Shown here: positions 1-64,000 of the stretch, one piece after another
Layout: every line of letters begins with the position of its first letter
Position numbering within the stretch: position 1 is the stretch's first letter
Assembly: GCA_964415025.1 (NCBI GenBank)
Contig: CAYPXF010000001.1
Coordinates: 9,390 to 73,389, forward strand
Source: an uncultured Gammaproteobacteria bacterium
GTDB lineage: Bacteria > Patescibacteriota > Patescibacteriia > UBA10025 > JAHIVO01
Direction of reading: 5' to 3'
Length of the DNA: 64,000 nt
Made by a program: the position numbers and the translations under genes
The notes under the pieces: model-generated
Database searches by the model: none
What the model saw: the letters and a program-made list of their open reading frames with translations, nothing else
What the model was told of the DNA's origin: nothing

Positions 1-869
1 TAATTAAAGTACTCTTTCAGTTATTCTATTTTGTGCGATTCTTGCTAGTATACGATGTATTTCATTTCTATTTTGGAACTTCGCTTCTGCCATATAATAG
101 AGACTTGCCTATATTAAAATTATTCAATAAAAAGATATTTTTTACATTTCAAGGAAGTGACATCAGGATTTCAAAAGTATCTAATACATTACATTCTGCA
201 CAAACAATTGTATCACAGCATAATAAATGCAACAATATATCAGATGAGATCAAAAAACAAAAAATTAATTTTATCACAAAATATGCTAATAAAACATATA
301 TATTAAATCCGGATTTAAAACTATTCTCTCCAGCATCAGAAATACTACCCTATGCCCATTTATTTCCTAATAAGTGGGTAACAAGAAATAAGTATCATAC
401 CAACAAAACTCACTGGACTATTTTGCACGCACCCACGGATAGAAATATTAAAGGAACTAAATACGTTATCAAATCAGTTGAAGAATTGCAACGACGTGGA
501 TATAAAGTCAGGTTACTCCTCATTGAAAACATATCTCATGACGAAATGTTGCATGCATGCGCAAAGTCTGATATTGTGATCGATCAGTTACGTATTGGGT
601 GGTACGGTGGTTTCGCTGTTGAAATGATGTCGCTAGGGAAACCTGTTTTATGCTATATTGATACCCGCATGAGTCGCTATGTTCCCTATTTCAATCAAAT
701 ACCCATTATAAATGTCACTCCTAGCACACTTACCAATACAATTATCGATTTGATAAAAGATCCATATCGTCAATATATAGTTGGTAATAAAAGCAGAGTA
801 TTTGTTAAAAAAATTCATAACCCTCTTCATATTGCACGTAAGACGCTGAATCATTATTTATCATGCTAA
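1..869 (+). CDS. Glycosyltransferase family 1 (GT-B C-terminal half). The reading frame is open to the window edge, so the gene is probably N-terminally truncated by the window.
   Basis: The frame of the 33..869 ORF stays open back to position 1 and the reported start is GTG. The motif GGFAVEMMSLGKPVLCY resembles the GT1 EGFGLxxLEAMAxGxPVI block. Confidence 0.45.
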   Translation, partial: IKVLFQLFYFVRFLLVYDVFHFYFGTSLLPYNRDLPILKLFNKKIFFTFQGSDIRISKVSNTLHSAQTIVSQHNKCNNISDEIKKQKINFITKYANKTYILNPDLKLFSPASEILPYAHLFPNKWVTRNKYHTNKTHWTILHAPTDRNIKGTKYVIKSVEELQRRGYKVRLLLIENISHDEMLHACAKSDIVIDQLRIGWYGGFAVEMMSLGKPVLCYIDTRMSRYVPYFNQIPIINVTPSTLTNTIIDLIKDPYRQYIVGNKSRVFVKKIHNPLHIARKTLNHYLSC

Positions 870-2350
870 TACAAAACCTGAAACGACTCTCAAAAGACAC
901 TTTAATATACGGTTTCGGCCGTGTTATTGAGTATATTGCTGCTTTCATTTTGCTTCCAGTATTTACTCGTATTTTTTCACCGGCTGATTACGGTATTTTA
1001 GACACACTAAATACGGTTGTATCTGTTATTTCATTATTTTTACTGATGGGGCTAAATTCCGCAACACAAAGATATTATTTCGATTCAGAAAAAGATCATA
1101 AGCAGGGATTGGTGGTGATTTCGACTGCCTTTTGGTTTTTGGCTATAGTAAGTGTTGTTGTTTCATTTATACTGATTTATTCATCCGATACTATTTCGAA
1201 TATATTATTCGATTCTACTGAATACAGCTACCTTATTGCCGTTGCTATCACCGCAATACCATTTATACTTATGGTTTCCTTCATTAAAGATGTGCTTCGA
1301 TTAAAATTTGCACCGTGGAAGTTTAGTACTTTAAGTATTGTACATTTTCTTTTAAATCTTGGAATAGTTATTTTTCTAGTAATTATACTAAAAAAAGGAT
1401 TAGTGGGCAACTACTATGGTGTTTTATTTTCGGTTATTATCACCCTCATTATTTCGATATATCTAATAAGGAATGATATTTCTTTTTTATTTTCAAAATA
1501 TTTTTTAATAAAACTATTAAAATTTGGTTTACCACTTGTTTTTGCAAGTTTTGCTTACTGGGTAATTACTTTTTCTGACAGGTTTTTCATCCTAAAATTA
1601 TCAACCCTTACTGAGCTAGGACTTTATTCAGTTGGAAATCGTGTAGCAACAATATTGATTTTAGTTGTTACGGCTATACACTTAGCTTGGAGTCCTCTTA
1701 TTTTTCAAAAGCACAGAGAAAAAGAATCATCTGCATTTATAGTGAAAACGATGACGTATTCTTTGATTGTTTTTTGTTTTTTTGCCGTAGTACTTACATC
1801 ACTTTCATTTGAAACTCTTACCATTCTCACACCCCGATCATATATAGGGGCAATTTATGTTGTAGGATTATTAACGTTGGGGATTGTTTTTTTAGGAATT
1901 TCAGGTATAGTCACTACTGGACTAACACTAGCTAAGAAAACAAAATATATTACCATTGCTTACATTATTTCAGCTGTTGTAAATATTATTTTAAATGCAC
2001 TTTTAATTCCATCATACGGTATTATTGGAGCATCTGTATCTACGTGCTTTTCATATATATTATTATTTGCTTTATGCTATTATTTTACACAACAATACTA
2101 TCGGCTTTCATTTGAATTAAAAAAATCAATAATAATTATTATTTTAACAGCATTTTTACTGTTTTTGGGTACCTTTGCATCACTCGAAAACATGGTAGTA
2201 AGTATAATGCTCAAACTATCATTAATATTACTATATCCGTTTGTGTTATATTATTTCAATATAATTGATCATAATGAAAAGTTAATTATTAAAAACTATA
2301 TACTAAAAACAATGCATCGTCTCAAAGTAATAATACTTTTTCATCAATAA
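863..2350 (+). CDS. Polysaccharide biosynthesis protein, Wzx-like oligosaccharide flippase (MOP superfamily)
   Basis: 495 aa with about 12-14 hydrophobic segments. The N-terminus (LxKDTLIYGFGRVIEYIAAFILLPVFTRIFSPADYGILD) is typical of the PST/Wzx family. Confidence 0.7.
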   Translation: MLIQNLKRLSKDTLIYGFGRVIEYIAAFILLPVFTRIFSPADYGILDTLNTVVSVISLFLLMGLNSATQRYYFDSEKDHKQGLVVISTAFWFLAIVSVVVSFILIYSSDTISNILFDSTEYSYLIAVAITAIPFILMVSFIKDVLRLKFAPWKFSTLSIVHFLLNLGIVIFLVIILKKGLVGNYYGVLFSVIITLIISIYLIRNDISFLFSKYFLIKLLKFGLPLVFASFAYWVITFSDRFFILKLSTLTELGLYSVGNRVATILILVVTAIHLAWSPLIFQKHREKESSAFIVKTMTYSLIVFCFFAVVLTSLSFETLTILTPRSYIGAIYVVGLLTLGIVFLGISGIVTTGLTLAKKTKYITIAYIISAVVNIILNALLIPSYGIIGASVSTCFSYILLFALCYYFTQQYYRLSFELKKSIIIIILTAFLLFLGTFASLENMVVSIMLKLSLILLYPFVLYYFNIIDHNEKLIIKNYILKTMHRLKVIILFHQ

Positions 2351-2355
2351 TAACT

Positions 2356-3438
2356 ATGCGCACTACAAAACGTACGATACTTTCAATAGTTGGCGCACGA
2401 CCTCAGTTTGTAAAACTTTGGGCACTTGAGAAACACATGAGTATCTTTAACCATATTATTATTCACACCGGACAGCATTATGATTTTAATATGTCAGAAG
2501 CTATATTTAAAGATTTAAATATACCAAAACCACATATTCACTTAAATATTGGATCTGATAAACCAACCTTGCAAGTTTCTAAAATGATATCAGGACTGGA
2601 CGATGTTATTAAGAGCTATGATCCTGATAATATTCTCGTATATGGAGATACAAGCTCAACACTGGCTGGCGCATTGACTGCACGTATGAATAAAATACCG
2701 CTCAGTCATATTGAAGCCGGCATGCGCAGCTATAACGTTATGCCAGAAGAGACTAGCAGGGTTGTGTCTGACCATATTGCTGATTACCTATTTTGTTCTA
2801 CATCTACTGCAATGAACAACTTACAAAATGAAGGCATCTATTCCAAAAGTTACCTTGTCGGCGATCTCATGGCCGATGCCTTACAAACAATGCGCCCACT
2901 CATTAATCAAAATTCATCATTACTGCAGAAATATAAAGTTATGAAAAATGAATATTTACTACTGACTGTACATCGCGAAGATAATACGATAAATAAAGAA
3001 AAATTATCAAATATTCTGCACGCATTCTCTAAAATAAATTATACGACAATATTTCCGGCACATCCGCGTACTAAAAAGGCAATTTCTGATTTTGGATTAA
3101 TGGATATCATTACAAAAGCCCCAAATATTATGATGATAGACGCAGTACCTTATAGCGAGCTGCTTACATTACAAAATTATGCAAAAAAGATCATAACTGA
3201 TTCTGGAGGCATGCAGAAAGAGGCCTATTTGCTCCGTAAACCTTGTATTACACTTCGACTTGAAACGGAATGGGTTGAAACAGTAGAAGATAATGCAAAT
3301 ATTCTAGTTGGGACAAATAAACCTGCTATCATACAGGCCATTAGACAGTTTGATATTGACGAGTCAGCCAGCAAACTTCGTTATGGTGAAGGCCGTGCAG
3401 CTGAAAAAATTGCAAAAATAATTAATTCAACTGGATGA
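2356..3438 (+). CDS. wecB: UDP-N-acetylglucosamine 2-epimerase (non-hydrolysing)
   Basis: N-terminal ILSIVGARPQFVKLWAL...HTGQHYDFNMS and 360 aa length match the WecB/MnaA family. Confidence 0.85.
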   Translation: MRTTKRTILSIVGARPQFVKLWALEKHMSIFNHIIIHTGQHYDFNMSEAIFKDLNIPKPHIHLNIGSDKPTLQVSKMISGLDDVIKSYDPDNILVYGDTSSTLAGALTARMNKIPLSHIEAGMRSYNVMPEETSRVVSDHIADYLFCSTSTAMNNLQNEGIYSKSYLVGDLMADALQTMRPLINQNSSLLQKYKVMKNEYLLLTVHREDNTINKEKLSNILHAFSKINYTTIFPAHPRTKKAISDFGLMDIITKAPNIMMIDAVPYSELLTLQNYAKKIITDSGGMQKEAYLLRKPCITLRLETEWVETVEDNANILVGTNKPAIIQAIRQFDIDESASKLRYGEGRAAEKIAKIINSTG

Positions 3439-4718
3439 AAAAAATTCTCATAGTTAGTTATTACTTTCCTCCGATTGGCTCAAGCGGTACAGTTAGGATA
3501 TCTAATTTTGTCAAATATTTACATAAATACGATTGGACATGCCACGTATTAACCGTAAAAAATATTTTTCATCATGCAATAGATGATACATATATACACG
3601 ATGTGGAAAAAGCATCACAGGTTCACAGAACTTTTCATATCGAACCAAGGTCTTTCTATCGTCAATCTCATGATTATTCCTTAAATATTAAACCCTCAAG
3701 GATAAAAAGGAATATCATTAAATTTTTTCGTTTCCTAATAAAATTATTTTTAGTTCCGGATGAAATAATTCTATGGTCACCATTTGCAATAATTAAAGGG
3801 ATTTATATTATTTATAAATATAATATTGACATTATTTTTTCCAGTTCACCGCCACCAACCGTACATATTATCGCATATTTTCTAAAAATATTTACTGGTA
3901 AAAAATTAGTTGTTGATTTTAGAGATGAATGGATAAATGACCCATTTAGCTCAATGCCAACAAGTGTACATCGCCGGATTAATTTATATTTAGAAAATCG
4001 TATACTGCAAAAAGCTGATGCTATAGTGGCTGTTACTCCAACAATATTTGAAGAAATGAATACACAATATCATCATAAATTCCGTACTATTACAAATGGA
4101 TACGATCCAGAAGATTTTCAGATCGGTCCCCATGCATCCGATCCCACAAAGAAGCTAACTTTTTATTATCCTGGTACATTTTATAAACATAGAACACCTT
4201 TTTATTTCTTGCAAGCTTTGCTATTATTATTAAAAGACCAAAAGATTAACAAAGATGAAATTTCAGTAATCTTCCAAGGTAATATTTCGCCAGATACATA
4301 CAATCAGTATATTCTTAATAATCATGAATTACTAGAAATTATAAAAATTAGACCGTATGCTGACCACCCTACGGTTATTAAGAATATGATCTCAGCTGAT
4401 ATTTTACTTTTAGTTATCAGCACACAGAGCGGGTTAGGTTCTCTGTCTGGTAAAATTTTCGAATATATCGCCACTGGAAAACCTATTTTAGGGCTTGTTC
4501 CCGCAAATGGTGCTGCTGCCTCTTTGATTAGGAAAACACAAACAGGCATTGTGGTTTCTCCAGAAAATATTTCCGATATATATAATAGTATTTATGAATT
4601 GTATAAAAGGTGGAACAAAAGTAGCTTACAAATTTATCCACATAAACCATTAATTAAAAAATATTCGAGAGAATCTCAGACAAAATTATTAATACGTGTT
4701 TTTCAAAGCCATATATGA
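3435..4718 (+). CDS. Glycosyltransferase family 1 (GT4-like)
   Basis: 427 aa. Starts MKKILIVSYYFPPIGSSGTVR, the typical GT4 N-terminal glycine-rich loop. Its start overlaps the upstream gene by 4 bp. Confidence 0.6.
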   Translation: MKKILIVSYYFPPIGSSGTVRISNFVKYLHKYDWTCHVLTVKNIFHHAIDDTYIHDVEKASQVHRTFHIEPRSFYRQSHDYSLNIKPSRIKRNIIKFFRFLIKLFLVPDEIILWSPFAIIKGIYIIYKYNIDIIFSSSPPPTVHIIAYFLKIFTGKKLVVDFRDEWINDPFSSMPTSVHRRINLYLENRILQKADAIVAVTPTIFEEMNTQYHHKFRTITNGYDPEDFQIGPHASDPTKKLTFYYPGTFYKHRTPFYFLQALLLLLKDQKINKDEISVIFQGNISPDTYNQYILNNHELLEIIKIRPYADHPTVIKNMISADILLLVISTQSGLGSLSGKIFEYIATGKPILGLVPANGAAASLIRKTQTGIVVSPENISDIYNSIYELYKRWNKSSLQIYPHKPLIKKYSRESQTKLLIRVFQSHI

Positions 4719-5725
4719 CGACCACTCCACACATTGGGATTATAGTATTAAATTGGAATGGTATTGATAACACCCGTCGCTGTCTTACATCCTTACAAAA
4801 AATCACTTACTCCAACTATTCTATATTTCTTGTTGACAATGGATCTACAATTAATGAATCGGATGTCTTAAAAAAGGAGTATCGGGAGATAATAGCCATT
4901 CGAACTAAAAATAATTTAGGCTTCTCTGGTGGAAATAACATTGGTATAAAATATGCACTATATGATTCCGATAATTATTGCGATTATATTCTAATTTTGA
5001 ACAATGATACAGTAGTTGAAAATAACTTTCTTTCTATCATGGTTAGAACTGCAATTCAAGACAACTCTGTCGGTATGGTAAGTCCAACCATGTTATCTAT
5101 GAATAATCATAATACTATTGATAATATGGGATTATGCCTCACCCTATCTGGTATTCCATTTAACAGAAAAAAGAATAAAAGAATTTTATTATGCCCTTCT
5201 GGCGGCGCGGCTTTGTATTCACGTCAAATGCTAAAAGATATATGCCTCGACGGTGACTATTTTGATTCCACTTTTTTTGCTTATGCTGAAGATTATGACA
5301 TAGGAATGAGAGCACTCCAAGCTGGCTACAAACCTGCACATGCGAATAACGCCATTATATATCATAAGGGTTCTGCATCAACTGGGTTAATGAGTGATTT
5401 TGCAATCTACCATACCTATCGAAATTTATTGCTAGTTATAGTTAAAGACTGGCCTTTCCTACTACTTGTTATCAATGCCCCCTGGATAATATTGATGCAA
5501 ATATGTTTAATCTTCCTCCATAGTAAACGCGGAACTATTCATATTCTACTTAATGCATACCGAGATTTTTTCAAATACATTCCACAATACATAAAAATGA
5601 GGAACATTATTCGTTCCCATAAACAGATAAGTTCTATTGTATTGCTTCGATATTTTGAAAAACGTGTAGTCCTACTGGAATATATACGAAATGCGATCTA
5701 TACTAACGGACAGTCTCAGGATTAA
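4715..5725 (+). CDS. Glycosyltransferase family 2
   Basis: GIIVLNWNGIDNTRRCLTSL...FLVDNGSTINES is the GT2 signature. There is an overlapping start. Confidence 0.75.
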   Translation: MTTTPHIGIIVLNWNGIDNTRRCLTSLQKITYSNYSIFLVDNGSTINESDVLKKEYREIIAIRTKNNLGFSGGNNIGIKYALYDSDNYCDYILILNNDTVVENNFLSIMVRTAIQDNSVGMVSPTMLSMNNHNTIDNMGLCLTLSGIPFNRKKNKRILLCPSGGAALYSRQMLKDICLDGDYFDSTFFAYAEDYDIGMRALQAGYKPAHANNAIIYHKGSASTGLMSDFAIYHTYRNLLLVIVKDWPFLLLVINAPWIILMQICLIFLHSKRGTIHILLNAYRDFFKYIPQYIKMRNIIRSHKQISSIVLLRYFEKRVVLLEYIRNAIYTNGQSQD

Positions 5726-7979
5726 ATTCAAATATATATATATCATCAATTTTTTTATATGTGCCCATTAATTCTATCTGTTTCTTGAGTGTATAGTCAC
5801 TAATCCATCTCTCCTCGGTCACAAAATAACATTTATCAGTCTTCGTAATATCGAGGGCTTTTTGTAAATCTATTTTTTTTGGATCTCGAAACAAATTTTG
5901 CTGAATTTCAACAAGCGCAGGTTGACTAAATTCTTCACCAATAGTAAATCCGCCCCCTATTATTTTTTTTGCTGATATGCTCTCTAATGCTAATAGTGGC
6001 CAAGTATCACTGATAACACAATATCTAGTTTCATCCTTTATCCTTTTATAGATATACTCCATTGCTTTCAATTCTGAAGCAGAAACCATCCGCAGTACTG
6101 GACCTGAAACATAATTAAAAAGTAATATAATTGAGATCATGATTGCTAAGCTAGATACAATAATCTTTTTATTATTTGCAAGCAAATAAATATTATAAAC
6201 TCCAAATACAACTAAGGGCAGTAAAAAAAGATATAATAGCAAGTCAATTCTGCTAGATAATGGCGCTGGACCATTAATAATATACCGGCTTCCGATATAC
6301 AACACTAGAAAAAAAGACATGACAAATATTAATATAATATTTCTGAATATTTTCGCTATTTTTAAATAAACTATTCCACTGATTATTAATACTAATAAAA
6401 ATAAGTTAGCAATAAATGATGTAGTAATTGATTTTATTGGATACCAATGCATCAGCTGTGGTATATTGTTTAAATTATAAAAGAATGTACCTGATGCAGC
6501 TATAGAACCAAACTGTGTTATACCAAATATATTAAGTATCCATCTGCCGAGTGACCGAGGTGTTTCCCAACTTAATAGACTAGCAGTGTCAAAAGCTGAG
6601 CTAAGATTAAAAATATTTGCATAATATATATCCAAACTTATAATTATTGTGCTTATTGTTAATGATCCTACTGCGATAATTATACAATGATAAATCTTTT
6701 TGCTTAGTTTTATAGTTGTTACCTTTTTTACTGCCTTGTAAAGTACAATAATGCTAAGTAAAAGAACCCATATAACCAAGGCTATGATATAATTTAAATA
6801 CAACATCAATGTAAGAATACCTATGAATACGTAACCCTTTTTTGTAGGCACCTTACTTACATCTAATAATACCAACGCTGCAAATATAAATAAAAGATGT
6901 CCAAATGAGTATGGCACGGTAATAGCCCCATACACTTGTAGAACCCAAAATATTGTACTGGAAAATGATAAAAGTAGAGGTATAATTTTACTATGTGGAC
7001 ATACTATTTTACCAATTTTGTATAATAATATCGGTGTGAATAATGACCATAATAAAAATACCAGTACTAAATCAATCCAAAATATATCAATCGCGGCTAT
7101 CTTACTAATAATTACAGTTATCGCCCACTGGTTTGCGTATGATGTTTTATTACCTACCAAGAAGACTGAAGGTATTTTAACCTGACCAAATTCTTTATAT
7201 GAAATAGTATCATCGAGAAAACTTGGCGATACTACATTTCCTTCAGCAATATATCTCTCGGTAGCTATATGCCTCCATTTATCACCTCCGTATCCAACTT
7301 CGTATATAATTGGTAAGTAACTATGGATAAGTACTGAAAATAAAATAATTATAATGAGAATTACAGTACTTTTTAATTTAGTAAATATTAAATATAATAT
7401 TATAAAACTTGATAATAATATCACTACTAGGTATAAATTTGGAATTACTTCCCACGGTGCCATAATATAATTACTCGTGCGAGCTCCATATAGTAATAAA
7501 AAACCAATAATAAATAATAAGGGCAAGCATATTATATATATCCTTGGTACATTTAATAAATTTATTTCTTCGTAATTGTTATTTATTTCAGTACGGCTTT
7601 TATTATATATGCCTAGTAGCCAATTAGCAGCAGATATTAATACAGATACTATGAGTAATATTATAAAAATTACAACATCGGATAATTTTAAAAAGACAAT
7701 AAAAAATGCGCCTAAAAAAGCGATCGAATATATATAGAATAAAGTACTTAATGCATTATTAAATTGACCTTTAACAAAATTAAAATTACTAAATATACCA
7801 CCAAGCCATAAAATACAAATTATTGAAAATAAAAGAAATAGCACAATACCAATGGCTGATATTTGGTATGTGGTTAAATTTACATAAATGCCAATACTAA
7901 AGAGAATATTTATTAGCGTAAATATTCCATATTTATTAACACGAACAGTATCTGCTAACTGAATAAGTAATTGTTTCAT
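5703..7979 (-). CDS. Large polytopic membrane protein with a soluble C-terminal domain. It may be a GT-C type glycosyltransferase or a polymerase.
   Basis: 758 aa with about 18 hydrophobic helices followed by a ~150-aa hydrophilic C-terminus. It sits in the polysaccharide locus. No diagnostic motif was recognised. Confidence 0.45.
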   Translation of the reverse strand: MKQLLIQLADTVRVNKYGIFTLINILFSIGIYVNLTTYQISAIGIVLFLLFSIICILWLGGIFSNFNFVKGQFNNALSTLFYIYSIAFLGAFFIVFLKLSDVVIFIILLIVSVLISAANWLLGIYNKSRTEINNNYEEINLLNVPRIYIICLPLLFIIGFLLLYGARTSNYIMAPWEVIPNLYLVVILLSSFIILYLIFTKLKSTVILIIIILFSVLIHSYLPIIYEVGYGGDKWRHIATERYIAEGNVVSPSFLDDTISYKEFGQVKIPSVFLVGNKTSYANQWAITVIISKIAAIDIFWIDLVLVFLLWSLFTPILLYKIGKIVCPHSKIIPLLLSFSSTIFWVLQVYGAITVPYSFGHLLFIFAALVLLDVSKVPTKKGYVFIGILTLMLYLNYIIALVIWVLLLSIIVLYKAVKKVTTIKLSKKIYHCIIIAVGSLTISTIIISLDIYYANIFNLSSAFDTASLLSWETPRSLGRWILNIFGITQFGSIAASGTFFYNLNNIPQLMHWYPIKSITTSFIANLFLLVLIISGIVYLKIAKIFRNIILIFVMSFFLVLYIGSRYIINGPAPLSSRIDLLLYLFLLPLVVFGVYNIYLLANNKKIIVSSLAIMISIILLFNYVSGPVLRMVSASELKAMEYIYKRIKDETRYCVISDTWPLLALESISAKKIIGGGFTIGEEFSQPALVEIQQNLFRDPKKIDLQKALDITKTDKCYFVTEERWISDYTLKKQIELMGTYKKIDDIYIFEFNPETVR

Positions 7980-9121
7980 GTTGCGTTATAAATTGCTACT
8001 AATTTATCTACTATAACATCCCATGAGAAGTGTTTCACTACTTTCTTTTTACCATTAGCTCCATATTCTTTTTTTAATTCTTCATTGTTTATAATAATGC
8101 GTATCTTTTTTGCAAGTTCTCTATCATTCCCTACCCGAAACGTAAGACCGTCCTTTCCTGTATTAATCAAGGTTCGAACCCCAGGCAAATCAGAAGTTAT
8201 AACCGGCGTACCGCACGCCATTGCCTCCAGCGTTACCAGGCCATATGCTTCTGTTTTATCAGTTGAAGGTAGTACTAATACATCAGCAACGTTATAAATA
8301 TCTATCAGTGTATCATTATCTACTTTATTTAAAAAGAATACCCTCGACTTAAGTGCGAGTTTATTGGATTGTTCCTCATATTCTGACTGTAAATTTCCTT
8401 TTCCAACAATAATTAATTTTGCTTCTGGCAACTCTTTCATGGCATTGAGCAATACGTCCAATCCTTTGAAATAGTGCGCTTCGTCAAGGCCGCCGACAAA
8501 AAGAACTATCTTTTTTTTATCTTTTCTGATTTTCTCAACTATTTCTCCTGTTATTTCTTTTTCTCTGAACTTATTTATATCTACACCATTAGCAAGGGGT
8601 ATAAATTTGTTCTCATGAGCACTATAGTATTTATATATGTCAGAATGTTCAAAATAATCCCAGGTTGATACAAGTACTTTATTCGCCCGCATAACAATTA
8701 GTTTGGTAAATACTGTCTTATATATCCAGAATAAATATCGTACCCATTTTCTACCCACTAAGTCCATTTGGTATTGTAATATAATCCTTACTTTTTTATC
8801 TAACAATAAATATAAATATAGAAACTCTAATCCAATAAACGGATAATGTATATGTACAATATCGTATTCTTTTATTTCTTTGCTAATATTAGGTAACAGG
8901 GAGGCATTCCCAAAGGTCAACAATGATTTTTTTTTAATTACTCGATATTTTGCGGGGTGATACATGTCCTGTATCTCATTTTTATATGACGGTATAATGA
9001 CATCAACATTCCACCCTCTTTTCGCCAGCCCCTCTACCTGATTTTTACATACATTACCAATCCCTCCCTTATACGGAGGGAATGTCGATACCACATGTGC
9101 TACTCGTAGTTTTTGTTTCAT
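7976..9121 (-). CDS. Glycosyltransferase family 1 (GT4)
   Basis: KVAHVVSTFPPYKGGIGNVCKNQVEGLAKRGWNVDVI is the N-terminal GT4 motif, and the C-terminus has a VLPSTDKTEAYGLVTLEAMACGTPVITSD block. Confidence 0.8.
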   Translation of the reverse strand: MKQKLRVAHVVSTFPPYKGGIGNVCKNQVEGLAKRGWNVDVIIPSYKNEIQDMYHPAKYRVIKKKSLLTFGNASLLPNISKEIKEYDIVHIHYPFIGLEFLYLYLLLDKKVRIILQYQMDLVGRKWVRYLFWIYKTVFTKLIVMRANKVLVSTWDYFEHSDIYKYYSAHENKFIPLANGVDINKFREKEITGEIVEKIRKDKKKIVLFVGGLDEAHYFKGLDVLLNAMKELPEAKLIIVGKGNLQSEYEEQSNKLALKSRVFFLNKVDNDTLIDIYNVADVLVLPSTDKTEAYGLVTLEAMACGTPVITSDLPGVRTLINTGKDGLTFRVGNDRELAKKIRIIINNEELKKEYGANGKKKVVKHFSWDVIVDKLVAIYNAT

Positions 9122-9123
9122 TA

Positions 9124-10098
9124 TTATTTAATCTGCTCTCTCCAGTAATTCAATGTGTCTACGAGCGTTGTGTTCATATAGTCAATTTCTGGTTTCCATC
9201 CTGTAGTATCACAAAACTTAGAGTTATCACCAAGCAATACCGGCACATCAGAGGGTCGCATTCTTTTCGGATCTTGTATCACTTTTATCCCCTTATGATT
9301 AGAGTGATTAATGAGTGCCTGCAGCACATCCTTTATTTTGTAATCCTGACCAGAGCAAATATTATATACCTCTCCGGGTTCGCATTTTTCGGTGGCGATC
9401 CAGTAAGCCTTTACGATATCACGCACATCAGTAAAATCACGTCGTGCATCTAGGTTGCCGACCTGAATAACGGGTTCTTTTCTACCACGCTCTATTTCTG
9501 CAACTTGTTTTGCAAAATTACTATCCACAAAAACATCTCCCCGTCTTGGGCCAGAATGATTAAATGTTCTTGTCCGTATTATTCGCACGCCATAACTCAT
9601 GTAATATTGATAGCCCATGTAGTCTTGTGCAACTTTAGATACGGCATACGGCGACATCGGGCGTAGCGGGTTTGATTCTCGTATAGGGATTTCATCAGGC
9701 TTCACCAGGCCATATTCTTCTGAAGAGCACGCAATTTGTATGACGGGGTTATAGTCATCGCTTATTAATTTTCTGACCGCCTCAAAAACATTACACTGTC
9801 CTGTAATATTTATTTCAAGCGTTTCGCTAGGAGATTCCCATGAGGTCGGGACAAAACTTTGCGCCGCCAGATGAAATATCTTATCTGGCTTAATTGTTTC
9901 AATAATACTCGATACATTATGGGCATCTTTGATATCACATTCATAAAAAGATATTGATGACTCAATGTCCTGGATATTTGCCATATTGCTTCGCCAGCGT
10001 TTGATGCCAAATATTTCAACATCCGGATGATGCTCTAAGATGTACTCGGCTAGATGACTGCCTACAAATCCGGTTATCCCGGTAATTAACACTTTCAT
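9124..10098 (-). CDS. NAD-dependent sugar-nucleotide epimerase/dehydratase. It resembles GDP-mannose 4,6-dehydratase or GDP-6-deoxy-4-keto-mannose reductase.
   Basis: Starts MKVLITGITGFVGSHLAEYIL with a Rossmann GxxGxxG loop, and has a YxxxK-type SDR core at YAVSKVAQDY. Confidence 0.7.
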   Translation of the reverse strand: MKVLITGITGFVGSHLAEYILEHHPDVEIFGIKRWRSNMANIQDIESSISFYECDIKDAHNVSSIIETIKPDKIFHLAAQSFVPTSWESPSETLEINITGQCNVFEAVRKLISDDYNPVIQIACSSEEYGLVKPDEIPIRESNPLRPMSPYAVSKVAQDYMGYQYYMSYGVRIIRTRTFNHSGPRRGDVFVDSNFAKQVAEIERGRKEPVIQVGNLDARRDFTDVRDIVKAYWIATEKCEPGEVYNICSGQDYKIKDVLQALINHSNHKGIKVIQDPKRMRPSDVPVLLGDNSKFCDTTGWKPEIDYMNTTLVDTLNYWREQIK

Positions 10099-10104
10099 AA
10101 TTTT

Positions 10105-11148
10105 TTATTCTTTCAATGATAATTCTTTTACGCTGATCCCATAATCTAAAAACCATTGTTTGATTTCTTTTTGTGTTGCCCGTACGCTTATGTTCTTTCT
10201 TTTTGTGATCATTTTTTGCGCTCCTGCTAATGCATGGAGCCACCCTTTACACACCGCATATACAAGCTTAACAAACGAATACTCCTTAACAAAATTACCT
10301 GATGATCCTTTGTGCGTCACTATGGCTACCGCTTGGTACGTATACCGTTTACATGAGTAATATATACTTGCCAGTATCATGCCCAGCGGCAGCAGTTTGA
10401 TGATAAACCAGATCCTGTTTCTCTCGATATAATACGCTTTTCGAGGAGAATATTTACCGGTCGTAGCGGAATACATATGATACACCCTCGCGTCAGGAAT
10501 AAATTTTGCTTTCCAGCCGGCGAGGCGTCCTCGAAAACCCAAATCGCTGTCCTCGAGGTAGAATTGAAAATCTTCATCGAGGAGTCCGATCTCATCAAGC
10601 ATTTTTTTGCTATACACCCCCCCACAACCGCTTGGCATTAAAATATCAGATTTATTATCAAATTGTCCCTCATCAGATTCCATTCTCCCCCTTCCTCTGC
10701 ATATCCCGTCCCGATAAATAATCAATCCTGTACTATCAATTATTTTTTTATCATAATAATTTAATATTTTTAATGCCCACATACCTGTCATATCCCGCTG
10801 GTTTTGTATGGTTTTGAGGATAGCAGCTAAACAATCTTCAGCGAGTTCAACATCATTATTAAGAAGTAAAATATAGTCCCCGCGAGCGTGTCGAATGCCA
10901 GCATTATTTCCAGCGGCATACGTATTTATTTTATTGACAATAGTTTTTATTGAAGGGAACTGTTTTTTAATATACTGAACAGAATTATCTGTGGAACCAT
11001 TATCTACAACAATAATCTCAAAATCAGATATTGTTTGTCGAAACAGTGATGGCAAACATATTTGTAAGCATTCTAAACCATTATAATTTAATATGACTAC
11101 TGATATAAGCGGATTTTTTGAAATTTCAGCCTCAAGCATTTGGATCAA
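10105..11148 (-). CDS. Glycosyltransferase family 2
   Basis: ISVVILNYNGLECLQICLPSL...IIVVDNGSTDNS is the GT2 signature. Confidence 0.8.
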   Translation of the reverse strand: MIQMLEAEISKNPLISVVILNYNGLECLQICLPSLFRQTISDFEIIVVDNGSTDNSVQYIKKQFPSIKTIVNKINTYAAGNNAGIRHARGDYILLLNNDVELAEDCLAAILKTIQNQRDMTGMWALKILNYYDKKIIDSTGLIIYRDGICRGRGRMESDEGQFDNKSDILMPSGCGGVYSKKMLDEIGLLDEDFQFYLEDSDLGFRGRLAGWKAKFIPDARVYHMYSATTGKYSPRKAYYIERNRIWFIIKLLPLGMILASIYYSCKRYTYQAVAIVTHKGSSGNFVKEYSFVKLVYAVCKGWLHALAGAQKMITKRKNISVRATQKEIKQWFLDYGISVKELSLKE

Positions 11149-11479
11149 TATCTTTCAGACTTTCTTTTCTGATAAATTCCTCGATTTTCCTTTCCATGCG
11201 TTTGACAATCACATAATTCCTAAACGTAACGCCAAAAAGCACGACAATGCCGACGATAATAACGAGATCAAACGTACGGCTGATACTAAACGCTTCCAAA
11301 ATAAATTTTACGCTTGTTGGAAATAAGACTACAACGACCAAGCCGATCCATAATACCTGCCATAAAATAAATTCTATTCTCCTAAATTCTCCCCGCCGGA
11401 AATGCAGGTAGCTAAAATAGATCATCCACAGCGCGAATAGTATAGCTAATATCTGTATACCGATCATATAATTCTCCAC
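11132..11479 (-). CDS. Small membrane protein, DUF2304-like, partner of the downstream GT2
   Basis: 115 aa with 3-4 TM segments, immediately 3' of and overlapping a dolichol-phosphate-mannose-synthase-like GT2. This is the usual DUF2304/GtrA-type pairing. Confidence 0.55.
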   Translation of the reverse strand: MENYMIGIQILAILFALWMIYFSYLHFRRGEFRRIEFILWQVLWIGLVVVVLFPTSVKFILEAFSISRTFDLVIIVGIVVLFGVTFRNYVIVKRMERKIEEFIRKESLKDIDPNA

Positions 11480-12126
11480 ATTAACATATTAAAAAATATT
11501 CTGATCCCGTCAATAATTGTCGTCCCTTTGTACCGGTCGGTATAGATTGTATCGATTGCTATTTCAGCGTGTGGGAGCTTATGCTTTCCGGCATTGACAA
11601 TCATTTCTGTCTCTACGGCATACCGTGATGAATTCCATTTTATTTTTTTATACGCTTCTGACCGTATTGCTCTGAATCCGCTTTGCGTGTCTGAAATGTA
11701 AATTCTAAATAAAATAGAAGTCGCTAACGAAAGAAATTTGTTGCCAAGCATCATGACTAACGGCATATCTTTACCTATTTTCCGAGAACCAAATACAATA
11801 TGCGCTCCCTTTTTTTCTACTGTCTCGATGAACCGAGGAATGTCTTCTGGTTTGTGCTGTCCGTCGCCATCCATCAGCACTATGATATCTGCGCCAAGTT
11901 TGATGCCCGCCTCACACCCGGTTTTCAGAGCCGCGCCTTTACCTAGATTTATTCTATGCCGTAAATACTTGATATCTTTACCAAAGCTACTAATAACATG
12001 TGCCGTATTATCTGTTGAGCCATCATCAACAATAATAATTTCATCAACATATGCAGCGGCCACTTTTATGATTGGCGCGATTCTTTTACCTTCATTAAAA
12101 GCTGGGATAACAGCGACAGATTTCAT
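11464..12126 (-). CDS. Glycosyltransferase family 2, dolichol-phosphate mannosyltransferase-like (polyprenyl-phosphate sugar synthase)
   Basis: VAVIPAFNEGKRIAPII...IIVDDGSTDNT, and the ~220 aa size matches the DPM1/GtrB family. Confidence 0.8.
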   Translation of the reverse strand: MKSVAVIPAFNEGKRIAPIIKVAAAYVDEIIIVDDGSTDNTAHVISSFGKDIKYLRHRINLGKGAALKTGCEAGIKLGADIIVLMDGDGQHKPEDIPRFIETVEKKGAHIVFGSRKIGKDMPLVMMLGNKFLSLATSILFRIYISDTQSGFRAIRSEAYKKIKWNSSRYAVETEMIVNAGKHKLPHAEIAIDTIYTDRYKGTTIIDGIRIFFNMLMWRII

Positions 12127-12140
12127 ATAATAATCATGAT

Positions 12141-13463
12141 TTACCTGCCTATGCCGCGATAAATTACTTTAGTTTTGGCAAATGCTTTTTTTGGCAAACA
12201 GTTTTTACCGTCAACAACTACCTTGACGCCTAATTTATTAAATAATTTCGGATCAAGCTCTTTAAATTCATTATGGTCAGTCACCACCACGGCTGCCTCT
12301 GCTTTTTTAAGCGCTGCTTCAATTGACTGTACATCAGACATATCCGGAAAATAGGGATCATACTGTATAACATCTGCGCCCTCTTTTTTTAGCAGTTCGA
12401 TGACTTTGAGCGCCGGGCTTTCGCGCAGGTCATCTACATTTGCTTTATACGATAATCCAAGCACGGCAACTTTTGTGCCGTTAAGCGGTTTTTTAATCTG
12501 GTTAAGCGCTTTCATCAGCGTGTTGACCGTATAGGCCGGCATGCTGTTATTAATCTCCCGGGCCAGCTTCAGGAATTTATGGTCAAATCCGGCTACCCTG
12601 GCCCGCTCTATCAAATAGTATGGATCGACCGGTATACAATGCCCGCCCACACCACACGAAGGATAATGCGCCATGAAGGCGAACGGCTTGGTCTTGGCCC
12701 CGTCGATAACGTCGACTAAATCAATGCCCAGCACCTCAAACGACTTAGCTAATTCATTAACAAAAGCAATATTAATATCTCTGAAAGAATTCTCAATAAT
12801 TTTAGTGGCTTCGGCCGCTTTGATGGATTGCATCGGCCTGATCTCGCCCTCTATTATTTTCCGGTAAAACTTGACTGCCAGCTGCAGGCCCTTTTTGCTT
12901 AGAGCGCCGACACAGCGGGGAATGTTGCGCACATTCCAATGCGGATCGCCGGGATTGATGCGCTCTGGCGCGTGGGCGAGGTAAAAATCCTTACCGCCGA
13001 CTAAACCTGAACCTTTTTCCAGAATCGGTAAAATTACTTCTTCGCATACGCCGGGATTGACGGTGGATTCCATAATGACCAGCTGGCCTTTTTTCAGGCA
13101 CTTGGCAACCTTTTTACTGGCCTCACGCACTGGTGTGAGATCAGGGTTGTGGTTTTTATCCACCGGCGTGGGTACGCAGATTATGATAATATCTGAATTT
13201 GGCAGGGAATCGTACTTGGTAGTGGCGGTAAACAGCTGCTGGCTCACCCAGTGATCAAGCTCGGCATCGCCTTTGATCGGCGATACGCCTTTGTTGATCT
13301 GGTTTATTTTTTTGGGGTCTTTGCCAATGCCGATGACTTCATAGCCCTTTTCCGCGGCCAGACATGCCAGGGGCAGACCAACATACCCGATGCCAATAAT
13401 TGATACTATTTCTTTTTTTCTGCGTTTTGACCTCCTTGCTTTAGATTTTGCTTTTTTTGCCAT
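12141..13463 (-). CDS. Nucleotide-sugar dehydrogenase (UDP-glucose 6-dehydrogenase family) with an unusual lysine/arginine-rich N-terminal tail
   Basis: IVSIIGIGYVGLPLACLAAEKGYEV is the NAD-binding motif, and catalytic cysteine context GGHCIPVDP is present. The first 18 residues are MAKKAKSKARRSKRRKKE. Confidence 0.8.
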   Translation of the reverse strand: MAKKAKSKARRSKRRKKEIVSIIGIGYVGLPLACLAAEKGYEVIGIGKDPKKINQINKGVSPIKGDAELDHWVSQQLFTATTKYDSLPNSDIIIICVPTPVDKNHNPDLTPVREASKKVAKCLKKGQLVIMESTVNPGVCEEVILPILEKGSGLVGGKDFYLAHAPERINPGDPHWNVRNIPRCVGALSKKGLQLAVKFYRKIIEGEIRPMQSIKAAEATKIIENSFRDINIAFVNELAKSFEVLGIDLVDVIDGAKTKPFAFMAHYPSCGVGGHCIPVDPYYLIERARVAGFDHKFLKLAREINNSMPAYTVNTLMKALNQIKKPLNGTKVAVLGLSYKANVDDLRESPALKVIELLKKEGADVIQYDPYFPDMSDVQSIEAALKKAEAAVVVTDHNEFKELDPKLFNKLGVKVVVDGKNCLPKKAFAKTKVIYRGIGR

Positions 13464-13480
13464 AGTGTTTCGAAATTTGG

Positions 13481-14527
13481 TTATTCCTCTTTATCATATT
13501 TCCAGAGCAATGGTTGCAGTATATTCTGGTTGGCGCGGACGTACTCTATCGTCTTATGCAGACCATCCTCGAGTGATATGAGCGGATACCAGCCCAGCTT
13601 TTGCTTGACTAAGCCAATATCAGGTAGACCGAGTGGCGTCATAAAAACAAGTGAGTTTTTATGCTGTATGGCTGATTCAGAATTCGTCATCTGTTTTATC
13701 TTTTTGGCAATTGCCTCCATGGCATGCTCTTCATAATGCCCGAAATTAAACGGTCCCATTTTATTGGAATCCATGAATTTGATCAATCCCTCGACAATAT
13801 CGCTGACATAGCAAAGTGAAGTAGTGAACTGCTCATTACCGTAAATAATCAGCGGCCTGTTATTCAGCGCCTGCAGCACAAAATCCGGAATCATATGCCC
13901 ATCAAACAGCGATAAACGTGGGCCGTAAGTGCGGAATATACGGGCGACTTTAGCATCGAGATTATATATATCTCGGTATGTTGCCACCGCGCTCTCGGCA
14001 TACCGCTTGCCTTCGTCATAACAGCTGCGCGGACCGGTAAAATCAACATAGCCATTATAATCCTCGCTAAACCGCGGCGCATCCTGGAATCGCGGACCGT
14101 AGACAACGACCGAAGAGGCAAACAAAAATTTAGCTTCGTACTGCTTAGCCATTTCGAGCATATTAATCGTGCCCACGCTGTTTGTTTTTAGCGTTTGTAA
14201 ACGCAGCTCATTGAAATTTTTCGGTGAGGTGGGACAGGCTAAATGGTATATTTCCTGGACGCCTTGGTATTTTATTTTAAACTTATCCAGCTCATGGAGC
14301 TGCTCGAGCTGCAACGGTTCGGCGATGTCATGCTTGATAAATTCAAAATTCGGCAGTGCCAGTAAATAATTAATATTTTCTACCTGGCTTGAGGAAAAAT
14401 CATCAACGCAAATTACATTGTATTTTTTTACCAGCTCGTCGCATAAATGCGAACCAATAAATCCCGCGCCGCCGGTAACCAGGACGTTTTTCTTGTTAAA
14501 TATTGTGCGGGCCTGCTGTTGAGGCAT
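13481..14527 (-). CDS. NAD-dependent epimerase/dehydratase, UDP-glucuronate decarboxylase (UDP-xylose synthase)-like
   Basis: VLVTGGAGFIGSHLCDEL...VICVDDFSS, and the size and neighbourhood next to a UDP-sugar dehydrogenase fit UXS. Confidence 0.65.
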   Translation of the reverse strand: MPQQQARTIFNKKNVLVTGGAGFIGSHLCDELVKKYNVICVDDFSSSQVENINYLLALPNFEFIKHDIAEPLQLEQLHELDKFKIKYQGVQEIYHLACPTSPKNFNELRLQTLKTNSVGTINMLEMAKQYEAKFLFASSVVVYGPRFQDAPRFSEDYNGYVDFTGPRSCYDEGKRYAESAVATYRDIYNLDAKVARIFRTYGPRLSLFDGHMIPDFVLQALNNRPLIIYGNEQFTTSLCYVSDIVEGLIKFMDSNKMGPFNFGHYEEHAMEAIAKKIKQMTNSESAIQHKNSLVFMTPLGLPDIGLVKQKLGWYPLISLEDGLHKTIEYVRANQNILQPLLWKYDKEE

Positions 14528-14789
14528 ATTTTATATATAATCTAATTTATAATTTTTAGAATTACGTAACGGCGTTAAAGTAAGACGTGCGCTGCAGAAG
14601 CGTGATGTGTATCGAGAAATGAGTTATGGGAGGTGGGGATAATTTATAAGGGTGATGTAATAGTGAACTATCTTAGCTCTTTATCAGCAAACTTACTAAC
14701 TTTCACTCCCCAACTCCTGCCTGACTCCGCGAGCCACCTGCGGGCAGGCATATCACATTTTTCGCCCACACTTCCGGCGCATTTACCTT

Positions 14790-15503
14790 TCAATAACTTC
14801 TGAATCTGATTTGTATGAGCGTGATAAACATAGAAATAATATTTTGAGCTAATTTGAACGGAGAACCGAGCGCCATTGAATCACTGCTGCTGTCTACCCA
14901 CACGGTGGGCACTTCTATAATATGATAGCCGCGCTTTTTCAGGGCGTACAGCAATTCCACATCAAAGGCCATATTATGGACGCGGAGCGTTGATAAGACA
15001 TCTGTAACCACTTCTCGTTTGAATATCTTGGCGCCGCACTGGGTATCAGCATAGGGCATCCAAAACAGTAGTTTCACTAGCGTGATAAAACCGATACTGA
15101 TGACATGGCGTAATGTGCTTCTATTCTTGATTACTGATCCTTTTTTCCAGCGCGAAGCAATCGCCCCGTCAGCTGATTTCCCCGCTTGATATACCCTGGC
15201 AAATTCAGCCGGACTGGTCGAGGCATCTGCATCCACAAACCCGACATAGTCCCCACGCGCCATGCCAAAGCCCTGATGCACAGCTCCGCCCTTACCAATT
15301 GGCTGCGGAATATTTTTATAGTAAACAATCCCTGGATACTGTTTGGCAAAAGCCTCGACTACCTCGATCGTATTGTCCCGACAACCGTTTAATATAACTA
15401 TGAATTCTGTGTTATGCTGGGAAAAATATTCAGTATATTGGGCTAGGGTTGCGCCAATCCGGTCTTGCTCATTATACGCCGGAATTACTATAGATAAGTG
15501 CAT
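14790..15503 (-). CDS. Glycosyltransferase family 2, polyprenyl-phosphate glycosyltransferase (GtrB/DPM1-like)
   Basis: Starts MHLSIVIPAYNEQDRIGATL and has DADASTSPAEF (DxD region). Confidence 0.8.
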   Translation of the reverse strand: MHLSIVIPAYNEQDRIGATLAQYTEYFSQHNTEFIVILNGCRDNTIEVVEAFAKQYPGIVYYKNIPQPIGKGGAVHQGFGMARGDYVGFVDADASTSPAEFARVYQAGKSADGAIASRWKKGSVIKNRSTLRHVISIGFITLVKLLFWMPYADTQCGAKIFKREVVTDVLSTLRVHNMAFDVELLYALKKRGYHIIEVPTVWVDSSSDSMALGSPFKLAQNIISMFITLIQIRFRSY

Positions 15504-15561
15504 ATGATGGATTCAATTATACCGAATTTCACCCTATTTGGCAACAGCGCCTGCCAAATAC

Positions 15562-16011
15562 TCACCTTTTAAACGTCCAGTATTTGTTGCCAAAATAATT
15601 ACTAAACAGGACAATCAAAATTGCTGATATTTTAGCGAAAAAATCCTCATATAATCCAAATAATGTTTCTAATCTGGTAAACTCGATTATGCTGTAGGTA
15701 ATACCGAGATTTATTAAATAATTTATCGCGCTTACGGTAACAAATTTTACATATTCACTCCTGGCTTGTCCACTATTCCAGCGTCGGAACGTCCATAATT
15801 TATTAAAAATAAAGTTACTGAAAATAGCTAAAAACACGCTGATGGCCGTAGCGTACAGATAATACATACCAGCCGCGCGCGTGAGTAACGTATACGTAGT
15901 AAAATCAACTATGGCGCCGCTCACACCTACTATGCTGAATTTTGCGAATTCATATACCACGGGCTTATTGCTGGCTATGGCCTGAATTTTATTCAACGAC
16001 TGTTTAATCAT
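15562..16011 (-). CDS. GtrA-family membrane protein (polysaccharide synthesis / flippase-like)
   Basis: 149 aa with 4 TM segments. FAKFSIVGVSGAIVDFTTYTLL...NFIFNKLWTF is the GtrA signature. Its start ATG overlaps the stop of the upstream protease (ATGA). Confidence 0.75.
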   Translation of the reverse strand: MIKQSLNKIQAIASNKPVVYEFAKFSIVGVSGAIVDFTTYTLLTRAAGMYYLYATAISVFLAIFSNFIFNKLWTFRRWNSGQARSEYVKFVTVSAINYLINLGITYSIIEFTRLETLFGLYEDFFAKISAILIVLFSNYFGNKYWTFKR

Positions 16012-18152
16012 CGTATAGTCGCCACATTAACCCCGCCCCGGAACGTCTCGGCATAGGCGAAAAAGTGCGACTGCAGCTGGCCCTGGTAATTAAATACCCT
16101 GACATGCGGACCGCCGGTAAATCCGGCACCCGCGATAATCTCCGCGGTCCCGTCTCCGTCTAAGTCTCCTGCTGCTACGTTCACCCCGCCCCGGAACGTC
16201 TCGGCATAGGCGAAAAAGTGCGACTGCAGCTGGCCCTGGTAATTAAATACCCTGACATGCGGACCGCCGGTAAATCCGGCACCCGCGATAATCTCCGCGG
16301 TCCCGTCTCCGTCTAAGTCTCCTGCTGCTACGTTCACCCCGCCCCGGAACGTCTCGGCATAGGCGAATAATTCTGTTTGTTCATTGCCATATATATCAAA
16401 CACTCTAATATGCGGACCACCGCCATTGCCGGCTCCGGTGATTATTTCATCAATACCGTCGCCGTCGACATCGCCGGCCGCCACGTGGACTCCGCCGCGG
16501 AATGTCTCGGCATAGGCAAAGAACTGACTAATGACGCTGCCGTCCTGTTTAAATACTCTGACCTGCGGACCACCGCCATTGCCGGCTCCGGTGATTATTT
16601 CATCAATACCATCGCCGTCGACATCGCCGGCCGCCACGTGGACTCCGCCGCGGAATGATTCTCCATAAGCAAAAAATTGGCTGATCACCTCTCCGTTTGT
16701 CCTGAATAACCGAACCTGCGGCCCGCCAGTATCACCTGCGCCGGTGATAATCTCGTGAAAGCCATTCCCGTCAGTATCACCAGAGGCAACATATACCCCT
16801 CCCCGGAATTGTTCGCCATAAGCGAAAAAGTGCGACTGGAGTTCACCGTACAGATCAAACTGCCTGACATGAGGCCCGCCGGTATATCCCGCACCGACGA
16901 CAATATTTTCTGACGCTGGAATTAAATTGCCAAATACAGCGCCGATATTGATCCGTCCTGCTCCCAGTCCAGCTTCTGAAACAGCAGCAGCGTGGGATTT
17001 TAGCATTTGTTCGATTTGCGCATTAGTAAGGAGCGGGTTATGCGCTTTTATCAGTGCGGCAGAACCGGCTACCACCGGTGTCGCCAGCGACGTTCCTGAC
17101 CAGCCACTGGCATAATACGATTCGAGGCTTTGGTCCGGCGCATAGACTATAGTTGACAGGTAGCTTGTCGCTGGTGCGGCAATATCTACGCATGTATCGC
17201 CGTAATTTGAGGCATTGCTTATTTGGCTGTTAGCGTATGTTTTGAAACGGGCGTCATTCTGATCAGTTCCGCCAACACCAATCACATTGTCGTTGCACAC
17301 CGGGTAGCGGGGCTGTTGGTCTAGATTTATATTGTTATTCCCGGCGGCGGCAAAAATCATGACACCGGCCGCGGTAGCTTCATTAATAATTTGCGCTAAT
17401 ACGGTGTCAGTCTCATTGCCGACAAAACTTAGATTAATAATATCCGCTCCATTGCGCATGGCATACCGTACCCCGGCAGCAATATCACCAGTATCTCCCA
17501 TGCCCGCGTCATTCAGCACCCGAACGCTCATCATGCGTACGGTCCAATTCATGCCAGTTATGCCTTTGTTATTATTGCCCTTGGCCCCGGCAATACCGGC
17601 CACGACGCTCCCGTGATGCACTGCTGCGGCAGTCCATGATCCGCTGAACTGCGGCTGGGGGTCGTTTTGGTCACCGACAAAATCCCAGCCATAATAATCG
17701 TCTACATACCCATTTGCGTCATCGTCTATGCTATTGTTCGGTATTTCATCAGTATTATGCCAAATATTTTGCTGGAGGTCCGGATGGTCTAGATCAATAC
17801 CAGTATCCAGCACCGCTATGACAATACCGTCATCACCAGTGGTGGTATCCCATGCTTGCGGGGCATTAACTTTTTCTAAATACCACTGGTTTTGGTAATA
17901 GGTATCACCTGGCACAACTGCTAACTCGTAAGTGCGGTTTTCCCCTGCGTAGTCTACAACAGGATCAGCATTTAGACGCTGGAGCAATGCGCCAGTGTCT
18001 TCGTGTGAACCGAGCCGTACCGTATGAAATGTTTCCTGATGCTTTAGTTTGACGACAATGCTGTTTCCTTTTGGCGGGCTAGCCACCGCTGGCTGTCCCA
18101 GCAGCAGTCCGCACGCGATTACTGGTAGTAGTACAGTGGCTAATACTTTCAT
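16008..18152 (-). CDS. Secreted subtilisin-like serine protease (peptidase S8) with C-terminal FG-GAP/VCBS-type 51-aa repeats
   Basis: Signal peptide MKVLATVLLPVIACGLLLGQPAVA. The catalytic triad contexts are VLDTGID (Asp), HGSVVAGIAGA (His) and GTSLATPVVAGSAAL (Ser). There are about 6 repeats of FFAYAETFRGGVxVAAGDxDGDG..EIIxGAG.GGP.VRVF. Confidence 0.85.
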   Translation of the reverse strand: MKVLATVLLPVIACGLLLGQPAVASPPKGNSIVVKLKHQETFHTVRLGSHEDTGALLQRLNADPVVDYAGENRTYELAVVPGDTYYQNQWYLEKVNAPQAWDTTTGDDGIVIAVLDTGIDLDHPDLQQNIWHNTDEIPNNSIDDDANGYVDDYYGWDFVGDQNDPQPQFSGSWTAAAVHHGSVVAGIAGAKGNNNKGITGMNWTVRMMSVRVLNDAGMGDTGDIAAGVRYAMRNGADIINLSFVGNETDTVLAQIINEATAAGVMIFAAAGNNNINLDQQPRYPVCNDNVIGVGGTDQNDARFKTYANSQISNASNYGDTCVDIAAPATSYLSTIVYAPDQSLESYYASGWSGTSLATPVVAGSAALIKAHNPLLTNAQIEQMLKSHAAAVSEAGLGAGRINIGAVFGNLIPASENIVVGAGYTGGPHVRQFDLYGELQSHFFAYGEQFRGGVYVASGDTDGNGFHEIITGAGDTGGPQVRLFRTNGEVISQFFAYGESFRGGVHVAAGDVDGDGIDEIITGAGNGGGPQVRVFKQDGSVISQFFAYAETFRGGVHVAAGDVDGDGIDEIITGAGNGGGPHIRVFDIYGNEQTELFAYAETFRGGVNVAAGDLDGDGTAEIIAGAGFTGGPHVRVFNYQGQLQSHFFAYAETFRGGVNVAAGDLDGDGTAEIIAGAGFTGGPHVRVFNYQGQLQSHFFAYAETFRGGVNVATIR
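16031..16367. repeat. Tandem 153-bp direct repeat. Two units are 100% identical (16031-16183 and 16184-16336) and a 31-bp third partial copy follows. The repeat encodes the last FG-GAP units of the protease.
   Basis: Direct reading of the sequence. The period is 153 bp (51 codons). Identity breaks at 16368 into older, diverged units. Confidence 0.9.
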
Positions 18153-18163
18153 ATAGGTGTTCC

Positions 18164-19405
18164 TTATTGGCTGGTCAGCGTGAGCAATGTTTGCTCTGTA
18201 GCGCCATCACGCACATAGGTAACAGTCACCTGACTGCCCGGTGTGTATTGTTTAAGTATGATGTCCAGCGATACGTCATTAGTAATGGCAGTATCGTCAA
18301 TCGCTGTAATTATGTCACCGGCCTGTAAATCAGATCCAGCCGCCGGACTGCCGGGGATAATCGCCTCCTGATCAGCCGTAACCGCACTGATTAATGCGCC
18401 ATTTAATATACCGTACGTCTGTTCGCCCAGGCCGATTACGTCATCGAGTAAAACATAACGAACACCAAACTGCGGTCGCAGCAGGTCACTGTCTGTTAAT
18501 ATGTTCTGTAATATCGGGCGGATATGGTACAGCGGCAATACCGTACTGTTCATCTCACCGGCGCTTATCCCGATGATCTCTCCTTCAGCGGTCACTACCA
18601 GTGATCCGGGCATTATCAAATTTGCACTGTCTAATAACAGCCGTTCGCTGAACTGCTCGCTCGATCGCTGCAATGATGCAGTGTCAGTAACAGGATGATA
18701 ATCAGTGTCTACGGCTGTTGCTGGAGTAACTATTACCTGCTGCTGTTGGCCGCTTTTATTGACTGCGTAGACAGCCGCCGGCGCGCTCGTATCCTCTGCT
18801 GAAGCAATCTGAACGGTTGAGAGATTTGCGGCATCGATTTTCATAAAAATCATGCCGGTAGCCGGATCAGAACGCAGGGCGATAGTTTGGTACAGTCCTC
18901 CGTCATGCACCAACACATGGTACGTGCCGGACGTGTCCAGTGCTGCGGATGTCACTAAATACCCGTCCTGTGTCAGCACAAAAGCAGTGCCAAGCGCTTC
19001 TGCGGCAATATGTGATTCTGCTGCTGTGGTAATGTTTCGTTCGCTAAATATGAGCGCCATGGACGGCGCGGTAGCTATAACTTGTCGGGGAATTTCCTGT
19101 GCCTCCTGCTGCTGACGTACTGGAGTGACGGTAATGCCGTTACCGTCGTGATTAAGCGTGATTATGCCCAGCTCGTTTAAAAAAGGAATGTCAGCACCAT
19201 AGGCAAAGAGCAATAATAATCCTAAAATACCGCCAATCACTCCAAACAGGGCGGCAACTATGACAGTGACAATCCTGCCGCCAGCTAATTGCTGACGAGG
19301 TTTTTCAATCGTGGCTAATTCCTCTTTATAAAGAGAGTTAATCTCTTCATCTTTTTGATACTTTTGCTGGGCTTTTGGTGAAGTGGGGCTTGTTTTTGAT
19401 TTCAT
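18164..19405 (-). CDS. Membrane-anchored HtrA/DegP-like protein with a C-terminal PDZ domain. It is possibly catalytically inactive.
   Basis: N-terminal cytoplasmic tail plus one TM helix. The central region aligns by eye to the DegP protease domain, but the triad positions read TSAALD (His missing), GMIFMKI (Asp missing) and MPGSLVV (Ser shifted). The C-terminal PDZ region (GxxxGDIITAIDDTAI) is intact. Confidence 0.5.
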   Translation of the reverse strand: MKSKTSPTSPKAQQKYQKDEEINSLYKEELATIEKPRQQLAGGRIVTVIVAALFGVIGGILGLLLLFAYGADIPFLNELGIITLNHDGNGITVTPVRQQQEAQEIPRQVIATAPSMALIFSERNITTAAESHIAAEALGTAFVLTQDGYLVTSAALDTSGTYHVLVHDGGLYQTIALRSDPATGMIFMKIDAANLSTVQIASAEDTSAPAAVYAVNKSGQQQQVIVTPATAVDTDYHPVTDTASLQRSSEQFSERLLLDSANLIMPGSLVVTAEGEIIGISAGEMNSTVLPLYHIRPILQNILTDSDLLRPQFGVRYVLLDDVIGLGEQTYGILNGALISAVTADQEAIIPGSPAAGSDLQAGDIITAIDDTAITNDVSLDIILKQYTPGSQVTVTYVRDGATEQTLLTLTSQ

Positions 19406-19417
19406 AATACATATTTA

Positions 19418-20182
19418 TTAATACCAACGCGCAGTAATAATCGCCATAATGATTAGCGCGGCACTTGTGAAAATATATCGTCGAGCATTTTTCTGATCAA
19501 ATACATCACGCAAAACATCTTTGGCTATGTTAATAAGTACATAATACATTATTACCACAATAAATCCATTCAGGATAAAGCTGGTTGGTAACAGCCCGAC
19601 GGCATAATACCCTTGCGCCGCCATAATGCTGATAATAATAATATAGAGACGGCTCTGGTGCCAGGATATTTTATATGACCAAAACGTCCTCGCGGCTAAT
19701 ATCATGGTCAGTAGCAATGCGGCTACGACGCCTATCCAATGCGGCCAGCTAAGGAATAAACGCATGCCATACAGCGCGGAATAAAATAAAAACAAACTGA
19801 CCATGTTGACGTAGCTATATATGTTTTCTAAAGCGTACGGCTGGTATGATTCTGATTGGTAAAGAAATGAAAAGATATTGCGTAATATAAAATAGTAGAG
19901 CAGTACGATCCCGATGCTGTACAATTGCCGCAGGGTAGCGTCATTAATAATCAGAAAAAAGGCAAACGATCCAGCGACGAAAAGGAAAGGCGACGGTAGA
20001 AAACTGACGAACAGCCATATTGAGCGTCGTCCACTCGTCAGTGCCCAAATCGATCCTACCACTATCACCGCGAGTGATCCGGCGATGTAAAATGTTGCCG
20101 CGGGATACTTGTTCCATATTTGAAAAACAATAAATATTGCTATAGCGCTCAATAACGGGATTGCTCGGTATAATAATATCAT
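19418..20182 (-). CDS. Integral membrane protein of unknown function
   Basis: 254 aa with about 7 hydrophobic helices, co-directional with and abutting the bPH-domain gene. Confidence 0.4.
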   Translation of the reverse strand: MILLYRAIPLLSAIAIFIVFQIWNKYPAATFYIAGSLAVIVVGSIWALTSGRRSIWLFVSFLPSPFLFVAGSFAFFLIINDATLRQLYSIGIVLLYYFILRNIFSFLYQSESYQPYALENIYSYVNMVSLFLFYSALYGMRLFLSWPHWIGVVAALLLTMILAARTFWSYKISWHQSRLYIIIISIMAAQGYYAVGLLPTSFILNGFIVVIMYYVLINIAKDVLRDVFDQKNARRYIFTSAALIIMAIITARWY

Positions 20183-20709
20183 TATTGGGTATTAGTTTGT
20201 ATTGGTTTAGACTGGTTACTCACCCGCTGCTGGATTTCTATTATCGCCTGGTGGACGCGTTCCGGGTTTTTCACGCCGTACAGCTCGATATTTGCCTGTT
20301 CTCCGGCCGTCTGGACAACGACGCTGCCATAGTGCAGTACTGTTTGCCAAATCCCTTTTGTGCGAAAACTGACATCCTGGATTTTCTGGTAAGTAATTTC
20401 TGATACGCGCTGATCAAAAAAACCCCGCTGATCTATATCAATAATCCGTTCATCGGTGATAATAAATATATTAAGCGAATAAAGCACCCACACCCGTAGC
20501 TCGATGAGCACACCAATAGCTAACACTACGAAAAAAATGACAATCCCCCACGCCGACCAGTGCCAGAGTGGATATAAAAAGAAAAAAGGTGCTATAATGA
20601 ATACAGTTCCAATCAGTATTGGCCAGATGAAGACTAGCGGATATTTTCGGACGATTTCTACAATACCCTCATCCGGCTTAATCATTTTTTGTAATTTACG
20701 CTCAAACAT
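20182..20709 (-). CDS. Membrane protein with a bacterial PH domain (bPH_2, YdbS/DUF304-like)
   Basis: Two N-terminal TM helices followed by ITDERIIDIDQRGFFDQRVSEITYQKIQDVSFRTKGIWQTVLHYGSVVVQTAG, which resembles the bPH_2 fold. Confidence 0.55.
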   Translation of the reverse strand: MFERKLQKMIKPDEGIVEIVRKYPLVFIWPILIGTVFIIAPFFFLYPLWHWSAWGIVIFFVVLAIGVLIELRVWVLYSLNIFIITDERIIDIDQRGFFDQRVSEITYQKIQDVSFRTKGIWQTVLHYGSVVVQTAGEQANIELYGVKNPERVHQAIIEIQQRVSNQSKPIQTNTQ

Positions 20710-20804
20710 CGCTTATGCGGAGAAAAAAAGTTGTACGAATTATTTGGATCGTAATTGTCATTATCGGCGTTATCGGCATGATCTTCTTCACCGTAATGCC
20801 GGCC

Positions 20805-22625
20805 CTAACGCTTTAGCACTGCTAGAAACGCTTCCTGGGGGATATCTACCCGTCCGTGTGAACGCATGCGTTTTTTCCCCTTTTTCTGTTTTTCCAGGAG
20901 CTTGCGCTTTCGGGTGACATCGCCGCCATACAGATTTGCCGTGACATCTTTTCGGAGCGGCGGGATTCTGCCGGACGCTATTATTTTCGCGCCAATAGCT
21001 GCCTGGATTTTCAGCTCAAACTGCTGCCGTGGCAGCGCCTCTTTTAGCGTGTCGACGATTTTTCTGGCCACGACGTACGCTTCATCAGTATAAACGATGG
21101 TCGACAGCGCCTCAACTGTTTCTTCTGCAACCAATATGTCTAGCCGCGCTACGTTACATGTGCGGTACCCGATTACTTCATAATTCATAGAAGCAAATCC
21201 AGCACTCACACTCTTCAGTGTATCATAAAAATCAACGATAATGCTAGCTAACGGCATCTCGTAGTGCAGGACGACCTTGTGCTCGTCCAAATACTCGGTG
21301 GTTCGGTATTCGCCTCGCTTTTCCTGTACCAGCGTCATAGCTTCACCGATATAATCACTCGGCGTGATAATGTCAATCCGCGCCCATGGTTCTTCGATCG
21401 ACTCAATATACGACGGTTTTGGCAGCTGGTGGGGGCTGGTGATATGCAGAGTGGCAGCCGCGCCGTGCTTTTTATCTTTGCGCTCTTGCGCCTTTTGGCC
21501 AGCTTCATTAAGCGTAACCTGATAGCCTACAGATGGCGCGGTGATAATCAGAGCCAAATCATATTCACGCTTCAGCCGTTCCTGGAAAATTTCCAAATGC
21601 AATACGCCGAGAAAACCGCACCGAAAACCAAAACCCAGCGCCTCTGACTGTTCTGGTTCATAGAAAAGGGAGGCGTCATTAAGCGAGATTTTTTCTATAG
21701 CGTCACGCAAGTCTGGATAATCATCTCCTTCTTTGCAGTACACGCCGGCAAATACCATGGGTTTGAGCGTTTTGTATCCGGACAATGGCTTCGCGGCTGT
21801 TTTTTTTGCGCTGGTTATCGTATCACCGACGCGGCAATAATTGACGTCTTTGAGACCGGTCACAACATACCCGATATCGCCAGCGCTTATCTCTTCGCTG
21901 GCAATAAGCTGTGGGTGAAAATTTCCGACCTCAAGCACATCTGTCTGCTTTTGTGTCGCCATGAATTCAATCCGCTCCTGACTCTGTAATGATCCGGACA
22001 CGACACGTACATAGGCAATAACGCCGCGATATTCATCATATACTGAATCAAAAATAAGCATACGCAGCGGGTCCTGCTCCTGACCAGCTGGCGGTTGGAC
22101 TTGTTTAATAACTGCGTCCAGGACCTCTGTGACGTGCTCTCCTGTTTTTGCCGATACGGCAATAATATCCTCACGGGCACAGCCAATAAGCGACATTATG
22201 TCCTGTGCTGTTTTATCGACGTTTGCGTTTGGTAGGTCAATTTTATTGATAACAGGAATAATGGCGAGGTCTTGGTCAAGGGCTAAGTATAAATTTGCTA
22301 ATGTCTGCGCCTCAATTCCTTGCGTTGCGTCTATGAGCAATACCGCCCCCTCAACTGCGGCGAGCGAACGAGACACTTCGTATGAAAAATCCACGTGGCC
22401 CGGCGTGTCAATAAGGTTGAGCTCATAATCCCTGTACCTCATCTTAACCGGCTGAAGCTTGATAGTTATGCCTCGTTCGCGCTCGAGCTCCATCTGATCG
22501 AGTACCTGCTCCTTCATCGAGCGTTTAGCTACTGTTTTCGTTACTTCAATAAACCGGTCGGCCAATGTCGACTTTCCGTGGTCAATATGCGCAATAATAC
22601 AAAAATTTCTAATATGATTATCCAT
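20805..22625 (-). CDS. lepA: Elongation factor 4 (translational GTPase LepA)
   Basis: N-terminus NFCIIAHIDHGKSTLADR is the G1 motif. 606 aa with the EF4-specific C-terminal domain. Confidence 0.95.
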   Translation of the reverse strand: MDNHIRNFCIIAHIDHGKSTLADRFIEVTKTVAKRSMKEQVLDQMELERERGITIKLQPVKMRYRDYELNLIDTPGHVDFSYEVSRSLAAVEGAVLLIDATQGIEAQTLANLYLALDQDLAIIPVINKIDLPNANVDKTAQDIMSLIGCAREDIIAVSAKTGEHVTEVLDAVIKQVQPPAGQEQDPLRMLIFDSVYDEYRGVIAYVRVVSGSLQSQERIEFMATQKQTDVLEVGNFHPQLIASEEISAGDIGYVVTGLKDVNYCRVGDTITSAKKTAAKPLSGYKTLKPMVFAGVYCKEGDDYPDLRDAIEKISLNDASLFYEPEQSEALGFGFRCGFLGVLHLEIFQERLKREYDLALIITAPSVGYQVTLNEAGQKAQERKDKKHGAAATLHITSPHQLPKPSYIESIEEPWARIDIITPSDYIGEAMTLVQEKRGEYRTTEYLDEHKVVLHYEMPLASIIVDFYDTLKSVSAGFASMNYEVIGYRTCNVARLDILVAEETVEALSTIVYTDEAYVVARKIVDTLKEALPRQQFELKIQAAIGAKIIASGRIPPLRKDVTANLYGGDVTRKRKLLEKQKKGKKRMRSHGRVDIPQEAFLAVLKR

Positions 22626-22655
22626 AGGTAAAAATATTGATCAGTCTGGGTCTTG

Positions 22656-22752
22656 CCCCGTAAATAGCGAGCAAAGCGAGCTGTTGTACGGGGTGGTCAA
22701 TATGCGCAATAACTTGTCCCGTACAAGCGAACTCGGAGCGCTTGTATACGGG
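22656..22752. repeat. Two small palindromic elements with CCCGTA...TACGGG termini (22656-22694 and 22718-22752), embedded in a duplicated copy of the lepA 5' end
   Basis: The sequence gtggtcaatatgcgcaataa[insert]tacaaaaatttctaatatgattatccat appears at 22578-22626 without an insert (the true lepA start) and at 22692-22783 with a 41-bp hairpin insert. Confidence 0.6.
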
Positions 22753-22791
22753 ATACAAAAATTTCTAATATGATTATCCATGGTAGCGGTG

Positions 22792-24417
22792 TTAATTAAA
22801 ATGGTTATGATGTGTGAACAATAGCCGTCGAGCCTTTAGTACCCATTTATAGATTATAGAAACTTCATCGCAACGGAATATCAAAGCCAGTATAAGGTAA
22901 CAAATAATACCTACTGCCCCGGCGACCGTCCCCTGGATGAGGATACCGACAAAGCTTTGCATGTTCACGCCAAGCGCTAAAAAGTATTTTGCCGCTATGA
23001 CAACAGCTCCCATGATACCAGATACGAGGACTATCTTAGCGGTTGATATGACAATCTTCCGGTCATCCAGGTATCCTATTTTTTTGCGTAAGAATACCAG
23101 CAGCAAACTCATGTTAAACAAACTAGAAATGGAAAATGCCAAGGCCAGGCCAGTCACGCCGATCAATCGCGAAAAAATAACAGCACCGGCTACATTAATA
23201 AGCACGCTGCCGATAGCGATTTTTACCGGCGTCTTAGTATCGTGCCACGCATAAAACGAGCGCGCGAGCAACGGTATGACGCTTTGGGCAAACAGCGATA
23301 TAGAAAACATACCGAGTGTTTGTGCGGTTAAAAATGTATCCTCCCAGTCAAATGCGCCGGTACCCAGGATTACACGCACGATTTGCGCACGTAACAGCAG
23401 GATAAGGACAGAAACAGGTATGATAATAAATAATATTCGGCGGAAGCTTTTCGAAAAATGCGCAATAAACGCCTCGGTGCGTTTAGACGCATATGCCTCG
23501 CTTAAAAAAGGAAATGACGCTACTGCCACTGACACACCAAACACACTGATAGGAAAACTCTGCAAATTATTTGCTAGTGTAAAAACAGCGACCGACCCGG
23601 CAGCCAGCGTCGAACCGATGATGACGCTGATTAGCTGGTCAATCTGGTTTACCGCCAAACCAAATGTCCGTGGCAACATCAATCTGCCAATAGTTCGAAC
23701 CCCCTCGTGCTTATAATCGCGCACCGGGCGGTAACAATACCCTAAACGTATGACACCTGGCAGCTGTATGACTAAGTGAAACAATGAACCCAACACTACG
23801 CCATAGGCCAATCCATAAAGACCAAAAAATGGCACCAACAGTACAATTCCGATAATAATGCCGACATTATACACTACTGGCGCGAAAGCGAAGTTAATAT
23901 ACCGCTTAAACGAATTCAGGATGCTGGTCATGATATTACTAATACCGAAGAACAAGATACTGATCATCATAATTCTAGTCATGGTTATGGTCACTGCTTG
24001 TTTTTCCGCGGAAAAACCAGGCGCGATAAGCGGTACAATTACCGGAGCAAAAATAAAAAACACAATACCAAATAAAACCAGTCCAATCATCAGCAGATTG
24101 AGCATACTGTTGGCCAAATACCACACGTCATTCTTTTTCGATGGATCTTGCTTTGCTTTTTGTATGTATTCTATAAATACCGGAATAAATGCGGCTGATA
24201 AGGCGCCCAAAACCAACACGTTAAATACCAAATCCGGTATACGAAAGGCTGCGTAATATATATCCAGCTCATCACCCGCGCCAAATCGGTATGCCAGCAA
24301 GCGATCACGCATTAATCCAAGCAAACGGCTCGTCACAGAAGCCGCGGCTATAATAATTGCACCACCGGTTAAGGTGGTGGTGAGTTTTGACCATACTTTT
24401 CGCCACATAATGCGCAT
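22792..24417 (-). CDS. murJ: Lipid II flippase MurJ (MviN)
   Basis: 541 aa with 14 TM segments. The N-terminal region LAYRFGAGDELDIYYAAFRIPDLVFNVLVLGALSAAFIPVF is characteristic of MurJ. Confidence 0.9.
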   Translation of the reverse strand: MRIMWRKVWSKLTTTLTGGAIIIAAASVTSRLLGLMRDRLLAYRFGAGDELDIYYAAFRIPDLVFNVLVLGALSAAFIPVFIEYIQKAKQDPSKKNDVWYLANSMLNLLMIGLVLFGIVFFIFAPVIVPLIAPGFSAEKQAVTITMTRIMMISILFFGISNIMTSILNSFKRYINFAFAPVVYNVGIIIGIVLLVPFFGLYGLAYGVVLGSLFHLVIQLPGVIRLGYCYRPVRDYKHEGVRTIGRLMLPRTFGLAVNQIDQLISVIIGSTLAAGSVAVFTLANNLQSFPISVFGVSVAVASFPFLSEAYASKRTEAFIAHFSKSFRRILFIIIPVSVLILLLRAQIVRVILGTGAFDWEDTFLTAQTLGMFSISLFAQSVIPLLARSFYAWHDTKTPVKIAIGSVLINVAGAVIFSRLIGVTGLALAFSISSLFNMSLLLVFLRKKIGYLDDRKIVISTAKIVLVSGIMGAVVIAAKYFLALGVNMQSFVGILIQGTVAGAVGIICYLILALIFRCDEVSIIYKWVLKARRLLFTHHNHFN

Positions 24418-24844
24418 AGTATAACAACTTATGCTACTTTTAGCAACCCTTTATAAATAATAATGTGCGTCGTAAAACGGCACACATAGTGTGCCACTCT
24501 GTTGCATGGCGAAGAGTCCCGAAAAAAACCGCGAGACCTCCTCCTCACAAAACCTCCCCTCCTGTTTCTGCTGCAACCTCCCCTCCGGAATACCCGTGCT
24601 CTATATAACCCATAAACGCTCTTCCCCTCCTCATACGAGGATGGACCACGAGAGGCAGCGCTTTAGTAATCCCCGCAGAGTGGGTAGGTGAGAAACAGGA
24701 GGAGAGGTGGTATCAAATAATGCCGATCCTTGACTTAATATAAGGCAAGGCATACCTCTATTTTGCGTAAAGCTTCGCCTTCGGCCGTGAGCTCGAGCCG
24801 GACGGAAAACTGCTATTCATAAAAAAGGGGGTTTCCGAAGTACT

Positions 24845-24981
24845 AAAAAAGCTGCCGGCTAGAGACGAAGGGTTATACAAGCTAGTTAAGTAAACGACGT
24901 TCTCTGGCGAGAACGCGAGGAGAGAGATTTGTCTACTCCCCTAGCTTGATCTCCGCCACTGTCTTAGCCAGCAGCTTTTTT
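24845..24981. ncRNA. Candidate structured small RNA. It could be 6S-like, another regulatory sRNA, or a large bidirectional terminator-like hairpin.
   Basis: A 23-bp helix (24845-24867 with 24958-24981, including G-U pairs), then a 10/11-nt internal bubble, an 8-bp helix (caagctag/ctagcttg) and an apical 7-bp hairpin cgttctc-tggc-gagaacg. It is flanked by A6 and T6. No ORF lies within 400 bp. Confidence 0.3.
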
Positions 24982-25299
24982 ATGCCCATAGCTGATGAGC
25001 ACAGCGTATTGTAAATAATATTTTATTATTTGTCAATACATGACACCATTAGAAAAATGTGAGGAGGTTGACGGTTTATGAACCAAGCAACTTTCTTGCT
25101 ATTTACTGCACAATGGTGACATAATTTGGGCATATGTACAGCATACCGCCCGATTCAGGAATACTTAATTGCGTACTAACAGCGACCAACAACAGCACGG
25201 CTGCAATTGACATACATCCATAGAAAAAATGAAAATGCGGTATAATTTATAATGTACTGTCTCTCTCTTTTTCAAACACGAATAGTCTTCTTGTCTGGA

Positions 25300-25342
25300 A
25301 AAGAGAGGCGAGCTGTGGATCGAACACAGTCTCGCCTATGAC
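25300..25342 (-). terminator. Rho-independent terminator of the lipoprotein gene
   Basis: Minus-strand hairpin GGCGAGACUGUG-UUCGAUC-CACAG(U)CUCGCC followed by UCUCUUUUCC. Confidence 0.6.
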
Positions 25343-25357
25343 AATCAAATATTAATC

Positions 25358-25888
25358 CTATTTCCAATGGCCAAACTGCTTGCCGATATAGGTATAATAC
25401 CTAATAACATTCGGCTCGACAGTCCATACGGCCTTGTGTAAATCAGCAGTCTTGCCGATTTCATTGAGCATCTGGCGTGGAAATTGGTAATAATAGTCCA
25501 ATCTCACCCATGTATCCACCGGTACCATATCTCCGTCATAAATCGGCTCATATGATTCAGTAACCGGCAATAAATTGCCTGACTGGCGGGGTAAAATGAT
25601 TACCCGTGCCCAACGGTTAATGCCAAAAAATGCATAACCGTATGTTGAATCTGATCCGGTATAAAATACCTGGAGCTTATCCCCACCAGCCATGCTTGTG
25701 TCTGCATATTCGAACCACTGAAGTGTCCGATATGTAGTTTCGGGTACATCCGTTTCGATAGTATCCGCATCGGTCAGTACCGGTACTACTGTTTCTGGTT
25801 GTGCGGGGGTAGCTTTTTCAACGACTTCATCGCCGCCGCACCCAGCAAATACTAGACAAACAATGAATAATACAACAAATAATCTCAT
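25358..25888 (-). CDS. Lipoprotein of unknown function
   Basis: Signal peptide ending in a lipobox, LVFAGCGGD. The mature protein is 176 aa. Confidence 0.6.
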   Translation of the reverse strand: MRLFVVLFIVCLVFAGCGGDEVVEKATPAQPETVVPVLTDADTIETDVPETTYRTLQWFEYADTSMAGGDKLQVFYTGSDSTYGYAFFGINRWARVIILPRQSGNLLPVTESYEPIYDGDMVPVDTWVRLDYYYQFPRQMLNEIGKTADLHKAVWTVEPNVIRYYTYIGKQFGHWK

Positions 25889-25959
25889 GACGTACTCCTT
25901 TGTACATAGGATTTATTGATTGTAATGTGCTTCTTTTTTCAGAAAATAATACTGCTTAT

Positions 25960-26040
25960 TTCCTGGAAAAAGAGGGGGAAGGTTATTTTAACAATATCAT
26001 GTATGACATAATATTGTTAATCATATAACCTTCCCAGAGT
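25960..26040 (-). terminator. Long hairpin plus U-tract terminator downstream of the 159-aa membrane protein gene
   Basis: 21-bp near-perfect inverted repeat ggaaggttattttaacaatat / atattgttaa(tcat)ataaccttcc, followed on the minus strand by CCCCUCUUUUUCC. Confidence 0.55.
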
Positions 26041-26053
26041 AATAGTTGAATAC

Positions 26054-26533
26054 CTACATAAACCATGGCGCGGCAAAGATTATAATACTCACAATCCAAG
26101 CCACACCGGCTATAGCGTAAACACCGATTGCCAGCGGCATACCGACGCGAAATCCGTAGCAAGCGAGCCACGATCCTCCCAGTGTGCATGCAATTGTCCC
26201 GGCGATTACAGTGAAGATAAACATTACAAAGCGGCGAGCGATTTCAATGCTTAGAAATGAGTCAGGGTTTAACGCCGAACTCATTCCTATCCATTCAGAC
26301 GGAGGTGGTAAGAGAAAGTGAGCCATGAGAAAGAAAGAAGCGACTCCCATGGCTGCCTTCCAGTCCTCATCCCAGTCCTCCCAGCTGGATTTCCACCAGT
26401 TGCTGGTGTATAGCAAGGTAAAAAATCCTACTCCGATCGGCGCATAAAAAACAAAAGAGTTTTCTATCATTGCGCCTATGGTGCTGACACCGATCGTGGT
26501 CAGCACAACAATAAGTCTGGCTATCTTTGACAT
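26054..26533 (-). CDS. Integral membrane protein of unknown function
   Basis: 159 aa with 4 hydrophobic helices and a Trp/Asp-rich loop (WWKSSWEDWDEDWK). Confidence 0.5.
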   Translation of the reverse strand: MSKIARLIVVLTTIGVSTIGAMIENSFVFYAPIGVGFFTLLYTSNWWKSSWEDWDEDWKAAMGVASFFLMAHFLLPPPSEWIGMSSALNPDSFLSIEIARRFVMFIFTVIAGTIACTLGGSWLACYGFRVGMPLAIGVYAIAGVAWIVSIIIFAAPWFM

Positions 26534-26838
26534 TTTGTCTCCTTTATCTTGTAAAGATCATTATTTGCCTATCACCGGTATGAAGGCGAGATAACCTGCC
26601 TTAGTCCTATGCTACATAGCACGGCAGATTCAGCAGTGCTACCGCATCATGCGCAGTATATACCGCGCATGTGCCGCATATCACGGCCGCTCCTCTCTCC
26701 CCCATGTCCAGTGACAGCTAACTCCTTACGCAGCAGTTGACCGGATAACCAGTCCACCGCTGTGGAAGGGGGCAAAAAGAATGATTCTTTTTGCCTGGAG
26801 GATGATTGGTGTGTAAAGTGCGGATAACGGGTAAAATT

Positions 26839-26882
26839 TGGTGAGAGGCGAAAGGAGTTGAACCTTCCGCGGCCTTATTATT
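26839..26882 (-). ncRNA. tRNA-like 3' terminus (T-arm + 7-nt acceptor strand + ACCA), possibly the 3' end of a tmRNA (ssrA)
   Basis: The minus strand reads GGAAGG-UUCAACU-CCUUUC-GCCUCUC-A-CCA. The T-loop UUCAACU is identical to that of the E. coli tmRNA T-arm, and the surrounding CGCGG...UUCAACUCC...ACCA resembles the E. coli ssrA 3' end. There are no ORFs in the surrounding 830 bp. A TTGACA -35 box lies on the minus strand at 27321-27326, about 480 nt upstream. Confidence 0.3.
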
Positions 26883-27367
26883 TCAGCCGGCGCACTCCCT
26901 CGCAGCACAGCCACTCGCGAAAGCACATCCCTGCCCTCTCAATATTTCCAATGACCAGGAGGTTAGTGGCCGGCCTTTGCTGCATAGCAGCGGCCGTGCC
27001 AGACGTCTGAACCGATATGTTCTAGTTCGCACCAGAACATAACAAGTTCATAATGACATCTGTTACTAATCCCCCCTTATCACTGGAAATATTGTATCCT
27101 GCATACAAAAAACGAGCACTCTATGGGGAGACTCGTTTTTTGCTTGAATTATTGGTTGTTCGGTACCATACTATACCGCGCATACGCACAATGCACTATT
27201 GTATTCACGCGCTTTACAATTTGGGTCTCTCTCCCCATTTGTTCCCCGGCGCATCGGAGAACTATATATTTGATTGTAAAAAACAGTGTAACAGATAAGC
27301 ATATACCCAAACCAAAAAACTGTCAAGGCCAGCTATCCACAGCCTGACTTTATTTACCTAATATTAG

Positions 27368-29689
27368 CTATTTCTGGAGCAATATTTTATAATTAACATC
27401 CTGTACAATATCCCTTACCAGCTCCACAACATGTCCTCGTGAGTGCATGCCTGGCTGCATCCACACCAGCTCATGCTCATCATCATATGCCACCGTACTG
27501 GCTAAACTATTATTAACCATGCCTGGCTGCTGCTGAACATAGAGTGAATACACATCAGTAGGATTAAGCCAGCCGCCTAGGTCCAGGGCAAACGGCAAAC
27601 GATAGGTAAATGTCATCTCACCGACCTCGCCGGGATCAATCGACAGCCAGTTGCCGAATACTGTTTTATTAAACTCGGTGGTAATCCGTGTGTGCGAACG
27701 CTCGTCTACGATAGGTTCTGATACGATCTGTTCTAAACCAGGGTCTGGCCTGGCGTCGTCATCAGGCAGTCTATATCGGAATGAAGGAATATCTGTCTGC
27801 CCTGAAACCGACACCAGTTCACTGCCGGCTGGCACATAGAGCCTGATATAGGCGACGTTTGCCTGTCCTTCCCATGTGTCGAGCGCATTGCCGGTATGAC
27901 GTCTGATAATCGAAACTGTATTTATGATTGAGCCGTCAGCCTGTATGTCAGCGCGGTGCTTTACCAGCTGTTCAATAGCCGTGTCAGTCTTGCCGCCGGC
28001 AATATTCGTGACAACTGGCATGAGATAGTCGCCGTCAGTATGAACTAATGAACCGTCTCCGACCAGCTGCCGCATAGCTTCCTGTGCCTGTTCGTCAGTA
28101 AAATACATCATAATATCACGCCGCTGCATACTGGCATACAGCGCGTCGATCATGCCGATAATGTGCTGCGGATCAGCGCTAAATATGTTTTGCATGAGCA
28201 GCGGCATAAGGTCTGAGATAAACTGTTTTGGTTTGTTTTCTTCACGGTCATAGCCTATTTCAGCCCAGTACTGCGCCTGGTAGACGAAGTTTTCTTCAGT
28301 AACCGTAACATCGTAATCAGGCATGGATATGGGTCCGACTATTTCTAATAAATGCTCTACCACCGTCGGCGTCATAGACACCACCCCATCGACTGTGGTG
28401 CGTCCGGCCCGTTCATAAAACCACATTAATTTCTGTGCGCTGGTCGGAAAATCGGGAAACCAATTGCTATCCTGGATATTCCAGTGCGGATTAACCAGCC
28501 AAAGCGGTTTCGGAGCGATAATCTTATCATTCAGCTGGCCGGCAATGTCGTACACGCCACCGCCGGGTACCTCGATATTTTTTATGATACCCTCATCAAT
28601 ATCGAGTAAGGCGATGGATCCGATAAATCCGCCTGTCGGACGCAGTTCCCGATTGTTTTGAAAAATAAACAAATAACGCTGCGGCGATTCATGCCCGAGC
28701 ACGGTTAGTAATACGTCACTAAATGATATAAACGACCCAAAGCCCTGCTCAAGCACGGGTAAGAGCTCCTGAATACCAGCGATTTGATCACGATGTGACG
28801 CTGGTATATCTTCTATACGGACAGAGGCTAACTTATCAGCTGCCTGCTGTATATGCTGATGCGCTGGCTGTAAATCATCGCGCATCACTATCAAATACTG
28901 TGTCAGAGATGAGGCGCTAGGACTATTAACCACTTGATTGCTGCTTATTTCCTTACTCTGCTCAATCCCCCTAGCAATAAGCGATCCGGCCTGGGCAATA
29001 TGCCGCCCTGCTTCGAGTAACTGATCCGCTGATCGAACCTGTCCAGGTATAAGCGCGGTCACATCGGTAATTATCCCGCCGGCGGTATCGAGCTCAAGCT
29101 GTGCCTGGATAAAATTATCAGAGGCTCGATCAAACGACGCGCCGGCCTGGCCAAAATCAGCGCCAATAATATAATCGCCCGCCTGCTGTAAATTTTCATA
29201 AGCTTGCGACGACACCCCCAGCACTTCCCCTTTGGCCGATTGGGCGCGGTAGTAAAAAGCCAGCGCATAAAACGGCATGATGAGCAGAAGACACGAGGTC
29301 ACAAAAACAACCATCTTTTTTTGCCATCCTTTTGTCAGCGTAAAAATGCTCCAGTTAATTTTTTCCCGTGGCGGCGTCTCAATAAGCCCGGCAGGCCTGT
29401 GTTTAATTTTTTTTGTTTTTGGCTGCTTGGTACGAATCGGCTGGTAGCTTTTGTTTTCTGATACCAGCACGGTCTCGCGTGATTCCCGTGAATAAAACTT
29501 TGATTTTTGTCGCTGTTTGCGCCAATTTTGCCAGGTGCTTGCAATACGCTGCCAAAACGATACCCGCTGGGTAATGCTTTGCTTTTCAGGTACTATAGCC
29601 GCCTTTTTTTTCCGCAAATCAATAACATTTTCCTGCGGTATTCGGCTGGAATCATGGTGCTGCCTGTTAGAGCGTGGATTATATATCAT
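27368..29689 (-). CDS. Large membrane-anchored extracytoplasmic protein, DUF4012-like
   Basis: 773 aa. It has a ~120-aa K/R/Q-rich N-terminal tail, one TM helix, then a large domain containing the RPTGGFIGS motif that I associate with DUF4012. It sits beside the second glycosyltransferase locus. Confidence 0.45.
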   Translation of the reverse strand: MIYNPRSNRQHHDSSRIPQENVIDLRKKKAAIVPEKQSITQRVSFWQRIASTWQNWRKQRQKSKFYSRESRETVLVSENKSYQPIRTKQPKTKKIKHRPAGLIETPPREKINWSIFTLTKGWQKKMVVFVTSCLLLIMPFYALAFYYRAQSAKGEVLGVSSQAYENLQQAGDYIIGADFGQAGASFDRASDNFIQAQLELDTAGGIITDVTALIPGQVRSADQLLEAGRHIAQAGSLIARGIEQSKEISSNQVVNSPSASSLTQYLIVMRDDLQPAHQHIQQAADKLASVRIEDIPASHRDQIAGIQELLPVLEQGFGSFISFSDVLLTVLGHESPQRYLFIFQNNRELRPTGGFIGSIALLDIDEGIIKNIEVPGGGVYDIAGQLNDKIIAPKPLWLVNPHWNIQDSNWFPDFPTSAQKLMWFYERAGRTTVDGVVSMTPTVVEHLLEIVGPISMPDYDVTVTEENFVYQAQYWAEIGYDREENKPKQFISDLMPLLMQNIFSADPQHIIGMIDALYASMQRRDIMMYFTDEQAQEAMRQLVGDGSLVHTDGDYLMPVVTNIAGGKTDTAIEQLVKHRADIQADGSIINTVSIIRRHTGNALDTWEGQANVAYIRLYVPAGSELVSVSGQTDIPSFRYRLPDDDARPDPGLEQIVSEPIVDERSHTRITTEFNKTVFGNWLSIDPGEVGEMTFTYRLPFALDLGGWLNPTDVYSLYVQQQPGMVNNSLASTVAYDDEHELVWMQPGMHSRGHVVELVRDIVQDVNYKILLQK

Positions 29690-29715
29690 AGTGTTATAAT
29701 ACTATAGTATACCAA

Positions 29716-30837
29716 TCAGCAGGCATTATACAAGTCGCGCGTACGTTCAGCCATGATGCGCCAGCTAAACCGCTTTAACTGTTCTGAACCTGACGCACGG
29801 AGCTCATCCGCACGTTTTGGATCATCCAGTATGCTGCTAATAGTTTTTGCTATCTCCTCTGGATTATGCGGGTCAAAAAATACCGCCGCCTGGCCAAGTA
29901 TCTCTGGTAATGACGAGTTATTACTGGCCGCTACCGGCACATGATACAGGCATGCTTCGAGAGCTGGCAGGCCAAAACCTTCACAAAAGGATGGAAACAC
30001 ATACACTGACGCGCCGCGGTATATAGCAGCTAATTCTTCATCTGGAACAAATCCGGTAAAAACCACCTCTTGGGTAATGCCCCGCGTCGCCGCATAATCC
30101 TGGATACGTCGGAAAAAATAGTCCCGCTTGCCGACCAGTACGAGCTGATAGGCGGGGTAATGCTGAACAACTTTTGTATAGGCCCGCAGTAATCCCTCAA
30201 TATTTTTATGGGGGTAGGCGTTCCCCACGTAGAGAATGTATGGCGGGGAAATGGCGTACCGCTGCATAATTGTCCGGAAATCCTGATGCGGCTCTGGTAA
30301 TGGATCAACTGACTCATATGTCACGCTAATCTTTTCTGCTCGAATAGTAAAATGTTTTATAATATCCTGTTTAGTGAATTTTGAAACGGCTATTACGCGT
30401 CTTGCCCGGCGTACTGCGCTGCGAATTATAATCCGGTAGCTAATATGTTTGAGCCAGTACAGTAGCGGGCCGAGCGTGCTAGACCGCTGGGTTGGATAAC
30501 GAGCCAGGATTAAATCATGGATAGTGACGATAAACGGGCGGCGGTAGAGTAGCGGTACATTAAAATGCGTGAAGTGCACCAGATTGAGCTTGTACCGGAG
30601 CAATACTATCGGCAACATAATCTGCTCCTTGGCCGTGTACCAGCGGTAATCAGCCAGCACCTTATGAAAGCGTTCAGACGATGGCTGATACTCATGCCAA
30701 TTATCCCGGCGTAGAAAAATATAATACTCATTATCCGTATCGATTTGCTCAAGATATGAGATAAGCTTCTGGGTATAGCGCCCCAATCCTTTGCTTTGGG
30801 AGCCGTAAAATCTGGCGTCAATGCCAATACGTTTCAT
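29716..30837 (-). CDS. Glycosyltransferase family 1 (GT4)
   Basis: C-terminal FTGFVPDEELAAIYRGASVYVFPSFCEGFGLPALEA. Confidence 0.8.
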   Translation of the reverse strand: MKRIGIDARFYGSQSKGLGRYTQKLISYLEQIDTDNEYYIFLRRDNWHEYQPSSERFHKVLADYRWYTAKEQIMLPIVLLRYKLNLVHFTHFNVPLLYRRPFIVTIHDLILARYPTQRSSTLGPLLYWLKHISYRIIIRSAVRRARRVIAVSKFTKQDIIKHFTIRAEKISVTYESVDPLPEPHQDFRTIMQRYAISPPYILYVGNAYPHKNIEGLLRAYTKVVQHYPAYQLVLVGKRDYFFRRIQDYAATRGITQEVVFTGFVPDEELAAIYRGASVYVFPSFCEGFGLPALEACLYHVPVAASNNSSLPEILGQAAVFFDPHNPEEIAKTISSILDDPKRADELRASGSEQLKRFSWRIMAERTRDLYNAC

Positions 30838-31943
30838 ATGTTTGCTGCATTATTAATAATTGCCGCGGTTTTTCGTGCAGTTATGTCCCACGAATAGCGA
30901 CAGCTCTGCTGCTGGCCGCTACAAATCAGCTGGCTGCGGAGATTTCGATCTGTCACGATATTGACCATGGCTTTGGCGATTTCTTGCGCATTATACGGAT
31001 CTATCAGCAGCGCGGCATTACCGGCAACCTCGGGCAGGCTGGTACTAAAACTGGTTATCACCGGGACGCCTGCAGCCATAGCCTCGAGCACGGGTAAGCC
31101 AAATCCTTCATAGTACGACGGGTAGACAAACGCATCCGCCTGCTGCAATAGCGCTGCCTTTTCCTGTTCAGTAACATAGCCCAGCTGGTATATATGTTGC
31201 CTGGGTATTGATTTACGCATAAGCGCGTTTTTACCGGCCAGTACCAGCACATGGTCAGATAAATGTTTGCGGGCTATGCGCCACGCCTGGATAAAACCCC
31301 GGATATTTTTACGCGCCTCGAGTGTACCGACAAACAATATGTACGGCTTGGTCAGGCCGTAACGCGACCGGATAAAATCCCGATCATATCCACCAAAGCG
31401 AGCCGCCGTCTGCCCCAGTGGCGTTACATGGATTGTGGCAGGATCCAGGTCATATGCCATGCATACATCCTGTTTGGTGCTTTGCGAAACGCTGATGATT
31501 GCCGTCGCTTGATTGATTAGTCGTTCTGGCCTGACAAAGCGATGCCACCAGTATTGTTTGGCCCGATAAAATCCCCGGTAACGGAACGATAGGTCATGGA
31601 CAGTGAGTACCAGCTTGCATTGGGGCGAAACCGTACCGAAATGAATATTCGGCATGAAAAAAACATCAGCTCCGCCAACCATAGTATCTAAGTACGGTCT
31701 GCCCGCAGCAAACAGAGCGGTATTAAAAATTTTATTCGGCATACTGGAGGTGTGGACAGTAGCCGGTAAACTCCGCAGAAATGCACTGATGTGCTGTGGC
31801 AGACCGCGACAGGAATTATAAAAAAAGTGATAGTCATGACTATCCTCAAATGTCACTAAACGGCTGATGACTTGTTTTGTATATACCGGCACACCAGACG
31901 GGTACCGCTCTACCAATGATCGAATATCAATGCCAATGCGCAT
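30834..31943 (-). CDS. Glycosyltransferase family 1 (GT4)
   Basis: C-terminal YPSYYEGFGLPVLEAMAAGVPVITS. There is a 4-bp overlap with the downstream gene. Confidence 0.8.
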   Translation of the reverse strand: MRIGIDIRSLVERYPSGVPVYTKQVISRLVTFEDSHDYHFFYNSCRGLPQHISAFLRSLPATVHTSSMPNKIFNTALFAAGRPYLDTMVGGADVFFMPNIHFGTVSPQCKLVLTVHDLSFRYRGFYRAKQYWWHRFVRPERLINQATAIISVSQSTKQDVCMAYDLDPATIHVTPLGQTAARFGGYDRDFIRSRYGLTKPYILFVGTLEARKNIRGFIQAWRIARKHLSDHVLVLAGKNALMRKSIPRQHIYQLGYVTEQEKAALLQQADAFVYPSYYEGFGLPVLEAMAAGVPVITSFSTSLPEVAGNAALLIDPYNAQEIAKAMVNIVTDRNLRSQLICSGQQQSCRYSWDITARKTAAIINNAANI

Positions 31944-31952
31944 ACGCGCCCT

Positions 31953-32561
31953 TTAGCCTAAATCACGTTCCGGACGTTTCCAATACTCGATGAAATAAAC
32001 AGCCACGGTAGCTATGATAAATCCAGCCACAAGTCCGATAGCTGTATTTATAATCGGATCAGGTTTGTTCTCTACGATAACCGGCGTTGCCCCGACCACC
32101 TCGAAAAAGGCCTGTTGGTCACTGGTTTGATTAGCGGCCGTGGATTTTTCCTCTACCGTGCTGATAATAGCCTGGGCGATTTTATCAGCCGTGGCGTGAT
32201 CACGCTCCTGATACTGGACAACAATGTTTTGGGGTGAATATTTTCTGGTTCGGAATCGAGAACTGATTTCCTCAATCGATGAAATGTCAGGATCTATACC
32301 GGCTTGTCCATAGATCTCGAGCAATACTGATGGTGTCATAAACCAGCTCATCACGGTCTGGGAAAACAGATCAGATGCCTGAATAGCATAATAACCGTCA
32401 AACTGGTAGTCCTGTGTTGTTTGCTGGTTGATACGGTTTATAGAAAACGAAATCGAAGTATCAAAATAAACCGGCCGTACAAAAGAAAAAATTAGTGCTG
32501 CGGCACCGGCTACAACGGTTATGCTCATGATGGCAACCTTATATTTCCTCATACTGTTCAT
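31953..32561 (-). CDS. Small Wzz-like membrane protein (possible polysaccharide chain-length determinant)
   Basis: 202 aa with a TM helix at each end and a ~140-aa extracytoplasmic domain between them. This is the Wzz topology, and the gene lies in a polysaccharide locus. Confidence 0.4.
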   Translation of the reverse strand: MNSMRKYKVAIMSITVVAGAAALIFSFVRPVYFDTSISFSINRINQQTTQDYQFDGYYAIQASDLFSQTVMSWFMTPSVLLEIYGQAGIDPDISSIEEISSRFRTRKYSPQNIVVQYQERDHATADKIAQAIISTVEEKSTAANQTSDQQAFFEVVGATPVIVENKPDPIINTAIGLVAGFIIATVAVYFIEYWKRPERDLG

Positions 32562-32579
32562 ATAATATCCTTAAATGTA

Positions 32580-33683
32580 TTATGCCGTAAAATTGAAGTT
32601 TTGCCAAGCGTTTTCTATATATGACTTTATTCTATTTTTAAAAACGCTGGTATCAAACTCTTCGGCATGGGCCCGTACTGCCGCTGGATCAAATTGCTCT
32701 GGTTTGAAATGAATCACCGTATCAGCCAGCGCCTCCCATGATTGCTCATCAAACAGCATACCGGTTTTGCCTGGCACTACAGTTTCCAGTGCGCCGCCCG
32801 CTTCATAGGCAATCACCGGCCGACCGCAAGCCATAGCCTCGAGCGGAGTTATGCCAAAATCCTCTTCCTGGGGATGGATGAGCGCTTTACATCCGGAAAT
32901 ATAGTGATTTATCTTTTTATCAGGCACAAATCCGAGGAATTTAATATGTGGCCCGGCCATGGCTTCCAGCCGTTCTCGCTCTTCCCCCTCGCCGATTACA
33001 TATAGCGGCAGTCCTAATTTATTAAATGCCTGCACCGCTAAATCAACGCGTTTGTATGGGCGCAGCCGTGATACTATCAAAAAGTAATCCTCAATACGGG
33101 AACTAACGGAAAACCTGTCCACCTCTATCGGGGGATTGATAACAGTACTGTCATGCTGATAATATTTTTTTATACGGTGCGCGACAAACCTCGAATTGGC
33201 TATAAACGTATCAACCCGGTCAGCCGCCAGCCGATCCCATATCCGCAAATAACTGCGGTATAGCTGTGAAGCGCGGCCGATGAAACGCCGCCGCTCGAGC
33301 TTATCGATAACTTGATTATGGTCGCTCCATAAATACCGTGTCGGGGTATGACAGTAACACACGTGCATGGTACGCGGCGGCGTGATAATCCCTTTGGCCA
33401 GACCGGAGCTGTCAGACAATACCACGTCAAAACCTGACAAATCATAGCTCTCGGTAGCCGGTACCATCATCGGCAAATACCAGCGGAATTTTTTCCGGGC
33501 GAGCGGAAATCTGCTAATAAATGACTGCCTGATAGCACACCCATCAAACACGTGCTGCGTTTTGTCAGCATCATAAATTAACGTGTAAATCGGTGCGTCG
33601 GGATATAATTCGCTGAACGCCTTGAGCACGCGCTCTGCCCCTCCGAGCTGATTTAGGTGGTCATGGACCAGGGCGATTTTCAT
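32580..33683 (-). CDS. Glycosyltransferase family 1 (GT4)
   Basis: N-terminal MKIALVHDHLNQLGGAERV, with C-terminal EDFGITPLEAMACGRPVIAYEAGG. Confidence 0.8.
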   Translation of the reverse strand: MKIALVHDHLNQLGGAERVLKAFSELYPDAPIYTLIYDADKTQHVFDGCAIRQSFISRFPLARKKFRWYLPMMVPATESYDLSGFDVVLSDSSGLAKGIITPPRTMHVCYCHTPTRYLWSDHNQVIDKLERRRFIGRASQLYRSYLRIWDRLAADRVDTFIANSRFVAHRIKKYYQHDSTVINPPIEVDRFSVSSRIEDYFLIVSRLRPYKRVDLAVQAFNKLGLPLYVIGEGEERERLEAMAGPHIKFLGFVPDKKINHYISGCKALIHPQEEDFGITPLEAMACGRPVIAYEAGGALETVVPGKTGMLFDEQSWEALADTVIHFKPEQFDPAAVRAHAEEFDTSVFKNRIKSYIENAWQNFNFTA

Positions 33684-33686
33684 AGG

Positions 33687-35135
33687 CTAGGCAGCTGTCT
33701 TTGCGCTCAAAACAACCCACGGTGTCTTGAGCAGTATTTGGAAATCAAGTTTAGGTGACCAATTCTCTATGTAGTATATGTCAAGTTTGGCCTCATCTTC
33801 GAAGTGTAAATCGGAACGGCCGGACACCTGTGCCAACCCCGTCATGCCAGGCTTAATAGTTAAGAGTGTCTGATGCCAGCGCTCATACTTAGATACTTCC
33901 TCTGGCTCATGCGGTCGGGGGCCAACTAAACTCATCTCGCCCTTGAGCACATTGATGAGTTGGGGAAATTCATCGAGGCTTGTTTTCCGCAGTATTCTCC
34001 CGACCCGAGTGATGCGTGGGTCGTCCTTTATCTTGAATAAGGGGCCGTCAGATCGTTCATTATAACGTAATAAATCTTTTTTTAATTGCTGTGCGTTTCT
34101 AACCATTGATCTGAACTTGTACAGCGTAAACCGTTGTCCCCGTTCACCGACACGCTCCAGCCGGGCAAACACGCCACCTTGCGAATCGACTACAATGCAC
34201 ACCGCGACAATCATAAATACTGGTGACAGCATGATGAGCAGTAACAACGACAAGGTAAAGTCAAGTCCGCGTTTAAATATCCTGCCCCACCCGTCTAGCT
34301 TCGTACGCTGGACCTCGATAATCGGGATGCCCGCTATCATATTAATTCTAATATGGGTCGGCTGAACCTCAAATAAATCAGTCGCGTATTTGAAGGTAAT
34401 GTGGTAATCAGCGCAGGCGTTGCGTATGGCGATGACCTGCTCTTTTGGCAGGTGGGCATCGGTCTGAATTATTTCGTCAATTGTTTCTGTATTAATTTTT
34501 TTTATGAACTCATGCTGCGCAGTTTCGTCAAACTGATCATAGTGATCAATAATTTTATATCCCTGTGAGGGATATTTATGGATGTGCTTAATGATATCTT
34601 CAGTGGTCTTGTTGCTGCCAATGATAACTACATTATGCAATCCTGTGCCCTTTTTCAGCAAAGCTCGCTGAATGCCGCGTACGATTAAACGGCCAATGCT
34701 GACCATGAATATAGAAAATATCCAGCCAAAAATGACGATAAACCTGGATGAAAACAATTCACGCTGAAAAAATATTATAATAATGACCAAAGCAATCGCC
34801 GCGGTACAAGCGACAAATACCGTGGTAATCTCATCGATCAGCCGTCGCGTGCTTTTTATGGCATAGAGGCCGGACAAGGCAAATATTATTATAAATACAA
34901 ACGGAATAATAAATAGTACCTGCATATAGTCACGCAAGACTATCTCCGTAACAATCGGCTTAATGTCCGTAAAAAAGGGCACAAAGCGCAATTGGTAAGC
35001 AAAAATACCCGCACAAATAACCATGAAGTAATCAACGGGTATTAATATCGCACTGAAAATTAATTCAGACTTCTTCATATAATAGAGGTGGTAAGCTCCA
35101 GCAGGATCATAAGCCGAATTCTGTCCCGCCCGCAC
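33687..35135 (-). CDS. Polyprenyl glycosylphosphotransferase (WbaP/WcaJ-type priming sugar transferase)
   Basis: 5 N-terminal TM helices and a C-terminal bacterial sugar-transferase domain: KRGLDFTLSLLLLIMLSPVFMIVAVCI...YKFRSM...DEFPQLINVLKGEMSLVGPRP. Confidence 0.85.
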   Translation of the reverse strand: MRAGQNSAYDPAGAYHLYYMKKSELIFSAILIPVDYFMVICAGIFAYQLRFVPFFTDIKPIVTEIVLRDYMQVLFIIPFVFIIIFALSGLYAIKSTRRLIDEITTVFVACTAAIALVIIIIFFQRELFSSRFIVIFGWIFSIFMVSIGRLIVRGIQRALLKKGTGLHNVVIIGSNKTTEDIIKHIHKYPSQGYKIIDHYDQFDETAQHEFIKKINTETIDEIIQTDAHLPKEQVIAIRNACADYHITFKYATDLFEVQPTHIRINMIAGIPIIEVQRTKLDGWGRIFKRGLDFTLSLLLLIMLSPVFMIVAVCIVVDSQGGVFARLERVGERGQRFTLYKFRSMVRNAQQLKKDLLRYNERSDGPLFKIKDDPRITRVGRILRKTSLDEFPQLINVLKGEMSLVGPRPHEPEEVSKYERWHQTLLTIKPGMTGLAQVSGRSDLHFEDEAKLDIYYIENWSPKLDFQILLKTPWVVLSAKTAA

Positions 35136-35713
35136 CGTCAGACGGTGAAGGGGTAATGGTTATCTATCTTGTCCTGATATTGCTATCAGGATCATGCAAC
35201 CAACCCACCCCCACGCCTTTTATGTACGCCTTTATTACAGTTTTTTCTGTGAATGATGATGGCATCAAGCAAAACAGCAGTTTATATGCTCTATAATAGT
35301 ACACAAAAGGTGTGGGGGTCTACTTGGTCTTGCACCGGATAGGGTTTTTCACGCCAGCATGTCACCATACTGACCTGTGAGCTCTTACCTCACCGCTTTT
35401 CACCTTTACCCCCACACTGATACTTTTATTACTAGTATAATCGATTACTTGAACAAGAGTATCAGTGTGGGGGCAGTATCGTCTCTGTGACACTTTCCCT
35501 AGAATTCTGCTTTTTAAAAGGCTATAGCGCTCTTAAAAAATACGTTACTTCTGGTCGCATTTCGCGACTATCCTTGGCATCTTTGTCATAAAACAAAGAA
35601 GGGTGTTCGGACTTTCCTCTCCCCACACCAATACTTTCATTTATCGCTACTATCGGGCGTTGAAACGATAATATTGGTGTGGGGAGCAACCATCTCACCT
35701 CCTGGAGCTTACT
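35087..35713 (-). ncRNA. rnpB: RNase P RNA (bacterial type A-like), unusually long (~625 nt) because of extended P3 and extra inserted helices
   Basis: Conserved blocks read on the minus strand. AGAGGAAAGUCCG (plus 35608-35620) is the P4 5' strand. GGUAAAGGUGAAAAGCGGUGAGGUAAGAGCUCACAG (plus 35375-35410) is the P10-P12 block. GUGAAAAACCCUAUCCGGUGCAAGACCAAGUAG (plus 35320-35352) is the P13 block. ACAGAAUUCGGCUUAU (plus 35109-35124) is the P4 3' strand, with a compensatory change that preserves P4 (AAG-U-CCGAA pairs with UUCGGCUU). The closing helix GUAAGCUCCAG/CUGGAGCUUAC lies at 35703-35713 and 35087-35097. Confidence 0.8.
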
Positions 35714-35798
35714 AACGATAATAGCGAAATTGTCCATATTTGTCAACTCCTATGGCTGTGCTATGCTAATTGTAAACAATCTCCTATAGTAATTCTAT

Positions 35799-36494
35799 AT
35801 GCTTGTTATTGCCCACCGTGGCGTCAGTAGTGAGCAGCACGAAAACACCCTATCGGCATTTGCAAAAGCACTCGACTATAAATGTACCATGGTTGAATGT
35901 GACGTGCATTGCTGTGCTTCAGGAGAACCAGTTGTACATCATGATGAGAATATCAATCACCCGCCTTTCCCCGGTAAACCAATTTCGCGTCTGACTTTGT
36001 CACAGTTAAAAACCGTCTCATTGCCCCAGGGCCAATCCATCCCGACCTTCAATGAACTGCTTACTCTTTTACGCGGCCAGACAAATATAAATATTGAGCT
36101 GAAAGGCAGGGCTACAGCAGCGCCAATCAGCCGACTTATTCAAATCCAGCTTTGGCGCGGCGCATGGCGCCCGGAACAGTTTCTCATCTCTTCATTTGCA
36201 CCGCGTGAACTGTTACGGAGCAAGCAGCTATTGCCAGACATCCGGCACGCATTGATTAGCATCAATTGGCCGATCCTGATACGGTTGTACAAACGTGCCA
36301 TGCCGCTATATTCGCTCCATATGGATGCCCATCATTTTCGACCACGACACATATCCCGTGCCCACCGACTCGGGCTGAAATTGTATTGCTATACGGTGAA
36401 TGATCCTGATCATGCCGCCGGACTAAAAGGACATGGCGTTGACGGGATATTCAGTGATATGCCGCATATGATACGGCATACGACACTCGAGTAG
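35799..36494 (+). CDS. Glycerophosphodiester phosphodiesterase family protein
   Basis: N-terminal MLVIAHRGVSSEQHENTLSAFAKAL...VECDVH has the GDPD HR(G)...E.D.H catalytic motifs. Confidence 0.8.
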   Translation: MLVIAHRGVSSEQHENTLSAFAKALDYKCTMVECDVHCCASGEPVVHHDENINHPPFPGKPISRLTLSQLKTVSLPQGQSIPTFNELLTLLRGQTNINIELKGRATAAPISRLIQIQLWRGAWRPEQFLISSFAPRELLRSKQLLPDIRHALISINWPILIRLYKRAMPLYSLHMDAHHFRPRHISRAHRLGLKLYCYTVNDPDHAAGLKGHGVDGIFSDMPHMIRHTTLE

Positions 36495-37382
36495 TTAGGA
36501 TGTCCCTGCAATCAAGTAGTTTTTGAAAAACTGGATTACATTTTTTTCGTAATTTGCTTCGTTAATAGTGTACGTATTCTCATGATCTGCATCACGGACC
36601 AGCCAAAACTCCTTCAGCCACGGTGCTGAACGGTGAAATTCCACTGCATCAGCCAGCGGGATTCGTTTATCATGTGCGCCGTGAATTATCATCAGCGGCC
36701 GGGCCTGTAGACGATCAATATAGGTAACCGGATTAATCCGGGGGTAGTATATCCCGGTACGTAGTTTTATTACCCAAAGCACGAAATAACCCATGGGGAA
36801 AAATGGCAGACCCTTGAAATAGCGCTGAAAATTATTCCAGATAACTGTTTTGAACCGGGCATAGGTGGAGTTGATGACGATTGCTTTTATTTCCGGGAGA
36901 TCCCCAGATTTCATCAGCGCCACCGCGCCGCCCATGGAAAAGCCGAGCACGCCGATGCGTTCAGCATCAATATCTTTCCTGTTTTTGAGATACTGGACCG
37001 CCCCTTCTAGATCCGCTTGTTCTTTGCTGCCGAATGTAATAAATGATCCTTCGCTCTGCCCTGATGCACGAAAATCAAATATTAAAATATTATATCCCGC
37101 GCGATTCAAAAACAGGGCATGCGGAATCATCTGTTCTTTTGATCGGCCATAGCCGTGCAGTAAAATAATGGTATGGCTATTGGTACCATGCAAAAAAACG
37201 CCAGCAAGCTTAAGGCCGTCGCTGGAAAAGAATGAGATATGTTCATAATCAGCCCCCTGTTTGTCCCAATCGTAGGCAATCAATTCTCGGGGCTTTTTCA
37301 TGATACGACTGGCAATAACCCAAGAAAATCCCACCATGAAAAAAAGCAACAACAGTACCAATAAAACAATGTTTATAATCAT
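36495..37382 (-). CDS. Alpha/beta-fold hydrolase with an N-terminal membrane anchor
   Basis: N-terminal TM helix. The nucleophile elbow is GFSMGGAVA, and LLHGYGRSKEQ marks the lid region. Confidence 0.7.
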   Translation of the reverse strand: MIINIVLLVLLLLFFMVGFSWVIASRIMKKPRELIAYDWDKQGADYEHISFFSSDGLKLAGVFLHGTNSHTIILLHGYGRSKEQMIPHALFLNRAGYNILIFDFRASGQSEGSFITFGSKEQADLEGAVQYLKNRKDIDAERIGVLGFSMGGAVALMKSGDLPEIKAIVINSTYARFKTVIWNNFQRYFKGLPFFPMGYFVLWVIKLRTGIYYPRINPVTYIDRLQARPLMIIHGAHDKRIPLADAVEFHRSAPWLKEFWLVRDADHENTYTINEANYEKNVIQFFKNYLIAGTS

Positions 37383-37388
37383 ACGGTA

Positions 37389-37796
37389 TTATAGTGCCTG
37401 ATCTATGGCCTGATTAACAAGTTTGTCAGCCTCGGTATTTTTTTCCCGCGGGATATGATGAAAAGAAACGCGCTTAAACCGCACCGCCAGGTTCCAAATC
37501 TGTACAAAAATTAATCCCAGACTTTGATTTTTAATTCTGGCCTTCCGGCTCAATTGATTAACAACCAACTCGCTGTCTGTATACACCTCAATTTCCTGGA
37601 CACCGAGCTGTTTGGCCTGTTGGAGAGCTGCTAAAACGGCTTTATACTCTGCCTGGTTGTTGGTCGCTCTACCGATGTACTCCTTACCTTCTCGGATAAT
37701 TTTGTCACCAGATTTAATAACGTAGCCAATACCAGCTGGTCCTGGATTACCGCGAGCTCCTCCGTCAGTGTAAATAGTTAATCGTGTATATGGCAT
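37389..37796 (-). CDS. rnhA: Ribonuclease HI
   Basis: TIYTDGGARGNPGPAGIGYVI...YTDSELVVNQL...EADKLVNQA. The DEDD catalytic residue contexts match RNase H type 1. Confidence 0.85.
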   Translation of the reverse strand: MPYTRLTIYTDGGARGNPGPAGIGYVIKSGDKIIREGKEYIGRATNNQAEYKAVLAALQQAKQLGVQEIEVYTDSELVVNQLSRKARIKNQSLGLIFVQIWNLAVRFKRVSFHHIPREKNTEADKLVNQAIDQAL

Positions 37797-37951
37797 AACT
37801 ATGATAAAACAAAATGTTCTGCGGTAAGTAATTCATCAACTGCATACCGGGAAAATCCGGTAAAAGCTTTTCCTCCCTCTAATTGCGAGGCGTGCTGGCG
37901 TAAAGCCGTTTTCTTAACCTCACCGTCAATTGGTATGGTTATGGTAGGTGT

Positions 37952-38393
37952 TTAGAACGCCAGGCGATCAATATAGTGCGGTGCCTGGCGGCGCCTGGTT
38001 AGCCATTCAGCCGCTGATTGCTGCAGCCGTAATGGCAATGTCGCTGCGGCAAATGGTAAGTGGCATTGAGCTGCTAATTGTTGCGCTCGTGCTTCCACCG
38101 CTATATGATCCACATGACCGGATATGCCATCGGGACCAAAACTAATGATTATCTCTGGCCGAAATGATCGTATTACCTCATCTCCTTTTGCACGCACCTC
38201 GTCGCTGTGCCGTGAAACGTGACGTACCGCTTGGACCGGGCGTGGCACACACGAGCGCATTACCCCCGCCCGCTTCAATATTTTTGTGCAAGGTTCCGGC
38301 AGCAACATAGCTCTCGTCTTCAGGATGAGCAGTAATCATGAAAATCTTCTTGCCTAGAAAAGTTTTCATTCTAACATTCTTAAGAATGTTCAA
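37952..38393 (-). pseudogene. PIG-L/LmbE-family N-acetylglucosaminyl deacetylase, split by a frameshift into two ORFs (38178..38393 and 37952..38308)
   Basis: The N-terminal frame has MITAHPEDESYVAAGTL (HPDDE motif). The -1/+1 frame has RPEIIISFGPDGISGHVDHIAV (HxDH motif). The two frames overlap by 131 nt (38178-38308), and a C5 homopolymer at 38276-38280 is a plausible indel site. The true start is probably the ATG at 38369, after the TTG inside the operator palindrome. Confidence 0.55.
38373..38390. promoter_or_regulatory. 18-bp perfect palindrome AACATTCTTAAGAATGTT, a candidate ArsR-family operator overlapping the RBS of the PIG-L gene
   Basis: Perfect dyad. A second identical copy lies at 38700-38717 in front of arsR1. 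Each copy sits 4 to 21 nt upstream of an ATG start. Confidence 0.5.
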
Positions 38394-38696
38394 TTAAATC
38401 TTACCGGTCTTCGCACGACTGCCCAGTATTTGCCGGCAAACACCAGACCCCCTGAATGAATCTGCCAGTGAATAATAATGGTATTTCCCTTTTCGTATCC
38501 GTTGCACCATACCTTCACGCTCAAGCCGATTAAGGTGGAATGAAGCAGTTTTATACGAAAATTTCAGTTCACAAGTAATTGACATTACTGAATGCGGTTT
38601 TTTTGCAATCGTTTTAATAATCATCATTCGTCGTTCATTGCTTAATGCTCTGAACGCCCGAGCAAGCTGCTTTATAGTATACGTCATATTATTCAT
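38394..38696 (-). CDS. ArsR/SmtB-family transcriptional regulator. No metal-sensing CxC or DxHx10H motifs are visible.
   Basis: LSNERRMMIIKTIAKKPHSVMSITCELKFSYKTASFHLNRLEREGMVQRIRKGKYHYYSL is a winged helix of ArsR type. The ORF-track start (38720) is a TTG inside the palindrome, and the likely true start is the ATG at 38696 (MNNMTYTIKQL). Confidence 0.8.
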   Translation of the reverse strand: MNNMTYTIKQLARAFRALSNERRMMIIKTIAKKPHSVMSITCELKFSYKTASFHLNRLEREGMVQRIRKGKYHYYSLADSFRGSGVCRQILGSRAKTGKI

Positions 38697-38699
38697 TCT

Positions 38700-38717
38700 A
38701 ACATTCTTAAGAATGTT
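38700..38717. promoter_or_regulatory. Second copy of the AACATTCTTAAGAATGTT palindrome, immediately upstream of arsR1 (autoregulatory operator candidate)
   Basis: The 34-bp block cattctaacattcttaagaatgttcaa is duplicated at 38367-38400 and 38694-38727. Confidence 0.5.
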
Positions 38718-38730
38718 CAAGTGAAATATA

Positions 38731-40437
38731 TCATAAATGCATTTTTAGATCAACAAGCTTAAGCTGTAATTCCCGGTTACCATTCCATTCATTGACCGAC
38801 AGTTCAAAAACAACATCGACGCAATCTCCCACTTGCAGCTCTTCTCCTAGACCGTTGCCAAAATTAAAAGCAATTATTTTACGTGAAGTAACTCCTTGCT
38901 GCAAAGCCATGCGGAGATGTTTACCGCCATTGCCCACCTTTTGCATATCAATCACCTCGGCGTTGCAAGCCATAAAATGGGGAACGGGATTACCGACTCC
39001 AAAAGGCTCAAAATCCTGCATTATGCTGACTAAATCCCAATTAGCGCGCTCTAAATCTATAGCCGTGTCAACTTGAACCATCTTAACCATGTCTGCTTTG
39101 GTAATATGCTGCTCGGCGAGTGCGGACATTTTCTGGATAAAGGCGTTAACATTTTCTTTTTTTACGGTAAAACCGCAGGCAGCCGCATGGCCACCGTAGC
39201 GTTCTAGCAAATCACGTGATTCAATAAGCGCATGAGTAATATCAAAGGCTGGTATAGACCTGCCAGAGCCGACTACGTCGTTAGCTTTCTCCCCCATGAT
39301 AAGTACGGGTCGGCTGTACTCGTCTGATAATTTACCGGCTACCAATCCGACAATGCCGACCGTCCAATCAGCTCCGCTGGCAAACAGGATTCGCTGATCA
39401 GCGACCGTGCCGATTTGCTGTTTAGCAGCGGCTACAATCTGCTCAGTCGTCTTTTGGCGCGATAGATTGGTCTGCTCGAGATCAGCCGATGCAGCACGCG
39501 CTTCATCCTCATCAGCTGTCATCAGCAGCTGGTACGCTTTATTTGCATGGTCAACACGCCCGGCCGCATTGATGCGGGGAACAATCCCAAAAGCAACACT
39601 GTTTGTGTCGAGTGACTCTTTCTGATAATGCGTAGTTTCAATCAGTTTTTGTAAACCGACACGTCTCGTTTTCCGCAGCACAATCATGCCGTATTTGGCG
39701 AGCGTGCGGTTTTCTCCGAGCAACGGCACGCAGTCACCAATCGTGCCAATAGCCACTAAATCAAGGAGCCATTTTTCATAGCCCTGTTTGAGCTTCGCTC
39801 CCTTATCCTGCTGAACCAGCGCCTGCACCAGTTTAAAAGCTACGCCCGCGCCTGACAAATCAGCAAACGGATACTGCTCGCCAGGCACATGCGGATTAAT
39901 AATTGCCAGCGCATCTGGTAATTCAGGCTGGGCCTCATGGTGATCCGTAACAATCACGTCTATCCCCTGCGCCTGGGCTGCGGCCACTTCCGCAATGCTA
40001 GAAATACCGCAATCCACAGTAATAATCAGGGAGGTGCCCCTTTTTTTGAGCTCTGCAATAGTGTCAGTATTCAGACCGTAACCCTCTGACATGCGATGAG
40101 GGATATAGACGTCCACGGTCGCGCCGAGATCCTGGAGCGTAGAAACGAGGATTACACTGGCACTGACCCCGTCAGCATCATAGTCACCGTGCACGGTAAT
40201 TGCCTCACCGTCTTTGATTGCCTGAAAAATCCGCCGCACCGCTTGCTGCATATCACGGAATAAATATGGATCGTGGACATCCTGGCTATAATCAGGATTT
40301 AAAAACTCATCAACGTGCTCCTGTGTAGCGAGTCCTCGGTTATGCAGTAGCTGCACTACCACTGGATTAACTTCAGGGAAACGCTGGAGCTGTTCGTCAG
40401 AAACTGGTTTTGCTAATTGCCACTTTTTTTTCATATC
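38731..40437 (-). CDS. recJ: Single-stranded-DNA-specific exonuclease RecJ
   Basis: DHH motifs ITVHGDYDADGVSAS and DHH at VTDHHEAQP. The C-terminal domains are DHHA1 and OB-fold. The ORF-track N-terminal extension is probably spurious, with the true start MKKKWQLAKP at 40437. Confidence 0.9.
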   Translation of the reverse strand, partial: DMKKKWQLAKPVSDEQLQRFPEVNPVVVQLLHNRGLATQEHVDEFLNPDYSQDVHDPYLFRDMQQAVRRIFQAIKDGEAITVHGDYDADGVSASVILVSTLQDLGATVDVYIPHRMSEGYGLNTDTIAELKKRGTSLIITVDCGISSIAEVAAAQAQGIDVIVTDHHEAQPELPDALAIINPHVPGEQYPFADLSGAGVAFKLVQALVQQDKGAKLKQGYEKWLLDLVAIGTIGDCVPLLGENRTLAKYGMIVLRKTRRVGLQKLIETTHYQKESLDTNSVAFGIVPRINAAGRVDHANKAYQLLMTADEDEARAASADLEQTNLSRQKTTEQIVAAAKQQIGTVADQRILFASGADWTVGIVGLVAGKLSDEYSRPVLIMGEKANDVVGSGRSIPAFDITHALIESRDLLERYGGHAAACGFTVKKENVNAFIQKMSALAEQHITKADMVKMVQVDTAIDLERANWDLVSIMQDFEPFGVGNPVPHFMACNAEVIDMQKVGNGGKHLRMALQQGVTSRKIIAFNFGNGLGEELQVGDCVDVVFELSVNEWNGNRELQLKLVDLKMHL

Positions 40438-40609
40438 TTTACCCTTATTATACCACACTCCTGGCGCTTTTTTAAAGCTGCTTTTTTTGTCAATAATTGC
40501 ATTATTTATTATACTAAAGGCAGTGCTGGCCAATACGCTACCGGCTGGCGCGCTAGTATTCATCAATACTACAGAGCATTTTCCGGAAATAATTTTTATC
40601 AATACCATG

Positions 40610-41487
40610 CCATGGGTTTAACCATAATCCCGACAACATCTGCGTACCATATTGCCGCTCGTTTAGACCAACAAGCTGACTGCAGCATTCTGTATCCGGA
40701 AAAAAATAAAGATGGCAAACGCCACTTCCCTGATGGCGAAGTATATATGCGGTTGACTGCGGTTCACAAGCTAGAACAGCGTGTCCTCATATTACATAGC
40801 GGCCAGCCCCATCCAAATAGCGGGCTCATGGAGCTGGAATTACTGCTGCAGATATTAAAAGATCACACCTCCCACCAGGTAGAGGTGTTTTTTACCTATT
40901 TTCCTTATTCGATGCAGGATAATATTTTCCAGCCTGGCGAAACAAACGCCGCAGAATATCTAATCCGTAAACTGACAGCTTACTATAATGTCCAGCGTAT
41001 CTACGCGATAGACCCTCACTTCGGCAATTCTCTGTGGGTAAACCAATATCCGATTGTTAGCGTTAGCGCGCTGGATCTGCTACGTCAAGCAGCTGAACAA
41101 GACTTCGCAGAGATCCTTTACAAATCACCAGACAGCGGTGGCACCAGACGTACTGGCATAAACGGTGTGAAAAAAAAGCGGCTACACTCGTTTGACAGCG
41201 AACTTACTCACGATGACGGATTTGCGTGTTCAGTAAGGGGGAAAACAGTCGCGGTCATTGACGACATTCTGGAAACAGGCGGCACGTTGGCGCGGTTCTA
41301 TGAAACCTGTCGCCAATGCCAGGCTGCTACCGTCATCGCGCTGATAACCCACGGTGCGTTACCGAGCGGTGTTGAAAGGATTGCACGGCTGTATGACCGC
41401 CTGTACTTGACCAACACTGTGGCGTGCCCACGAGCTACGATCGATATCAGTCAATTAATACATAACACGATCCGATCCCATGGCTAA
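40610..41487 (+). CDS. Ribose-phosphate pyrophosphokinase-like PRTase (divergent Prs)
   Basis: N-domain FPDGEVYMRL...LMELELLLQIL...FFTYFPYSMQD and a C-terminal PRPP-binding loop VAVIDDILETGGTL. It is divergent from canonical Prs, which has YARQDRK. The start was trimmed to MGLTIIP at 40610. Confidence 0.65.
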
Positions 41488-42523
41488 GAAAAAAATACCT
41501 TTTCACGTCACGTATTTATTCAGAGAAGCAAAAGAGCGTGGATACCAAACCAGTATTTCCAAAACGGTTTCAGCACAGCACAAAAACTGCTACCACATCA
41601 CCAATCCGCGCACCAAGCGCACCATGACGATTATCGGCAGTAACTACTATCCTGACCTAAGTTATTATGGATACTTTATCACGGCGCATAAATTCACGAC
41701 GTATAATATCCTACGGCAGGCACACCGCTACAATCCCCGTCAGCCAAAAACAGCCTCGTTTACCTCGGCAGCGCAAGCAGTACGGATTTGGCGGGACATG
41801 TTTCATGAAAAATCGGTTGTCATCAAGCCAGAAAGCGGCCAGCTCGGCGGCGATGTATATATTAAGGAGTCGCGTAAAAGTAAGATTGAAAAACTAGCAG
41901 CCAGCATTCTCAAACGGCACCAAGGCGCCGGGCTTATCCAGGAACACAAACCAGGCAAAGACCTGCGGGTGCATGCTGTCGGCGGACGGTTGTTTGCTGC
42001 GGCGGTACGCGTACCGGCCAATGTCCGCGGCGATGGTAAGCACACGATTGCTGAATTGATTGATATTAAGAATAAGAATCGTAAAAAAGAACACTCATAC
42101 TTCGGCACGATCGCGGTGACGGCCGCGACTAAACGGTTATTAGCAGAACAGCGAGCTTCGCTTACTACCGTATTACCCCGGGGTGCGACCATCCATCTCA
42201 AGCGAGCGGCAAACATCAGTCTGGGCGGTGATCTGTACGACGTCACCGACCAATGTGCGTCTGATATGGATAAAATGATCCAACGATTATCATCACTGTT
42301 CCAGGTACAAAACTTTGGCTTGGACTTCATGATACGGCACAACCACACCGGTACAATTTATTGCCGGGATGTGTATTTGCTAGAAATTAATGCGCCCGGC
42401 CTGTGGATGGCTCACCAATTGGCCAGGGGAGCGCAGCGTAATGTCGCCGCGGCTATTTTAGACGCTTATTTTTATCCTGCGTCATTTGATCCAAAGTCGA
42501 ATAAATATATTACCAATGCATAA
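41480..42523 (+). CDS. Stand-alone ATP-grasp protein resembling the N-terminal domain of cyanophycin synthetase (RimK superfamily)
   Basis: KDLRVHAVGGRLFAAAVRVPANVRGDGKHTIAELIDIKNKN matches the CphA N-domain block RLLVVGGKLVAA..R.PA.VVGDG.HTI.ELI. 347 aa with no Mur-ligase-like C-terminal domain. It overlaps the prs-like stop by 8 nt. Confidence 0.6.
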   Translation: MAKKKIPFHVTYLFREAKERGYQTSISKTVSAQHKNCYHITNPRTKRTMTIIGSNYYPDLSYYGYFITAHKFTTYNILRQAHRYNPRQPKTASFTSAAQAVRIWRDMFHEKSVVIKPESGQLGGDVYIKESRKSKIEKLAASILKRHQGAGLIQEHKPGKDLRVHAVGGRLFAAAVRVPANVRGDGKHTIAELIDIKNKNRKKEHSYFGTIAVTAATKRLLAEQRASLTTVLPRGATIHLKRAANISLGGDLYDVTDQCASDMDKMIQRLSSLFQVQNFGLDFMIRHNHTGTIYCRDVYLLEINAPGLWMAHQLARGAQRNVAAAILDAYFYPASFDPKSNKYITNA

Positions 42524-42527
42524 ACAT

Positions 42528-42830
42528 ATGAAATACAACAAACTTATCCGCGACAAGATTCCAGAAATCATCAGGGCAAACGGTGATACCCCACACTCGC
42601 ATATTGCTGACGAAGCAGAATACGCGGCCAAACTGCGGGAAAAGCTGCGGGAAGAGACAGAAGAGTATTTATCCGACTATAATCCTGATGAGCTGGCCGA
42701 TATTTTGGAAGTAATACGCGCGCTCTGCCAAATCCATAATTGTTCCTGGGAAACGATTGAGAATAAGCGGCAAGCAAAAGCGAGCGCGCGCGGTGGATTT
42801 GACAAACGCATTATCCTGGAATCTTCCTGA
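42528..42830 (+). CDS. MazG-like nucleoside triphosphate pyrophosphohydrolase (small all-alpha NTP-PPase)
   Basis: YNKLIRDKIPEII...EEL.EYL....EELADILEVIRAL...KRQAKASARGGF. About 100 aa. The start was trimmed to MKYNKL. Confidence 0.55.
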   Translation: MKYNKLIRDKIPEIIRANGDTPHSHIADEAEYAAKLREKLREETEEYLSDYNPDELADILEVIRALCQIHNCSWETIENKRQAKASARGGFDKRIILESS

Positions 42831-43065
42831 TTATGTTTATGCGGATTAGTAATCTATTGCCCTCCATAAAAAACCAAAAAGCAATCCGCATGCTCATTAT
42901 CACGAATGGATTAGTGCCGCTGACTGGCGCTATGATTGGTCCGATTCACGCGCTCTTAGTCGAGCAAGGTGGCGGAACGCTACACGATGCTAGTTTTTAT
43001 GGTGGATTATTTAACCGGAAAATTATTATAAAACACCTCACATCGTATATATATGAGGTGTTGTT

Positions 43066-43533
43066 TTAATCAATAGGACTATTGCTACGGAATGTTTTAA
43101 TCCAATCACGCACGCGCTCTGCCGACGCTTTCCATTCGACTAGCATATCCCTGAATAGTGCCGGCATGTTGTTTTGTCCAGCCGGCATATCAGAATTATG
43201 TTCGGCTGCTGAATCCCCTTCACGCTGTTCAGTATCATGCGCAGCTAATATTTCCGCTACTTCAGCGCAATCCGCATGGATCATTTGGATAAAATAGAAA
43301 AATGCGAGCTTGAGTTCAGGTTTAATGTTTGGGTCAATCGGTATTGAACAGCTTTCATAAAAGAGCTTCTTCACATGCGATACGTCAATTTTCCGCTGAC
43401 TGCAAATCTGATAAAATTCGGTAATGACTGAAAGCAGCTTATGGTCTGCTGTGCTTGACTGTTCCTGAAGTATATTAATAATACGACGCAGCTGCTTACA
43501 TAGTAAAGAACGGGAGTCTGACATCAGAGACAT
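43066..43533 (-). CDS. Hypothetical protein
   Basis: 155-aa ORF with no recognisable motif. It is convergent with the prs/ATP-grasp/mazG unit. Confidence 0.35.
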   Translation of the reverse strand: MSLMSDSRSLLCKQLRRIINILQEQSSTADHKLLSVITEFYQICSQRKIDVSHVKKLFYESCSIPIDPNIKPELKLAFFYFIQMIHADCAEVAEILAAHDTEQREGDSAAEHNSDMPAGQNNMPALFRDMLVEWKASAERVRDWIKTFRSNSPID

Positions 43534-43599
43534 GCTTCCTCCTTTTTGTTTTTTATTTTATACTACAGTAACAAATCTTTAATTACTTGTCCAGTCTAT

Positions 43600-44532
43600 A
43601 TGACTACTTCGCCTTGGCCCACAACATTGCATCCGCTTATCATCCTGGCTCCCATGGACGGCTATACAGACAGTGCCATGCGGCGAGTTTGTAAATCAGT
43701 GAATCCGAATATTGTTTTGTTTACCGAATTCACCTCGGCAGACGGCTTGCATCATGGCGCACAAAAATTGCAGGAAAAACTAGTTTTTTGTCCTGATGAA
43801 AAACCAATCATAGCTCAAATATTCGGGAAAAATACAGAAACCTTTGTCACTGCCGCAAAATATATCGAGGAACAAGGTTTTGCCGGTATTGATCTGAACA
43901 TGGGCTGTCCGGCTAAAACCGTGGTCAAATCCGAGCACGGCATTGCCCTGCGCAAAAAACCACAACTAGCCGCGTCTCTGGTAAAGGCGGTCGCAGATGC
44001 AACTTCGCTGCCTATCTCTGTCAAAACACGACTCGGCTGGGATGATTTTAGTGACCTCATTGAATTTGGCAAACGTATTGAAGCGGCTGGTGCCAGCCTG
44101 ATTTCAGTCCATGCCCGTACGTATAAGCAGGGCTATGGACCAGGCGTCAACTACCAGCCTATATATGAACTAAAGAAAAAACTGTCGATTCCGGTAATCG
44201 GCAATGGTGATATTGCTTCGCTCGAAGATGGCTATAGTAGATTAAAAAACCTGGATGGTTTTATGATTGGCCGTGCAGCGATCGGCAATCCCTGGGTGTT
44301 CAACGCAAAACAGCCTGCTACCTTTGCCGATAAAATACCCCTTATAGAAAAACATGCGCGATTGCTTATTGGGCTTAAGGGTGAAAAACGAGCTTTGCTG
44401 GAAATTAGGAAACATTTACTGGCCTATGTCAAGGGTATACCGCACGCCACCAACTATCGTTCACAATTGGTGCGTGTTAGCTCATTTCAACAAACTCATG
44501 ATATACTAAAAGAAATAGCGGAAAGCATATAG
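43600..44532 (+). CDS. tRNA-dihydrouridine synthase
   Basis: LILAPMDGYTDSAMRRVCK...GIDLNMGCP...VKTRLGWDD are Dus family motifs (FMN-binding TIM barrel). The start was trimmed to MTTSPWP. Confidence 0.85.
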   Translation: MTTSPWPTTLHPLIILAPMDGYTDSAMRRVCKSVNPNIVLFTEFTSADGLHHGAQKLQEKLVFCPDEKPIIAQIFGKNTETFVTAAKYIEEQGFAGIDLNMGCPAKTVVKSEHGIALRKKPQLAASLVKAVADATSLPISVKTRLGWDDFSDLIEFGKRIEAAGASLISVHARTYKQGYGPGVNYQPIYELKKKLSIPVIGNGDIASLEDGYSRLKNLDGFMIGRAAIGNPWVFNAKQPATFADKIPLIEKHARLLIGLKGEKRALLEIRKHLLAYVKGIPHATNYRSQLVRVSSFQQTHDILKEIAESI

Positions 44533-44608
44533 TATGCAGCATATGGTAAATACGTCATGGTATATAAATCTATAAGCTTTACGCCATAATCCGCAAGCTA
44601 TTATAACC

Positions 44609-44947
44609 ATGCCTGAACCACTCCACCATATTCATAAAAGACGGCGAATAAACAAGCCCCAACCCGAGCCGTATCCGCATCAGCAGCGGGGTAAACGTAT
44701 ACTCGATATTATTATTTATCCGGCCGGCATTATTGGTCCATTACTATTAGTGCCGCAAGTTATCAAAATATGGACTACCCGCGATGCCACTGGTGTGTCT
44801 GCTATTACTTTTTTTGGCTTGATGGCGTTAGGGCTGATTTGGATTATTTATGGTGCGGTGCATAAGGACAGACCTATTTTGATCGCTAATGTGGGATTCG
44901 CCATATTACAATTTTTAGTCGGGCTGGGAGCGGTATTATACGGTTAA
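44609..44947 (+). CDS. SemiSWEET / PQ-loop sugar transporter
   Basis: 3 TM helices with a PQ motif (LLLVPQVIKIW). 112 aa including a ~30-aa basic N-terminal tail. It lies immediately upstream (3-bp gap) of a GH1 glycosidase. Confidence 0.6.
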   Translation: MPEPLHHIHKRRRINKPQPEPYPHQQRGKRILDIIIYPAGIIGPLLLVPQVIKIWTTRDATGVSAITFFGLMALGLIWIIYGAVHKDRPILIANVGFAILQFLVGLGAVLYG

Positions 44948-44949
44948 GT

Positions 44950-46218
44950 ATGTCACATCAGTTTCCTGAACATTTTTACTGGGGCGTAAGTGATTCAGCG
45001 CACCAAACCGAGGGCCATAATCATAATGACTGGACTGCCTGGGAACAGGATCATGCAAAAGGATTAGCCGACCAGGCCCAAGCTAGACTCCTGGCGCAAG
45101 CAAGGTACACCGGCACGATGCCTGATTGGGCGACTATAAAACAACAGGCAACGCGGCCGTATAATTATATATCCGGCGCTGCGTGTGATCGGTATAATCG
45201 ATATGGCGATGATTTTACCTTGGCAAAAGAATTAGGCTGTTCTGCGTACCGGCTTTCTATAGAATGGTCGAGAATTGAACCAGTCGAAGGAGTATTTGAT
45301 AAAAAAGCAATTGAACATTATCAGGCAATAATTAACACTCTCCGCCAAAGCAATCTCGAACCCTTCATCACGCTCTGGCACTGGACTATCCCCCGGTGGC
45401 TCCGTGATAAGGGCGGCTGGACAAGTAAGGCAGTCATCGATCATTTCTGTAAATACGTTGATGTGGTCGCCCAGGCACTTGCAACTAACGTGCAGTTTTG
45501 GATTACAATTAACGAACCTCTGGTGTACGCCAGCGCTGCCTACCACCAAGGGATATTCCCGCCACAGCACACTAGCTGGACTGAATATATGCGCGTTATT
45601 AACAACCTTAACCGCGCCCATACAAAAGCATACGCCGTTATCAAGCATACTAACCCGGCAGCGCTCGTTGGCATTGCTAAAAGCGCTGTTCATTTTGAAG
45701 CATGTCATAACAGATTCGTAAACCGGTTAATAAAAACGCGCGCCGACTGGTGGTGGAATTACCGGTTTATGAACAAAATTATAGACTCCTTTGATTTTAT
45801 CGGCATAAACCACTACCATCATAATCTCATCAACCACACGCTCAATCAAAATGAAAATGAACGTATTTCAGATCTTGGCTGGGAGTTGTTTCCTGAATCC
45901 ATATACCACGTACTCAACGATTTCTCACGCTATCAGCGGCCGCTGTATATCACCGAGCACGGTTTGGCAGATAATACCGACAAATATCGCGCCTGGTTTA
46001 TTACCGAAACACTCAAGCACGTCCACCGCGCTCTAGCAGATGGTGTAGACGTGCGCGGTTATTTTCATTGGTCATTGACTGATAATTTTGAGTGGGATAA
46101 GGGTTTTTGGCCACGCTTTGGCTTGTATAAAATTGATTATGCGACACAACAGAGAATAAAGCGGCCGAGTGCCGACGTATTTAAAAATATTGCCGCTACA
46201 AATCAGCTGGCTGTCTAG
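44950..46218 (+). CDS. Glycoside hydrolase family 1 beta-glucosidase
   Basis: N-terminal FPEHFYWGVSDSAHQTEGH, the acid/base motif WITINEP, and the nucleophile motif YITEHG, a variant of the canonical ITENG. Confidence 0.85.
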   Translation: MSHQFPEHFYWGVSDSAHQTEGHNHNDWTAWEQDHAKGLADQAQARLLAQARYTGTMPDWATIKQQATRPYNYISGAACDRYNRYGDDFTLAKELGCSAYRLSIEWSRIEPVEGVFDKKAIEHYQAIINTLRQSNLEPFITLWHWTIPRWLRDKGGWTSKAVIDHFCKYVDVVAQALATNVQFWITINEPLVYASAAYHQGIFPPQHTSWTEYMRVINNLNRAHTKAYAVIKHTNPAALVGIAKSAVHFEACHNRFVNRLIKTRADWWWNYRFMNKIIDSFDFIGINHYHHNLINHTLNQNENERISDLGWELFPESIYHVLNDFSRYQRPLYITEHGLADNTDKYRAWFITETLKHVHRALADGVDVRGYFHWSLTDNFEWDKGFWPRFGLYKIDYATQQRIKRPSADVFKNIAATNQLAV

Positions 46219-46758
46219 TTTTACCCGCGACTATTTGAAAATATAATTTATTTAGTTTAGGATGTAGCAATCCCAAAGAAAATATAGATGTAGCTCAAAT
46301 GGCAGAGTGCTTGAATGTAGTCTAGAGGTAAGAGATTACCGCCTGGCTCGCCTATGGCGTAGCCTTTGGCAAATACGGCAACCCTTTTCTGCCGTAATAT
46401 CACATGACCCAAATAGTTTAGCTTGAAACAATAAAGATTGGTAGGCTCAAACCCCTCCGGACTCATAAATGCAAAACAGCAATTTAATATTGCCGTTTTT
46501 ATTCATAAAACCGCTTATCGGCAGATAAACGGTTTTATGCATTAGTCTTCACTTTCCAGGACAAGCCCTGTTTGCCGGACTTGTGCTGTAGAACCATGCG
46601 TTAATTCATGGTTAAATTTTGCTAACTCTAAGTAAAATTCACGGTAGAGCTCATTTAATATATTGCTTTGAAAAACATTCATAAAATACCTGTTACTATT
46701 GATAACAGGCCACTGTAGCATATCCAGTATAGTTATGTCAACCGCGTTATCCCCAGGA

Positions 46759-47718
46759 TCACGCAGGCAATGATTGTTTGAAATTTTGTTTATAGCGCCG
46801 CTGTAACGCCGGCCAAGTAAAACGGTGCGTCTGCGTACCGTACTTCTCTACAGTGTACGCGCTGGCTACTGCGCCGAGACGGCCGGCTGTCGGCATATCA
46901 TAACCCTGAATAATACCATACACCAAGCCCGCGCGGTACGCGTCTCCGGCTCCGGTCGGATCAGAAGTATTTTTTGGTTTAGCCGGCGGTATATGGTGGC
47001 GCTTGCCGTGCTCCATAAGTATCGATCCCTGTGCCCCTTTGGTGATAACGACCAGCCGGCATTGTTTGTTTAATGCTGATATAGAATATCCTGCTTTCTT
47101 TTGTAACAGGCTGACTTCATAATCATTACCGATAAAACCGAAGGCGCCCCTGATAGCACGACGCAGGTCTGTTTTTGTCAGGCTGGTAATCTGCTGTCCG
47201 GGGTCATACACATACGGCGTGCTTGTTCGCTGGTACAGCCGTGGCAAATTCTTCATGTCCCCCATATTGCCCGGTGAAATGATAGCTATTGACCTGATGC
47301 CAAGCAGTTTTTGCGGCGGTCGCTTATTTGATTTTAGCATAGCACCGGGGAAAAATCCGGCTATCTGGTTATCGTCCTTGTCAGTGATGATATAAGCTGA
47401 TCCTGTAGGGTATTTTCTGTGATAAGAACAATACGCAGTTCCCATATTATTTTTTTTGCACCAAAGCCGGTATGATTTGAAATCATGGCCATACCCGCAC
47501 AGCATTTCAACCGGCACGCCAAAAAGTGAGAGGTTATATGCAATATTACCGGCTGTACCGCCAAAACTTTCACGGAATGTGTGCACGTAAAAACTGACGT
47601 TCAAGATATGCGCCTTATCCGGGATAATATGGTCCTTAAAATAACCCTTGAAATTCATGATCCGGTCATAGGCCAGGGAGCCGGATACCAATACTTGATC
47701 AAACTGCCGTTTAGGCAT
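46759..47718 (-). CDS. PfkB-family carbohydrate/nucleoside kinase
   Basis: C-terminal DPTGAGDAYRAGLVYGI (PfkB signature 2) and an N-terminal GG motif. Confidence 0.8.
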   Translation of the reverse strand: MPKRQFDQVLVSGSLAYDRIMNFKGYFKDHIIPDKAHILNVSFYVHTFRESFGGTAGNIAYNLSLFGVPVEMLCGYGHDFKSYRLWCKKNNMGTAYCSYHRKYPTGSAYIITDKDDNQIAGFFPGAMLKSNKRPPQKLLGIRSIAIISPGNMGDMKNLPRLYQRTSTPYVYDPGQQITSLTKTDLRRAIRGAFGFIGNDYEVSLLQKKAGYSISALNKQCRLVVITKGAQGSILMEHGKRHHIPPAKPKNTSDPTGAGDAYRAGLVYGIIQGYDMPTAGRLGAVASAYTVEKYGTQTHRFTWPALQRRYKQNFKQSLPA

Positions 47719-48568
47719 ACGCTTTCAGTGATTCAGAAATATCTATATCGCTAATATCATGTTTGACTAATGGCTTTTCCTGCAGAGCCGGTAATTGATC
47801 GTGGTAAGTAGGCTGTTGTGTTTGGTATAAAACACCGAGTGGAGCCTTTTCCTGTCCTGTGGTAGCTGCGGCAATGGCCGCCGAACGATCATGTGGATCA
47901 TGGCCTGCTTCATCCAGCTTGTAGATGCGCTCCTGATACCATTGGTGAGTGTTGACTTTATTAAACGTAACGCACAGCTGCAGAATATTAATAAAGGCAA
48001 AACCGCGGTGCTGGATTGCCTGCTTTATCAGTCCTGTTAAATGCGGAATATCGCCGGAAAATCCCTGGGCTACAAATGTCGCTCCATTGACTAAGGCGAC
48101 AGCTAATGGATTAAACGGCTGGTTAATCGAACCGTACGGCGTAGACTTTGTTTTCATGCCTTTCATCGACGTGGGTGACATTTGACCCTTGGTCAGGCTG
48201 TACAATCGATTATCATGAACTAGATACGTGATATCGAGATTACCGCGCATGCTATGGATAAAATGGCTAACCCCTTCGCCATATCCGTCGCCGTCTCCAG
48301 AATCCGCGATCACGGTCAGCTCATGGTTGGCAAGCTTAATGCCGACAGCGGGCGGCAATGACCGGCCGTGGATGCCGTGGAATGTATACACATTATAAAA
48401 ATTAGCGCCGTTTGATGAGCAGCCAATGCCAAATGTCATGGCTACTTGGTGTGGCTTGAGCCCCAGTTCAGCCACTGCCTGTTTGGTGGCCGGGTTTATG
48501 CCGTAGTTGCCGCATCCCGGACACCAGGTTGGTTTATATGAACTGGTATAGTCTTTTTGTGTGGGCAT
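47711..48568 (-). CDS. 2-oxoacid:ferredoxin oxidoreductase, beta (TPP-binding) subunit
   Basis: N-terminal PTWCPGCGNYGI, and GDG..YGEG is the TPP-binding motif. Confidence 0.85.
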   Translation of the reverse strand: MPTQKDYTSSYKPTWCPGCGNYGINPATKQAVAELGLKPHQVAMTFGIGCSSNGANFYNVYTFHGIHGRSLPPAVGIKLANHELTVIADSGDGDGYGEGVSHFIHSMRGNLDITYLVHDNRLYSLTKGQMSPTSMKGMKTKSTPYGSINQPFNPLAVALVNGATFVAQGFSGDIPHLTGLIKQAIQHRGFAFINILQLCVTFNKVNTHQWYQERIYKLDEAGHDPHDRSAAIAAATTGQEKAPLGVLYQTQQPTYHDQLPALQEKPLVKHDISDIDISESLKAYA

Positions 48569-48570
48569 AA

Positions 48571-50313
48571 TTATTTCAGGTTTTTAATTGTTTCGACAAG
48601 CTCTTCACAGAAAAAAGGCCGGCCGTCATATTTCAGAATCTTATAATCCGGATTCAGGCCAGTCTGTTCGCGCATCCAGCCGGCGAATTGAGCCGTTTTA
48701 TTTCCCTCGACAACAGCTACTTTTTTTGCTTTCTTAAATGCGTCCTTTACCTGCTTGACTGGAAATGGACTAATGCTGGCAATATGCAGGTGGTTCACTT
48801 TTTTCCCCTGACCGGCTAATACCGTCATGGCTTCCCGAATGACACCCTTAGTAGACCCCCATGAAATCAGGGTTAAATCAGCCCGCTTATCACCGGCAAG
48901 CTCTGGTACTGGCATATCCTGGATAATCAACGCTTCTTTACGGAACCGCTTGTCAACCATTCTGGTGCGCATAGCCGCGCTTTCTTCGGAAAATCCGATT
49001 TCATTATGTTCATCACTGTTTTCCACATGTTCGCCGCCCGGGGTGCCCGGATATACGCGCGGTGATACGCCGCTGTCTGTTAACGCATAGCGTTTATATT
49101 CATCCAGCGAGGCAATATCCTTTTCGGTCAGCACCTGTCCGCGATCCTTGGCAATAGGTACTAACTTCTTTACACTGACCGACTGTCGGCTGGCGGCTAA
49201 ATACTTATCTGTCAGGACCATGACTGGTGTCTGGTATTTTTCGGCGATATTAAATGCTTGCTGCATCATGATAAAACATTCCTCAATATCGCCCGGTGCC
49301 AGGACTACGCGGGGGAGCTCACCATGTGAAGCGTTAAGGACAAATTTCAAATCTTCTTGTCCACCCCAGGTCGGCATGCCTGACGACGGGCCGGTCCGCA
49401 TGGCTTCAACAGCGACAATTGGCACTTCCATCATGCCGGCCATGCCCCAGGCTTCGGTCATCAAACAAAACCCACCACCAGACGTGCAGGTCATAGCGCG
49501 TACTCCGGCAAAACCAGCGCCAATAGCTGTATTTATGGCCGAAATTTCATCCTCAACATGTTTTACTACGAGATTGTATGTAGGCGCCTGCTTAGCCAGC
49601 GTATGCAGGATTGAACTGGCTGGTGTCATGGGGTAGGCTGATAAAAATGTACAGCCGGCCTGAATCGCTCCCCAGGACAATGCGTCATTACCTGTTAGCA
49701 CGATTCTATCTTCTTGGTTGCCTGCTTGTATTGAATACTGAAATACATCGCTATACTGCCCACGAATATAATCATAACCAGCCCGTGCAGCTGCAACATT
49801 TACTTGTATAACCGTGTCTTCCTTATGCTTAAGCTCAAAATTAAGCTCTATGACTTGTTGCAGCGACTCAAAAGGCATGTCTACTAGTGCGAAACTCGCT
49901 CCGAGCGCAACGGCATTTCGAGCCACGCGGGGCGCCCCGGCTTTTTCAGCCATCGTCTCCAGCGACATGCCGATTAATGCCGCCTTTTCCGGAAAAGTCG
50001 CTTGGTTAATATCTGTATTATCAGTGTTATATATAACTGCAGCGTCTTCTGCCAGTTCGGCTACGTGTTTATCCACTGTCGGCTGGTCAAGTGCTACTAA
50101 AATATTTACCGGACGGCGCTGCGCGTTGAGCGGTTTATCCGAAATGCTCGCTTCAAATGTATTATGTCCGCCCCGGATCAGTGACGGGTATTCTGAATAA
50201 TCAAAAACGTATTTACCAAACCGCAGCATGGCTCGGCTAAACATAGCACCGGCTGAAGCTATGCCATAGCCTGCTTCGCCGCCAATTTTCCAATGAATAG
50301 AAGTATCAGCCAT
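48571..50313 (-). CDS. 2-oxoacid:ferredoxin oxidoreductase, fused gamma-alpha subunit
   Basis: 580 aa. The N-terminal ~180 aa are gamma-like (HWKIGGEAGYGI). The remainder is the alpha subunit (transketolase-like Pyr domain). No delta/ferredoxin subunit is adjacent. Confidence 0.85.
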   Translation of the reverse strand: MADTSIHWKIGGEAGYGIASAGAMFSRAMLRFGKYVFDYSEYPSLIRGGHNTFEASISDKPLNAQRRPVNILVALDQPTVDKHVAELAEDAAVIYNTDNTDINQATFPEKAALIGMSLETMAEKAGAPRVARNAVALGASFALVDMPFESLQQVIELNFELKHKEDTVIQVNVAAARAGYDYIRGQYSDVFQYSIQAGNQEDRIVLTGNDALSWGAIQAGCTFLSAYPMTPASSILHTLAKQAPTYNLVVKHVEDEISAINTAIGAGFAGVRAMTCTSGGGFCLMTEAWGMAGMMEVPIVAVEAMRTGPSSGMPTWGGQEDLKFVLNASHGELPRVVLAPGDIEECFIMMQQAFNIAEKYQTPVMVLTDKYLAASRQSVSVKKLVPIAKDRGQVLTEKDIASLDEYKRYALTDSGVSPRVYPGTPGGEHVENSDEHNEIGFSEESAAMRTRMVDKRFRKEALIIQDMPVPELAGDKRADLTLISWGSTKGVIREAMTVLAGQGKKVNHLHIASISPFPVKQVKDAFKKAKKVAVVEGNKTAQFAGWMREQTGLNPDYKILKYDGRPFFCEELVETIKNLK

Positions 50314-50327
50314 ATGTTAAATAATTT

Positions 50328-51482
50328 TTACTTTTTACTGTTCTTATAGTATACACTATTATAGATTTGCTGCACAATTTCACCCGCTTCATCAGTAGGC
50401 ACCGTCAGCTGGTGCGGCCGAGGCTTGAGCGTGAGTCCCCGCATGACCCGGCGGCGTACGACCAGGCTACGTTCCCCGATTCCGCCGGTAAATATGACGG
50501 CATTAACACTGCCTAAACGTCCGGCATACATATGTATATAGTCCTGAATACGTCTCGTGAATATTGTGAGCGCCTGGCGGGCACGCTGCCGCTGCTGTTG
50601 AGTAAATGTTTTACGACCGTGGTAATCAGCCACCGGCTCACCGGCCGCGCGCAATATTTCTCGCATATCACTGGTAAAGCCGCTGATACCGAGCAATCCG
50701 GACTGCTTATTGAGTATGGTCTCCATCTGCGCGGCTGTTTTCTCCAATCGCCGCTGCATCAGTAATGGTACGGCCGGATCAAGCAAGCCAGAACGTGTGC
50801 CCATGACCAGTCCGTCGAGCGGCGTAAAACCCATAGATGTTGCGATAACCCGCCCCCGGTTAAAAGCGGTCACTGAACAGCCGTTACCCAGGTGGACACT
50901 AATGAGTTTTAATTTTCGAAAAGGTTTATGCAATTTATCGGCAGCCTGACGGCTGACGTAAGCATGGGATATACCGTGAAAACCATATTTCCGGATATGA
51001 TGATTCGTATACCACTCATATGGCACGGCATACAAAAATTCTTCAGGTAATAAATCAGCATACAGCGCCGTATCAAACACTGCGATATTCTTTGCCTGCG
51101 GAATAGATGTAAAACAGTCGCGGATGACTTGCAGATTAACCGGATTGTGCAATGGCGCCAGATTATTATAGTGAGTGATTTTGCGCCATTTTTTTTTAGT
51201 AACGAGTGTTGGTATAGTAAACTGTTCACCGCCGTGCACTACCCGATGCCCAATGTATGCAATCTCTTCCTGATTAATATCCCACTGTGCGAGAATCTGC
51301 TTCAGCGCTGCCGAATGGTCCTGAAGTTTGAAACGCTTAATGCGTTTATCAAAACTAATAAACGCGTGAGTCGAGCCGATTTTTTCAGCAATTGCCCGGT
51401 ACCGTGTTTTTGTGTTACCAGATCGATATAGCGCTGCTTTGAGTGTGGCAGAGCCGGCATTGAGTATGAGAATATACGTCAT
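50328..51482 (-). CDS. ackA: Acetate kinase
   Basis: ILILNAGSATLKAALY is the N-terminal ASKHA motif. 384 aa, with VHGG and IFTGGIGE motifs. Confidence 0.85.
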   Translation of the reverse strand: MTYILILNAGSATLKAALYRSGNTKTRYRAIAEKIGSTHAFISFDKRIKRFKLQDHSAALKQILAQWDINQEEIAYIGHRVVHGGEQFTIPTLVTKKKWRKITHYNNLAPLHNPVNLQVIRDCFTSIPQAKNIAVFDTALYADLLPEEFLYAVPYEWYTNHHIRKYGFHGISHAYVSRQAADKLHKPFRKLKLISVHLGNGCSVTAFNRGRVIATSMGFTPLDGLVMGTRSGLLDPAVPLLMQRRLEKTAAQMETILNKQSGLLGISGFTSDMREILRAAGEPVADYHGRKTFTQQQRQRARQALTIFTRRIQDYIHMYAGRLGSVNAVIFTGGIGERSLVVRRRVMRGLTLKPRPHQLTVPTDEAGEIVQQIYNSVYYKNSKK

Positions 51483-51778
51483 ATATTTAAATATGATTTA
51501 ATGCGTTCGGTCTCCTGCTGAACCAACGGAGTGTCATACTGGCCGCTGTGGCGCGGACCCCGTCCATACGAAGGTTTTTTTTCGTCATAATGCACGTTGA
51601 AGACGACCTCATCCCCATCATCAACATATACGTGAAACCGCGGATACTGACCGCTCCGTAACCGGCGGATAAAACTCGTAGTACCAGAACGCCTGTCCTG
51701 AAACGCATGGTACCCTAGCCGTTTCATGAACACATGGATATTATAGGACAATTTTTTTCTATTGATTCGCAGCTGCAT
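51479..51778 (-). CDS. Hypothetical protein
   Basis: 99 aa, basic. It overlaps the ackA start by 4 nt. No motif was recognised. Confidence 0.35.
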   Translation of the reverse strand: MQLRINRKKLSYNIHVFMKRLGYHAFQDRRSGTTSFIRRLRSGQYPRFHVYVDDGDEVVFNVHYDEKKPSYGRGPRHSGQYDTPLVQQETERIKSYLNI

Positions 51779-51780
51779 GG

Positions 51781-52353
51781 CTACAGGATAATTTCTCCGG
51801 TCGCGCCTGGTGAAATACCAGCGGCATTGGCTTCATCAGTGTCCAAATGCACTGCCAGATCGTCAATGTCCTGTCTGGACCGTACCACCACATTATGAAA
51901 GGTTACTGAACGCTCCCCGCCGATACGGATCGAAACCGTGTCCAGATGTTTGATACCGAGCTCGGCTGCCTGCTCCGGGGCGATATGCATATGCCGTTTT
52001 GCCACTATTACACCACACGATAAATCGACTGAACCATGGGGCCCTACCAGCGTGATTCCCCCGGGCGTATCAGCCAGATCACCTGATATCGCAATATGCG
52101 GTTTGACACCGAGCGTATAACAGTCTGTCACAGCGAGCTCTACCTGTGTCGCCTCACGCACCGGGCCCACCACACGGACATTATCAATACTGCCTTTTGA
52201 GCCCCGGAGTGTAATAGTCTGCGCTGCGGCAAACTGTCCAGGCTGTGATATTTCAGTGGCACAGATAAGTGCATCAGCCGAGCCGAATAGTGCTACTACA
52301 TCAGCTTTTGCCAAATGCACGTGGCGCGCGGAAATTTCAATTGGAATGTCCAT
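51781..52353 (-). CDS. pduL: Phosphate acyltransferase PduL/EutD-type (phosphotransacylase)
   Basis: Two PTAC-type repeats with ISARHVHL and VIVAKRHMHIAPE motifs. 190 aa, adjacent to ackA. Confidence 0.7.
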   Translation of the reverse strand: MDIPIEISARHVHLAKADVVALFGSADALICATEISQPGQFAAAQTITLRGSKGSIDNVRVVGPVREATQVELAVTDCYTLGVKPHIAISGDLADTPGGITLVGPHGSVDLSCGVIVAKRHMHIAPEQAAELGIKHLDTVSIRIGGERSVTFHNVVVRSRQDIDDLAVHLDTDEANAAGISPGATGEIIL

Positions 52354-52356
52354 ATA

Positions 52357-53943
52357 CTATGTCATAAGTAAATTATGTCCGGTCATTTCCGGCGACGCTG
52401 GCAATCCCATATAGACAAGCATGGTGACGGCCACATCTGATAATATGCCGGTCGGCTGGAGCATGCTTAAATCATAGTCGACTATCAGATCCTTATATAA
52501 AGTCTGCCCCTGCCACTTGTTAGCAACAGCAATTAAAGGAACCGGATTAACGCTGTGTTCTTTATCAATTTCACCTGTCTGCAAATTAATCAACTCTTCA
52601 GCATTGCCATGGTCCGCCGTGATAAAGAGTAAACCGTCCTTTTCCAGCACTTTACGGGCCAGCTGTCCCAGACATTCATCTGTTACTGCTACTGCTTTTT
52701 CAGTGGCCTCGAGATTACCAGTATGCCCGACCATGTCCGGATTAGCGTAATTCACCACGCAAAAGTCATACTTGTCTGCATCTATTTCCTTAATCAGGCG
52801 CTCCGTGACTTCGTGAGCGCTCATGGCTGGCGCCTGATCATATGTCGATACTTGGGGAGACGGGATAATAACATTATCCTGGTTTTCAAACGGCTCTTCT
52901 CTGCCACCGTTAAAAAAGTAGGTTACGTGCGCGTACTTTTCTGTTTCTGCTATGTGGAGCTGTTTGAGTCCGGCCTCGGCAATAACGCGCGCCATAGGGT
53001 AATCAATTTTCTCCGGAGGAAAAGCAACCTCTACGGGTAAATCTTTATCATACTCTGTCATGGTGACGAAAAATATATTTTTAATATAATCGCGCTCAAA
53101 CTTATTAAACCCTGGCAGGACAAAAGCCGTAGTGATCTGGCGCGCACGGTCAGGCCGGAAATTAGCGAAAATCACCGCATCATTTTTATTGACCGTGGCG
53201 GTTGGCTTTGCCTCGGTGCCGATGACTGTCGGAATAAACTCCTCGTCATATATTTCTTGTTTATAGGATTCTTCGACGGCCTTGATTGGGTCTTTATAAT
53301 ACTGCTCTGACCTGCCTTCAGCAATGGCGCGGTAGGCTTTTTCCACACGCGGCCAGCGGTTGTCACGATCCATGGCATAAAATCGCCCTGATAGCGAAGC
53401 AATTTCACCGAATTTGAGCTCCTTAATTTTTTCCTGTACCTTTTTAACATAGGATAACCCGCTATCGCGTGGGGCGTCACGTCCATCAAGTATGAGATGC
53501 AAATAAACGTTTTTTAATCCCTGTTTTTGGCAGAATTCCATGAGAGCGAAGTAGTGATCTGTCGAGCTGTGAACACCGCCCGGCCCGATCATACCCAGCA
53601 AATGCATCGCTGATTTGTTTTTTTTGGCGTGTTCGGCCGCCGCCACAAATTTTTCGTTTGTGAAAAAACTGCCGTCAGAAATTGTCTTTGATATTCTGGG
53701 TAAATTTTGATAAATAATTCTGCCGGATCCGAGATTCAGGTGCCCCACCTCTGAATTGCCCATCTCGCCCCAGGGTAGGCCTACTGCCTCACCAGATGCC
53801 TGCAACGCCATGACTGGAAAAGTATCAATAAACCACTGCATGTTTGGAATTGGTGCAGTCGAAATTGGATTTCCCTTGCCAGCCGGGGCTATGCCCCAGC
53901 CGTCTAGGATCGCTAGGACTGTTGGTTTATTTGGTATTGGCAT
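52357..53943 (-). CDS. gpmI: 2,3-bisphosphoglycerate-independent phosphoglycerate mutase
   Basis: N-terminal VLAILDGWGIA...NSEVGHLNLGSGR, ~520 aa alkaline-phosphatase superfamily. Confidence 0.9.
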   Translation of the reverse strand: MPIPNKPTVLAILDGWGIAPAGKGNPISTAPIPNMQWFIDTFPVMALQASGEAVGLPWGEMGNSEVGHLNLGSGRIIYQNLPRISKTISDGSFFTNEKFVAAAEHAKKNKSAMHLLGMIGPGGVHSSTDHYFALMEFCQKQGLKNVYLHLILDGRDAPRDSGLSYVKKVQEKIKELKFGEIASLSGRFYAMDRDNRWPRVEKAYRAIAEGRSEQYYKDPIKAVEESYKQEIYDEEFIPTVIGTEAKPTATVNKNDAVIFANFRPDRARQITTAFVLPGFNKFERDYIKNIFFVTMTEYDKDLPVEVAFPPEKIDYPMARVIAEAGLKQLHIAETEKYAHVTYFFNGGREEPFENQDNVIIPSPQVSTYDQAPAMSAHEVTERLIKEIDADKYDFCVVNYANPDMVGHTGNLEATEKAVAVTDECLGQLARKVLEKDGLLFITADHGNAEELINLQTGEIDKEHSVNPVPLIAVANKWQGQTLYKDLIVDYDLSMLQPTGILSDVAVTMLVYMGLPASPEMTGHNLLMT

Positions 53944-55472
53944 AAAATCTTATTACCCATTTCTTTTGGTTTAGGCAAATGCAGCATATGTAATATGGTT
54001 GGGCCAATATCACAGAGCGCACCCTTTTTCATTGGCTCTTTGTTTGAAATCTTTTTATTGATAATAATAAATGGCACCGGGTTATTGGAATGAGCAGTAT
54101 CGACCTGCTCTGTATCCGGATCAATCACTTCCTCAACATTCCCGTGGTCAGCGGTAATAATCATGGTACCATTATGCTCCAATACTGTACGGTGCAGTTT
54201 GCCGAGACATTCATCGACTACTTCCACCGCCTCAACACTAGCGTTTAAATCACCGGTATGCGCTACCATATCCGGATTGGCATAATTTACCGCGATAAAA
54301 TCGTGTCCTTGTTTGCCAATATCATCTATTATCACTTTTGTAATCTCACGAGCGCTCATGGACGGCAGATCACGATATGAATACGCGTGCGGTGAGTGAA
54401 TAATGACACGATCCTCGCCCGCCACGGGATGATCATACCCCCCATTAAAAAAATACGTCATGTGCGCATACTTTTCTGTCTCGGCTACATAGAGCTGCCG
54501 CAGTCCGTCAAGCGCCATCGGCAAGGTATTTTTTATAAACCGTGCCGGATATGCTGACAATACACCGGGTAAATCAGGGCCAAAATCAGTCAAGGCGATA
54601 AACTTGAGATTTTTTAATCTCTTCTTACGTTCAAAACCATCGAAATCCGGCTGTACAAATGTTTTTGTCAGCTGGCGGACACGGTCAGAGCGTAGATTAA
54701 AAAATATGACTGCGTCATTATCACTAATTTGCCCCTTTTCCCGGCCGGGCAACTTGACCACGGTCGGCTTAATATATTCATCGTTTTCCTGCCTATTGTA
54801 AGCCTGGAGGATTGCATCGTCAGCAGATTCAGTAACCCTGCCTTTGCCCTGAACCAGCGCTTCATAAGCCATTTTAGTACGTTTCCATTCCTTATTCCGG
54901 TCCATGGAGTAGAATCGTCCCATGACCGTGGCAATTTTTTCTGTACCCAGCGTTTTTTTAAACCTTTGCAGTAATTTTATAGCGAGATACTGGTATGAAT
55001 CACGTCCGTCGGTAAACAAATGCAGATATACTTTTTTTATCCTTTTGAGTCGAGTCAGAGTCATGAGCGCCAGCACGTGGTCAGGATCGGCGTGGGCAGA
55101 CTGTTCTGCGGTAAACAAGCCCATCAGATGCAGTTTTGAATCATGTTTTTTGACATGATCGAGCGCTGTGATAAAAGCCGGATTTTTGAAAAAAATACCG
55201 TCGTTAATACTGCGGGAAATATGCACTGAATCTTGTTCGACTACCCGTCCCGCGCCGATATTCATATGACCTGCTTCTGAATTACCGCTTTGGTACGGCG
55301 GTAAGCCAACCTGCTTGCCAGAGGCCTGGAGTAGCGTATGCGGATATTTTTTAAAAAAGCTATCCATCACCGGCGTATCCGCCAAAAGGATAGCATTGCC
55401 GACTGTCTGTGTGGTAATACCCCATCCGTCGAGTATAACAAGTACAAATGGGCCTGCTTGTTCTGTAGTCAT
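53913..55472 (-). CDS. Second iPGM-family paralog (2,3-bisphosphoglycerate-independent phosphoglycerate mutase-like)
   Basis: VLVILDGWGIT...NSEAGHMNIGAGR. It is in tandem with gpmI and overlaps it by 31 nt. Confidence 0.8.
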   Translation of the reverse strand: MTTEQAGPFVLVILDGWGITTQTVGNAILLADTPVMDSFFKKYPHTLLQASGKQVGLPPYQSGNSEAGHMNIGAGRVVEQDSVHISRSINDGIFFKNPAFITALDHVKKHDSKLHLMGLFTAEQSAHADPDHVLALMTLTRLKRIKKVYLHLFTDGRDSYQYLAIKLLQRFKKTLGTEKIATVMGRFYSMDRNKEWKRTKMAYEALVQGKGRVTESADDAILQAYNRQENDEYIKPTVVKLPGREKGQISDNDAVIFFNLRSDRVRQLTKTFVQPDFDGFERKKRLKNLKFIALTDFGPDLPGVLSAYPARFIKNTLPMALDGLRQLYVAETEKYAHMTYFFNGGYDHPVAGEDRVIIHSPHAYSYRDLPSMSAREITKVIIDDIGKQGHDFIAVNYANPDMVAHTGDLNASVEAVEVVDECLGKLHRTVLEHNGTMIITADHGNVEEVIDPDTEQVDTAHSNNPVPFIIINKKISNKEPMKKGALCDIGPTILHMLHLPKPKEMGNKILCQYQINQQS

Positions 55473-55478
55473 GATAAT

Positions 55479-56744
55479 TTATTTTACCTCCTGCTCAATC
55501 TCCATCAGACGATTATACTTACCCGTCCGCTCCCCACGGGTCGGGCCAACCTTCACATATTCAGCGTTAACTGCAACAGCCAGATCAATCATAAAGGTGT
55601 CATTTGTCTCACCGCCGCCGCGATGTGAAATTACCTGCCAAAACTTATGCTTTTTACCGAGCGCGACCGTATCGATCGTCTCAGTCAGAGTCCCGATTTG
55701 ATTGAGTTTTATGAGCACGCCGTCAATAGCCCGGAGGTCAATTGCTTTTTGCACGCGTTCCTCATTCGTGACGGTAAGGTCATCACCGATTATGCGGGTA
55801 CTCCCACGCAGCTCGGCATAGAGTGCCTGCCAACCGCTCCAGTCATCTTCAGCCAGACCATCTTCAAGCGAGATAATTGGATATTTTTTAATCCATTCCC
55901 TGAACAAACCGATCATCTGGTCTGCAGTCAGTCCTGCTCCTTCACGTCGCAGCACGTAGCTGCCTTGTTCTGCATCATACAGTTCGCTGGTCGCCGGATC
56001 TAGCGAGATCGAAACATCTTTGCCCGGTTTGTAGCCAGTCTGTTCGATAGCTTGCATCATTATCTGAAGCGGCTCTTCATTTGATTCTATGCCGGCCGGC
56101 GCAAAAGCGCCTTCGTTCCCGACATTGGTACTCATATTGCGCTGCTTAAGCACCTGCTTGACCGCCTGATACACTTCCTCGCCCCAGCGTACTGCTTCAC
56201 GCACTGATGGCGCGCCGTTGATGCTGTATAAATATTCCTGGAAATCAGTCGAATTGTCGGCGTGGGCACCGCCTTCGATCACTACCATCATCGGCTTGGG
56301 AATATTCCATTGCTTATACTGCAGTTTGTATTTATCGCGGATATACTTGTACAGCGGCTTATCGGCAGCCGCTGCACCAGCACGGGCCGTGGCAAGTGAA
56401 ACCGCCAATATAGCATTGCCACCCAGTTTTTGTTTGTTTGGTGTACCATCTAGAGCCAGCATGATCTCATCGAGTTTTCTGGGATTAGTGACTGCCTTGC
56501 CTTTCAGTGCTTTGGCAATGACAGTTTCGATATTTTTACATGCCTTAAGCTGGCCTTTGCCGTTATACCTTTTTGGATCCTTATCTAATAAAATAAATGC
56601 TTCGTGTGACCCGGCAGATACGCCGAATGGAACTGATGCCTTCGCCCTGATGCCATTCTCTAGCTGTACTTCCGCCTCAACAGTAGGGGCGCCGCCTGAT
56701 GACAGTATTTCACTGGCAGAAATTGATTTTATCTTATTACTCAT
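55479..56744 (-). CDS. eno: Enolase
   Basis: N-terminal KIKSISASEILSSGGAPTVEAEV, with IKLNQIGTLTET and SHRGGGETND motifs. Confidence 0.95.
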   Translation of the reverse strand: MSNKIKSISASEILSSGGAPTVEAEVQLENGIRAKASVPFGVSAGSHEAFILLDKDPKRYNGKGQLKACKNIETVIAKALKGKAVTNPRKLDEIMLALDGTPNKQKLGGNAILAVSLATARAGAAAADKPLYKYIRDKYKLQYKQWNIPKPMMVVIEGGAHADNSTDFQEYLYSINGAPSVREAVRWGEEVYQAVKQVLKQRNMSTNVGNEGAFAPAGIESNEEPLQIMMQAIEQTGYKPGKDVSISLDPATSELYDAEQGSYVLRREGAGLTADQMIGLFREWIKKYPIISLEDGLAEDDWSGWQALYAELRGSTRIIGDDLTVTNEERVQKAIDLRAIDGVLIKLNQIGTLTETIDTVALGKKHKFWQVISHRGGGETNDTFMIDLAVAVNAEYVKVGPTRGERTGKYNRLMEIEQEVK

Positions 56745-56964
56745 AGTTTTATTTTATGAATTTTTTATTTAGTTATATTGCTTTTATTCTTTTACCATTC
56801 ATAAATCCGAAATCACAAATTTTTAAACAGTTTTGAATTTAATCAATTTGGTATCTGAATTTGTTTCGAATTTTTATTTCTGATTTAGGACTTATTAACT
56901 GTGAATAACCACCCCATAAAATCAATCTTCATAAAACAACGGTAACTGCGCCAAATCTTTAGTA

Positions 56965-58155
56965 TTATTCTTTAAGTGGTTCAATGCCGGGCAAGGTGCC
57001 TTTCTCGAGTAAGTCAAGCATAGCGCCACCGCCCATTGAAACAAATGTCATCTTACCCTCCAGATTAAGACGCTTGATCGAAGCTACTGTCTCCCCGCCG
57101 CCAACTACAGTATCTGCTTTAGCTCCAGCTAGTAAACGTGTGATATCGTCAGTCCCCTTAGCAAAAGAATCTATTTCAAACATGCCCATGGGACCGTTCC
57201 AGATAATTGTTTTTGCCTCTGAAATAATCCCTTCATAAAGCTTAACCGTATCAGGACCGATGTCTAATATTTTTTCGTTTTCTTTGACGCTGCCAACCGC
57301 ACAAATTCGTGTCGGCGCATCTTCATCAGCTTCTTCGGCTACTACCACATCGACCGGAATATGGAGATGCGTGTCGGTCAGCGGCAGTTCTTTGGCCGTG
57401 GCGACCATGTCTTGCTCTATCAGAGACGTACCGACCTGGACACCTTTGGCTAAGAGAATCGTATTGGCCAGCGCCCCGCCAAGGGCGACATTGTCGCATT
57501 TCTTGACCAGCGTGCTAATCACGCCAAGTTTAGTGGAAATCTTAGCGCCGCCGATTATGGCTAAACACGGATGTTTTGGATTATTAATTACCTCTGTAAT
57601 AGCATTAACCTCCCGAACCAGATTTGGCCCGGCATAGCTTGGCAGATATTTCATCACGCCGATGATTGAAGCCACCGGCCGGTGTGACTGGCCAAAAGCG
57701 TCATTCACAAATACATCGCCATTGGCGGCTAATGCTCTTGCGTATTCCTCATCAAGTCCGTCTGTACTCTTCTCGCCTGGGTGAAACCGAATGTTTTCCA
57801 GCAGTAAAACAGCGCCATCGTCAGCCTCCTCAATCTGTTTACGGACCGTATCGCCAATACAATCATCTAGCTTAATCACCTGGCGGTCCATCAATGCGGA
57901 CAGCCGTTTGGCTACGCCATCCATGCTGTATTCTTTTTTACATTCTCCGCCCGGACGGCCCAGGTATGACATTAAAATAACCTTCTTCGCGCCTTGCTGA
58001 AGAAGGTCTTCGACCGTGGGAATAATCGCCCGCAGCCTAGTATCATCTCGTGGCACTAATTCCCCGTTTTCTTCTTTGTATTTGACGTCTAAAACCGCGC
58101 GCAGTATGACTTTTTTGTTTTTGATGTCGTTTTGAGTGTAGATTTTGAGTTTCAT
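56965..58155 (-). CDS. pgk: Phosphoglycerate kinase
   Basis: The RADLNVP-like N-terminus is VILRAVLDV here. GRPGG, GGGA and ISTGGGA hinge motifs are present. 396 aa. Confidence 0.95.
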   Translation of the reverse strand: MKLKIYTQNDIKNKKVILRAVLDVKYKEENGELVPRDDTRLRAIIPTVEDLLQQGAKKVILMSYLGRPGGECKKEYSMDGVAKRLSALMDRQVIKLDDCIGDTVRKQIEEADDGAVLLLENIRFHPGEKSTDGLDEEYARALAANGDVFVNDAFGQSHRPVASIIGVMKYLPSYAGPNLVREVNAITEVINNPKHPCLAIIGGAKISTKLGVISTLVKKCDNVALGGALANTILLAKGVQVGTSLIEQDMVATAKELPLTDTHLHIPVDVVVAEEADEDAPTRICAVGSVKENEKILDIGPDTVKLYEGIISEAKTIIWNGPMGMFEIDSFAKGTDDITRLLAGAKADTVVGGGETVASIKRLNLEGKMTFVSMGGGAMLDLLEKGTLPGIEPLKE

Positions 58156-58214
58156 ATAAAAAAGTGGTAATAACCACCTGAATTATAGCACTTTTTCACC
58201 TTTTTTTCAATTTT

Positions 58215-58241
58215 TTATCCAAACACAAACAATTTGGATAA
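58215..58241. promoter_or_regulatory. 9-bp inverted repeat TTATCCAAA-N9-TTTGGATAA, 60-85 bp upstream of pgk
   Basis: Perfect dyad in the AT-rich pgk upstream region. Confidence 0.3.
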
Positions 58242-58253
58242 TTACTGCTAGTA

Positions 58254-58514
58254 TTAGTCTTTTTTACCCTGTACTTCAGTAATTGTCAGCTCTCTGCCTT
58301 TGCCTGGCTTAATAACAAGTTCTGCTTTTTCTGCGATAGTATTTTTTTTGACCAGATCAAAATTAAATAAGAGATTTTCCGGGGATAATTCTTCATTATG
58401 CGCTACGATTTTCCCCAAACGAACAGTAACAGTATCAACTGTTTTTAAATTATTTTCTTTAGCTGTGTGCAGGACGGCTTTGACAATGTCCTGCGCCGCT
58501 ACGAGGTCATGCAT
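58254..58514 (-). CDS. HypA-like hydrogenase nickel-insertion protein lacking the zinc-finger domain
   Basis: N-terminal MHDLVAAQDIVKAVLHTAKENNLKTVDTVTVRLGKI resembles the HypA N-terminus (MHE...). The protein is only 86 aa and has no cysteine residues. Confidence 0.55.
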   Translation of the reverse strand: MHDLVAAQDIVKAVLHTAKENNLKTVDTVTVRLGKIVAHNEELSPENLLFNFDLVKKNTIAEKAELVIKPGKGRELTITEVQGKKD

Positions 58515-58552
58515 ACTTTGGCTTGTGGCACGTGGCGTATAGCACGATGCCT

Positions 58553-58903
58553 TTAGTTAATCGTCTTTTTAAATGCGTTGAGTTTTTTAATCAGCAGTTC
58601 TGCTTCTTTGTATAGATCAACGAGTAATTTGTCAGCTATAAACTCTCTTTCTTTACAGAACTGTAATAATGAAACAGTCTCGAGCGCCGACTTAATGGCT
58701 ATATCGATAAAGTTTCTGAAATCGCGATTTGTCGTACCGCCGGAACCTTCAGCGATATTATTGGAAATAGAGACTGCAGCTCTTTTCAGCTGCGAAGACA
58801 TCCCAAATAACTCTTCCTTTGGTAAGGTATTAGCAAAATCATATAGTCTGTTACCATAAGCTATAGCTAATTGCCAAATTTCTAATTGCTCAAACCTGAA
58901 CAT
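58553..58903 (-). CDS. Four-helix-bundle protein (the family frequently encoded in 23S rRNA intervening sequences)
   Basis: FEQLEIWQLAIAYGNRLYDFANTLPKEELFGMSSQLKRAAVSISNNIAEG. The start was trimmed to the internal ATG at 58903. Confidence 0.7.
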   Translation of the reverse strand: MFRFEQLEIWQLAIAYGNRLYDFANTLPKEELFGMSSQLKRAAVSISNNIAEGSGGTTNRDFRNFIDIAIKSALETVSLLQFCKEREFIADKLLVDLYKEAELLIKKLNAFKKTIN

Positions 58904-58962
58904 ATGTTTTCTTCTTACTAGTACACGCAATACACTACAAGCTTTATGCCACGAGCTACACG

Positions 58963-60219
58963 CTAGTGAGTAGCACACGTCATGCACGGATCATATGCCC
59001 GGATCATCATGGCCAGCTTGCGCTGGTTAGCCGTACTCATTGTTTTCATCGAGCCCATATACTGCCGCAGGTCATCTTCCAGGTTATTAATAAACTGCGC
59101 GGTCGGGGTAATGATATTAACATTTTTCAATACGCCGTTTTTATCTGTTTCGTAATAATGTAATAAAATACCGCGCGGCGCCTCGATGGCGCCTACACCT
59201 TTACCAGCGCGTACTTTATATTTTTCCATGGGTTTAATGTGTTTTGTTTTAAAATACTGCTGTAATAATTTTTGCGCCTCTTCGACAAAATGGATCATTT
59301 CAATCCCCTGGCAATACACATTATAAAATGAATTGGTAATGGGCAGCTTAATATTAATATGCTTATAAGCCTGCCTGGCAATAGGATTTAATTGCTGGTG
59401 ATTATTATTAATCCGCGACAACGCGCCCACAAAATAAGCCTTGCCCTGATACTCCGTGCGCTTAACATAATCATCATCGCTGTGGATTTCCACGACTTTT
59501 TTCATGAATTGCTTGGGCGTCATGTCCAGCCCCTGGGTAGAGCCAATCCGACCGTCATAAAAGGCGTATTCTTTTGGATTAATCAGTGAAATATATTCAG
59601 TTGTACGGTTAAATTTATTGAATTTTAAATGTGAAATAAAATGCGCCAGCTCGACAGCTCCCTGGAGCGCTTCCTGGCTTTGCTCGTATAGCTCATGCAA
59701 CCGGCGTTTATCCGGCATCTTCAGAAAACCGCCTACCTGCGAATTAACCGGATGCAGGGCCCGGCCGCCGATAATTTCCGTAATCAAATTGCCAAACTTG
59801 CGGATAGTGAGGGCATGAGCAGAATATTCCGGCGCAATATCAAGTAAGTCCAGGGCTGAATCCTTGCCATAGAAATCAGGTATACTCATAAAATACGCGT
59901 GCACCCCGTGGCTGGTCAGCATTTGGCCCAGCATCATGAGTTTGCGCAGAACAACGGTCGGCTGCTGGACCTTTACTTTCATGGCATCTTCTATCGCTTT
60001 GATGGCCGTCAGGTTATGCACCACCGGACACACGCCGCAAATACGCGACGTCACCAGCGGCCCGTCCATATAGTTACGGCCGATCAGCACGCCCTCCATT
60101 AATCGTGCGCCTTCTAACGTTTGGTAGCGCGCCTCGGCCATATTACCGGACTTGAGCGCTCCCCAGAAGGTCGCGTGTCCCTCAATACGTGTAATGTGTT
60201 TTATTTTAACAGTTTTCAT
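58963..60219 (-). CDS. [NiFe]-hydrogenase large subunit, short form, with no C-terminal extension
   Basis: Has RIEGH, the L1 motif RICGVCPVVH, and the L2 motif DPCMTCATH followed directly by the stop codon. 418 aa. Confidence 0.9.
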   Translation of the reverse strand: MKTVKIKHITRIEGHATFWGALKSGNMAEARYQTLEGARLMEGVLIGRNYMDGPLVTSRICGVCPVVHNLTAIKAIEDAMKVKVQQPTVVLRKLMMLGQMLTSHGVHAYFMSIPDFYGKDSALDLLDIAPEYSAHALTIRKFGNLITEIIGGRALHPVNSQVGGFLKMPDKRRLHELYEQSQEALQGAVELAHFISHLKFNKFNRTTEYISLINPKEYAFYDGRIGSTQGLDMTPKQFMKKVVEIHSDDDYVKRTEYQGKAYFVGALSRINNNHQQLNPIARQAYKHINIKLPITNSFYNVYCQGIEMIHFVEEAQKLLQQYFKTKHIKPMEKYKVRAGKGVGAIEAPRGILLHYYETDKNGVLKNVNIITPTAQFINNLEDDLRQYMGSMKTMSTANQRKLAMMIRAYDPCMTCATH

Positions 60220-60274
60220 AAGTAAGTAATCAGTAACTGGTAACTAGTAATAAGTACGTATGCTTTATTTACAA

Positions 60275-61084
60275 TTATTTTTTCTTTTTAACCTCCTGCT
60301 GTCTATACCACTGTTCCTGAATCCCGAATATCTGCAGAATGTGTTCCAGTTGCTTGCGGCTGATGAGTTTTAATAACTGCTTTTCCAGCTGCCTGGTATC
60401 ATAGCCAGGTAAAATACCGCGGCAGCCTTTGCAAAAGAATTTGGAGTTCAGGCAGACCGCGTTGCACCCGCCACGAATGACCGGACCCAGGCACGGCTCG
60501 CCTTTTTGCAAGAGGCATTCGTTGCCATTGAGCTGGCATTCGTAGCATACCGGATTTTCCAGAATTTGCGGCGGGACGCCTTCGCGGATCGCGTTAAGCA
60601 CAGCCACAAAGTCTTCACCGATCGGCGGACAGCCAGGGATGATGAAGTCCACCTTGACGAAACGACTGATCGGCCTGATATTAGGATTAAAAACTTTTTG
60701 GTATGTCTTGGGAAACTGATACCGCACCGCCTTTTCTTTATCCATGTAATTTTTAATATTGGGGATAACGCCGAAATGCGCGCAGGCGCCGATGCCGATC
60801 AAGTAATCAGCCCGCTGACGTATTGCTTTCAGAGACTTGATATTCGCCTTAGTCAGCGGCGCGCCCTCGATAATAGCCACGTCATAGTGCGCGTCTTTTT
60901 TCTTTTCCTCCATGATGATAAAAAAATCTCCCAGCTCAAAATGGTCGATCGAGGCGATAAACTCCTTGCCCATGTCCAAAATAGACACCGAACAACCGTC
61001 GCAGGAAGTTAGTCCAACAATAGCGACTTTGAGTTTTTTCTTGCTACTTTTCTTCGACATTTTTATATTACTATTTCTACTCAT
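60275..61084 (-). CDS. [NiFe]-hydrogenase small subunit
   Basis: LTSCDGCSVS, GACAHFG and IIPGCPP are the Fe-S ligands and the GCPP motif. 269 aa with a K-rich N-terminus. Confidence 0.8.
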   Translation of the reverse strand: MSRNSNIKMSKKSSKKKLKVAIVGLTSCDGCSVSILDMGKEFIASIDHFELGDFFIIMEEKKKDAHYDVAIIEGAPLTKANIKSLKAIRQRADYLIGIGACAHFGVIPNIKNYMDKEKAVRYQFPKTYQKVFNPNIRPISRFVKVDFIIPGCPPIGEDFVAVLNAIREGVPPQILENPVCYECQLNGNECLLQKGEPCLGPVIRGGCNAVCLNSKFFCKGCRGILPGYDTRQLEKQLLKLISRKQLEHILQIFGIQEQWYRQQEVKKKK

Positions 61085-61616
61085 TTATAATATTTGTTAT
61101 ATGAGTGTTAATTCCACTGTCAGCAGCCAACTGCGTAAAATCATTAATCTCTTTAATTATCGAACCGCCAATATTTCTTACCTCTTCAATTGATTTAGCT
61201 TTTTTTGTATCAGCGTGCATATATAAATTTCTATAACGATGATACATGCTTCCAATAATTATTATGTGATCAAGCAGCTCTTTTTTTGTTTTTAAATCAA
61301 TATTCCTCTTGTAATCTTTTGAAGTCTGTTCAGAATTAGAAATCATATCAATATATTCAGAAAATGCTTCCTTGTTCTTACCTTCATTATCATATAGGTA
61401 TCTCCCTAAATGTTTTGGCTTTATTTCTGGGATAAAAGGAATATAGCCTACTGATTGCAAAATATCAAACAAATATTTTTCAAAAGCTTTACATATTGGT
61501 TGAAGGTATAATGAAAAATCGTGAAGATTAATCCTTTTAATACAATCATTATCAAGTAATAGTAGAAAGTCATAAACCCAATCCACAAAGTCATCATATT
61601 CTATAAGGTATTTCAA
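61077..61616 (-). CDS. Hypothetical protein encoded by an AT-rich insert in the hydrogenase operon. It contains an Rx4H motif (possible HEPN-like).
   Basis: 179 aa. The gene is about 33% GC, against about 50% for its flanks. It has MYHRYRNLYMHAD in its C-terminal third. Confidence 0.4.
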   Translation of the reverse strand: MKYLIEYDDFVDWVYDFLLLLDNDCIKRINLHDFSLYLQPICKAFEKYLFDILQSVGYIPFIPEIKPKHLGRYLYDNEGKNKEAFSEYIDMISNSEQTSKDYKRNIDLKTKKELLDHIIIIGSMYHRYRNLYMHADTKKAKSIEEVRNIGGSIIKEINDFTQLAADSGINTHITNIINE

Positions 61617-61701
61617 GACTTTTGTATCAAAATGCTTCGAAAGTAAAGAATACCTAGGATCAGATTCAATTTTATGGCCTAAAGCAATATCTTCTAATCT
61701 T

Positions 61702-61917
61702 TTATCCCTTACTATAAGAATTAAAAAGTTTTAATCGTTCTGTTGCTTCTTTTTTATCTAGTTTGTAGACCGCGAAATTATTTTCATTCATCACATAGTC
61801 CCCTACCTTTACTTCCGGAACCAGTCGCGTATCGAGCGTGTGCGTGTCCTCACCGCAGGCAACGGTGGCCTGCGTACCTTTGAGTTTTATTATTTTGTGG
61901 GGGATGGTGAGACACAT
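61702..61917 (-). CDS. hypC: Hydrogenase maturation factor HypC/HupF
   Basis: Starts MCLTIP (conserved N-terminal Cys2), and is 71 aa. Confidence 0.8.
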   Translation of the reverse strand: MCLTIPHKIIKLKGTQATVACGEDTHTLDTRLVPEVKVGDYVMNENNFAVYKLDKKEATERLKLFNSYSKG

Positions 61918-62028
61918 AGCTACTACCGTTTTAGTTAATGGGTTTAGTTTTCGCTGCGCGTATCGTTAAAGGGTTTCGTATAACGTTTGACGAAAACGAT
62001 ACGGGCCACGACAACGCAAACAAAAACT

Positions 62029-62838
62029 CTAACTACTAAACATCACTCCCTCTCTGGACATTTTAATCTTTTGTAAATCATCTTCCCGCCACAGCCGGTG
62101 GAAATCAACGTCTTTCTTTGTTTCATCGATTATCTGGCCAGTCATGTCCACATTAAAAAAAGTTTCCTTGGCATAGTCGATAGTCGCTACCTTATCACCC
62201 AGCACTTGCTTGATCGTCCGTTGCATAAATGCCTTCTGGTCCTGCTGCTGCTGGAGCTGTCGGGCTAGGAGCTGTAATGGTTTTGTGTCAGCACTGGCTA
62301 TAATAACACCGAAATGATGAAATACTGTTTGTCCAAGCCGAACCTGTACTGCTCCTGGCACTAGTACGTGGGAAAATGTAACCGTTTGGTTACAAACTAT
62401 TACCTCTACTTCAGCTAATTGGCGCTGGTCAATAGAGCGCAGTGATTTGATAGTACCGATGGTCAGCACGTGGGCCAGGGCATAAGACGGCCCGAACAGC
62501 AGATGTGACTGATTTTCCTCGACCGCATCCACGTGATCCAGGGCAAAGCATTCTAACATATTAACCGCACTGATGCGTGTCAATCCACGTTCGGCGGCAT
62601 AAGCGGCGATAGATGAGGGAAAAGCCGTAATAATATGGGAGGAAATATCAAGTAATAATACCGGCTGGCCGGTCAAAAACTTCGCCAGATTGACGTCTGC
62701 CTTGCAGCCAGGATGGAGAAATAAATGCACCAGTATCTCCACCGCGCCCGGCTCCAGAATAATATTCTCGAAATTATCAAACGACAGCCGCCGGGCTTGT
62801 TCGAGATTTTTTAATATTGCTTGGGTATGAGAATTCAT
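62029..62838 (-). CDS. Hypothetical protein co-located with hypC. The size and layout are reminiscent of DUF4213+DUF364 putative metal-chelation proteins, which is very tentative.
   Basis: 269 aa with no hard motif. An ArsR-type operator palindrome lies 13 bp upstream of its start. Confidence 0.35.
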   Translation of the reverse strand: MNSHTQAILKNLEQARRLSFDNFENIILEPGAVEILVHLFLHPGCKADVNLAKFLTGQPVLLLDISSHIITAFPSSIAAYAAERGLTRISAVNMLECFALDHVDAVEENQSHLLFGPSYALAHVLTIGTIKSLRSIDQRQLAEVEVIVCNQTVTFSHVLVPGAVQVRLGQTVFHHFGVIIASADTKPLQLLARQLQQQQDQKAFMQRTIKQVLGDKVATIDYAKETFFNVDMTGQIIDETKKDVDFHRLWREDDLQKIKMSREGVMFSS

Positions 62839-62850
62839 TTTTTACAATTA

Positions 62851-62868
62851 AACATTTTTGGAAATGTT
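62851..62868. promoter_or_regulatory. AACATTTTTGGAAATGTT inverted repeat, a candidate ArsR2 operator upstream of the 269-aa gene
   Basis: It has the same half-sites (AACATT / AATGTT, N6 spacer) as the 38.4-kb palindromes. A second copy lies at 63171-63188. Confidence 0.5.
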
Positions 62869-62871
62869 TTA

Positions 62872-63156
62872 TTATTTGCTACTGGTAATTTGTTTAAACA
62901 CTCCTGATGATCGAAACTCTTTAGATAATGTATAAAATGTATTTTTTCCCTTACGTACTTTTTGAATAATTCCTTCCCGCTCCATTTTACTTAGGTGAAA
63001 TGATGTTGCCGGAAAAGAAAGAGATAATTGTTCGCTTAACTTGCCAGCACTTGTTGAGCCTTTTGCTAACAGCTTAATTATTTTCATTCTACGTTCATTA
63101 CCCAAAACACGAAATACTCGTGATAGTTTAGTTGTAGAGAATGTATGCCTGGGCAT
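62872..63156 (-). CDS. ArsR/SmtB-family transcriptional regulator (paralog of the 38.4-kb arsR)
   Basis: LGNERRMKIIKLLAKGSTSAGKLSEQLSLSFPATSFHLSKMEREGIIQKVRKGKNTFYTL. About 50% identical by eye to the other ArsR. Confidence 0.8.
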   Translation of the reverse strand: MPRHTFSTTKLSRVFRVLGNERRMKIIKLLAKGSTSAGKLSEQLSLSFPATSFHLSKMEREGIIQKVRKGKNTFYTLSKEFRSSGVFKQITSSK

Positions 63157-63167
63157 GGTTATATCAA

Positions 63168-63974
63168 TTAAACATTTTTGGAAATGTTTAATATTAATTC
63201 ATTCTTAAATGATTTTATACGCTGTATGCCAATAATCAATCCTATTCCAATTAGCATCAAGACAACTCCACCGACCTGTATTAACGACCAACCTACACCC
63301 TGATTCGCAATAATTGTAATCAAACCTGTAATCGGCGCACCGAGCGCTAATATGGCCGTGGCTACTGACGCACGCACATGTTTTAGGCCATGGTAAAATG
63401 TAAATACATAGCCGAACAAAAACAACGAAGTAATAATAATCCATTTCCACTGCTCGGGATTATACGCAAAAACCGCGCCTATCTGTCTCGTGCTCAATAA
63501 ATAGAAGGAAATAAATACTGCGCCAAAAAACATTCGTCCCCAGGCTACCAGACGGGCAGATAGTTGCGCCAAAGCTTTTTTTGATATAATAATTTCTGCC
63601 GCCCAAAACAGCGTGGCTAAGAAAACCAAACCATCGCCCCAGCCAATACCGCTCGGTCTGATGCCGAGAAATAATATGTTACCGATTAATAACGCTCCCA
63701 GGCCGAATAGCAAACTTTTATTCAGTTTCTCTTTCAGAAAAATAATTGCCAAGAAACCGACGTATATGAACATCGTCTTATGGATAAACGAACCCTGAGC
63801 CGGAATAGTCATGGACAATCCTTTGAAAAAGAGAAGGAATGGTATAGCGCCGCCAACCAGGCCGATAGTTATCAGCTGATACCATTGTTTCCGTGTCAAC
63901 TGTTTAATCTGCGGCCATTCTTTCAAAAGTAGAATAACGGAAAAGAATAAAACACCGACGAGCAGATTTTTCAT
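63168..63974 (-). CDS. EamA/DMT-family transporter (10-TM permease)
   Basis: 268 aa with 10 predicted helices and the duplicated EamA-like half architecture. Confidence 0.65.
   Translation of the reverse strand: MKNLLVGVLFFSVILLLKEWPQIKQLTRKQWYQLITIGLVGGAIPFLLFFKGLSMTIPAQGSFIHKTMFIYVGFLAIIFLKEKLNKSLLFGLGALLIGNILFLGIRPSGIGWGDGLVFLATLFWAAEIIISKKALAQLSARLVAWGRMFFGAVFISFYLLSTRQIGAVFAYNPEQWKWIIITSLFLFGYVFTFYHGLKHVRASVATAILALGAPITGLITIIANQGVGWSLIQVGGVVLMLIGIGLIIGIQRIKSFKNELILNISKNV
63171..63188. promoter_or_regulatory. Second copy of AACATTTTTGGAAATGTT, upstream of arsR2 (autoregulatory operator candidate)
   Basis: The block caattaaacatttttggaaatgttt is duplicated at 62845-62875 and 63165-63195. 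Confidence 0.5.
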
Positions 63975-64000
63975 GCCGGTAAATACCGCCGGGTTGCTGA

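Follow-up and report, generated by a model that had tools for sequence, protein, structure and literature searches.

Near-identical adjacent blades in the six-bladed FG-GAP propeller of a predicted surface protease from Patescibacteria

The analysed stretch of DNA (64,000 nucleotides, here called the window) carries a gene for a 714-aa S8 family serine protease. Structural modelling indicates that the C-terminal 300 residues of this protein are a closed six-bladed β-propeller of the FG-GAP/VCBS type, and its last two blades share a perfect nucleotide repeat. We consider it probable that this repeat arose from within-gene recombination, with recurrent homogenisation of adjacent blades while the blade count is kept at six. 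Blade homogenisation is an ordinary and already described behaviour of repeat domains. The biological weight of the finding is small; it gives one more example of repeat proteins evolving in concert and adds a Patescibacteria protease to the locally repetitive propellers.

The protease, its domains and its gene neighbourhood

The gene and its neighbours were annotated as follows.

18164–19405, minus strand: HtrA-like/PDZ gene, conserved upstream neighbour (Pfam Trypsin_2 and PDZ, synteny)
16008–18152, minus strand: S8 serine protease gene, 714-aa product with C-terminal six-bladed FG-GAP propeller (ORF, Pfam S8 and FG-GAP, homologs, AF2)
18078–18152, minus strand: N-terminal signal peptide, about aa 1-25, MKVLATVLLPVIACGLLLGQPAVAS (read from the sequence, putative cleavage site)
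16980–17831, minus strand: subtilase catalytic domain, aa 108-391, with D116/H180/N272/S355 (Pfam PF00082)
16008–16011, minus strand: ATGA stop/start overlap of the protease gene and gtrA (sequence)
15562–16011, minus strand: gtrA-like membrane protein gene, downstream and translationally coupled (Pfam GtrA_DPMS_TM, 93 bits; conserved synteny)
14790–15503, minus strand: GT2 glycosyltransferase gene of the conserved cluster (Pfam Glycos_transf_2, synteny)

Profile, catalytic residues and modelled fold all place the protein in Peptidase S8, and proteolysis is its predicted activity. The PF00082 profile scored 164.2 bits (cutoff 21.8) over aa 108-391, and the triad was intact in the order Asp-His-Ser (D116 in LDTG, H180 in HHGS, S355 in GTSLA) together with the oxyanion residue N272 (AGNN); these four residues were invariant in a 104-sequence alignment. 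PDB subtilases matched the protease down to an E value of 4.5e-42 (phmmer, best 3vv3). The full-length AF2 model (pLDDT 93) had the subtilisin α/β fold, with deseasin MCP-01 (3vv3) as the best Foldseek match at a TM of 0.87 and thermitase at 0.93. The Foldseek search of this full-length model returned subtilases only, and the propeller was compared through a domain-only model. The protein had first been described as a subtilase with FG-GAP repeats, and this was borne out by the S8 match and by matches to PF01839 (FG-GAP, 82 bits, cutoff 22.1) and PF13517 (FG-GAP_3, 69 bits, cutoff 26.9). No NCBIfam model reached its cutoff, so the protein takes the generic name “S8 family serine peptidase.” At E ≤ 1e-10 we found 2087 homologs, and the named ones among the 120 listed were mostly from Patescibacteria.

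With secreted subtilases such as deseasin MCP-01 (3vv3), thermitase and kexin/furin (P-domain), the protease shares the standard S8 fold, the D-H-S triad and a C-terminal non-catalytic β-domain, which in such enzymes presumably handles substrate or surface binding. Unlike in those enzymes, the accessory domain here is an FG-GAP propeller, and we infer that it would serve the protease as a ligand- or substrate-binding module at the cell surface. No solved S8-propeller fusion was found in the PDB by sequence or Foldseek search. The combination of an S8 domain with a six-bladed FG-GAP propeller is widespread in Patescibacteria, where this uncharacterised, predicted surface protease is very common.

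The protease is predicted to be Sec-exported. In the full-length model its N-terminus formed a helix (aa 2-17) followed by a low-confidence linker (aa 19-27). A lipoprotein signal was rejected: VIAC resembles a lipobox, but the alignment consensus does not retain its Cys. An alternative genetic code was also rejected: TGA is a stop here, and the inspected relatives finish at the same conserved C-terminus.

The stop codon of the protease gene does overlap the ATG of gtrA, in the ATGA at 16008-16011, as the preliminary description had stated. The tight coupling with gtrA is ancestral. It was kept in relatives only about 54% identical; the same ATGA occurred at loci L001 and L002, gene coordinates gave a 4-nt overlap at L008 and L009, and a 6-nt gap was found at L005-L007. 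Both genes belong to a conserved envelope-related cluster of this lineage, which comprises lepA, bPH, DUF5656, the HtrA-like/PDZ gene, the S8-propeller gene, gtrA, GT2 and epimerases. Alignment of the HtrA-like/PDZ protein to a DegP-like chain showed that its His and Ser positions are substituted, and it is probably non-catalytic.

The six-bladed propeller and its closing strand

The propeller features were as follows.

16011–16907, minus strand: six FG-GAP blades, aa 416-714
16755–16907, minus strand: blade 1
16602–16754, minus strand: blade 2
16449–16601, minus strand: blade 3
16296–16448, minus strand: blade 4
16143–16295, minus strand: blade 5
16011–16142, minus strand: blade 6
16011–16037, minus strand: conserved C-terminal strand GGVNVATIR, the 24th β-strand (homolog C-termini, AF2 strand, codon differences)

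Read in blade phase, the repeat region as assembled consists of exactly six units of 51 aa that begin at aa 416, with a sixth unit of 44 aa. It had been assigned to the C-terminal third of the protein, but the actual span of aa 416-714 is about 42% of the length. The AF2 model of the propeller only (pTM 0.93, pLDDT 95.8) had 24 strands, and its four-stranded blades closed into a toroid. Loops of the DxDxDG type were read from the sequence after blades 1-5 (DTDGNG once, DVDGDG twice and DLDGDG twice), and these five DxDGxG loops linking the blades probably bind Ca2+. The best Foldseek sequence/3Di matches of the propeller were integrin αV (8xfo) and AAL2 (4tqm). With the integrin α-subunit β-propeller and the fungal FG-GAP lectins (PVL, AAL2) it shares the FG-GAP family PF01839 and the DxDxDG-type loops.

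Six blades are the norm of the family. Among the 120 best homologs 101 had this number, as did 149 of 181 complete arrays, and more than six occurred in none of 192 proteins. A seven-bladed propeller of the integrin-α type was thus rejected, as six units were present in the window protein and in those 149 relatives and seven in none. The same counts and the modelled ring speak against the earlier picture of a variable integrin-like stalk: because the blades form a ring and not a stalk, stalk-like tuning of “reach” by blade number is impossible.

The final repeat had also been taken to be cut off mid-motif at the start of gtrA. The protein ends in FRGGVNVATIR followed directly by TGA, and GGVNVATIR is the native terminal strand of blade 6, which closes the propeller. 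Approximately 96 of 120 homologs finish 2-8 residues past this GGVxVA strand, in tails such as GGVNVAAIR, GGVNVASIK and GGVFVSTIR. The strand was modelled at high pLDDT at aa 708-713 of the full-length model and at E304-309 of the domain-only model. In the last strand, the codons for VNVA disagree with those of the adjacent unit at all 4 synonymous sites, and the strand is therefore old. Seemingly “truncated last repeats” in propellers can thus be the closing strand, and the repeat phase should first be checked against structure.

Identical blades and their probable origin

Two repeated tracts were found in the blades.

16030–16367, minus strand: tract A, perfect period-153 tract of 338 nt, 2.2 copies (Tandem Repeats Finder, 100% matches)
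16411–16657, minus strand: tract B, older sub-unit patch, 94 nt that recur 153 nt further on except for 1 mismatch (uninterrupted runs of 46 and 47 nt)

Each nucleotide from 16030 to 16214 equals the one 153 positions further on, and such a match over 185 consecutive positions at a fixed lag cannot be due to chance. The units 16031-16183 and 16184-16336 were therefore correctly described as identical, and so was a third copy continuing for 31 bp (31-32 nt, to 16367). Tract A equates the tail of blade 4 with that of blade 5, and blade 5 with blade 6 up to “GGV.” Between blades 5 and 6, identity was 100% over 41 aa and, at the DNA level, 91% for the whole unit; DNA identity of the pair was 60-68% to blades 1-3 and 67-79% to blade 4, which shares tract A. 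All 61 codon pairs for the same amino acid within the tract were identical, and the next four were all different. No further copy of the 153-bp unit was found in the 64-kb window by blastn. As read from its sequence, the protein is thus a locally repetitive β-propeller, with near-identical consecutive blades flanked by more diverged ones, and the data support the view that the pair of identical units goes back to very recent recombination or slippage.

The mechanism cannot be read from the window alone, because a duplication from five to six blades and a conversion within six blades predict the same tract of 153 + 32 nt. Adjacent blades at least 90% identical were found in 16 of 100 six-blade proteins (among the first 122). 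The terminal two blades were mutual best matches in the window protein (100%), P0124 (97.5%), P0121 (97.5%), P0005 (100%) and P0125 (90%), and against this 90-100% within the terminal pairs of five species, the best blade matches between species reached 72-88%. Blade-position signatures that are valid in the wider family were erased in the window's clade: position-specific blade HMMs classified blades 1, 4, 5 and 6 well in the wider family, but in this clade all interior blades scored as type 2/3, and so they gave no direction as to which of blades 5 and 6 was overwritten.

In tract B, the blade 2/3 junction equals the blade 3/4 junction. Within it 30 of 31 consecutive codons for the same amino acid were identical, compared with about half in the flanks (permutation, 0 of 20000). 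This tract is shorter than one unit and looks like gene conversion.

In the scheme that we favour, a misaligned exchange between adjacent blade units would copy one unit-length onto its neighbour. The exchange route, which we infer at the molecular level, may be gene conversion or unequal crossover/slippage, and the extra 32 nt of tract A would be homology present beforehand at the edge. The event would then be one case of an ongoing concerted evolution of adjacent blades in which the structurally required six blades are preserved.

It is also conceivable, but unlikely, that the ancestor had five blades and that crossover or slippage at 32-nt direct repeats duplicated one 153-bp unit to give six. 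The length of the perfect tract, exactly one unit and 32 nt of flanking identity, is what recombination at short direct repeats should leave behind. Initial counts for several of the closest homologs were 4-5 units, and Pereira & Lupas 2022 (PMC9218822) read such cases as local blade amplification. However, each of the five-blade proteins P0002 and P0004 shares its 90% cluster with a six-blade sibling: P0124 equals P0002 except for the unit that the latter lacks, and P0125 has 14 further residue differences from P0004. Six is therefore the full complement in the window's clade too. Seven-blade proteins were absent from the 192 proteins, though a step from six to seven should be as easy as one from five to six, and duplication of a whole unit cannot account for tract B. 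Five species show a homogenised terminal pair at this position with the count unchanged, so that a single expansion is less likely than homogenisation that preserves the count. Of the earlier proposal of a recent expansion or contraction by slippage or recombination, the recent event is thus upheld by the 185-nt identity, but the one-off expansion is not.

Locally repetitive β-propellers most often have 2 highly similar blades, and they include VCBS and FG-GAP types whose internal blades are up to 100% identical (Pereira & Lupas 2022, PMC9218822). The window protein resembles their VCBS/FG-GAP supercluster in having identical consecutive blades within a more diverged DxDxDG-type propeller (PMC9218822; Pereira & Lupas 2021, PMC8023676). 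The median blade number of the repetitive VCBS propellers is six, and blade-number differences between otherwise identical proteins have been reported (PMC9218822; PMC8023676). The 2022 study reads its cases as amplification and considers neither gene conversion (the term occurs 0 times in its text) nor assembly error; Pereira & Lupas do not mention an S8 fusion or Patescibacteria (“Patescibacteria,” 0 times in the text). Unlike the amplification described there, the window family keeps the norm count and sister species show the pattern at the same position, an indication of homogenisation that preserves the count. Near-identical bacterial blades from recent within-gene events are also known in WRAP proteins, e.g., Nostoc punctiforme Npun_R6612 (Afanasieva et al. 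2019, PMC6805158). Those are WD40 blades that were all amplified at once (globally repetitive), and 14 or more of them make up two propellers, whereas the six-blade FG-GAP ring of the window protein is homogenised only in one pair and one older patch.

Blade counts across assemblies

Comparison with relatives for copy-number variation had been suggested at the outset, and the counts did differ, from 3 to 6 units, but partly between identical flanks and always as losses. Loci L005, L007 and L006 had 100% identical 3-kb flanks and 5, 4 and 3 units, respectively, and L008 and L001 had identical flanks with 6 and 5 units; in both sets the fewest units were on a MEGAHIT “k141” contig. Because the differences are often between otherwise identical sequences, at least some of them are assembly artefacts, and some of the five-blade forms in relatives could be real. 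Blade counts of the S8-propeller family are thus unreliable in short-read metagenome assemblies, where the same strain appears with 3, 4, 5 or 6 units, and this affects surveys reporting a “diversity of blade numbers” among near-identical proteins.

A true variation of blade number between strains or within populations (5 vs 6 etc.), as a variable surface feature analogous to variable-repeat surface proteins, would fit several of these observations. Unit-number differences occurred in six independent 90%-identity clusters. In one of them, MEGAHIT assemblies of two different samples had 6 and 5 units with a perfect repeat of only 116 nt, below the largest k; their flanks were 99.5-99.9% identical, which marks them as different strains. 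Perfect direct repeats of 116-185 nt are good deletion substrates. But the changes were losses only and never went above six, one allele with 0 other amino-acid differences occurred in both count states in five clusters, and a three-blade version would be unable to close a propeller alone, so we regard this reading as distinctly unlikely. Clusters with adjacent blades at most 82% identical never varied (P0049 and P0057, 15 listed members each), which fits artefact and real variation alike. Among cluster representatives, “fewer than six blades” and “near-identical adjacent blades” were not significantly associated by Fisher's test (p = 0.10), and a rank test gave p = 0.005; the within-cluster comparison is stronger evidence than these tests.

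Homogenised blades might also recombine so as to toggle between six and five (or fewer) blades at high frequency, in a conversion-maintained switch of the surface protease from a closed ring to a form that is open or oligomerises. The five clusters in which identical alleles had 5 and 6 units, and the 5-versus-6 pair from one assembler and different samples, would be compatible with this. If true, blade toggling would be a structural on/off switch for the protease, but we consider this improbable.

A variable-number (contingency-type) repeat protein would be made of structurally independent repeats that are free to rise or fall in number, and the window protein departs from this in its closed ring and in a family count never above six in 192 proteins. 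In the group B Streptococcus proteins alpha C and Rib, the repeats are independent rod domains whose number can drift and alter antigenicity. The window protease shares with them long in-frame nucleotide-identical repeats in a secreted bacterial protein, between which recombination is expected, but its repeats are blades of a closed ring and fixed in number.

The window array itself was also considered as a possible miscount. No same-species sequence of the window protein was found in the searched collections, its 90% cluster had one member, JGI metagenome contigs contained no exact match to a 24-mer spanning the 3′ junction, and a locus search of genome contigs with a single protein query gave only two distant loci. 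The concern about assembler miscounts was justified by the relatives with identical flanks, but a collapse in the window, with over two identical units and so seven or more blades in the actual gene, is very improbable. Under-counting and inconsistent counts were seen in relatives' assemblies, and two and three identical units give the same k-mer sets for k up to 185, so such k-mers cannot tell them apart. However, six is already the full complement and the maximum in 192 proteins, many of which have blades too diverged to collapse, and the six-unit sequence gave a confident closed six-bladed model. That the duplication is itself an assembly artefact of a five-bladed gene (graph cycle overrun or strain-variant chimera) is hardly credible: tandem repeats longer than k do form cycles in assembly graphs, but k-mers that extend over 32 nt across the unit-to-unit junction require at least two copies, the family norm is six and not five, and near-identical terminal pairs arise independently in four relatives from other assemblies.

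Architecture and C-terminal end of the protease

The protease is encoded by one open reading frame:

16008..18152, minus strand, S8-propeller gene, 714 aa

Pfam analysis of the 714-aa protein gave Peptidase_S8 at aa 108-391 (164 bits) plus FG-GAP and FG-GAP_3 repeats, and no NCBIfam model attained its cutoff against the protease. The N-terminus carries a hydrophobic signal sequence, with a helix at aa 2-17 in the AF2 model. The catalytic domain is of the standard subtilase type; D116, H180, N272, and S355 were invariant in the alignment of 104 homologs, and the nearest solved structure was deseasin MCP-01 (3vv3; E 4.5e-42, TM 0.87). Read in blade phase from NIVVGAG (aa 416), the C-terminal part contains exactly six units, each with four predicted strands matching EIIxGAG, PHVRVF, SQFFAY, and GGVxVAxGD, and a DxDGxG loop connects each of blades 1-5 with the following blade. 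The AlphaFold model of the propeller domain alone (94 sequences) had a pLDDT of 95.8, a pTM of 0.93, and 24 strands, and the best sequence-aware Foldseek matches were integrin αV and the AAL2 lectin, both FG-GAP proteins. The model and these matches together indicated that the C-terminal domain is predicted to be a closed six-bladed ring of FG-GAP-type blades rather than a stalk, and the variable stalk proposed in the preliminary description was thus not supported. Integrin α has seven blades whereas this propeller has six, and its repeats, unlike those of variable-repeat surface proteins, form a ring.

The protein ends in FRGGVNVATIR, and its TGA overlaps the start codon of the GtrA_DPMS_TM gene (15562..16011) in the sequence ATGA, as already described. 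The accompanying claim that the last unit is cut off was contradicted by homolog C-termini, the model, gtrA coupling in relatives, and codon usage. About 96 of 120 homologs terminate 2-8 residues past the same GGVxVA strand, and the closest ones end in GGVNVAAIR, GGVNVASIK, and GGVFVSTIR, while GGVNVATIR was strand 24 of 24 in the model, with high confidence. Among relatives' loci carrying the gene, ATGA was read at the protease stop and gtrA start in L001 and L002, and gene coordinates gave a 4-nt overlap in L008 and L009 and a 6-nt gap in L005-L007. Just past the perfect tract, the VNVA codons were GTT AAT GTG GCG versus GTG AAC GTA GCA in the neighbouring unit, which differ at 4 of 4 synonymous sites; because a copy truncated only recently would still match its neighbour in these codons, the C-terminal strand is, judged by its codons, old. 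The “mid-motif” truncation is a product of the repeat phase chosen for reading. Blade 6 has no DxDGDG loop because the loop joins blades 1-5 to the next blade, and no blade follows it.

Probable homogenisation of adjacent blades

Tandem Repeats Finder reported a 153-nt unit at 16030-16367 (2.2 copies, 100% matches), nested in a six-unit array of the same period at 16021-16938 that is longer and more diverged. Our own scan showed that every position from 16030 to 16214 (185 positions) was identical to the position 153 nt further on, which bore out the unit coordinates first reported and the 31-bp extent of the third copy. No further copies of the unit were found elsewhere in the 64-kb window. 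Outside the homogenised tracts, same-amino-acid codons of adjacent units were identical in 63 of 125 cases, about half, and the tracts themselves were as follows:

16030-16367, tract A, 61 of 61 same-amino-acid codon pairs identical
16411-16657, tract B, 30 of 31 consecutive codons identical (94 nt, one mismatch)

Tract A alone is silent on mechanism because duplication and conversion both yield at most 153 matching positions per event, and the remaining 32 of its 185 matching positions were therefore already identical beforehand. Tract B (permutation test, 0/20000) runs from the end of one blade into the beginning of the following one, with diverged sequence on both sides, and is shorter than one unit, so whole-unit duplication cannot be its source; its sequence is what gene conversion would leave.

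Of the first 122 proteins examined, 100 had six blades, and in 16 of these 100 adjacent blades were at least 90% identical with the count still six. In five species of the window's clade the last two blades were mutual best matches (100% in the window protein, 97.5% in homologs P0124 and P0121, 100% in P0005, and 90% in P0125), and best blade matches between species there reached just 72-88%. Blade-position signatures were recognisable across the wider family and erased in this clade. Recent recombination in the repeats, as initially suggested, therefore held, and simple expansion was not supported, since homogenisation recurs at a constant six blades and tract B lies below unit length. The recurrence at constant blade number favours gene conversion or balanced unequal exchange, which would homogenise adjacent blades again and again while selection for six blades would keep the count constant, and this most simply accounts for the homogenisation.

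Such “locally repetitive β-propellers” were defined by Pereira and Lupas (2022; PMC9218822); their commonest arrangement is a pair of highly similar blades, identity between internal blades reaches up to 100% in members of the VCBS/FG-GAP lineage, and blade number can differ between otherwise identical proteins (PMC9218822). The window protease is a further example, now in a Patescibacteria S8 fusion.

Blade 1 (16755-16907) had 19/34 and 18/29 identical synonymous codons with the non-adjacent blades 5/6 (16011-16295), versus only 6-10 of about 30 with blades 2-4, and has in common with blades 5/6 an exact CAGTCGCACTTTTTCGC stretch encoding QSHFFA, a resemblance that may go back to an earlier exchange between blades far apart in the array.

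Blade number in relatives and assemblies

The protein database contained 2087 homologs of the protease at E<=1e-10, and those named by source were mostly [quoted passage not shown]. Six blades were present in 101 of the best 120 of these 2087. With cluster members included, the complete arrays (n=181) had six blades in 149 cases, five in 25, four in 5, and three in 2, and more than six were found in 0 of 192 proteins.

No same-species sequence for the window's gene was found in the protein database, its 90% cluster, or JGI metagenome contigs, so the predicted copy-number variation between strains was checked on relatives. In all length-variable 90%-identity clusters with near-identical adjacent blades (P0002, P0004, P0008, P0014, P0031, and P0003), some members were without exactly one of the similar pair, often with 0 other amino-acid differences between shorter and longer forms. 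The P0039 cluster (adjacent-blade identity 90%, 5 members) had no length variation, and P0049, P0057, and P0059 (adjacent blades <=82% identical) had six blades throughout.

Unit numbers in near-identical loci of relatives
L005 / L007 / L006: 5 / 4 / 3 units; flanks 100% identical over 2.3-3 kb per comparison; two repeat-internal alignment columns differ
L008 / L001: 6 / 5 units; flanks 100% identical over 3 kb each side; sole difference one 153-nt gap
L010 / L011: 6 / 5 units; flanks 99.5-99.9% identical; one mismatch in gene

Because their flanks are 100% identical, L005, L006, and L007 evidently represent one strain, and L008 and L001 likewise; in both comparisons the fewest units were on a MEGAHIT “k141” contig. 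Unit counts differed among assemblies, and most of this variation was judged technical, because every change was a loss from six and a protein with three blades is unable to form a closed ring. A real deletion variant is conceivable for L010 / L011, both of which are MEGAHIT assemblies from different samples with a perfect repeat of just 116 nt. The early caution about assembly held, given the 5/4/3 and 6/5 units between identical flanks. Although k-mers up to 185 nt cannot tell two from three copies, a longer array collapsed by the assembler is unlikely in the window, where the six units already make up a full set. Blade numbers from short-read MAGs are untrustworthy for this family.

Gene neighbourhood and other features of the window

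Gene order was compared in the five loci keeping the upstream flank (L001, L002, L005, L008, and L009), whose S8-propeller proteins have about 54% identity to the window's. The conserved order was lepA, bPH, DUF5656, HtrA-like/PDZ, S8-propeller, gtrA, GT2, and epimerases. L010 and L011, of a more distant clade, lack gtrA; there the S8-propeller gene is flanked by a GT4 glycosyltransferase gene on one side and an epimerase gene on the other, and mreB is found upstream. The association with sugar and envelope genes thus extends beyond the gtrA coupling.

The HtrA-like/PDZ gene directly upstream of the protease (18164-19405, minus strand) seemingly lacks catalytic residues; against a DegP-like PDB chain, TSAAL aligns with the His position (TNNHV), and the Ser position is Pro in IMPGS. 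Because these residues are substituted and the neighbour is conserved in five relatives' loci, its product is probably a non-catalytic partner of the protease. Outside the window, homologs P0086, P0094, and P0101 (about 1035-1046 aa) have an MltG/YceG endolytic transglycosylase domain (PF02618) joined to the S8 domain and six blades in the same predicted polypeptide, and these predicted fusions hint that the module acts on the cell wall or envelope.

ARAGORN found no tRNA genes in the window (1-64000). A bacterial RNase P RNA (RF00010, 196 bits) lies at 35094-35705 on the minus strand, and its 612 nt against 367 model positions means about 245 nt of insertions.

Follow-up and report, generated by a model that had tools for sequence, protein, structure and literature searches.

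The lepA gene (EF4) of an uncultured Patescibacteria bacterium is preceded by a dead copy of its own beginning, and that upstream copy is the old start of the gene. In the stretch of DNA analyzed here (64 kb in length and referred to as the window), the 166 nt between murJ and lepA on the minus strand form a structured block, unlike a plain spacer. The block is a real and reproducible rearrangement of the lepA start, shared among lineages, and is best seen as a combination of known things: a partial duplication of a gene start, a relay upstream open reading frame (uORF), and a small palindromic element. The whole account, in which the lepA 5′ end was long ago partially duplicated in tandem and left a dead copy with a palindromic insert that would now act as a relay uORF, is held tentatively, with somewhat less than even confidence. 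An earlier note on this DNA is blind to two points: of the two copies, the upstream one is the older, and the arrangement is common to a clade. The parts of the block and its flanking genes are the following.

22792..24417, minus strand: murJ, lipid II flippase, taken from the list of open reading frames; Pfam MurJ is recorded for the identical gene in locus L032.
22753..22781, minus strand: piece A of the old copy, the ATG with codons 2-9 and two bases of codon 10, identical to 22597-22625 at 29/29 positions and located at the ancestral start position.
22713..22752, minus strand: hairpin W1, 40 nt, cleanly inserted into codon 10 of the upstream copy, with closing stem CCCGTA/TACGGG and tail ACAAG.
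22693..22712, minus strand: piece B of the old copy, codons 10-16 (IIAHIDH, the beginning of the P-loop), identical to 22578-22597 at 20/20 positions.
22652..22692, minus strand: hairpin W2, 41 nt, immediately past the old copy's His codon, with closing stem CCCGTA/TACGGG and tail GCAAG.
22641..22781, minus strand: uORF of 46 codons from the old ATG (MDNHIRNFCIPYT...), taken from the list of open reading frames, with a TGA stop 15 nt ahead of the working lepA ATG.
22626..22651, minus strand: spacer of 26 nt from the hairpin tail to the working ATG, beginning with ACCCAGACT, as do the spacers of L116 and L123.
20805..22625, minus strand: working lepA (EF4, 606 aa), whose P-loop is intact; pieces A and B correspond to its opening 48 nt (22578-22625).

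The murJ stop codon, TAA, occupies 22794-22792, and the old lepA start follows after 10 nt. Two exact direct repeats (22597-22625 with 22753-22781, 29 nt; 22578-22597 with 22693-22712, 20 nt) confirm the claim of the earlier note that the start segment of lepA is duplicated, with the correction that the native segment comprises 48 nt rather than 49, pieces A and B having one base in common. The hairpin said to split the duplicate is present but measures 40 nt and lies inside codon 10, not between codons 8 and 9, and the second element with the same termini is located at 22652-22692 instead of 22656-22694. The duplicate does form a uORF on the minus strand, of 46 codons rather than 50, and the upstream start, placed earlier about 150 nt before the real one, gives a measured distance of 156 nt between the two ATGs. 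On the lepA strand, W1 reads CCCGTATACAAGCGCTCCGAGTTCGCTTGTACGGGACAAG and W2 reads CCCGTACAACAGCTCGCTTTGCTCGCTATTTACGGGGCAAG; both begin with CCCGTA and finish with TACGGG-R-CAAG. The two inserts have folding energies of -15.9 kcal/mol (z = -3.85) and -12.0 kcal/mol (z = -1.88), and the pattern CCCGTA-N10-40-TACGGG occurs twice in the 64-kb window vs 0.10 occurrences expected from shuffles.

An assembly artefact, an explanation that had been offered for the duplication, is effectively excluded. The sequence at 22.6-22.8 kb is supported by the Logan assemblies of two separate runs, which are identical to the window leader over 271/271 nt (SRR7048225) and 291/291 nt (SRR7048227), and homologous structures are found in four other lineages. 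Because two independently assembled runs give the same sequence, an artefactual origin is very unlikely; the repeats are also below the usual assembly k-mer length, which counts against it. Taken together with an artefact, a recoding device, in which TGA read-through or ribosome hopping would yield an N-terminally extended LepA, is left with a minimal probability. Such a device draws on the fact that the old and working ATGs of the window are in frame, with a single in-frame TGA (22643-22641) separating them. However, in none of the other four carriers are the two ATGs in frame (their distances being 115, 125, 110, and 101 nt), which excludes read-through and hopping, and in the window W1 shifts the frame, hence the upstream ORF does not encode the P-loop. 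Programmed translational bypass, as in T4 gene 60 and mitochondrial byps, needs a continuous ORF and matching take-off and landing codons, and no such codons restore the full ORF here. A hop over W1 would lose one Ile codon, and past piece B the sole landing site that restores ..HGKS.. is the second full copy, 116 nt on.

The ancestral state of the junction is seen in related genomes. A systematic check for carriers covered 14 loci, comprising 5 carrier lineages and 9 non-carriers. The nine non-carriers (L002-L005, L117, L118, L120-L122) have an insert-free murJ-lepA junction in which the lepA ATG and the murJ stop overlap (ATGAATAA or ATGGATAA) or are separated by less than 25 nt. The upstream ATG of the window, lying 10 nt past the murJ stop, therefore occupies the ancestral start position. 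The working start has been displaced downstream, with about 156 nt added. The nearest public MurJ and LepA sequences are ~70% identical to those of the window, and no closer relative that might harbor an empty site was found above 73% identity to the window, L116, or L119 in MurJ scans of genomes and metagenomes and two LepA protein searches.

A homologous module is located in the same place in L116, L119, L125, and L123, whose LepA proteins are about 70% identical to that of the window. Its parts follow one order: a fragment of the old start, a CCCGYA/TRCGGG hairpin, the tail GCAAGAC, a spacer of 25-45 nt, and the rebuilt start. In L116 (GCA_964549245.1), the old start ATGGAAAAT...ATTGACCAC is followed by CCCATACC...GGTACGGGGCAAG, a 25-nt spacer, and the new ATG, while in L119 (a 960-kb ENA contig) the old ATGAATAAAATTCGAAATTTTTGCA is followed by CCCCGCACAACAGCTC...TGCGGGGCAAG, a 45-nt spacer, and the new ATG. 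In the carrier loci with enough flanking sequence for a check of the neighbors (L116, L124, and L123), lepA is accompanied by murJ, a bPH-domain gene, a DUF5656 gene, and an HtrA-like protease gene. The distribution is patchy, with carriers at 5 of the 14 loci in at least 4 separate lineages. The module is present in both L123 and L125, a pair with 91% LepA identity; this shows vertical inheritance and supports an old event with later losses. Since four other distantly related lineages have the same arrangement as the window, it is real and either useful or mobile, if a modest curiosity. It also misleads gene callers: in one Logan assembly the call begins at a TTG and gives 586 aa, and in the L119 ENA contig it begins at Met37 and gives 569 aa, vs ~605 aa in reality; annotation pipelines should expect such leaders.

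W2 is homologous to the hairpins of L116, L119, L125, and L123, and all six hairpins can be aligned, with the consensus CACCCCGTACAA.AGCTCACTTCGTTCAC.GTATACGGGGCAAGAC. The sole common structure predicted by RNAalifold is a 6-bp closing stem directly ahead of the tail, in which 88.9% of cells are paired and two pairs are altered on both sides. The best-conserved part is the tail together with the beginning of the spacer (ACGGGGCAAGAC.CAGAC). Over aligned columns, identity between elements is 70-87%, most pairs lying above the 95th percentile of shuffles, whereas the four-fold degenerate sites of lepA are 22-35% identical between separate carrier lineages, that is, saturated, and 64% identical in the L123/L125 pair. 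Because the hairpin and tail exceed neutral-site similarity across ~70% protein identity, something must maintain them or have spread them after the hosts diverged. The hairpin interiors (22-24 nt in the window, L116, and L125; 37 nt in L119) contain no twice-repeated motif. They are wholly different between the sisters L123 and L125 but alike between far more distant lineages, and this turnover within the sister pair argues that the interior is without strong constraint. The L125 element as a whole is nearer to W2 and to that of L116 than to that of its sister.

The family appears to be confined to one gene start. In a fuzzy search of ~430 kb of Patescibacteria DNA, the tail motif at one mismatch or less is found in lepA leaders only. 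Within the window, exact and fuzzy patterns, blastn-short, and a generic scan for a hairpin followed by CAAG detect the two local copies and no further ones. Copies of CCCGTA...TACGGG elsewhere, a prospect raised by the earlier note, are thus not borne out: both copies in the window lie in the lepA leader, and those in the ~430 kb are likewise in lepA leaders only. Rfam gives no match at the gathering threshold in the window, and only chance-level snoRNA matches (E > 1) in 22400-23000.

On the duplication account, lepA would have been duplicated in tandem over approximately its first 80-100 nt, which moved the working start ~156 nt downstream. The palindrome W2 would have been added just 5′ of the old Gly-Lys codons and the related insert W1 inside codon 10, while the distal part of the dead copy would have decayed into the spacer. 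The matches of 29 and 20 nt would have been kept identical by gene conversion, selection, or recency. The presence of the module in several lineages of one Patescibacteria clade would reflect an old event followed by losses, which would be easy because the repeats are direct.

The sequence beyond the hairpin bears on this proposal. In an anchored comparison with lepA from codon 18 onward, the tail GGCAAG and the spacer follow GGC AAG TCN ACN .. GCT GAY .. TTT .. GAA, with p values of 0.007 for L125, 0.021 for L119, and 0.16-0.23 for the other three, the window standing at 0.16. Fisher combination of the five p values gives about 0.002. Old lepA codons 18-27 may survive, in decayed form, as the spacer, and the comparison suggests that the entire upstream block may be a decayed copy of the first 80-100 nt of lepA. 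Upon subtraction of the hairpins, the block measures about 82 nt in the window and in L116. The L119 junction, TTTTTGCA-C-CCCGCAC, is on our reading derivable from the window/L116 type by deletion of piece B between CA microhomologies. Counting against a duplication, pieces A and B are perfect while the adjoining spacer is barely recognizable as coding, such that either conversion or selection is needed or the spacer falls outside the duplication. W1 is, moreover, a clean 40-nt insertion between perfect repeats and looks recent, and the patchy distribution requires many losses. The perfection of A and B, the clean W1, and the discordance between L125 and L123 fit a lepA-specific mobile or recombination-spread element.

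Such an element is the main, serious rival to a duplication with a relay, although it is considered unlikely overall. The hairpin, with or without the tail and spacer, would be small, non-autonomous, and targeted to the lepA 5′ end at two positions, one following ..TTTTTGYA(T) and the other following ..ATTGACCAC in the P-loop codons. An element that landed in the working copy would survive only with the 5′ end rebuilt downstream, whereas an insertion into the dead copy (W1) would need no such repair. A tiny mobile palindromic element with target duplication was one of the options in the earlier note, and in its favor the hairpins make up a single family that occurs in several lineages and at two positions of the lepA 5′ end. 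Six homologous hairpins in five lineages with saturated neutral sites, two junction positions in use, the precise 40-nt insertion of W1, the affinity of the L125 element to W2 and L116, and the patchy distribution all speak for mobility. So do the flanking repeats, which in three lineages are close to perfect: the window has exact matches of 29 + 20 nt, and by our own count L119 matches at 22/22 and L116 at about 32/33 positions.

Other findings speak against mobility. No copy is found off lepA in the 64-kb window and about 370 kb of related loci, and there are no terminal inverted repeats and no short target duplication of fixed length. The repeats that flank the module instead span 22-48 nt, from the start codon to the junction, unlike the combination expected of a REP/BIME or MITE-like repeat, for which a cognate transposase (RAYT or a DDE enzyme) would be the alternative sign. 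A Pfam scan of window ORFs reveals no transposase, integrase, Cas, TnpB, Nop/Tas, or HUH enzyme. In viral contigs, the general pattern yields 83 loci, which consist of one conserved phage gene and scattered chance matches, and the two lepA-junction patterns yield no matches; in phage and plasmid collections, the 166-nt leader is unmatched. A literature search for lepA as an integration site gave nothing informative. The simple deletion described above suffices to turn the first junction type into the second, the tail resembles the old Gly-Lys codons, and the sequence after the hairpin is like decayed lepA coding sequence. In a more specific form, the hairpin and GCAAGAC tail would constitute a new ORF-less selfish or regulatory element, specific to the P-loop-coding 5′ end of lepA, that spreads among distantly related Patescibacteria (for instance by loop-out circles and homologous re-integration after DNA uptake, or by a trans-acting enzyme) and rebuilds the gene start, or else a conserved cis-regulatory leader of EF4, a proposition that is regarded as distinctly unlikely. 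Resemblances to integron attC and Xer/dif sites failed on defining features or stayed guesswork.

Other repeats and structured features are scattered through the window. Two pairs of palindrome-containing direct repeats (38365-38398 / 38692-38725 and 62845-62872 / 63165-63192) bracket ArsR-type HTH genes (38394-38720 and 62872-63156) and look like operator sites ahead of the regulator and the next gene. Six tandem 153-nt units (60-98% identical to the first) occupy 16021-16938 within an S8 peptidase/FG-GAP gene at 16008-18152. A match to class A RNase P RNA at 35094-35705 (minus strand) is 612 nt long vs 367 nt for the model, with about 245 nt extra. A gene of the 23S-rRNA-intervening-sequence-protein family (58553-58987, minus strand) lies between the NiFe hydrogenase large subunit gene and hypA, and two adjoining paralogues of cofactor-independent phosphoglycerate mutase (52357-55472, minus strand) overlap by 31 nt. 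Positions 1-12000 harbor a glycosyltransferase/polysaccharide cluster with a GC content of 28-38% vs 41-52% elsewhere and are possibly acquired. The stretches at 24418-25357 and 40609-41479 are ORF-poor, and no tRNA genes were found in the 64-kb window.

Returning to the duplication account, the dead copy would still have a part in the expression of lepA. The old ATG would begin translation via coupling to murJ termination, and the short uORF would run through the hairpin or hairpins and stop at or just ahead of the real lepA ATG, at which ribosomes would re-initiate without a Shine-Dalgarno sequence. The hairpin may tune this relay, stabilize the murJ 3′ end, or both. We infer uORF translation, re-initiation, and any regulatory effect, whereas the sequences themselves show the layout of the leader, the ancestral place of the old start, the kinship of the modules between lineages, their conservation beyond that of neutral sites, and the position of the uORF.

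Relative to the new ATG, the uORF stop lies at -18 in the window, +5 in L116, +1 in L123, -17 in L125, and -38 in L119. The end of the L116 uORF falls inside ATGAATAA, that of L123 forms ATGA, and the L125 uORF is followed by a five-codon ORF ending at +1. An SD-like 4-mer precedes only 8/57 window ORFs and neither lepA ATG, and SD-like motifs are absent before all five carrier lepA starts. The geometry of a relay, with a stop that overlaps or comes within about 20 nt of a start lacking an SD sequence, is therefore present, L119 being an outlier at -38. A leader or decoy-start device for lepA, another suggestion of the earlier note, gains partial support in that the upstream ATG sits at the ancestral position beside the murJ stop and the uORF stops no more than 18 nt from the real start, or overlaps it, in 4/5 lineages. 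Against a relay, the frame in which the uORF passes through the conserved tail varies among lineages, and the L119 uORF ends 38 nt upstream. A consensus scan for promoters and terminators in the five leaders found none at a shared position; L119 alone has a perfect extended -10 box, TGATATAAT.

The uORF peptides of the window (22641-22781) and L125 (609-695) share PYNSSLCSLFTGQD / LYNISLCSLYTRQD, with 7/12 nucleotide differences at third codon positions (p about 0.07). A conserved micropeptide was rejected as a candidate: other carriers read the same DNA in other frames, and the similarity is treated as conservation at the nucleotide level.

The leader might also be a neutral scar, the product of a single complex error during replication (tandem duplication plus an inverted, snap-back segment) that persisted by chance and has no role, lepA being translated simply from the downstream ATG. 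This is improbable in our assessment. Nine related lineages manage without the module, the hairpin interior is fully replaced between L123 and L125, and the leader matches no known RNA family, promoter, or terminator, as would suit a scar. The closing stem and GCAAGAC tail are nonetheless conserved although the four-fold sites of lepA are saturated, and the uORF stop stays near the start in 4/5 lineages. Direct repeats so close together should, in addition, soon delete the insert, and these genomes are compact.

The opposite strand permits a further reading that is scarcely credible, that of a guide-RNA-like mini-array. On the plus strand, each hairpin follows CUUG and precedes 20 or 29 nt antisense to the lepA start, as if it were a TIGR-Tas tigRNA-like or other hairpin-plus-guide RNA that represses a gene. 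[quoted passage not shown] The likeness is one of bacterial group, palindromic units, variable interiors, and a CUU by the stem base on one strand, and the plus strand reads CUUGY-hairpin-antisense segment twice. However, the interiors span only 22-37 nt, lack the symmetric CUU..UG pattern and a double box C/D, and have no room for two 8-12-nt spacers. There is no Nop/Tas gene in the window or beside lepA in the other carriers with enough flanking sequence, the units come as one or two only and always at lepA, no plus-strand promoter was found, and the antisense segments are merely the opposite strand of a local duplication. The TIGR-Tas reading was rejected on its defining features, the box C/D spacer pair in the loop and the tas gene.

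If the duplication account is right, the window offers an example of overlapping, coupled genes pulled apart in a streamlined genome, in which the downstream start was duplicated and the dead copy kept as a putative relay. More broadly, the module would be either a new leader element controlling EF4 in uncultivated bacteria or a new gene-specific mini mobile element.

The arrangement resembles several known systems and departs from each. REP/BIME sequences, Rickettsia palindromic elements, Correia elements, and MITEs are dispersed in tens to hundreds of copies, and MITEs possess terminal inverted repeats and short target duplications of fixed length. Like these, the lepA element is an imperfect palindrome of 35-55 nt with a conserved stem base and a short flanking motif (here RCAAG), and like REP/BIME-type sequences it sits between operon genes, where such hairpins can stabilize the upstream message. 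In contrast to REP/BIME-type repeats, its copies all belong to lepA leaders, have a single orientation, and go together with a duplication of the gene start. A dispersed repeat would have many scattered copies, whereas the 64-kb window contains two, each within the lepA leader.

Template switching can form tandem duplications with an inverted segment, and gene conversion keeps the copies alike. The lepA leader shares with such products adjacent direct repeats, an uneven divergence of the old copy, and a junctional palindrome with a 3′ arm similar to the His-Gly-Lys codons nearby. It differs in that it persists across ~70% protein identity with a conserved stem and tail, which is unexpected for a neutral rearrangement.

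The SXT/R391 element reportedly integrates in the 5′ end of prfC and supplies a new 5′ coding end, as Hochhut and Waldor are said to have described in 1999. There, as here, it is a translational GTPase gene whose 5′ end is broken up and restored, and direct repeats of the gene start are left behind. Between the repeats of the lepA leaders, however, there is neither a recombinase nor cargo; only 65-100 nt separate them, consisting of the hairpin and a 25-45-nt spacer, and several lineages have the same small module.

Translational coupling by termination and re-initiation operates at overlapping ATGA or TAATG junctions and through relay uORFs. The ancestral murJ/lepA overlap of the ATGAATAA type is of this kind, and in the carriers the uORFs end at +1 (ATGA), at +5 (ATGAATAA), or 15-17 nt before an ATG that lacks an SD sequence. 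What sets the lepA leader apart from such coupling is that the putative relay ORF derives from the downstream gene itself, as a dead copy of its start, and contains a conserved hairpin.

Follow-up and report, generated by a model that had tools for sequence, protein, structure and literature searches.

The locus examined here raises the question of what occupies the 940 bp that separate murJ from its upstream neighbor. It lies in a 64,000-nucleotide stretch of DNA, referred to below as the window. Both genes flanking the gap (24418-25357) are encoded on the minus strand: MurJ (22792-24417; Pfam E-value, 1.8e-95), for which an exact look-up returned no record, and a lipoprotein-like ORF of 176 aa (25358-25888) with a signal peptide and the lipobox LVFAGC. 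The latter has a terminator-like hairpin of its own (25297-25337, minus strand), in which the inverted repeats AGGCGAGACUGUG...CACAGCUCGCCU are followed by CUCUUUUCC. An island of small genes is located between the DUF4012 gene and murJ. A previous reading, made from the letters of the sequence without database searches, had described the gap as an ORF desert containing two long-range paired structures. The gap itself is real, while the claimed absence of ORFs of at least 60 aa needs a small correction, as a 66-aa GTG ORF (24491-24691) runs on the plus strand inside the polypyrimidine sequence; a Pfam search with this ORF gave no match. The small ORFs of the region (66, 41, 40, 39, and 22 aa) were rejected as an explanation of the gap, being not conserved. 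ARAGORN found neither a tRNA nor a tmRNA, and the DnaA-box-like sites close to the sRNA promoters form no origin-like cluster.

It is well supported that one of the two structures, a 137-nt hairpin, forms the main part of a separate small RNA gene (sRNA-1) that runs on the minus strand from ~25002 to 24843. The element was found at 24845-24981 as originally described, with A6 at 24845-24850 and T6 at 24976-24981, and folds with minimum free energies of -61.7 and -68.6 kcal/mol on the plus and minus strands, respectively (z-scores, -6.7 and -6.9), a stability reached by none of 200 shuffled sequences. Upstream of it is a putative sigma-70-type promoter (25008-25036, minus strand) composed of TTGACA, a 17-nt spacer, and TACAAT, with 11 of 12 positions matching the consensus. 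The predicted transcript of ~160 nt (24843-25003, minus strand) starts at ~25002 and ends within the U6 tract, and a covariance model of the RNA matched 24843-25004 of the minus strand with 148 bits, versus 39.8 bits for the antisense. We infer the transcription, the RNA ends, and the abundance of sRNA-1 from such sequence signals.

The transcript would begin with a short hairpin, P1 (24981-25003, minus strand; UGUGCUCAU-CAGCU-AUGGGCAUA), into which the 5' end would fold at once. The remainder would fold into a rod of ~55 bp (24845-24981, minus strand) consisting of the closing stem P2 (A6...U6), middle helices, a bulge, and an apical hairpin, P5 (24897-24916, minus strand; GCGUUCUC-GCCA-GAGAACGU), with the A6/U6-flanked closing stem doubling as an intrinsic terminator. 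Of the anatomy given previously, the closing helix, the 10/11-nt loop, and the 8-bp helix are present, and the details differ: the closing helix has 21-22 bp with one bulge, instead of 23 bp, and the 10/11-nt internal loop, which is followed by the 8-bp helix, is partly paired. Beyond the 8-bp helix come three parts that had been missed, as had the promoter and the small 5' hairpin: a second helix of 8 bp in sub-apical position, a bulge of 14 nt confined to the 5' side, and a hairpin of 8 bp at the apex.

Homologues of sRNA-1 were identified as 16 distinct sequences in Kerfeldbacteria-like Patescibacteria, each showing the same succession of promoter, 5' hairpin, rod, and U-tract. The gene was present in 13 of 13 loci with a MurJ identity of at least 61% and in none of 15 loci with an identity of 47% or lower. 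In the 15 loci with known context, two of which came from a DNA pattern search that made no use of murJ, it is always located upstream of murJ and in the same orientation, and the gene on its far side from murJ varies. The model of sRNA-1 (R1) gave no match in 15 loci of more distant Patescibacteria, and the three of these that were inspected (L011, L012, and L016) have coding sequence upstream of murJ. A pattern scan of metagenomes yielded 12 matches, five of them true, including two on the contigs already represented by L003 and L004, and the other seven due to chance in coding sequence; in viral contigs, a scan for the arm of the other paired structure and one for the sRNA-1 pattern each ended with a single chance match. 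The small RNA, of ~160 nt, is previously undescribed and is conserved ahead of murJ within one patescibacterial group.

The 16 sequences also bear out the earlier claim that the element is an RNA helix and not a DNA palindrome. Across the alignment, 85% of the cells of the rod are paired (93.8% in P2), compared with 37-50% in slid controls; 18 pairs are changed on both sides, and the covariation score was reached by none of 500 shuffles. G.U cells outnumber A.C cells by 32 to 2 in P2 and by 76 to 20 overall, and this bias fixes the minus-strand sense of the RNA. The -35/17/-10 arrangement recurs with an unchanged distance to the 5' hairpin, and the positions of the putative promoter and of the intrinsic terminator (a U-tract after the closing stem) are kept in all 16 sequences. 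P1 and P5 are hairpins in every homologue with differing sequences, as seen for CUCAU/AUGGG of P1 in the window and CUAAC/GUUGG in L004; the sequence of P5 is different in every lineage.

The only conserved unpaired part of the rod is the one-sided 14-nt bulge (24917-24930, minus strand; AAAUCUCUCUCCUC), whose core CUCUCUCC is located at 24919-24926. The bulge contains CUCUCUCC(UC), of which CUCUCUCC is invariant in all 16 homologues; its 13-16 nt on the 5' strand face 0-1 nt on the other strand. Its predicted probability of being unpaired is 0.97-1.0 in 13 of the 16 homologues and 0.44 in the window itself, against ~0.3 for the whole RNA. It is possible that the rod serves to display this one conserved single-stranded segment, and that sRNA-1 acts in trans, with the bulge base-pairing to GA-rich sequences. 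We consider a base-pairing riboregulator of the RoxS/RosA type to be the best reading of sRNA-1 on present modeling, with a probability of roughly 0.45; this trans-acting model does not account for the strict linkage to murJ. Since the sequences preceding the ORFs of the window show no enrichment of SD-like 5-mers, sRNA-1 is unlikely to be a global mimic of the anti-SD sequence.

A candidate partner, sRNA-2, is found 2 kb from sRNA-1 as a conserved promoter-to-terminator unit (27106-27326 including the promoter, minus strand). Its promoter is placed at ~27298-27326 and its RNA at 27106-27295 (both minus strand), the latter ending in a terminator hairpin whose 5' arm is CU-rich, and the unit looks like a terminator/antiterminator switch; an Rfam scan of the region gave no family match. 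The RNA carries an invariant GA motif, (UUU)GAGGAGAGAG(U), which reads GGGGAGAGAGAC in the window (27225-27236, minus strand). GAGGAGAGAG is exactly complementary to the bulge, GGAGAGAG being the GA-side sequence paired off against CUCUCUCC. Exact GAGGAGAGAG occurs eight times in the fetched loci, versus ~0.25 expected, and always on the transcribed strand; six of these copies are located in the homologous promoter-to-terminator unit upstream of sRNA-1, and the other two are in further GA-motif elements between sRNA-2 and sRNA-1 in L026. Additional exact copies were found in L046 and L047, both within sRNA-2. In L034, L039, L041, and L044, sRNA-2 was not seen within the 1.7-2.2 kb covered upstream of sRNA-1.

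When the two RNAs were scanned for 12-nt interactions with a windowed, accessibility-corrected procedure, the pairing of the bulge with the GA motif was the top predicted interaction in nine of nine genomes, with totals of -6.1 to -12.1 kcal/mol and a runner-up weaker by 3-12 kcal/mol. For the sRNA-1 side, opening takes 3.2 kcal/mol in L002 and 0-1.2 kcal/mol in the other eight genomes; for the GA motif, which is partly sequestered inside sRNA-2, it takes 6-9 kcal/mol. Full-length duplexfold of the two RNAs was uninformative, giving values not better than those of shuffles, because whole-molecule duplexes are forced. Intermolecular covariation between bulge and GA motif was absent, since both motifs are invariant and of low complexity, (CU)n and (GA)n. 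The positions flanking the motifs pair in L001 and the window and are unpaired in L004, L026, and L036, and in L002 the ends of both motifs are changed without compensation. In hybridization of the bulge against the entire window, the sRNA-2 site (-20.3 kcal/mol) was not the unique best; stronger matches were obtained for a site in the RNase P RNA (-21.6 kcal/mol), 5791-5820 (-21.0 kcal/mol), and 24521-24550 (-20.9 kcal/mol).

The GA motif is also predicted to pair in cis with an arm of the terminator of sRNA-2 itself (-10 to -22 kcal/mol), the match changing by lineage, from AAUGGGGAGAG with GUCUCCCCAUA in the window to CUUUGAGGAGAGAG with CUCUCCCUCAAA in L001. The motif may therefore be an antiterminator strand, pairing with the CU-rich 5' arm and loop of the terminator. 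As sRNA-1 is the better complement of the GA strand, it could titrate this strand and thereby shift the terminator/antiterminator balance of sRNA-2; conversely, sRNA-2 may serve as a sponge for sRNA-1. Both the pairing and any regulatory outcome are inferred. That the two RNAs form a dedicated circuit, in which sRNA-1 would mimic the terminator arm in trans, capture the GA antiterminator strand, and set termination versus read-through into the small-gene island, is a specific proposal that we regard as rather doubtful. If true, it would be an attenuator having another small RNA as its effector, and the Candidate Phyla Radiation (CPR) would have its first described riboregulatory circuit.

The same rod and bulge might instead dock a protein, such as a pyrimidine binder of the KH or S1 type or a ribonuclease, with the GA complementarity being incidental to low-complexity sequence. 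This is consistent with the closing-stem sequence AAAAAGCUGYCGGCUA/UAGCCGGCAGCUUUUU, which is conserved in most homologues beyond what pairing alone demands, with a rod architecture that persists despite insertions in L034 and L045, and with the non-uniqueness of complementary sites in the window. It leaves aside, however, that the bulge has an invariant complement in another conserved RNA from the same island and that the interaction of the two RNAs through these sites ranks first in nine of nine genomes, and no candidate protein is genetically linked, the upstream neighbors varying between loci. We take a protein-binding or scaffold RNA to be unlikely.

The fixed synteny and co-orientation with murJ (15 of 15 loci, though the gene on the other side changes) would be explained if promoter, rod, and terminator together acted in cis on murJ, as an insulator, a roadblock, or an upstream leader controlled by read-through. 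Such tuning of murJ is distinctly unlikely in view of the region that follows sRNA-1. murJ has its own conserved promoter (24418-24446, minus strand; TTGCTA, 17-nt spacer, TATACT), and in an alignment of seven loci, exactly 9 nt separate the end of the -10 box from ATGTGG or ATGTTC. The true start of murJ is thus probably the ATG at 24406-24408, and because the promoter ends 9 nt before it, the mRNA is probably leaderless. The spacer between sRNA-1 and this promoter is hypervariable (170-430 nt) and contains further terminator-like hairpins; one of them, GGCACAC-UAU-GUGUGCC, is followed by a conserved box, GUUUUACGACGCAC (24465-24495, minus strand, for hairpin and box together), which accompanies differing hairpin sequences in L001, L002, L024, and L039. 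An insulator role would, moreover, leave the invariant unpaired 8-10-mer unexplained.

The second paired structure (structure 1; 24552-24708, minus strand) lies in this spacer, with the hairpin just described between it and the murJ promoter. It consists of a CU-rich arm (24691-24708) and a GA-rich arm (24552-24569) with 121 nt enclosed. The inverted repeat was confirmed, the 18-nt arms being complementary at 17 of 18 positions, and its single mismatch is indeed C.A on the plus strand and U.G on the minus strand. Its assignment to the 5' leader of murJ did not hold: murJ has its own conserved promoter and is probably leaderless, structure 1 is upstream of that promoter, and no Rfam family matched. 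None of the homologous loci, not even the nearest (84% MurJ identity), has the paired segments, an outcome that the previous reading had itself named as refuting; within the window they occur once. Judged by this comparison, structure 1 is not a conserved functional leader but a lineage-specific insert that sits in the hypervariable spacer.

A function for structure 1, either as a sponge or target offering four GA-rich blocks to the bulge or as an SD-sequestering switch for a 39-aa GTG ORF (24429-24548), is suggested by three features: its 3' part ranks with the best matches to the bulge anywhere in the window (-20.9 kcal/mol), its 5' arm contains CUCUCCUC, as does the sRNA-1 bulge, and AGGAGGGGAGG sits 5 nt upstream of the GTG. 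Against these stand its absence from all relatives, a fold only moderately better than shuffles (z-scores, -2.3 for the minus and -3.35 for the plus strand), the lack of conservation of the small ORFs, and the failure to find a promoter of its own, which make such a function improbable.

The 137-nt element had been likened to 6S RNA, and sRNA-1 does share with 6S RNA (RF00013 and related families) a rod-like, highly structured architecture of the abundant housekeeping type, a roughly similar size (150-200 nt for 6S RNA), and a promoter of its own. Rfam models of 6S RNA are known to miss divergent members, so that a divergent 6S-type RNA binding the RNA polymerase holoenzyme as an open-promoter mimic could escape them. 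At the gathering threshold, Infernal/Rfam detected neither 6S nor SRP RNA in the 64 kb, and both remained without a match at E<=10 in 24300-25500 and at E<=5 in seven homologous loci; across all families, the scans of 24300-25500, of these loci, and of the sRNA-2 region returned only chance-level matches, e.g., potC, mir-3747, and BsrC. 6S RNA requires a two-sided bubble, whereas in relatives covarying pairs (GGAG/CUCC, CAGAG/CUCUG, and GAAAAUC/GAUUUUC) close the 10/11 loop, the supposed central bubble of sRNA-1. The conserved single strand is instead a one-sided bulge that adjoins the apical hairpin with nothing opposite, and there is an additional 5' hairpin outside the closing stem. The 6S reading is therefore not upheld, and we regard it as very improbable even for a divergent member. 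Least credible of all is a giant bidirectional terminator, a selfish palindrome, or a MITE without RNA function of its own: A6...T6 do flank a long palindrome that folds well on both strands, but the neighboring genes are co-directional with no convergent gene, a conserved promoter abuts the element 5-7 nt upstream, the terminator-like hairpin of the upstream ORF precedes it by 290 nt, both structures are single-copy in the 64-kb window, as MITE/REP-type repeats would not be expected to be, and the strand asymmetry of the G.U pairs, together with the invariant motif inside the element, speaks for an RNA whose sense strand is defined.

The regulatory RNAs of Patescibacteria (CPR) are almost unexplored, and our search found no literature on sRNAs in this group. 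The sRNA-1 family is well delimited, with a covariance model, 16 members, a fixed synteny, and a concrete candidate partner, and provides an entry point to post-transcriptional control in uncultured organisms with tiny genomes and few SD sequences. It could join the RNA family databases and so improve the annotation of these MAGs. In addition, the murJ start codon is corrected, and murJ is probably leaderless in the clade.

Among known RNAs, the bacterial SRP (4.5S) RNA resembles sRNA-1 as a long irregular hairpin of ~110-140 nt; unlike it, sRNA-1 has no Rfam match, lacks the conserved domain IV motif and the GNAR tetraloop, and has variable apical and adjoining loops (GCCA, GAAA, UUAAU, and others). 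Closer in their mode of working are RoxS/RsaE and FsrA of Firmicutes, which, like sRNA-1, are stand-alone genes with their own promoter, an intrinsic terminator, and a structured 5' end, and have an unpaired pyrimidine-rich segment for pairing with purine-rich sequences, such pairing being predicted in the case of sRNA-1. The resemblance is one of working mode and not of family, as sRNA-1 has neither sequence nor covariance-model similarity to RsaE/RoxS (RF01820). In place of the several C-rich hairpin loops of RoxS and FsrA, sRNA-1 has a single CU-rich motif, placed in a one-sided bulge of the ~55-bp rod, which serves as the terminator too. Another difference is the host, a Patescibacterium whose genes are mostly without SD sequences. 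The G-rich sponge RosA, which binds the C-rich sRNAs RoxS and FsrA (PMC8216469), is a second stand-alone sRNA with a complementary G-rich region, as sRNA-2 would be for sRNA-1, except that sRNA-2 looks like a terminator/antiterminator switch. In this respect sRNA-2 is comparable to transcription attenuators: it has a promoter and a U-tract, and ahead of the terminator lies a segment that can pair with the terminator's 5' arm. sRNA-2 differs from the known ones in matching no family and in showing no evident ligand, tRNA, or protein sensor, the proposed effector being an RNA acting in trans, sRNA-1.

The interval 24418–25357 separates murJ (22792–24417, minus strand), with lepA beyond it (20805–22625, minus), from a 176-aa lipoprotein-like ORF (25358–25888, minus), a 159-aa membrane ORF (26054–26533, minus), and a DUF4012 gene (27368–29689, minus). 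All genes around the region are on the minus strand. The interval itself contains nothing but short ORFs, apart from a 66-aa plus-strand ORF that begins with GTG and matches no Pfam family. The window is from a Patescibacteria (CPR) genome, and its MurJ has its closest relatives exclusively in Patescibacteria MAGs, several of them named Candidatus Kerfeldbacteria. Elsewhere in the window, positions 1–10000 have a GC content of 28–38% vs 43–52% in the remainder, and may be a horizontally acquired island; at 35094–35705 (minus), the 367-position model of bacterial class A RNase P RNA is matched over 612 nt, so that this RNA must hold large insertions.

Both inverted repeats described in the sequence-only reading were confirmed by checking the repeat arms and folds, and neither has a second copy within the 64-kb window. 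The 137-nt rod (structure 2, 24845–24981), bordered by A6 and T6, folds far more stably on either strand than its shuffled versions (z of about −6.7 to −6.9). Directly upstream of it is a near-consensus promoter, TTGACA-17-TACAAT (25036–25008, minus; 11 of 12 consensus matches), and the predicted transcript of ~160 nt (sRNA-1, ~25002 to 24843) begins with a small hairpin, P1, in its first ~23 nt, followed by the rod, whose closing stem leads into U6. The promoter, P1, rod, and U-tract were also found upstream of murJ in four fetched loci (L001–L004) by profile search and sequence reading. A metagenome scan with a pattern made from the conserved parts of sRNA-1 added L024, L026, and L028, the first two again with murJ downstream. 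Nine more loci were fetched via MurJ homologues of 61–75% identity; eight were matched by R1, the covariance model of sRNA-1, and the ninth (L045) was recognised by inspection, giving 16 distinct sequences. The element is present in 13 of 13 loci with MurJ identity ≥61% and in none of 15 with identity ≤47%, and lies directly upstream of murJ in the same orientation in all 15 loci of known context, while the gene on its far side differs among loci. sRNA-1 is very probably an RNA gene (probability about 0.9).

All homologues share a common architecture, composed in folded order of P1, the closing stem P2 (17–22 bp), middle helices, a sub-apical helix, a bulge of 13–16 nt on the 5′ strand only, and the apical hairpin P5, which stacks straight onto the 3′ strand; the L002 version is shortened, with the motif located in the terminal loop, and those of L034 and L045 carry an additional inserted hairpin. 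In the 16-sequence alignment, 85% of the cells are paired vs 37–50% with slid partners, two-sided changes occur at 18 pairs, and the covariation score was reached by none of 500 shuffles; the analysis was also made on an 8-sequence version. G.U exceeds A.C by 32 to 2 in P2 and by 76 to 20 over all paired cells, and R1 scores 148 bits on the sense and 40 bits on the antisense strand; the RNA strand is therefore that of murJ, the window minus strand. Only the bulge is both conserved and unpaired; its consensus is AA(A/U)CUCUCUCCUC(A/G), in which CUCUCUCC is invariant (16/16 sequences). Its predicted probability of being unpaired is 0.97–1.0 in 13 of the 16 sequences, vs ~0.3 for the entire RNA.

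The Rfam scan proposed in the sequence-only reading, run here with Rfam 15, detected no 6S, SRP, or other family for sRNA-1: there was no match at gathering scores, and at E ≤ 10 only chance-level fragments appeared in the window and seven homologous loci, so that sRNA-1 is not recognisable as 6S, SRP, tmRNA, RNase P, or another described family. The 6S architecture, suggested by a central bubble between two helices, fails on anatomy as well, since the homologues conserve a one-sided bulge but no two-sided bubble; the bubble region is mostly paired in the family, as GGAG/CUCC in several homologues, CAGAG/CUCUG in L036, and GAAAAUC/GAUUUUC in L041. The alternative that the rod is only a large terminator is contradicted by the adjoining conserved promoter, the co-directional neighbours, and a separate terminator-like hairpin (25297–25337) of the upstream 176-aa ORF. 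SRP RNA was ruled out by the sequence-variable apical region. The ~250 nt (25040–25296) from the terminator-like hairpin of the 176-aa ORF to the sRNA-1 promoter lack both a homologue among the fetched loci and a convincing ORF, and contain two weak promoter-like sites on the plus strand.

Structure 1 (24552–24708) has arms at 24552–24569 and 24691–24708 that are 17/18 complementary and spaced by 121 nt, the lone mismatch being a U.G wobble on the minus strand only, as had been noticed; its fold is modestly better than shuffles (z −2.3 and −3.35). It had been read as a murJ 5′ leader. However, a promoter TTGnnn-17-TATAAT (24406–24446 with the start region, minus) ends exactly 9 nt before ATGTGG/ATGTTC in seven aligned loci, so that murJ is leaderless and probably starts at the ATG at 24408, not 24417; furthermore, nothing corresponding to structure 1 is present in the other loci, even in L024 (84% MurJ identity). 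A box, (G/A)UUUUACGAC(A/G)CAC, is common to the window, L001, L002, L024, and L039 just upstream of the murJ promoter, and in most of them follows a hairpin of lineage-differing sequence that looks like an insulating terminator. The box, (G/A)TTTTACGAC(A/G)CAC, stands ~20 nt before the murJ −35, with the hairpin preceding it (window 24465–24495, minus; L001 ~4920–4955; L002 ~4910–4950), and may represent such a terminator or a site bound by a regulator. From sRNA-1 to this box, the spacer is hypervariable (170–430 nt), with its own hairpins in each lineage. Structured lineage-specific inserts lie just 3′ of sRNA-1 in L003, L004, L028, L036, and L044; the L024 insert (332–764, minus) includes a GC-rich hairpin with U7 after it, and in several others a hairpin AUGAGGAGA...UCUCCUCAU precedes a CU-rich run. 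Structure 1 represents these variable hairpins in the window, and is neither a conserved element nor a murJ leader. Its CU/GA theme (CUCUCCUC in the 5′ arm, and four GA-rich blocks) could conceivably allow interaction with sRNA-1. The sequence-only reading was largely sound in its observations; neither its 6S nor its leader interpretation is supported.

A candidate partner, sRNA-2, emerged from a search of the loci for sequence complementary to the sRNA-1 bulge. Exact GAGGAGAGAG occurs on the transcribed strand 1–4 kb upstream of sRNA-1 in L001, L004/L043, L026, L036, and L042, with further exact copies found later in L046 and L047; variants of this GA motif are GGGGAGAGAG in the window (27227–27236) and UGGAGAGAGA in L002. 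The majority of these sites fall in a single homologous unit, consisting of a promoter CTTGACA-17-TAnnnT, a conserved 5′ GUUA, the motif AAACUCUUUGAGGAGAGAGU, a variable middle, AAUAAYUCAAGCAAAAAACG, and a terminator hairpin with CU-rich 5′ arm and loop. In the window, it occupies a second ORF desert (26534–27367) downstream of the DUF4012 gene (RNA 27106–27295, whole unit 27106–27341, minus), and it follows that gene also in L042, L046, and L047, everywhere the gene is in view. Found in at least nine genomes, sRNA-2 has no Rfam match. Two exact GA-motif copies, both in L026, belong instead to additional elements with this motif, located between sRNA-2 and sRNA-1. Elements there that open with AUGG(R)GGAGAGAG(C/G)GG (window 26693–26705, minus; L026 2980 and 2386, minus) share the sRNA-2 GA motif and are not conserved as coding sequence. 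A DnaA-box-like TGTGGATAA/TGTGCATAA precedes the −35 by a few nt, for sRNA-2 in the window (27333–27341, minus), L001, L026, L042, L004, and L036, and for sRNA-1 in L003, L004, and L043; the window has no origin-like cluster of DnaA boxes.

When every 12-mer of sRNA-1 was scanned against every 12-mer of sRNA-2 with correction for accessibility, the bulge and GA motif were the top-ranked pair in nine of nine genomes, with totals of −6.1 to −12.1 kcal/mol and the next-best interaction 3–12 kcal/mol weaker. The opening cost is 0–1.2 kcal/mol on the sRNA-1 side in eight genomes (3.2 in L002), and 6–9 kcal/mol on the sRNA-2 side. In cis, the GA motif is predicted to pair with the 5′ arm and loop of the sRNA-2 terminator (−10 to −22 kcal/mol, a strength similar to that of the terminator hairpin), and the changes match by lineage (AAUGGGGAGAG with GUCUCCCCAUA in the window, CUUUGAGGAGAGAG with CUCUCCCUCAAA in L001); sRNA-2 therefore looks like a terminator/antiterminator switch, and the sRNA-1 bulge would resemble a better-matched copy of its terminator arm. 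The two motifs are low-complexity sequences that do not vary, so that intermolecular covariation is absent. Within the window, other sites are as good as the sRNA-2 site (−20.3 kcal/mol), among them one in the RNase P RNA interior and one in structure 1. SD-like sequences are scarce upstream of window genes, with no enrichment of SD-like 5-mers at −20 to −4 of 55 ORF starts, where A/T-rich 5-mers lead; this suggests that initiation is mostly SD-independent or leaderless, speaks against a general anti-SD role, and leaves few mRNA candidates. In view of these limits, we place the action of sRNA-1 by base-pairing with sRNA-2 at slightly below even odds, and keep the high rating for the RNA gene.

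Altogether, sRNA-1 is very probably a new small RNA family confined to one clade, with a plausible conserved RNA partner, and the two are, among CPR bacteria, the first candidate riboregulators to be well defined, in a system of a familiar kind. The closest working analogy is provided by the C-rich sRNAs RoxS and FsrA of Bacillus and their G-rich sponge RosA (PMC8216469), which are alike in mechanism but not homologous.

Follow-up and report, generated by a model that had tools for sequence, protein, structure and literature searches.

The gap between a sugar-transferase gene and a phosphodiesterase gene in the window (the whole 64,000-nt stretch of DNA analysed here) is confirmed as a genuine, unusually long (~620 nt) RNase P RNA gene, rnpB, of a Patescibacteria (CPR) bacterium. 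Three helices of this class A RNA are built on one arm sequence, and the same arm forms the ends of a small palindromic element that moves in other genomes. The explanation that we favour, and consider probable, is that the three helices derive from a module of the mobile element that was copied within the gene.

A 622-nt class A RNase P RNA gene

The gene occupies positions 35091–35712 of the minus strand and measures 622 nt from the 5′ strand of P1 to its 3′ strand. An earlier note, made without database searches, had placed an oversized rnpB of ~625 nt, closed by P1, on this strand and had proposed a search with the Rfam model RNaseP_bact_a (RF00010). This search gave the sole Rfam match within the 64-kb window (35094–35705, minus strand; 196.4 bits, E = 4.5e-62), which spans model positions 1–367 without truncation and passes the gathering score of 100 bits nearly two-fold. 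P1 is an 11-bp perfect helix that closes the molecule. The parts of the gene are listed below.

35702–35712, minus strand: P1 5′ strand, GUAAGCUCCAG, the perfect 11-bp complement of 35091–35101
35619–35687, minus strand: P3, a 69-nt hairpin, module copy 1 (CCCCACACCAAUAU...AUUGGUGUGGGG), −36.1 kcal/mol; its arm matches the dispersed element
35606–35618, minus strand: P4 5′ strand, AGGAAAGUCCGAA, whose pairing with the 3′ strand is supported by covariation across 48 relatives
35578–35601, minus strand: P5.1-like extra hairpin of 24 nt between P5 and P7, an insertion relative to the model, −7.5 kcal/mol
35501–35552, minus strand: P9, extended by 40 nt (42 nt versus 2 in the model) into an AU-rich hairpin with GCUAUAGC at its centre
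35404–35476, minus strand: P12, a 73-nt hairpin, module copy 2 (CCCCCACACUGAUAC...GUAUCAGUGUGGGGG), −39.2 kcal/mol
35353–35395, minus strand: P13 (loop GGUAAGAGC) and P14 (loop UGGUGACA), of normal size, from the RF00010 alignment
35207–35319, minus strand: P17, a 113-nt hairpin, module copy 3 (ACCCCCACACCUUUUG...AAAAGGCGUGGGGGU), −44.1 kcal/mol
35171–35193, minus strand: P18, of normal size, from the RF00010 alignment
35125–35153, minus strand: P19-like hairpin of 29 nt between the 3′ strands of P2 and P4, a 14-nt insertion, −14.6 kcal/mol
35109–35124, minus strand: P4 3′ strand, ACAGAAUUCGGCUUAU, from the RF00010 alignment and covariation
35091–35101, minus strand: P1 3′ strand, CUGGAGCUUAC, which pairs with 35712–35702

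The core is that of a canonical class A RNA: it comprises helices P1–P5, P7–P11, P13–P15 and P18, a P4 pseudoknot in which the bulged U is kept and, close to P15, the GGU motif. The peripheral set of the class is complete as well (P13, P14, P15–P17 with the GGU, or CCA-binding, motif, and P18), and the GGGTT 3′ of P17 is invariant in an alignment (A2) of seven relatives. Both P4 strands are present, GAGGAAAGUCC and ACAGAA..CGGCUUA with the bulged U. The double compensatory change that the earlier note had read in P4 (CCGAA/UUCGG, bulged U intact) is borne out by covariation: in 48 Patescibacteria rnpB genes the variable pairs are AA/UU (23), GA/UC (22), AG/CU (2) and AG/UU, a wobble (1). The motifs that it quoted all occur on the minus strand in the order given, and some of its helix labels have to be changed: GGUAAAGGUGAAAAG...GGUAAGAGC, labelled P10–P12, comprises the 3′ strand of P12, J12/13 and the P13 loop, and AAACCC...CCGGUGCAAGACCAAGUAG, labelled P13, corresponds instead to the 3′ strands of P11 to P5 followed by J5/15 and P15/16. 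The fold of the whole RNA has a predicted energy of −252 kcal/mol (z = −12.7 versus shuffled sequences), and the predicted structure (MFE or centroid) recovers P1, P2, P3, P8, P9, P12, P14 and P15–18. Expression of the RNA and its activity on pre-tRNA are predicted, the evidence for them being the conserved promoter-like site 6 nt upstream of P1.

The RNA is ~245 nt longer than the 367-nt RF00010 model because six peripheral hairpins are enlarged. From the insertions in the Rfam alignment, P3 contributes ~44 nt, the P5.1-like hairpin ~22 nt, P9 40 nt, P12 ~45 nt, P16/17 ~82 nt and the P19-like hairpin 14 nt; all of the added length is confined to peripheral helix tips, which tolerate it. The extra length had been ascribed to P3 and one inserted hairpin, with one arm used three times; it is spread over six places, and the arm is reused in P3, P12 and P17. 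The striking inverted repeats described for the gap are indeed there: the strongest in 35000–35800 are the arms 35619–35642/35663–35686 (24 nt, 88% complementary), 35409–35430/35452–35473 (22 nt, 91%) and 35207–35227/35299–35319 (21 nt, 90%), together with the terminal pair 35080–35105/35698–35723. The word CCCCACAC occurs six times in the 64-kb window versus 0.97 expected (none of 100 shuffles reaches six), five of these within the rnpB gap, and all three occurrences of CCCCCACAC in the window are in this gap.

A self-splicing intron or a homing endonuclease insert was considered for the added sequence and rejected. No group I or group II intron family was matched by Rfam in the window, the inserts are simple hairpins of 63–113 nt, and the sole gap ORF of at least 60 aa is a spurious 74-aa frame that spans several helices and the promoter and is not confined to one insert.

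Promoter and gene neighbourhood

The sequences that surround the RNA gene are as follows.

35799–36494, plus strand: GDPD phosphodiesterase gene, divergent, upstream of rnpB (PF03009, 8.3e-32)
35718–35746, minus strand: predicted sigma-70-type promoter, TTGACA-17 nt-TATTAT (11 of 12 consensus matches)
35522–35746, minus strand: spurious 74-aa ORF with a TTG start, lying inside rnpB and its promoter
33687–35078, minus strand: Bac_transf sugar-transferase gene, downstream of rnpB (PF02397, 1.2e-65)

The promoter is a prediction from the consensus match. From the end of its −10 hexamer to the 5′ end of P1 there are 6 nt, and all seven close relatives have TTGACA and a −10-like hexamer with identical spacing to P1. 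Transcription of rnpB would start from this sigma-70-type promoter of its own at about 35712. As no terminator-like site was found between rnpB and the sugar-transferase gene, whose ATG is 13 nt beyond the 3′ end of rnpB, transcription probably continues into the sugar-transferase operon. The 74-aa ORF, already called spurious in the earlier note, exists as an open frame, and its TTG start codon coincides with the beginning of the −35 hexamer, TTGACA. Protein callers place on rnpB both a spurious 71-aa product and an over-extended sugar transferase of 482 aa. The 463-aa form of the latter aligns with its orthologues from end to end; an exact look-up of the 463-aa sequence gave no match, because the gene callers took the GTG start of the 482-aa form. 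The size of the gap depends on the same choice: the 660 bp given earlier apply if the sugar transferase starts at the GTG at 35135, and from the conserved ATG at 35078 the gap is 720 nt.

The position of rnpB is conserved, the gene being immediately upstream of the orthologous sugar-transferase gene in nearly all of the ~48 Patescibacteria loci retrieved. An identical locus is contained in the sample SRR7048225. RecJ homologues carry the names Patescibacteria or Kerfeldbacteria, and BLAST of the rnpB region against a plasmid collection gave no match.

Variation of rnpB among relatives

Among the relatives, the RNase P RNA is between 325 and 704 nt long, and its two P4 strands are 259 to 632 nt apart (median 347), as compared to 495 nt in the window. 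For the CPR, greatly extended helices, missing helices and copies that score below the Rfam threshold have been described in RNase P RNA (Lui et al. 2021, PMC8172020). Since oversized RNAs are known in the CPR and the relatives vary this widely, the window rnpB is in itself an ordinary new member, of a size typical for its lineage. The suggestion that standard pipelines miss or truncate such genes fails for the window copy, which Rfam detects easily at nearly twice the threshold, and it applies to three relatives (L011, L037 and L044) in which the P4 motifs are present and the RF00010 score is below threshold. Relatives without enlarged helices score equally well on RF00010; L004 and L008, which have no module copy, reach 208 and 206 bits.

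One palindromic module in several rnpB helices

P3, P12 and P17 reuse one arm, CCCCACACC...GGTGTGGGG, and the module can be written as arms (AC)CCCCACACC...GGTGTGGGG(GT) around a free, AT-rich interior. The ends of the three window copies, CCCCACACCAAT...ATTGGTGTGGGG in P3, CCCCCACAC...GTGTGGGGG in P12 and ACCCCCACACC...GGCGTGGGGGT in P17, are identical to terminal inverted repeats of dispersed copies of the element described below, and the P17 copy is also flanked by AC|..|GT, as intergenic copies typically are. In their interiors the three copies resemble neither one another nor any of the intergenic subfamilies, the 51-nt subtype included.

Five rnpB helices are filled or empty depending on the relative, a presence/absence polymorphism. 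The module is found in P3 and P17 of L007, in P3, P12, P17 and P19 of L002, in P12 and P17 of L161, in P5.1 and P19 of L006 and in P19 only of L005. The P5.1-like hairpin of the window also occurs in relatives, its site being taken by the module in L006; at the P19-like site, the module is present in L002, L005 and L006. The sequence of the P9 extension is conserved in all close relatives. In L007 the interiors of the two copies are 84% identical (z = 8.7), which shows that the module has been duplicated within this gene. Outside the Patescibacteria, the rnpB of L130 (Omnitrophota) bears in P12 a 51-nt module subtype, whose interior agrees with the profile of the intergenic copies of that subtype (a fit equalled by 1 of 200 shuffles).

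Over 17 rnpB copies of the module, base pairs 1–8 are invariant in sequence and pairs 9–16 covary: there are 10 pairs with double changes and 93% pairing, and none of 500 shuffles is as high.

A mobile element with the same arms outside rnpB

Outside rnpB, a small non-coding element of ~50–130 nt has the module arms as its terminal inverted repeats. More than 120 metagenome stretches match the arms, the hosts being Nomurabacteria, Paceibacterota and Omnitrophota; 67 of 88 copies are intergenic, and AC|GT flanks border 50 of 81 intergenic copies. Other host genomes hold 2–3 copies per 2–15 kb, and the copies of Omnitrophota sit within three-hairpin mosaics. Rfam searches of 40 of the 80 metagenome loci showed RNase P as the only family that overlaps a module copy.

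Two lines of evidence show that the intergenic copies are truly mobile and generate target duplications of 5–6 bp: (i) direct repeats of 6 nt (at most one mismatch) flank 15 of 50 copies, versus 8.7% in controls (permutation p < 0.0002), and (ii) comparison of L205 with L215 provides two pairs of filled and empty sites. In the first pair the module lies between two copies of GTCAAC and the empty site has one; in the second it lies between two copies of GTAAC, again with one in the empty site. The second pair was read from the raw sequences because MAFFT placed the gaps poorly there. At the Nomurabacteria locus, both copies are present in every near-identical strain, so that no polymorphism is seen among them; a relative at 85% identity does provide it. 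The earlier note had taken the MITE-like look of the rnpB hairpins for an illusion created by the RNA fold; this view has to be given up, as the arms are shared with an element of proven mobility.

A RAYT (Y1 transposase) was rejected as the mobilising enzyme of the element, since the sole RAYT-like gene seen (in L215; 38 bits versus the 80-bit cut-off for REP_Tyr_transpos) is flanked by a different palindrome. The Omnitrophota mosaics were not accepted as integron attC sites or cassette arrays: they lie beside housekeeping genes (fab, leu, asd, rplM), and their flanks are unlike the RYYYAAC/GTTRRRY pattern. A search for a phage vector among 2.9 million viral contigs returned no match. In the full text of the literature, the arm sequence retrieved only papers on the human insulin VNTR, and a query for palindromic insertions in rnpB nothing relevant.

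In the DNA sampled from the clade of the window, no module copy lies outside rnpB, neither in the 64-kb window nor in ~317 kb of Patescibacteria sugar-transferase loci. A genome-wide repeat in the window organism is therefore rejected for the sampled DNA, and the element is not visibly active in this lineage; the window represents only ~6% of a genome of roughly 1 Mb, so that this absence of dispersed copies is not final.

Origin of the enlarged helices

Taken together, these results make it likely that rnpB helices were rebuilt from copies of the mobile element and that the module then passed from helix to helix within the gene. The CCCC/GGGG ends of native RNase P stems would have helped this, and the copies would be neutral passengers in the RNase P RNA. 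The link to the element is suggested by arms of 9–15 nt. No target-site duplications flank the three window copies, which replace the native helix and are not nested inside it; for this reason it is their mode of origin, that is, the descent from the mobile element and the route into the gene, that we infer.

The lack of target duplications is also what would be expected if the gene were an ordinary rnpB whose helices grew in place by slippage or duplication at their tips, their arms being homogenised by conversion between G/C-rich stems of the gene, and whose likeness to the element were convergent or due to the element having taken its ends from such stems. Native stems in module-free relatives already read CCC(R)C.../...G(Y)GGG, the clade has no copy outside rnpB in the ~380 kb sampled, and the two near-identical copies of L007 demonstrate that copying within the gene does occur. 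Growth in place and conversion together could imitate part of the pattern. Growth in place nevertheless appears unlikely to us, as it does not readily account for identical arms of 13–15 nt (CCCCACACCAATT/AATTGGTGTGGGG) in rnpB of two phyla and in mobile intergenic copies. The flanks of the window P17 copy, which are those of 50 of the 81 intergenic copies, the fit of the L130 P12 copy to the 51-nt intergenic interior profile and the patchy occurrence of the module in five different helices likewise argue for the mobile-element origin.

The invariance of the first 8 bp over 17 rnpB copies, with covariation of the remainder, is the pattern of a recognised sequence on a maintained stem, and could mean that the hairpins are selected RNA modules, either a site for a lineage-specific protein or duplexes excised by RNase III. 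Near-perfect duplexes of 17–20 bp or more, as found here, are plausible RNase III substrates, and in the excision version the RNase P RNA would be fragmented yet active, the arm being conserved for this purpose in rnpB and in intergenic transcripts. We hold such selection to be quite improbable: L004 and L008 keep full Rfam scores without any copy, the positions of the module vary between species, and recognition of the ends by a transposition enzyme acting on DNA predicts the same conservation of the arms, in an element whose mobility is directly shown. That the locus is a decaying rnpB pseudogene with repeat insertions, or a protein-coding region, as its several inserts and the 74-codon open frame might suggest, can practically be dismissed, since all 367 model positions are matched, the universally conserved P4, J12/13, P13 loop and P14 loop are intact, as is the GGU motif, the insertions are confined to helix tips, promoter and synteny are conserved, the window holds only this rnpB, and the 74-aa ORF starts inside the −35 box.

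Beyond the window gene, the mobile-element origin can be widened to a new family of palindromic elements in Patescibacteria and Omnitrophota, defined by (AC)CCCCACACC...GGTGTGGGG(GT) and a 5–6 bp duplication, that has repeatedly supplied RNase P expansion segments (P3, P5.1, P12, P17 or P19, depending on the lineage), with spread from helix to helix and independently in two phyla. We are evenly divided over this wider proposal.

Comparison with known systems

The window rnpB shares with the class A RNase P RNA of the E. coli M1 type the core, the P4 pseudoknot, P13/P14, P15–P18 and the GGU motif; it differs in P4, where AA/UU replaces the GG/CC of E. coli. The E. coli RNA is 377 nt long. P5.1 and P19 hairpins are usually listed as class B features, yet the window RNA, of class A, has extra P5.1-like and P19-like hairpins. 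The CPR RNase P RNAs of PMC8172020 belong to the same superphylum, and long helices and sub-threshold copies are found in both sets. Whereas many of the published RNAs lack P12–P14, P16/17 and the GGU motif, the window rnpB keeps them; the text of PMC8172020 describes neither a reused arm sequence nor a tie to a dispersed repeat.

In heterocyst-forming cyanobacteria, a genome-wide short repeat, the STRR, was reportedly found by Vioque in 1997 inside a peripheral rnpB helix, with function kept. STRRs consist of heptamers repeated in tandem within a single helix, whereas each unit of the module is one long palindromic hairpin whose terminal arms are fixed, and up to four helices are occupied. 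Sporadic extended hairpins are also known from 23S rRNA, where intervening sequences (IVS) take the place of helix tips, likewise in an essential structured RNA, and are excised by RNase III; the module resembles them in forming extended hairpins at helix tips, and its excision is putative. Like the module, Rickettsia palindromic elements are small, non-coding, palindromic and mobile and enter functional genes: of the 526 copies in R. bellii, 53 lie within protein genes and a single one within the gene for tmRNA (PMC1458961). They are unrelated to the module in sequence and hosts and are best known inside protein genes, whereas the module is mostly intergenic.

REP and BIME sequences are, like the module, short intergenic palindromes with conserved ends, and the three-hairpin mosaics of Omnitrophota recall BIMEs. 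REPs are normally without target duplications; such duplications flank MITEs, as they do the module. In contrast to REP/RAYT systems, no cognate transposase was found for the module.

Significance

As a gene call the result is minor. One rnpB copy is expected in a CPR genome, Rfam picks this one up, and long, diverged RNase P RNAs were already familiar from the lineage. The call is a useful correction to annotation because gene callers put a false ORF of 71 or 74 aa and an over-long sugar transferase on this DNA. The more interesting side is evolutionary, in that the enlarged helices reuse the ends of an element moving in related ultra-small bacteria and that close relatives differ in which helix bears the module. 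If the link to the element is true, it would be a clear natural case of mobile DNA building the expansion segments of a ribozyme, and it would account for the loss of sensitivity of covariance models on CPR RNase P RNAs and for the two-fold variation in rnpB length between neighbouring species. If the reading as a new family is true, the tips of rnpB helices would be a safe harbour for selfish DNA, and the family would provide a concrete mechanism for the origin of expansion segments in structured RNAs.

Identity of the RNA gene

The region 35087-35713 was inspected on both strands, and the proposal of the earlier note that this gap holds an RNase P RNA gene (rnpB) on the minus strand was borne out. 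A scan with Rfam 15 returned a single match for the whole window, RNaseP_bact_a, at 35094-35705 on the minus strand (196.4 bits against a gathering score of 100; E = 4.5e-62; model positions 1-367, no truncation), which places the RNA in class A. An 11-bp P1 (35712-35702 with 35101-35091) extends the molecule to 622 nt, for which the predicted fold has a free energy of -252 kcal/mol (z = -12.7); P1, P2, P3, P8, P9, P12, P14, P15-P18 and the extra hairpins were recovered by the unconstrained fold. A compensatory change had also been read in P4. The two inner pairs of this helix are AA/UU in the window, and in 48 Patescibacteria rnpB they are AA/UU (23), GA/UC (22), AG/CU (2) or AG/UU (1); as these are the sole combinations, the inner pairs are pairable in every case and the compensatory reading holds. 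By contrast, two helix labels were wrong according to the Rfam alignment (the blocks named P10-P12 and P13). On the strength of the match, the fold and the P4 pairing, the gene is almost certainly rnpB.

A promoter of near-consensus sequence is predicted (TTGACA - 17 nt - TATTAT), its end 6 nt ahead of the first base of P1, and TTGACA with a -10-like hexamer is found at the same position in 7/7 close relatives. This promoter bears on the short open frame of the gap:

35522-35746, minus strand: 74-aa ORF, TTG start

The frame is real, but it is spurious as a gene because its start is the TTG of the -35 box. In a public gene call a 71-aa product is placed here, and the sugar transferase, stretched to 482 aa, overlaps rnpB; the conserved ATG of this Bac_transf protein lies 13 nt past P1. 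No terminator-like site was found 3' of rnpB in the window. A promoter before the gene and no terminator after it suggest that the ribozyme may be co-transcribed with the surface-polysaccharide operon. The rnpB and sugar-transferase genes share a strand in the window (33687-35712) and in nearly all of the Patescibacteria loci (from L002 and L004-L052).

Genomic context and length among relatives

For RecJ, whose gene is 3 kb away, the best relatives with a name belong to Patescibacteria and 'Candidatus Kerfeldbacteria', with identities of at most 65% apart from itself. Two relatives, with rnpB of 580 and 480 nt, keep the order recJ, PIG-L, RNase H, hydrolase, (GDPD), rnpB, sugar transferase, glycosyltransferases. 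When the sugar transferase was used as bait with one genome per species, 80 loci were retrieved, and nearly all of the ~48 Patescibacteria loci had the P4 motifs of an rnpB just before the bait. Genomes labelled Falkowbacteria, Uhrbacteria, Komeilibacteria and Saccharimonadia are among those with rnpB immediately upstream of the sugar transferase. In many records named 'MAG TPA_asm: uncultured Gammaproteobacteria bacterium' (L005, L007, L010, L015, L017 and others), which are binchicken and SRP co-assemblies, the rnpB and sugar-transferase locus is of the Patescibacteria type, and the organism labels of these records look wrong. Elsewhere in the window, positions 1-11150 form a low-GC block (28-33% GC in the first 8 kb versus 45-48% elsewhere) encoding a flippase, a UDP-GlcNAc 2-epimerase, several glycosyltransferases and a GDP-mannose dehydratase-like enzyme; this gene content suggests a variable polysaccharide cluster that may have been acquired horizontally.

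In a subset of loci, the rnpB lengths given by Rfam range from 325 to 704 nt, the longest matches being those of L039 (704 nt), L007 (615 nt) and the window (third, 612 nt). The distance between the P4 strands is 259-632 nt (median 347; window 495). Standard pipelines had been expected to miss such a gene, which is not so for the window copy: a standard Infernal/Rfam pass detects it. The copies that an annotation pipeline would really miss or truncate are those of L011, L037 and L044, where both P4 motifs (5' and 3') are clearly recognisable ahead of the sugar transferase yet the gene falls under the Rfam gathering score, and of L033, where the match stops ~100 nt short of the P4 3' strand. 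Diverged RNase P RNAs with 'large extensions of helices', often detected only when thresholds are lowered, have been reported from the Candidate Phyla Radiation (CPR; Lui, Nielsen and Arkin 2021, PMC8172020); the oversized rnpB of the window is thus a further case of a known kind.

A palindromic module in different helices

The extra length was located from insertion counts in the Rfam alignment relative to the 367-nt model.

Enlarged helices of the window rnpB (element; length; excess)
P3; 69 nt; about +44
P5-P7 hairpin (P5.1-like); 24 nt; about +22
P9; 52 nt; +40
P12; 73 nt; about +45
P16/17; 113 nt; about +82
P2 3' - P4 3' hairpin (P19-like); 29 nt; +14

The inverted repeats first noticed in the gap proved far beyond chance. 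A repeat finder reported three strong hairpin-forming repeats, at 35619-35686, 35409-35473 and 35207-35319, with arms of 24, 22 and 21 nt respectively and 88-91% complementarity, and an additional terminal pair closes the region. There are six occurrences of the arm core CCCCACAC in the 64-kb window versus 0.97 expected (0/100 shuffles reach six), five of them inside the rnpB gap. The window rnpB was aligned with those of six close relatives (sugar transferases 63-72% identical). The module has the arms CCCCACACC(AAT..)/(..ATT)GGTGTGGGG, and its host helix differs between species.

Helices carrying the module (rnpB; helices)
Window; P3, P12, P17
L007; P3, P17
L002; P3, P12, P17, P19
L161; P12, P17
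L006; P5.1, P19
L005; P19
L004, L008; none

The module-free genes keep short helices of normal size and reach 208 bits (L004) and 206 bits (L008) with Rfam. Over the 17 rnpB copies the outer 8 bp are invariant in sequence, and pairs 9-16 vary on either strand without loss of pairing (10 covarying pairs; 93% of cells paired, 0/500 shuffles as high). Fixed ends, a free interior and a kept stem have the look of the terminal inverted repeats of a small mobile element; this pattern is not that of ordinary RNA helices under purely structural selection. Module interiors cannot be aligned between species. Within L007 the interiors of the two copies are 84% identical (z = 8.7), which points to a recent copying of the module from one helix to the other.

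Other expansions were also observed. The P9 extension is conserved in sequence among close relatives. L007:1865-2492 has an extra ~50-nt insertion in the P13 loop, L161:5177-5806 a large insertion 3' of P5, and both share a similar ~60-nt hairpin (..GGACAAGTCCA..) at the P19 position; these expansions are lineage-specific and unrelated to the module. The largest rnpB found (L039:1536-2239; 632 nt between the P4 strands) is without the re-used arm, so that something else must have given rise to its expansions. A distant rnpB labelled Saccharimonadia (L076:120-640) has module-like stems in P3 (CCCCTCACC...GGTGAGGGG) and P12 (CCCCACACCATAG...TATGGTGTGGGG), so that the phenomenon reaches beyond the Kerfeldbacteria-like clade.

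The same arms between genes

No module copy outside rnpB was found in the window and 317 kb of Patescibacteria sugar-transferase loci. A metagenome scan with the stringent pattern CCCCACACCWWT-N(25-55)-AWWGGTGTGGGG gave at least 120 stretches, and 80 loci were retrieved. Among the matches listed, rnpB was present only in L130, L161 and L162 (the L002 contig), 67/88 copies were not spanned by an open frame of at least 100 codons, and 17 loci had 2-3 copies. No other RNA family overlapped a module copy in the 40 loci scanned with Rfam, and 2.9 million viral contigs contained no copy. The hosts were named from neighbouring proteins by exact-sequence look-up: Nomurabacteria (L085, L156) and Paceibacterota (L091), all CPR, and Omnitrophota (L096, L100, L126, L130). 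The Omnitrophota copies are mostly of a 51-nt subtype, embedded in three-hairpin mosaics. L130 is an Omnitrophota rnpB with canonical GGG/CCC P4, in which this subtype forms the tip of P12: 13+13 arm bases are identical, and the interior fits the subtype profile better than 199/200 shuffles. In Omnitrophota-like L106:4750-13950, other palindromic repeat families (e.g., GGGACAGTCCCC...GGGGACAGTCCC) besides the CCCCACACC module fill almost every spacer of a fab/leu/asd row, and L116:4010-4110 has ~3 head-to-tail repeats of a short version (CCCCACACCTTTTAAAAAAGGTGTCTAGGGTAAAC).

Among the matches listed, AC|...|GT flanks were present in 50 of 81 distinct copies; in 15 of these 50 the left and right six bases agree with at most one mismatch, versus 8.7% when flanks were re-paired between copies (permutation p < 0.0002). 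In Nomurabacteria, locus L156/L205 has two module copies, kept by all near-identical strains, and both sites are empty in its relative L215 (neighbouring protein 85% identical):

Site 1, filled: ...TTTTTTGTCAAC[CCCCACACCTTTCATG...CATGAAAGGTGTGGGG]GTCAACTAGC; empty (L215): ...TTTTTTGTCAACTAGC
Site 2, filled: ...TTGTAGGTAAC[CCCCCACACCTATTTTG...CAAAATAGGTGTGGGG]GTAACAATTC; empty (L215): ...TTGTAGGTAACAATTC

These two filled/empty pairs demonstrate that the intergenic module truly inserts as a mobile element and duplicates 5-6 bp of target on doing so.

A mobilising enzyme for the module was looked for and none was found. The Y1-transposase next to the empty L215 sites was rejected, as it is flanked by a different palindrome and only weakly RAYT-like. 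This 228-aa Y1_Tnp protein (L215:1246-2061), weakly REP-associated-transposase-like, is encoded beside rplJ among three copies of that palindrome (ATACATAGGCTCGGCCTATGTAT), a REPtron-like unit in a Nomurabacteria genome. An ~85-nt segment (..CCGGCTAGCGAGCG..CATGATG..GACGGATC..) in the rplL spacer of L205 (1790-1860) is inverted in L215 (5300-5400), downstream of an MS-channel gene, and could be another small piece of DNA that moves or inverts.

Origin of the enlarged helices

The best-supported account of the rnpB size is that peripheral helix tips are free to grow in this clade. Beyond this, three of the six enlarged window helices probably stem from the mobile palindromic element, either as direct copies or as derivatives, with intragenic copying from helix to helix. 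Window and intergenic copies have the arms alone in common, and no intergenic copies were found in the DNA sampled from the window's clade. No target duplications were found around the rnpB copies, which replace native stems and do not nest in them. Module-free relatives already have stems CCC(R)C/G(Y)GGG; such native stems could either direct recombination with the element or make convergence possible.

The nearest known cases are class A RNase P RNA, to which the window gene belongs, the diverged RNase P RNAs of CPR (Lui et al. 2021, PMC8172020) and the STRR-bearing rnpB of cyanobacteria. Other comparable cases are Rickettsia palindromic elements, REP/BIME and MITE elements, and the intervening sequences of 23S rRNA. 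The STRR repeats of cyanobacterial rnpB were reportedly described by Vioque in 1997. One copy of the Rickettsia elements is inside a tmRNA gene (PMC1458961). The open-access literature searched yielded no account of the present palindromic element, nor of any RNase P RNA that carries it. The rnpB gene itself is ordinary, oversized rnpB being already known in this lineage, and the link of its helices to a repeat family is a lead of moderate interest.
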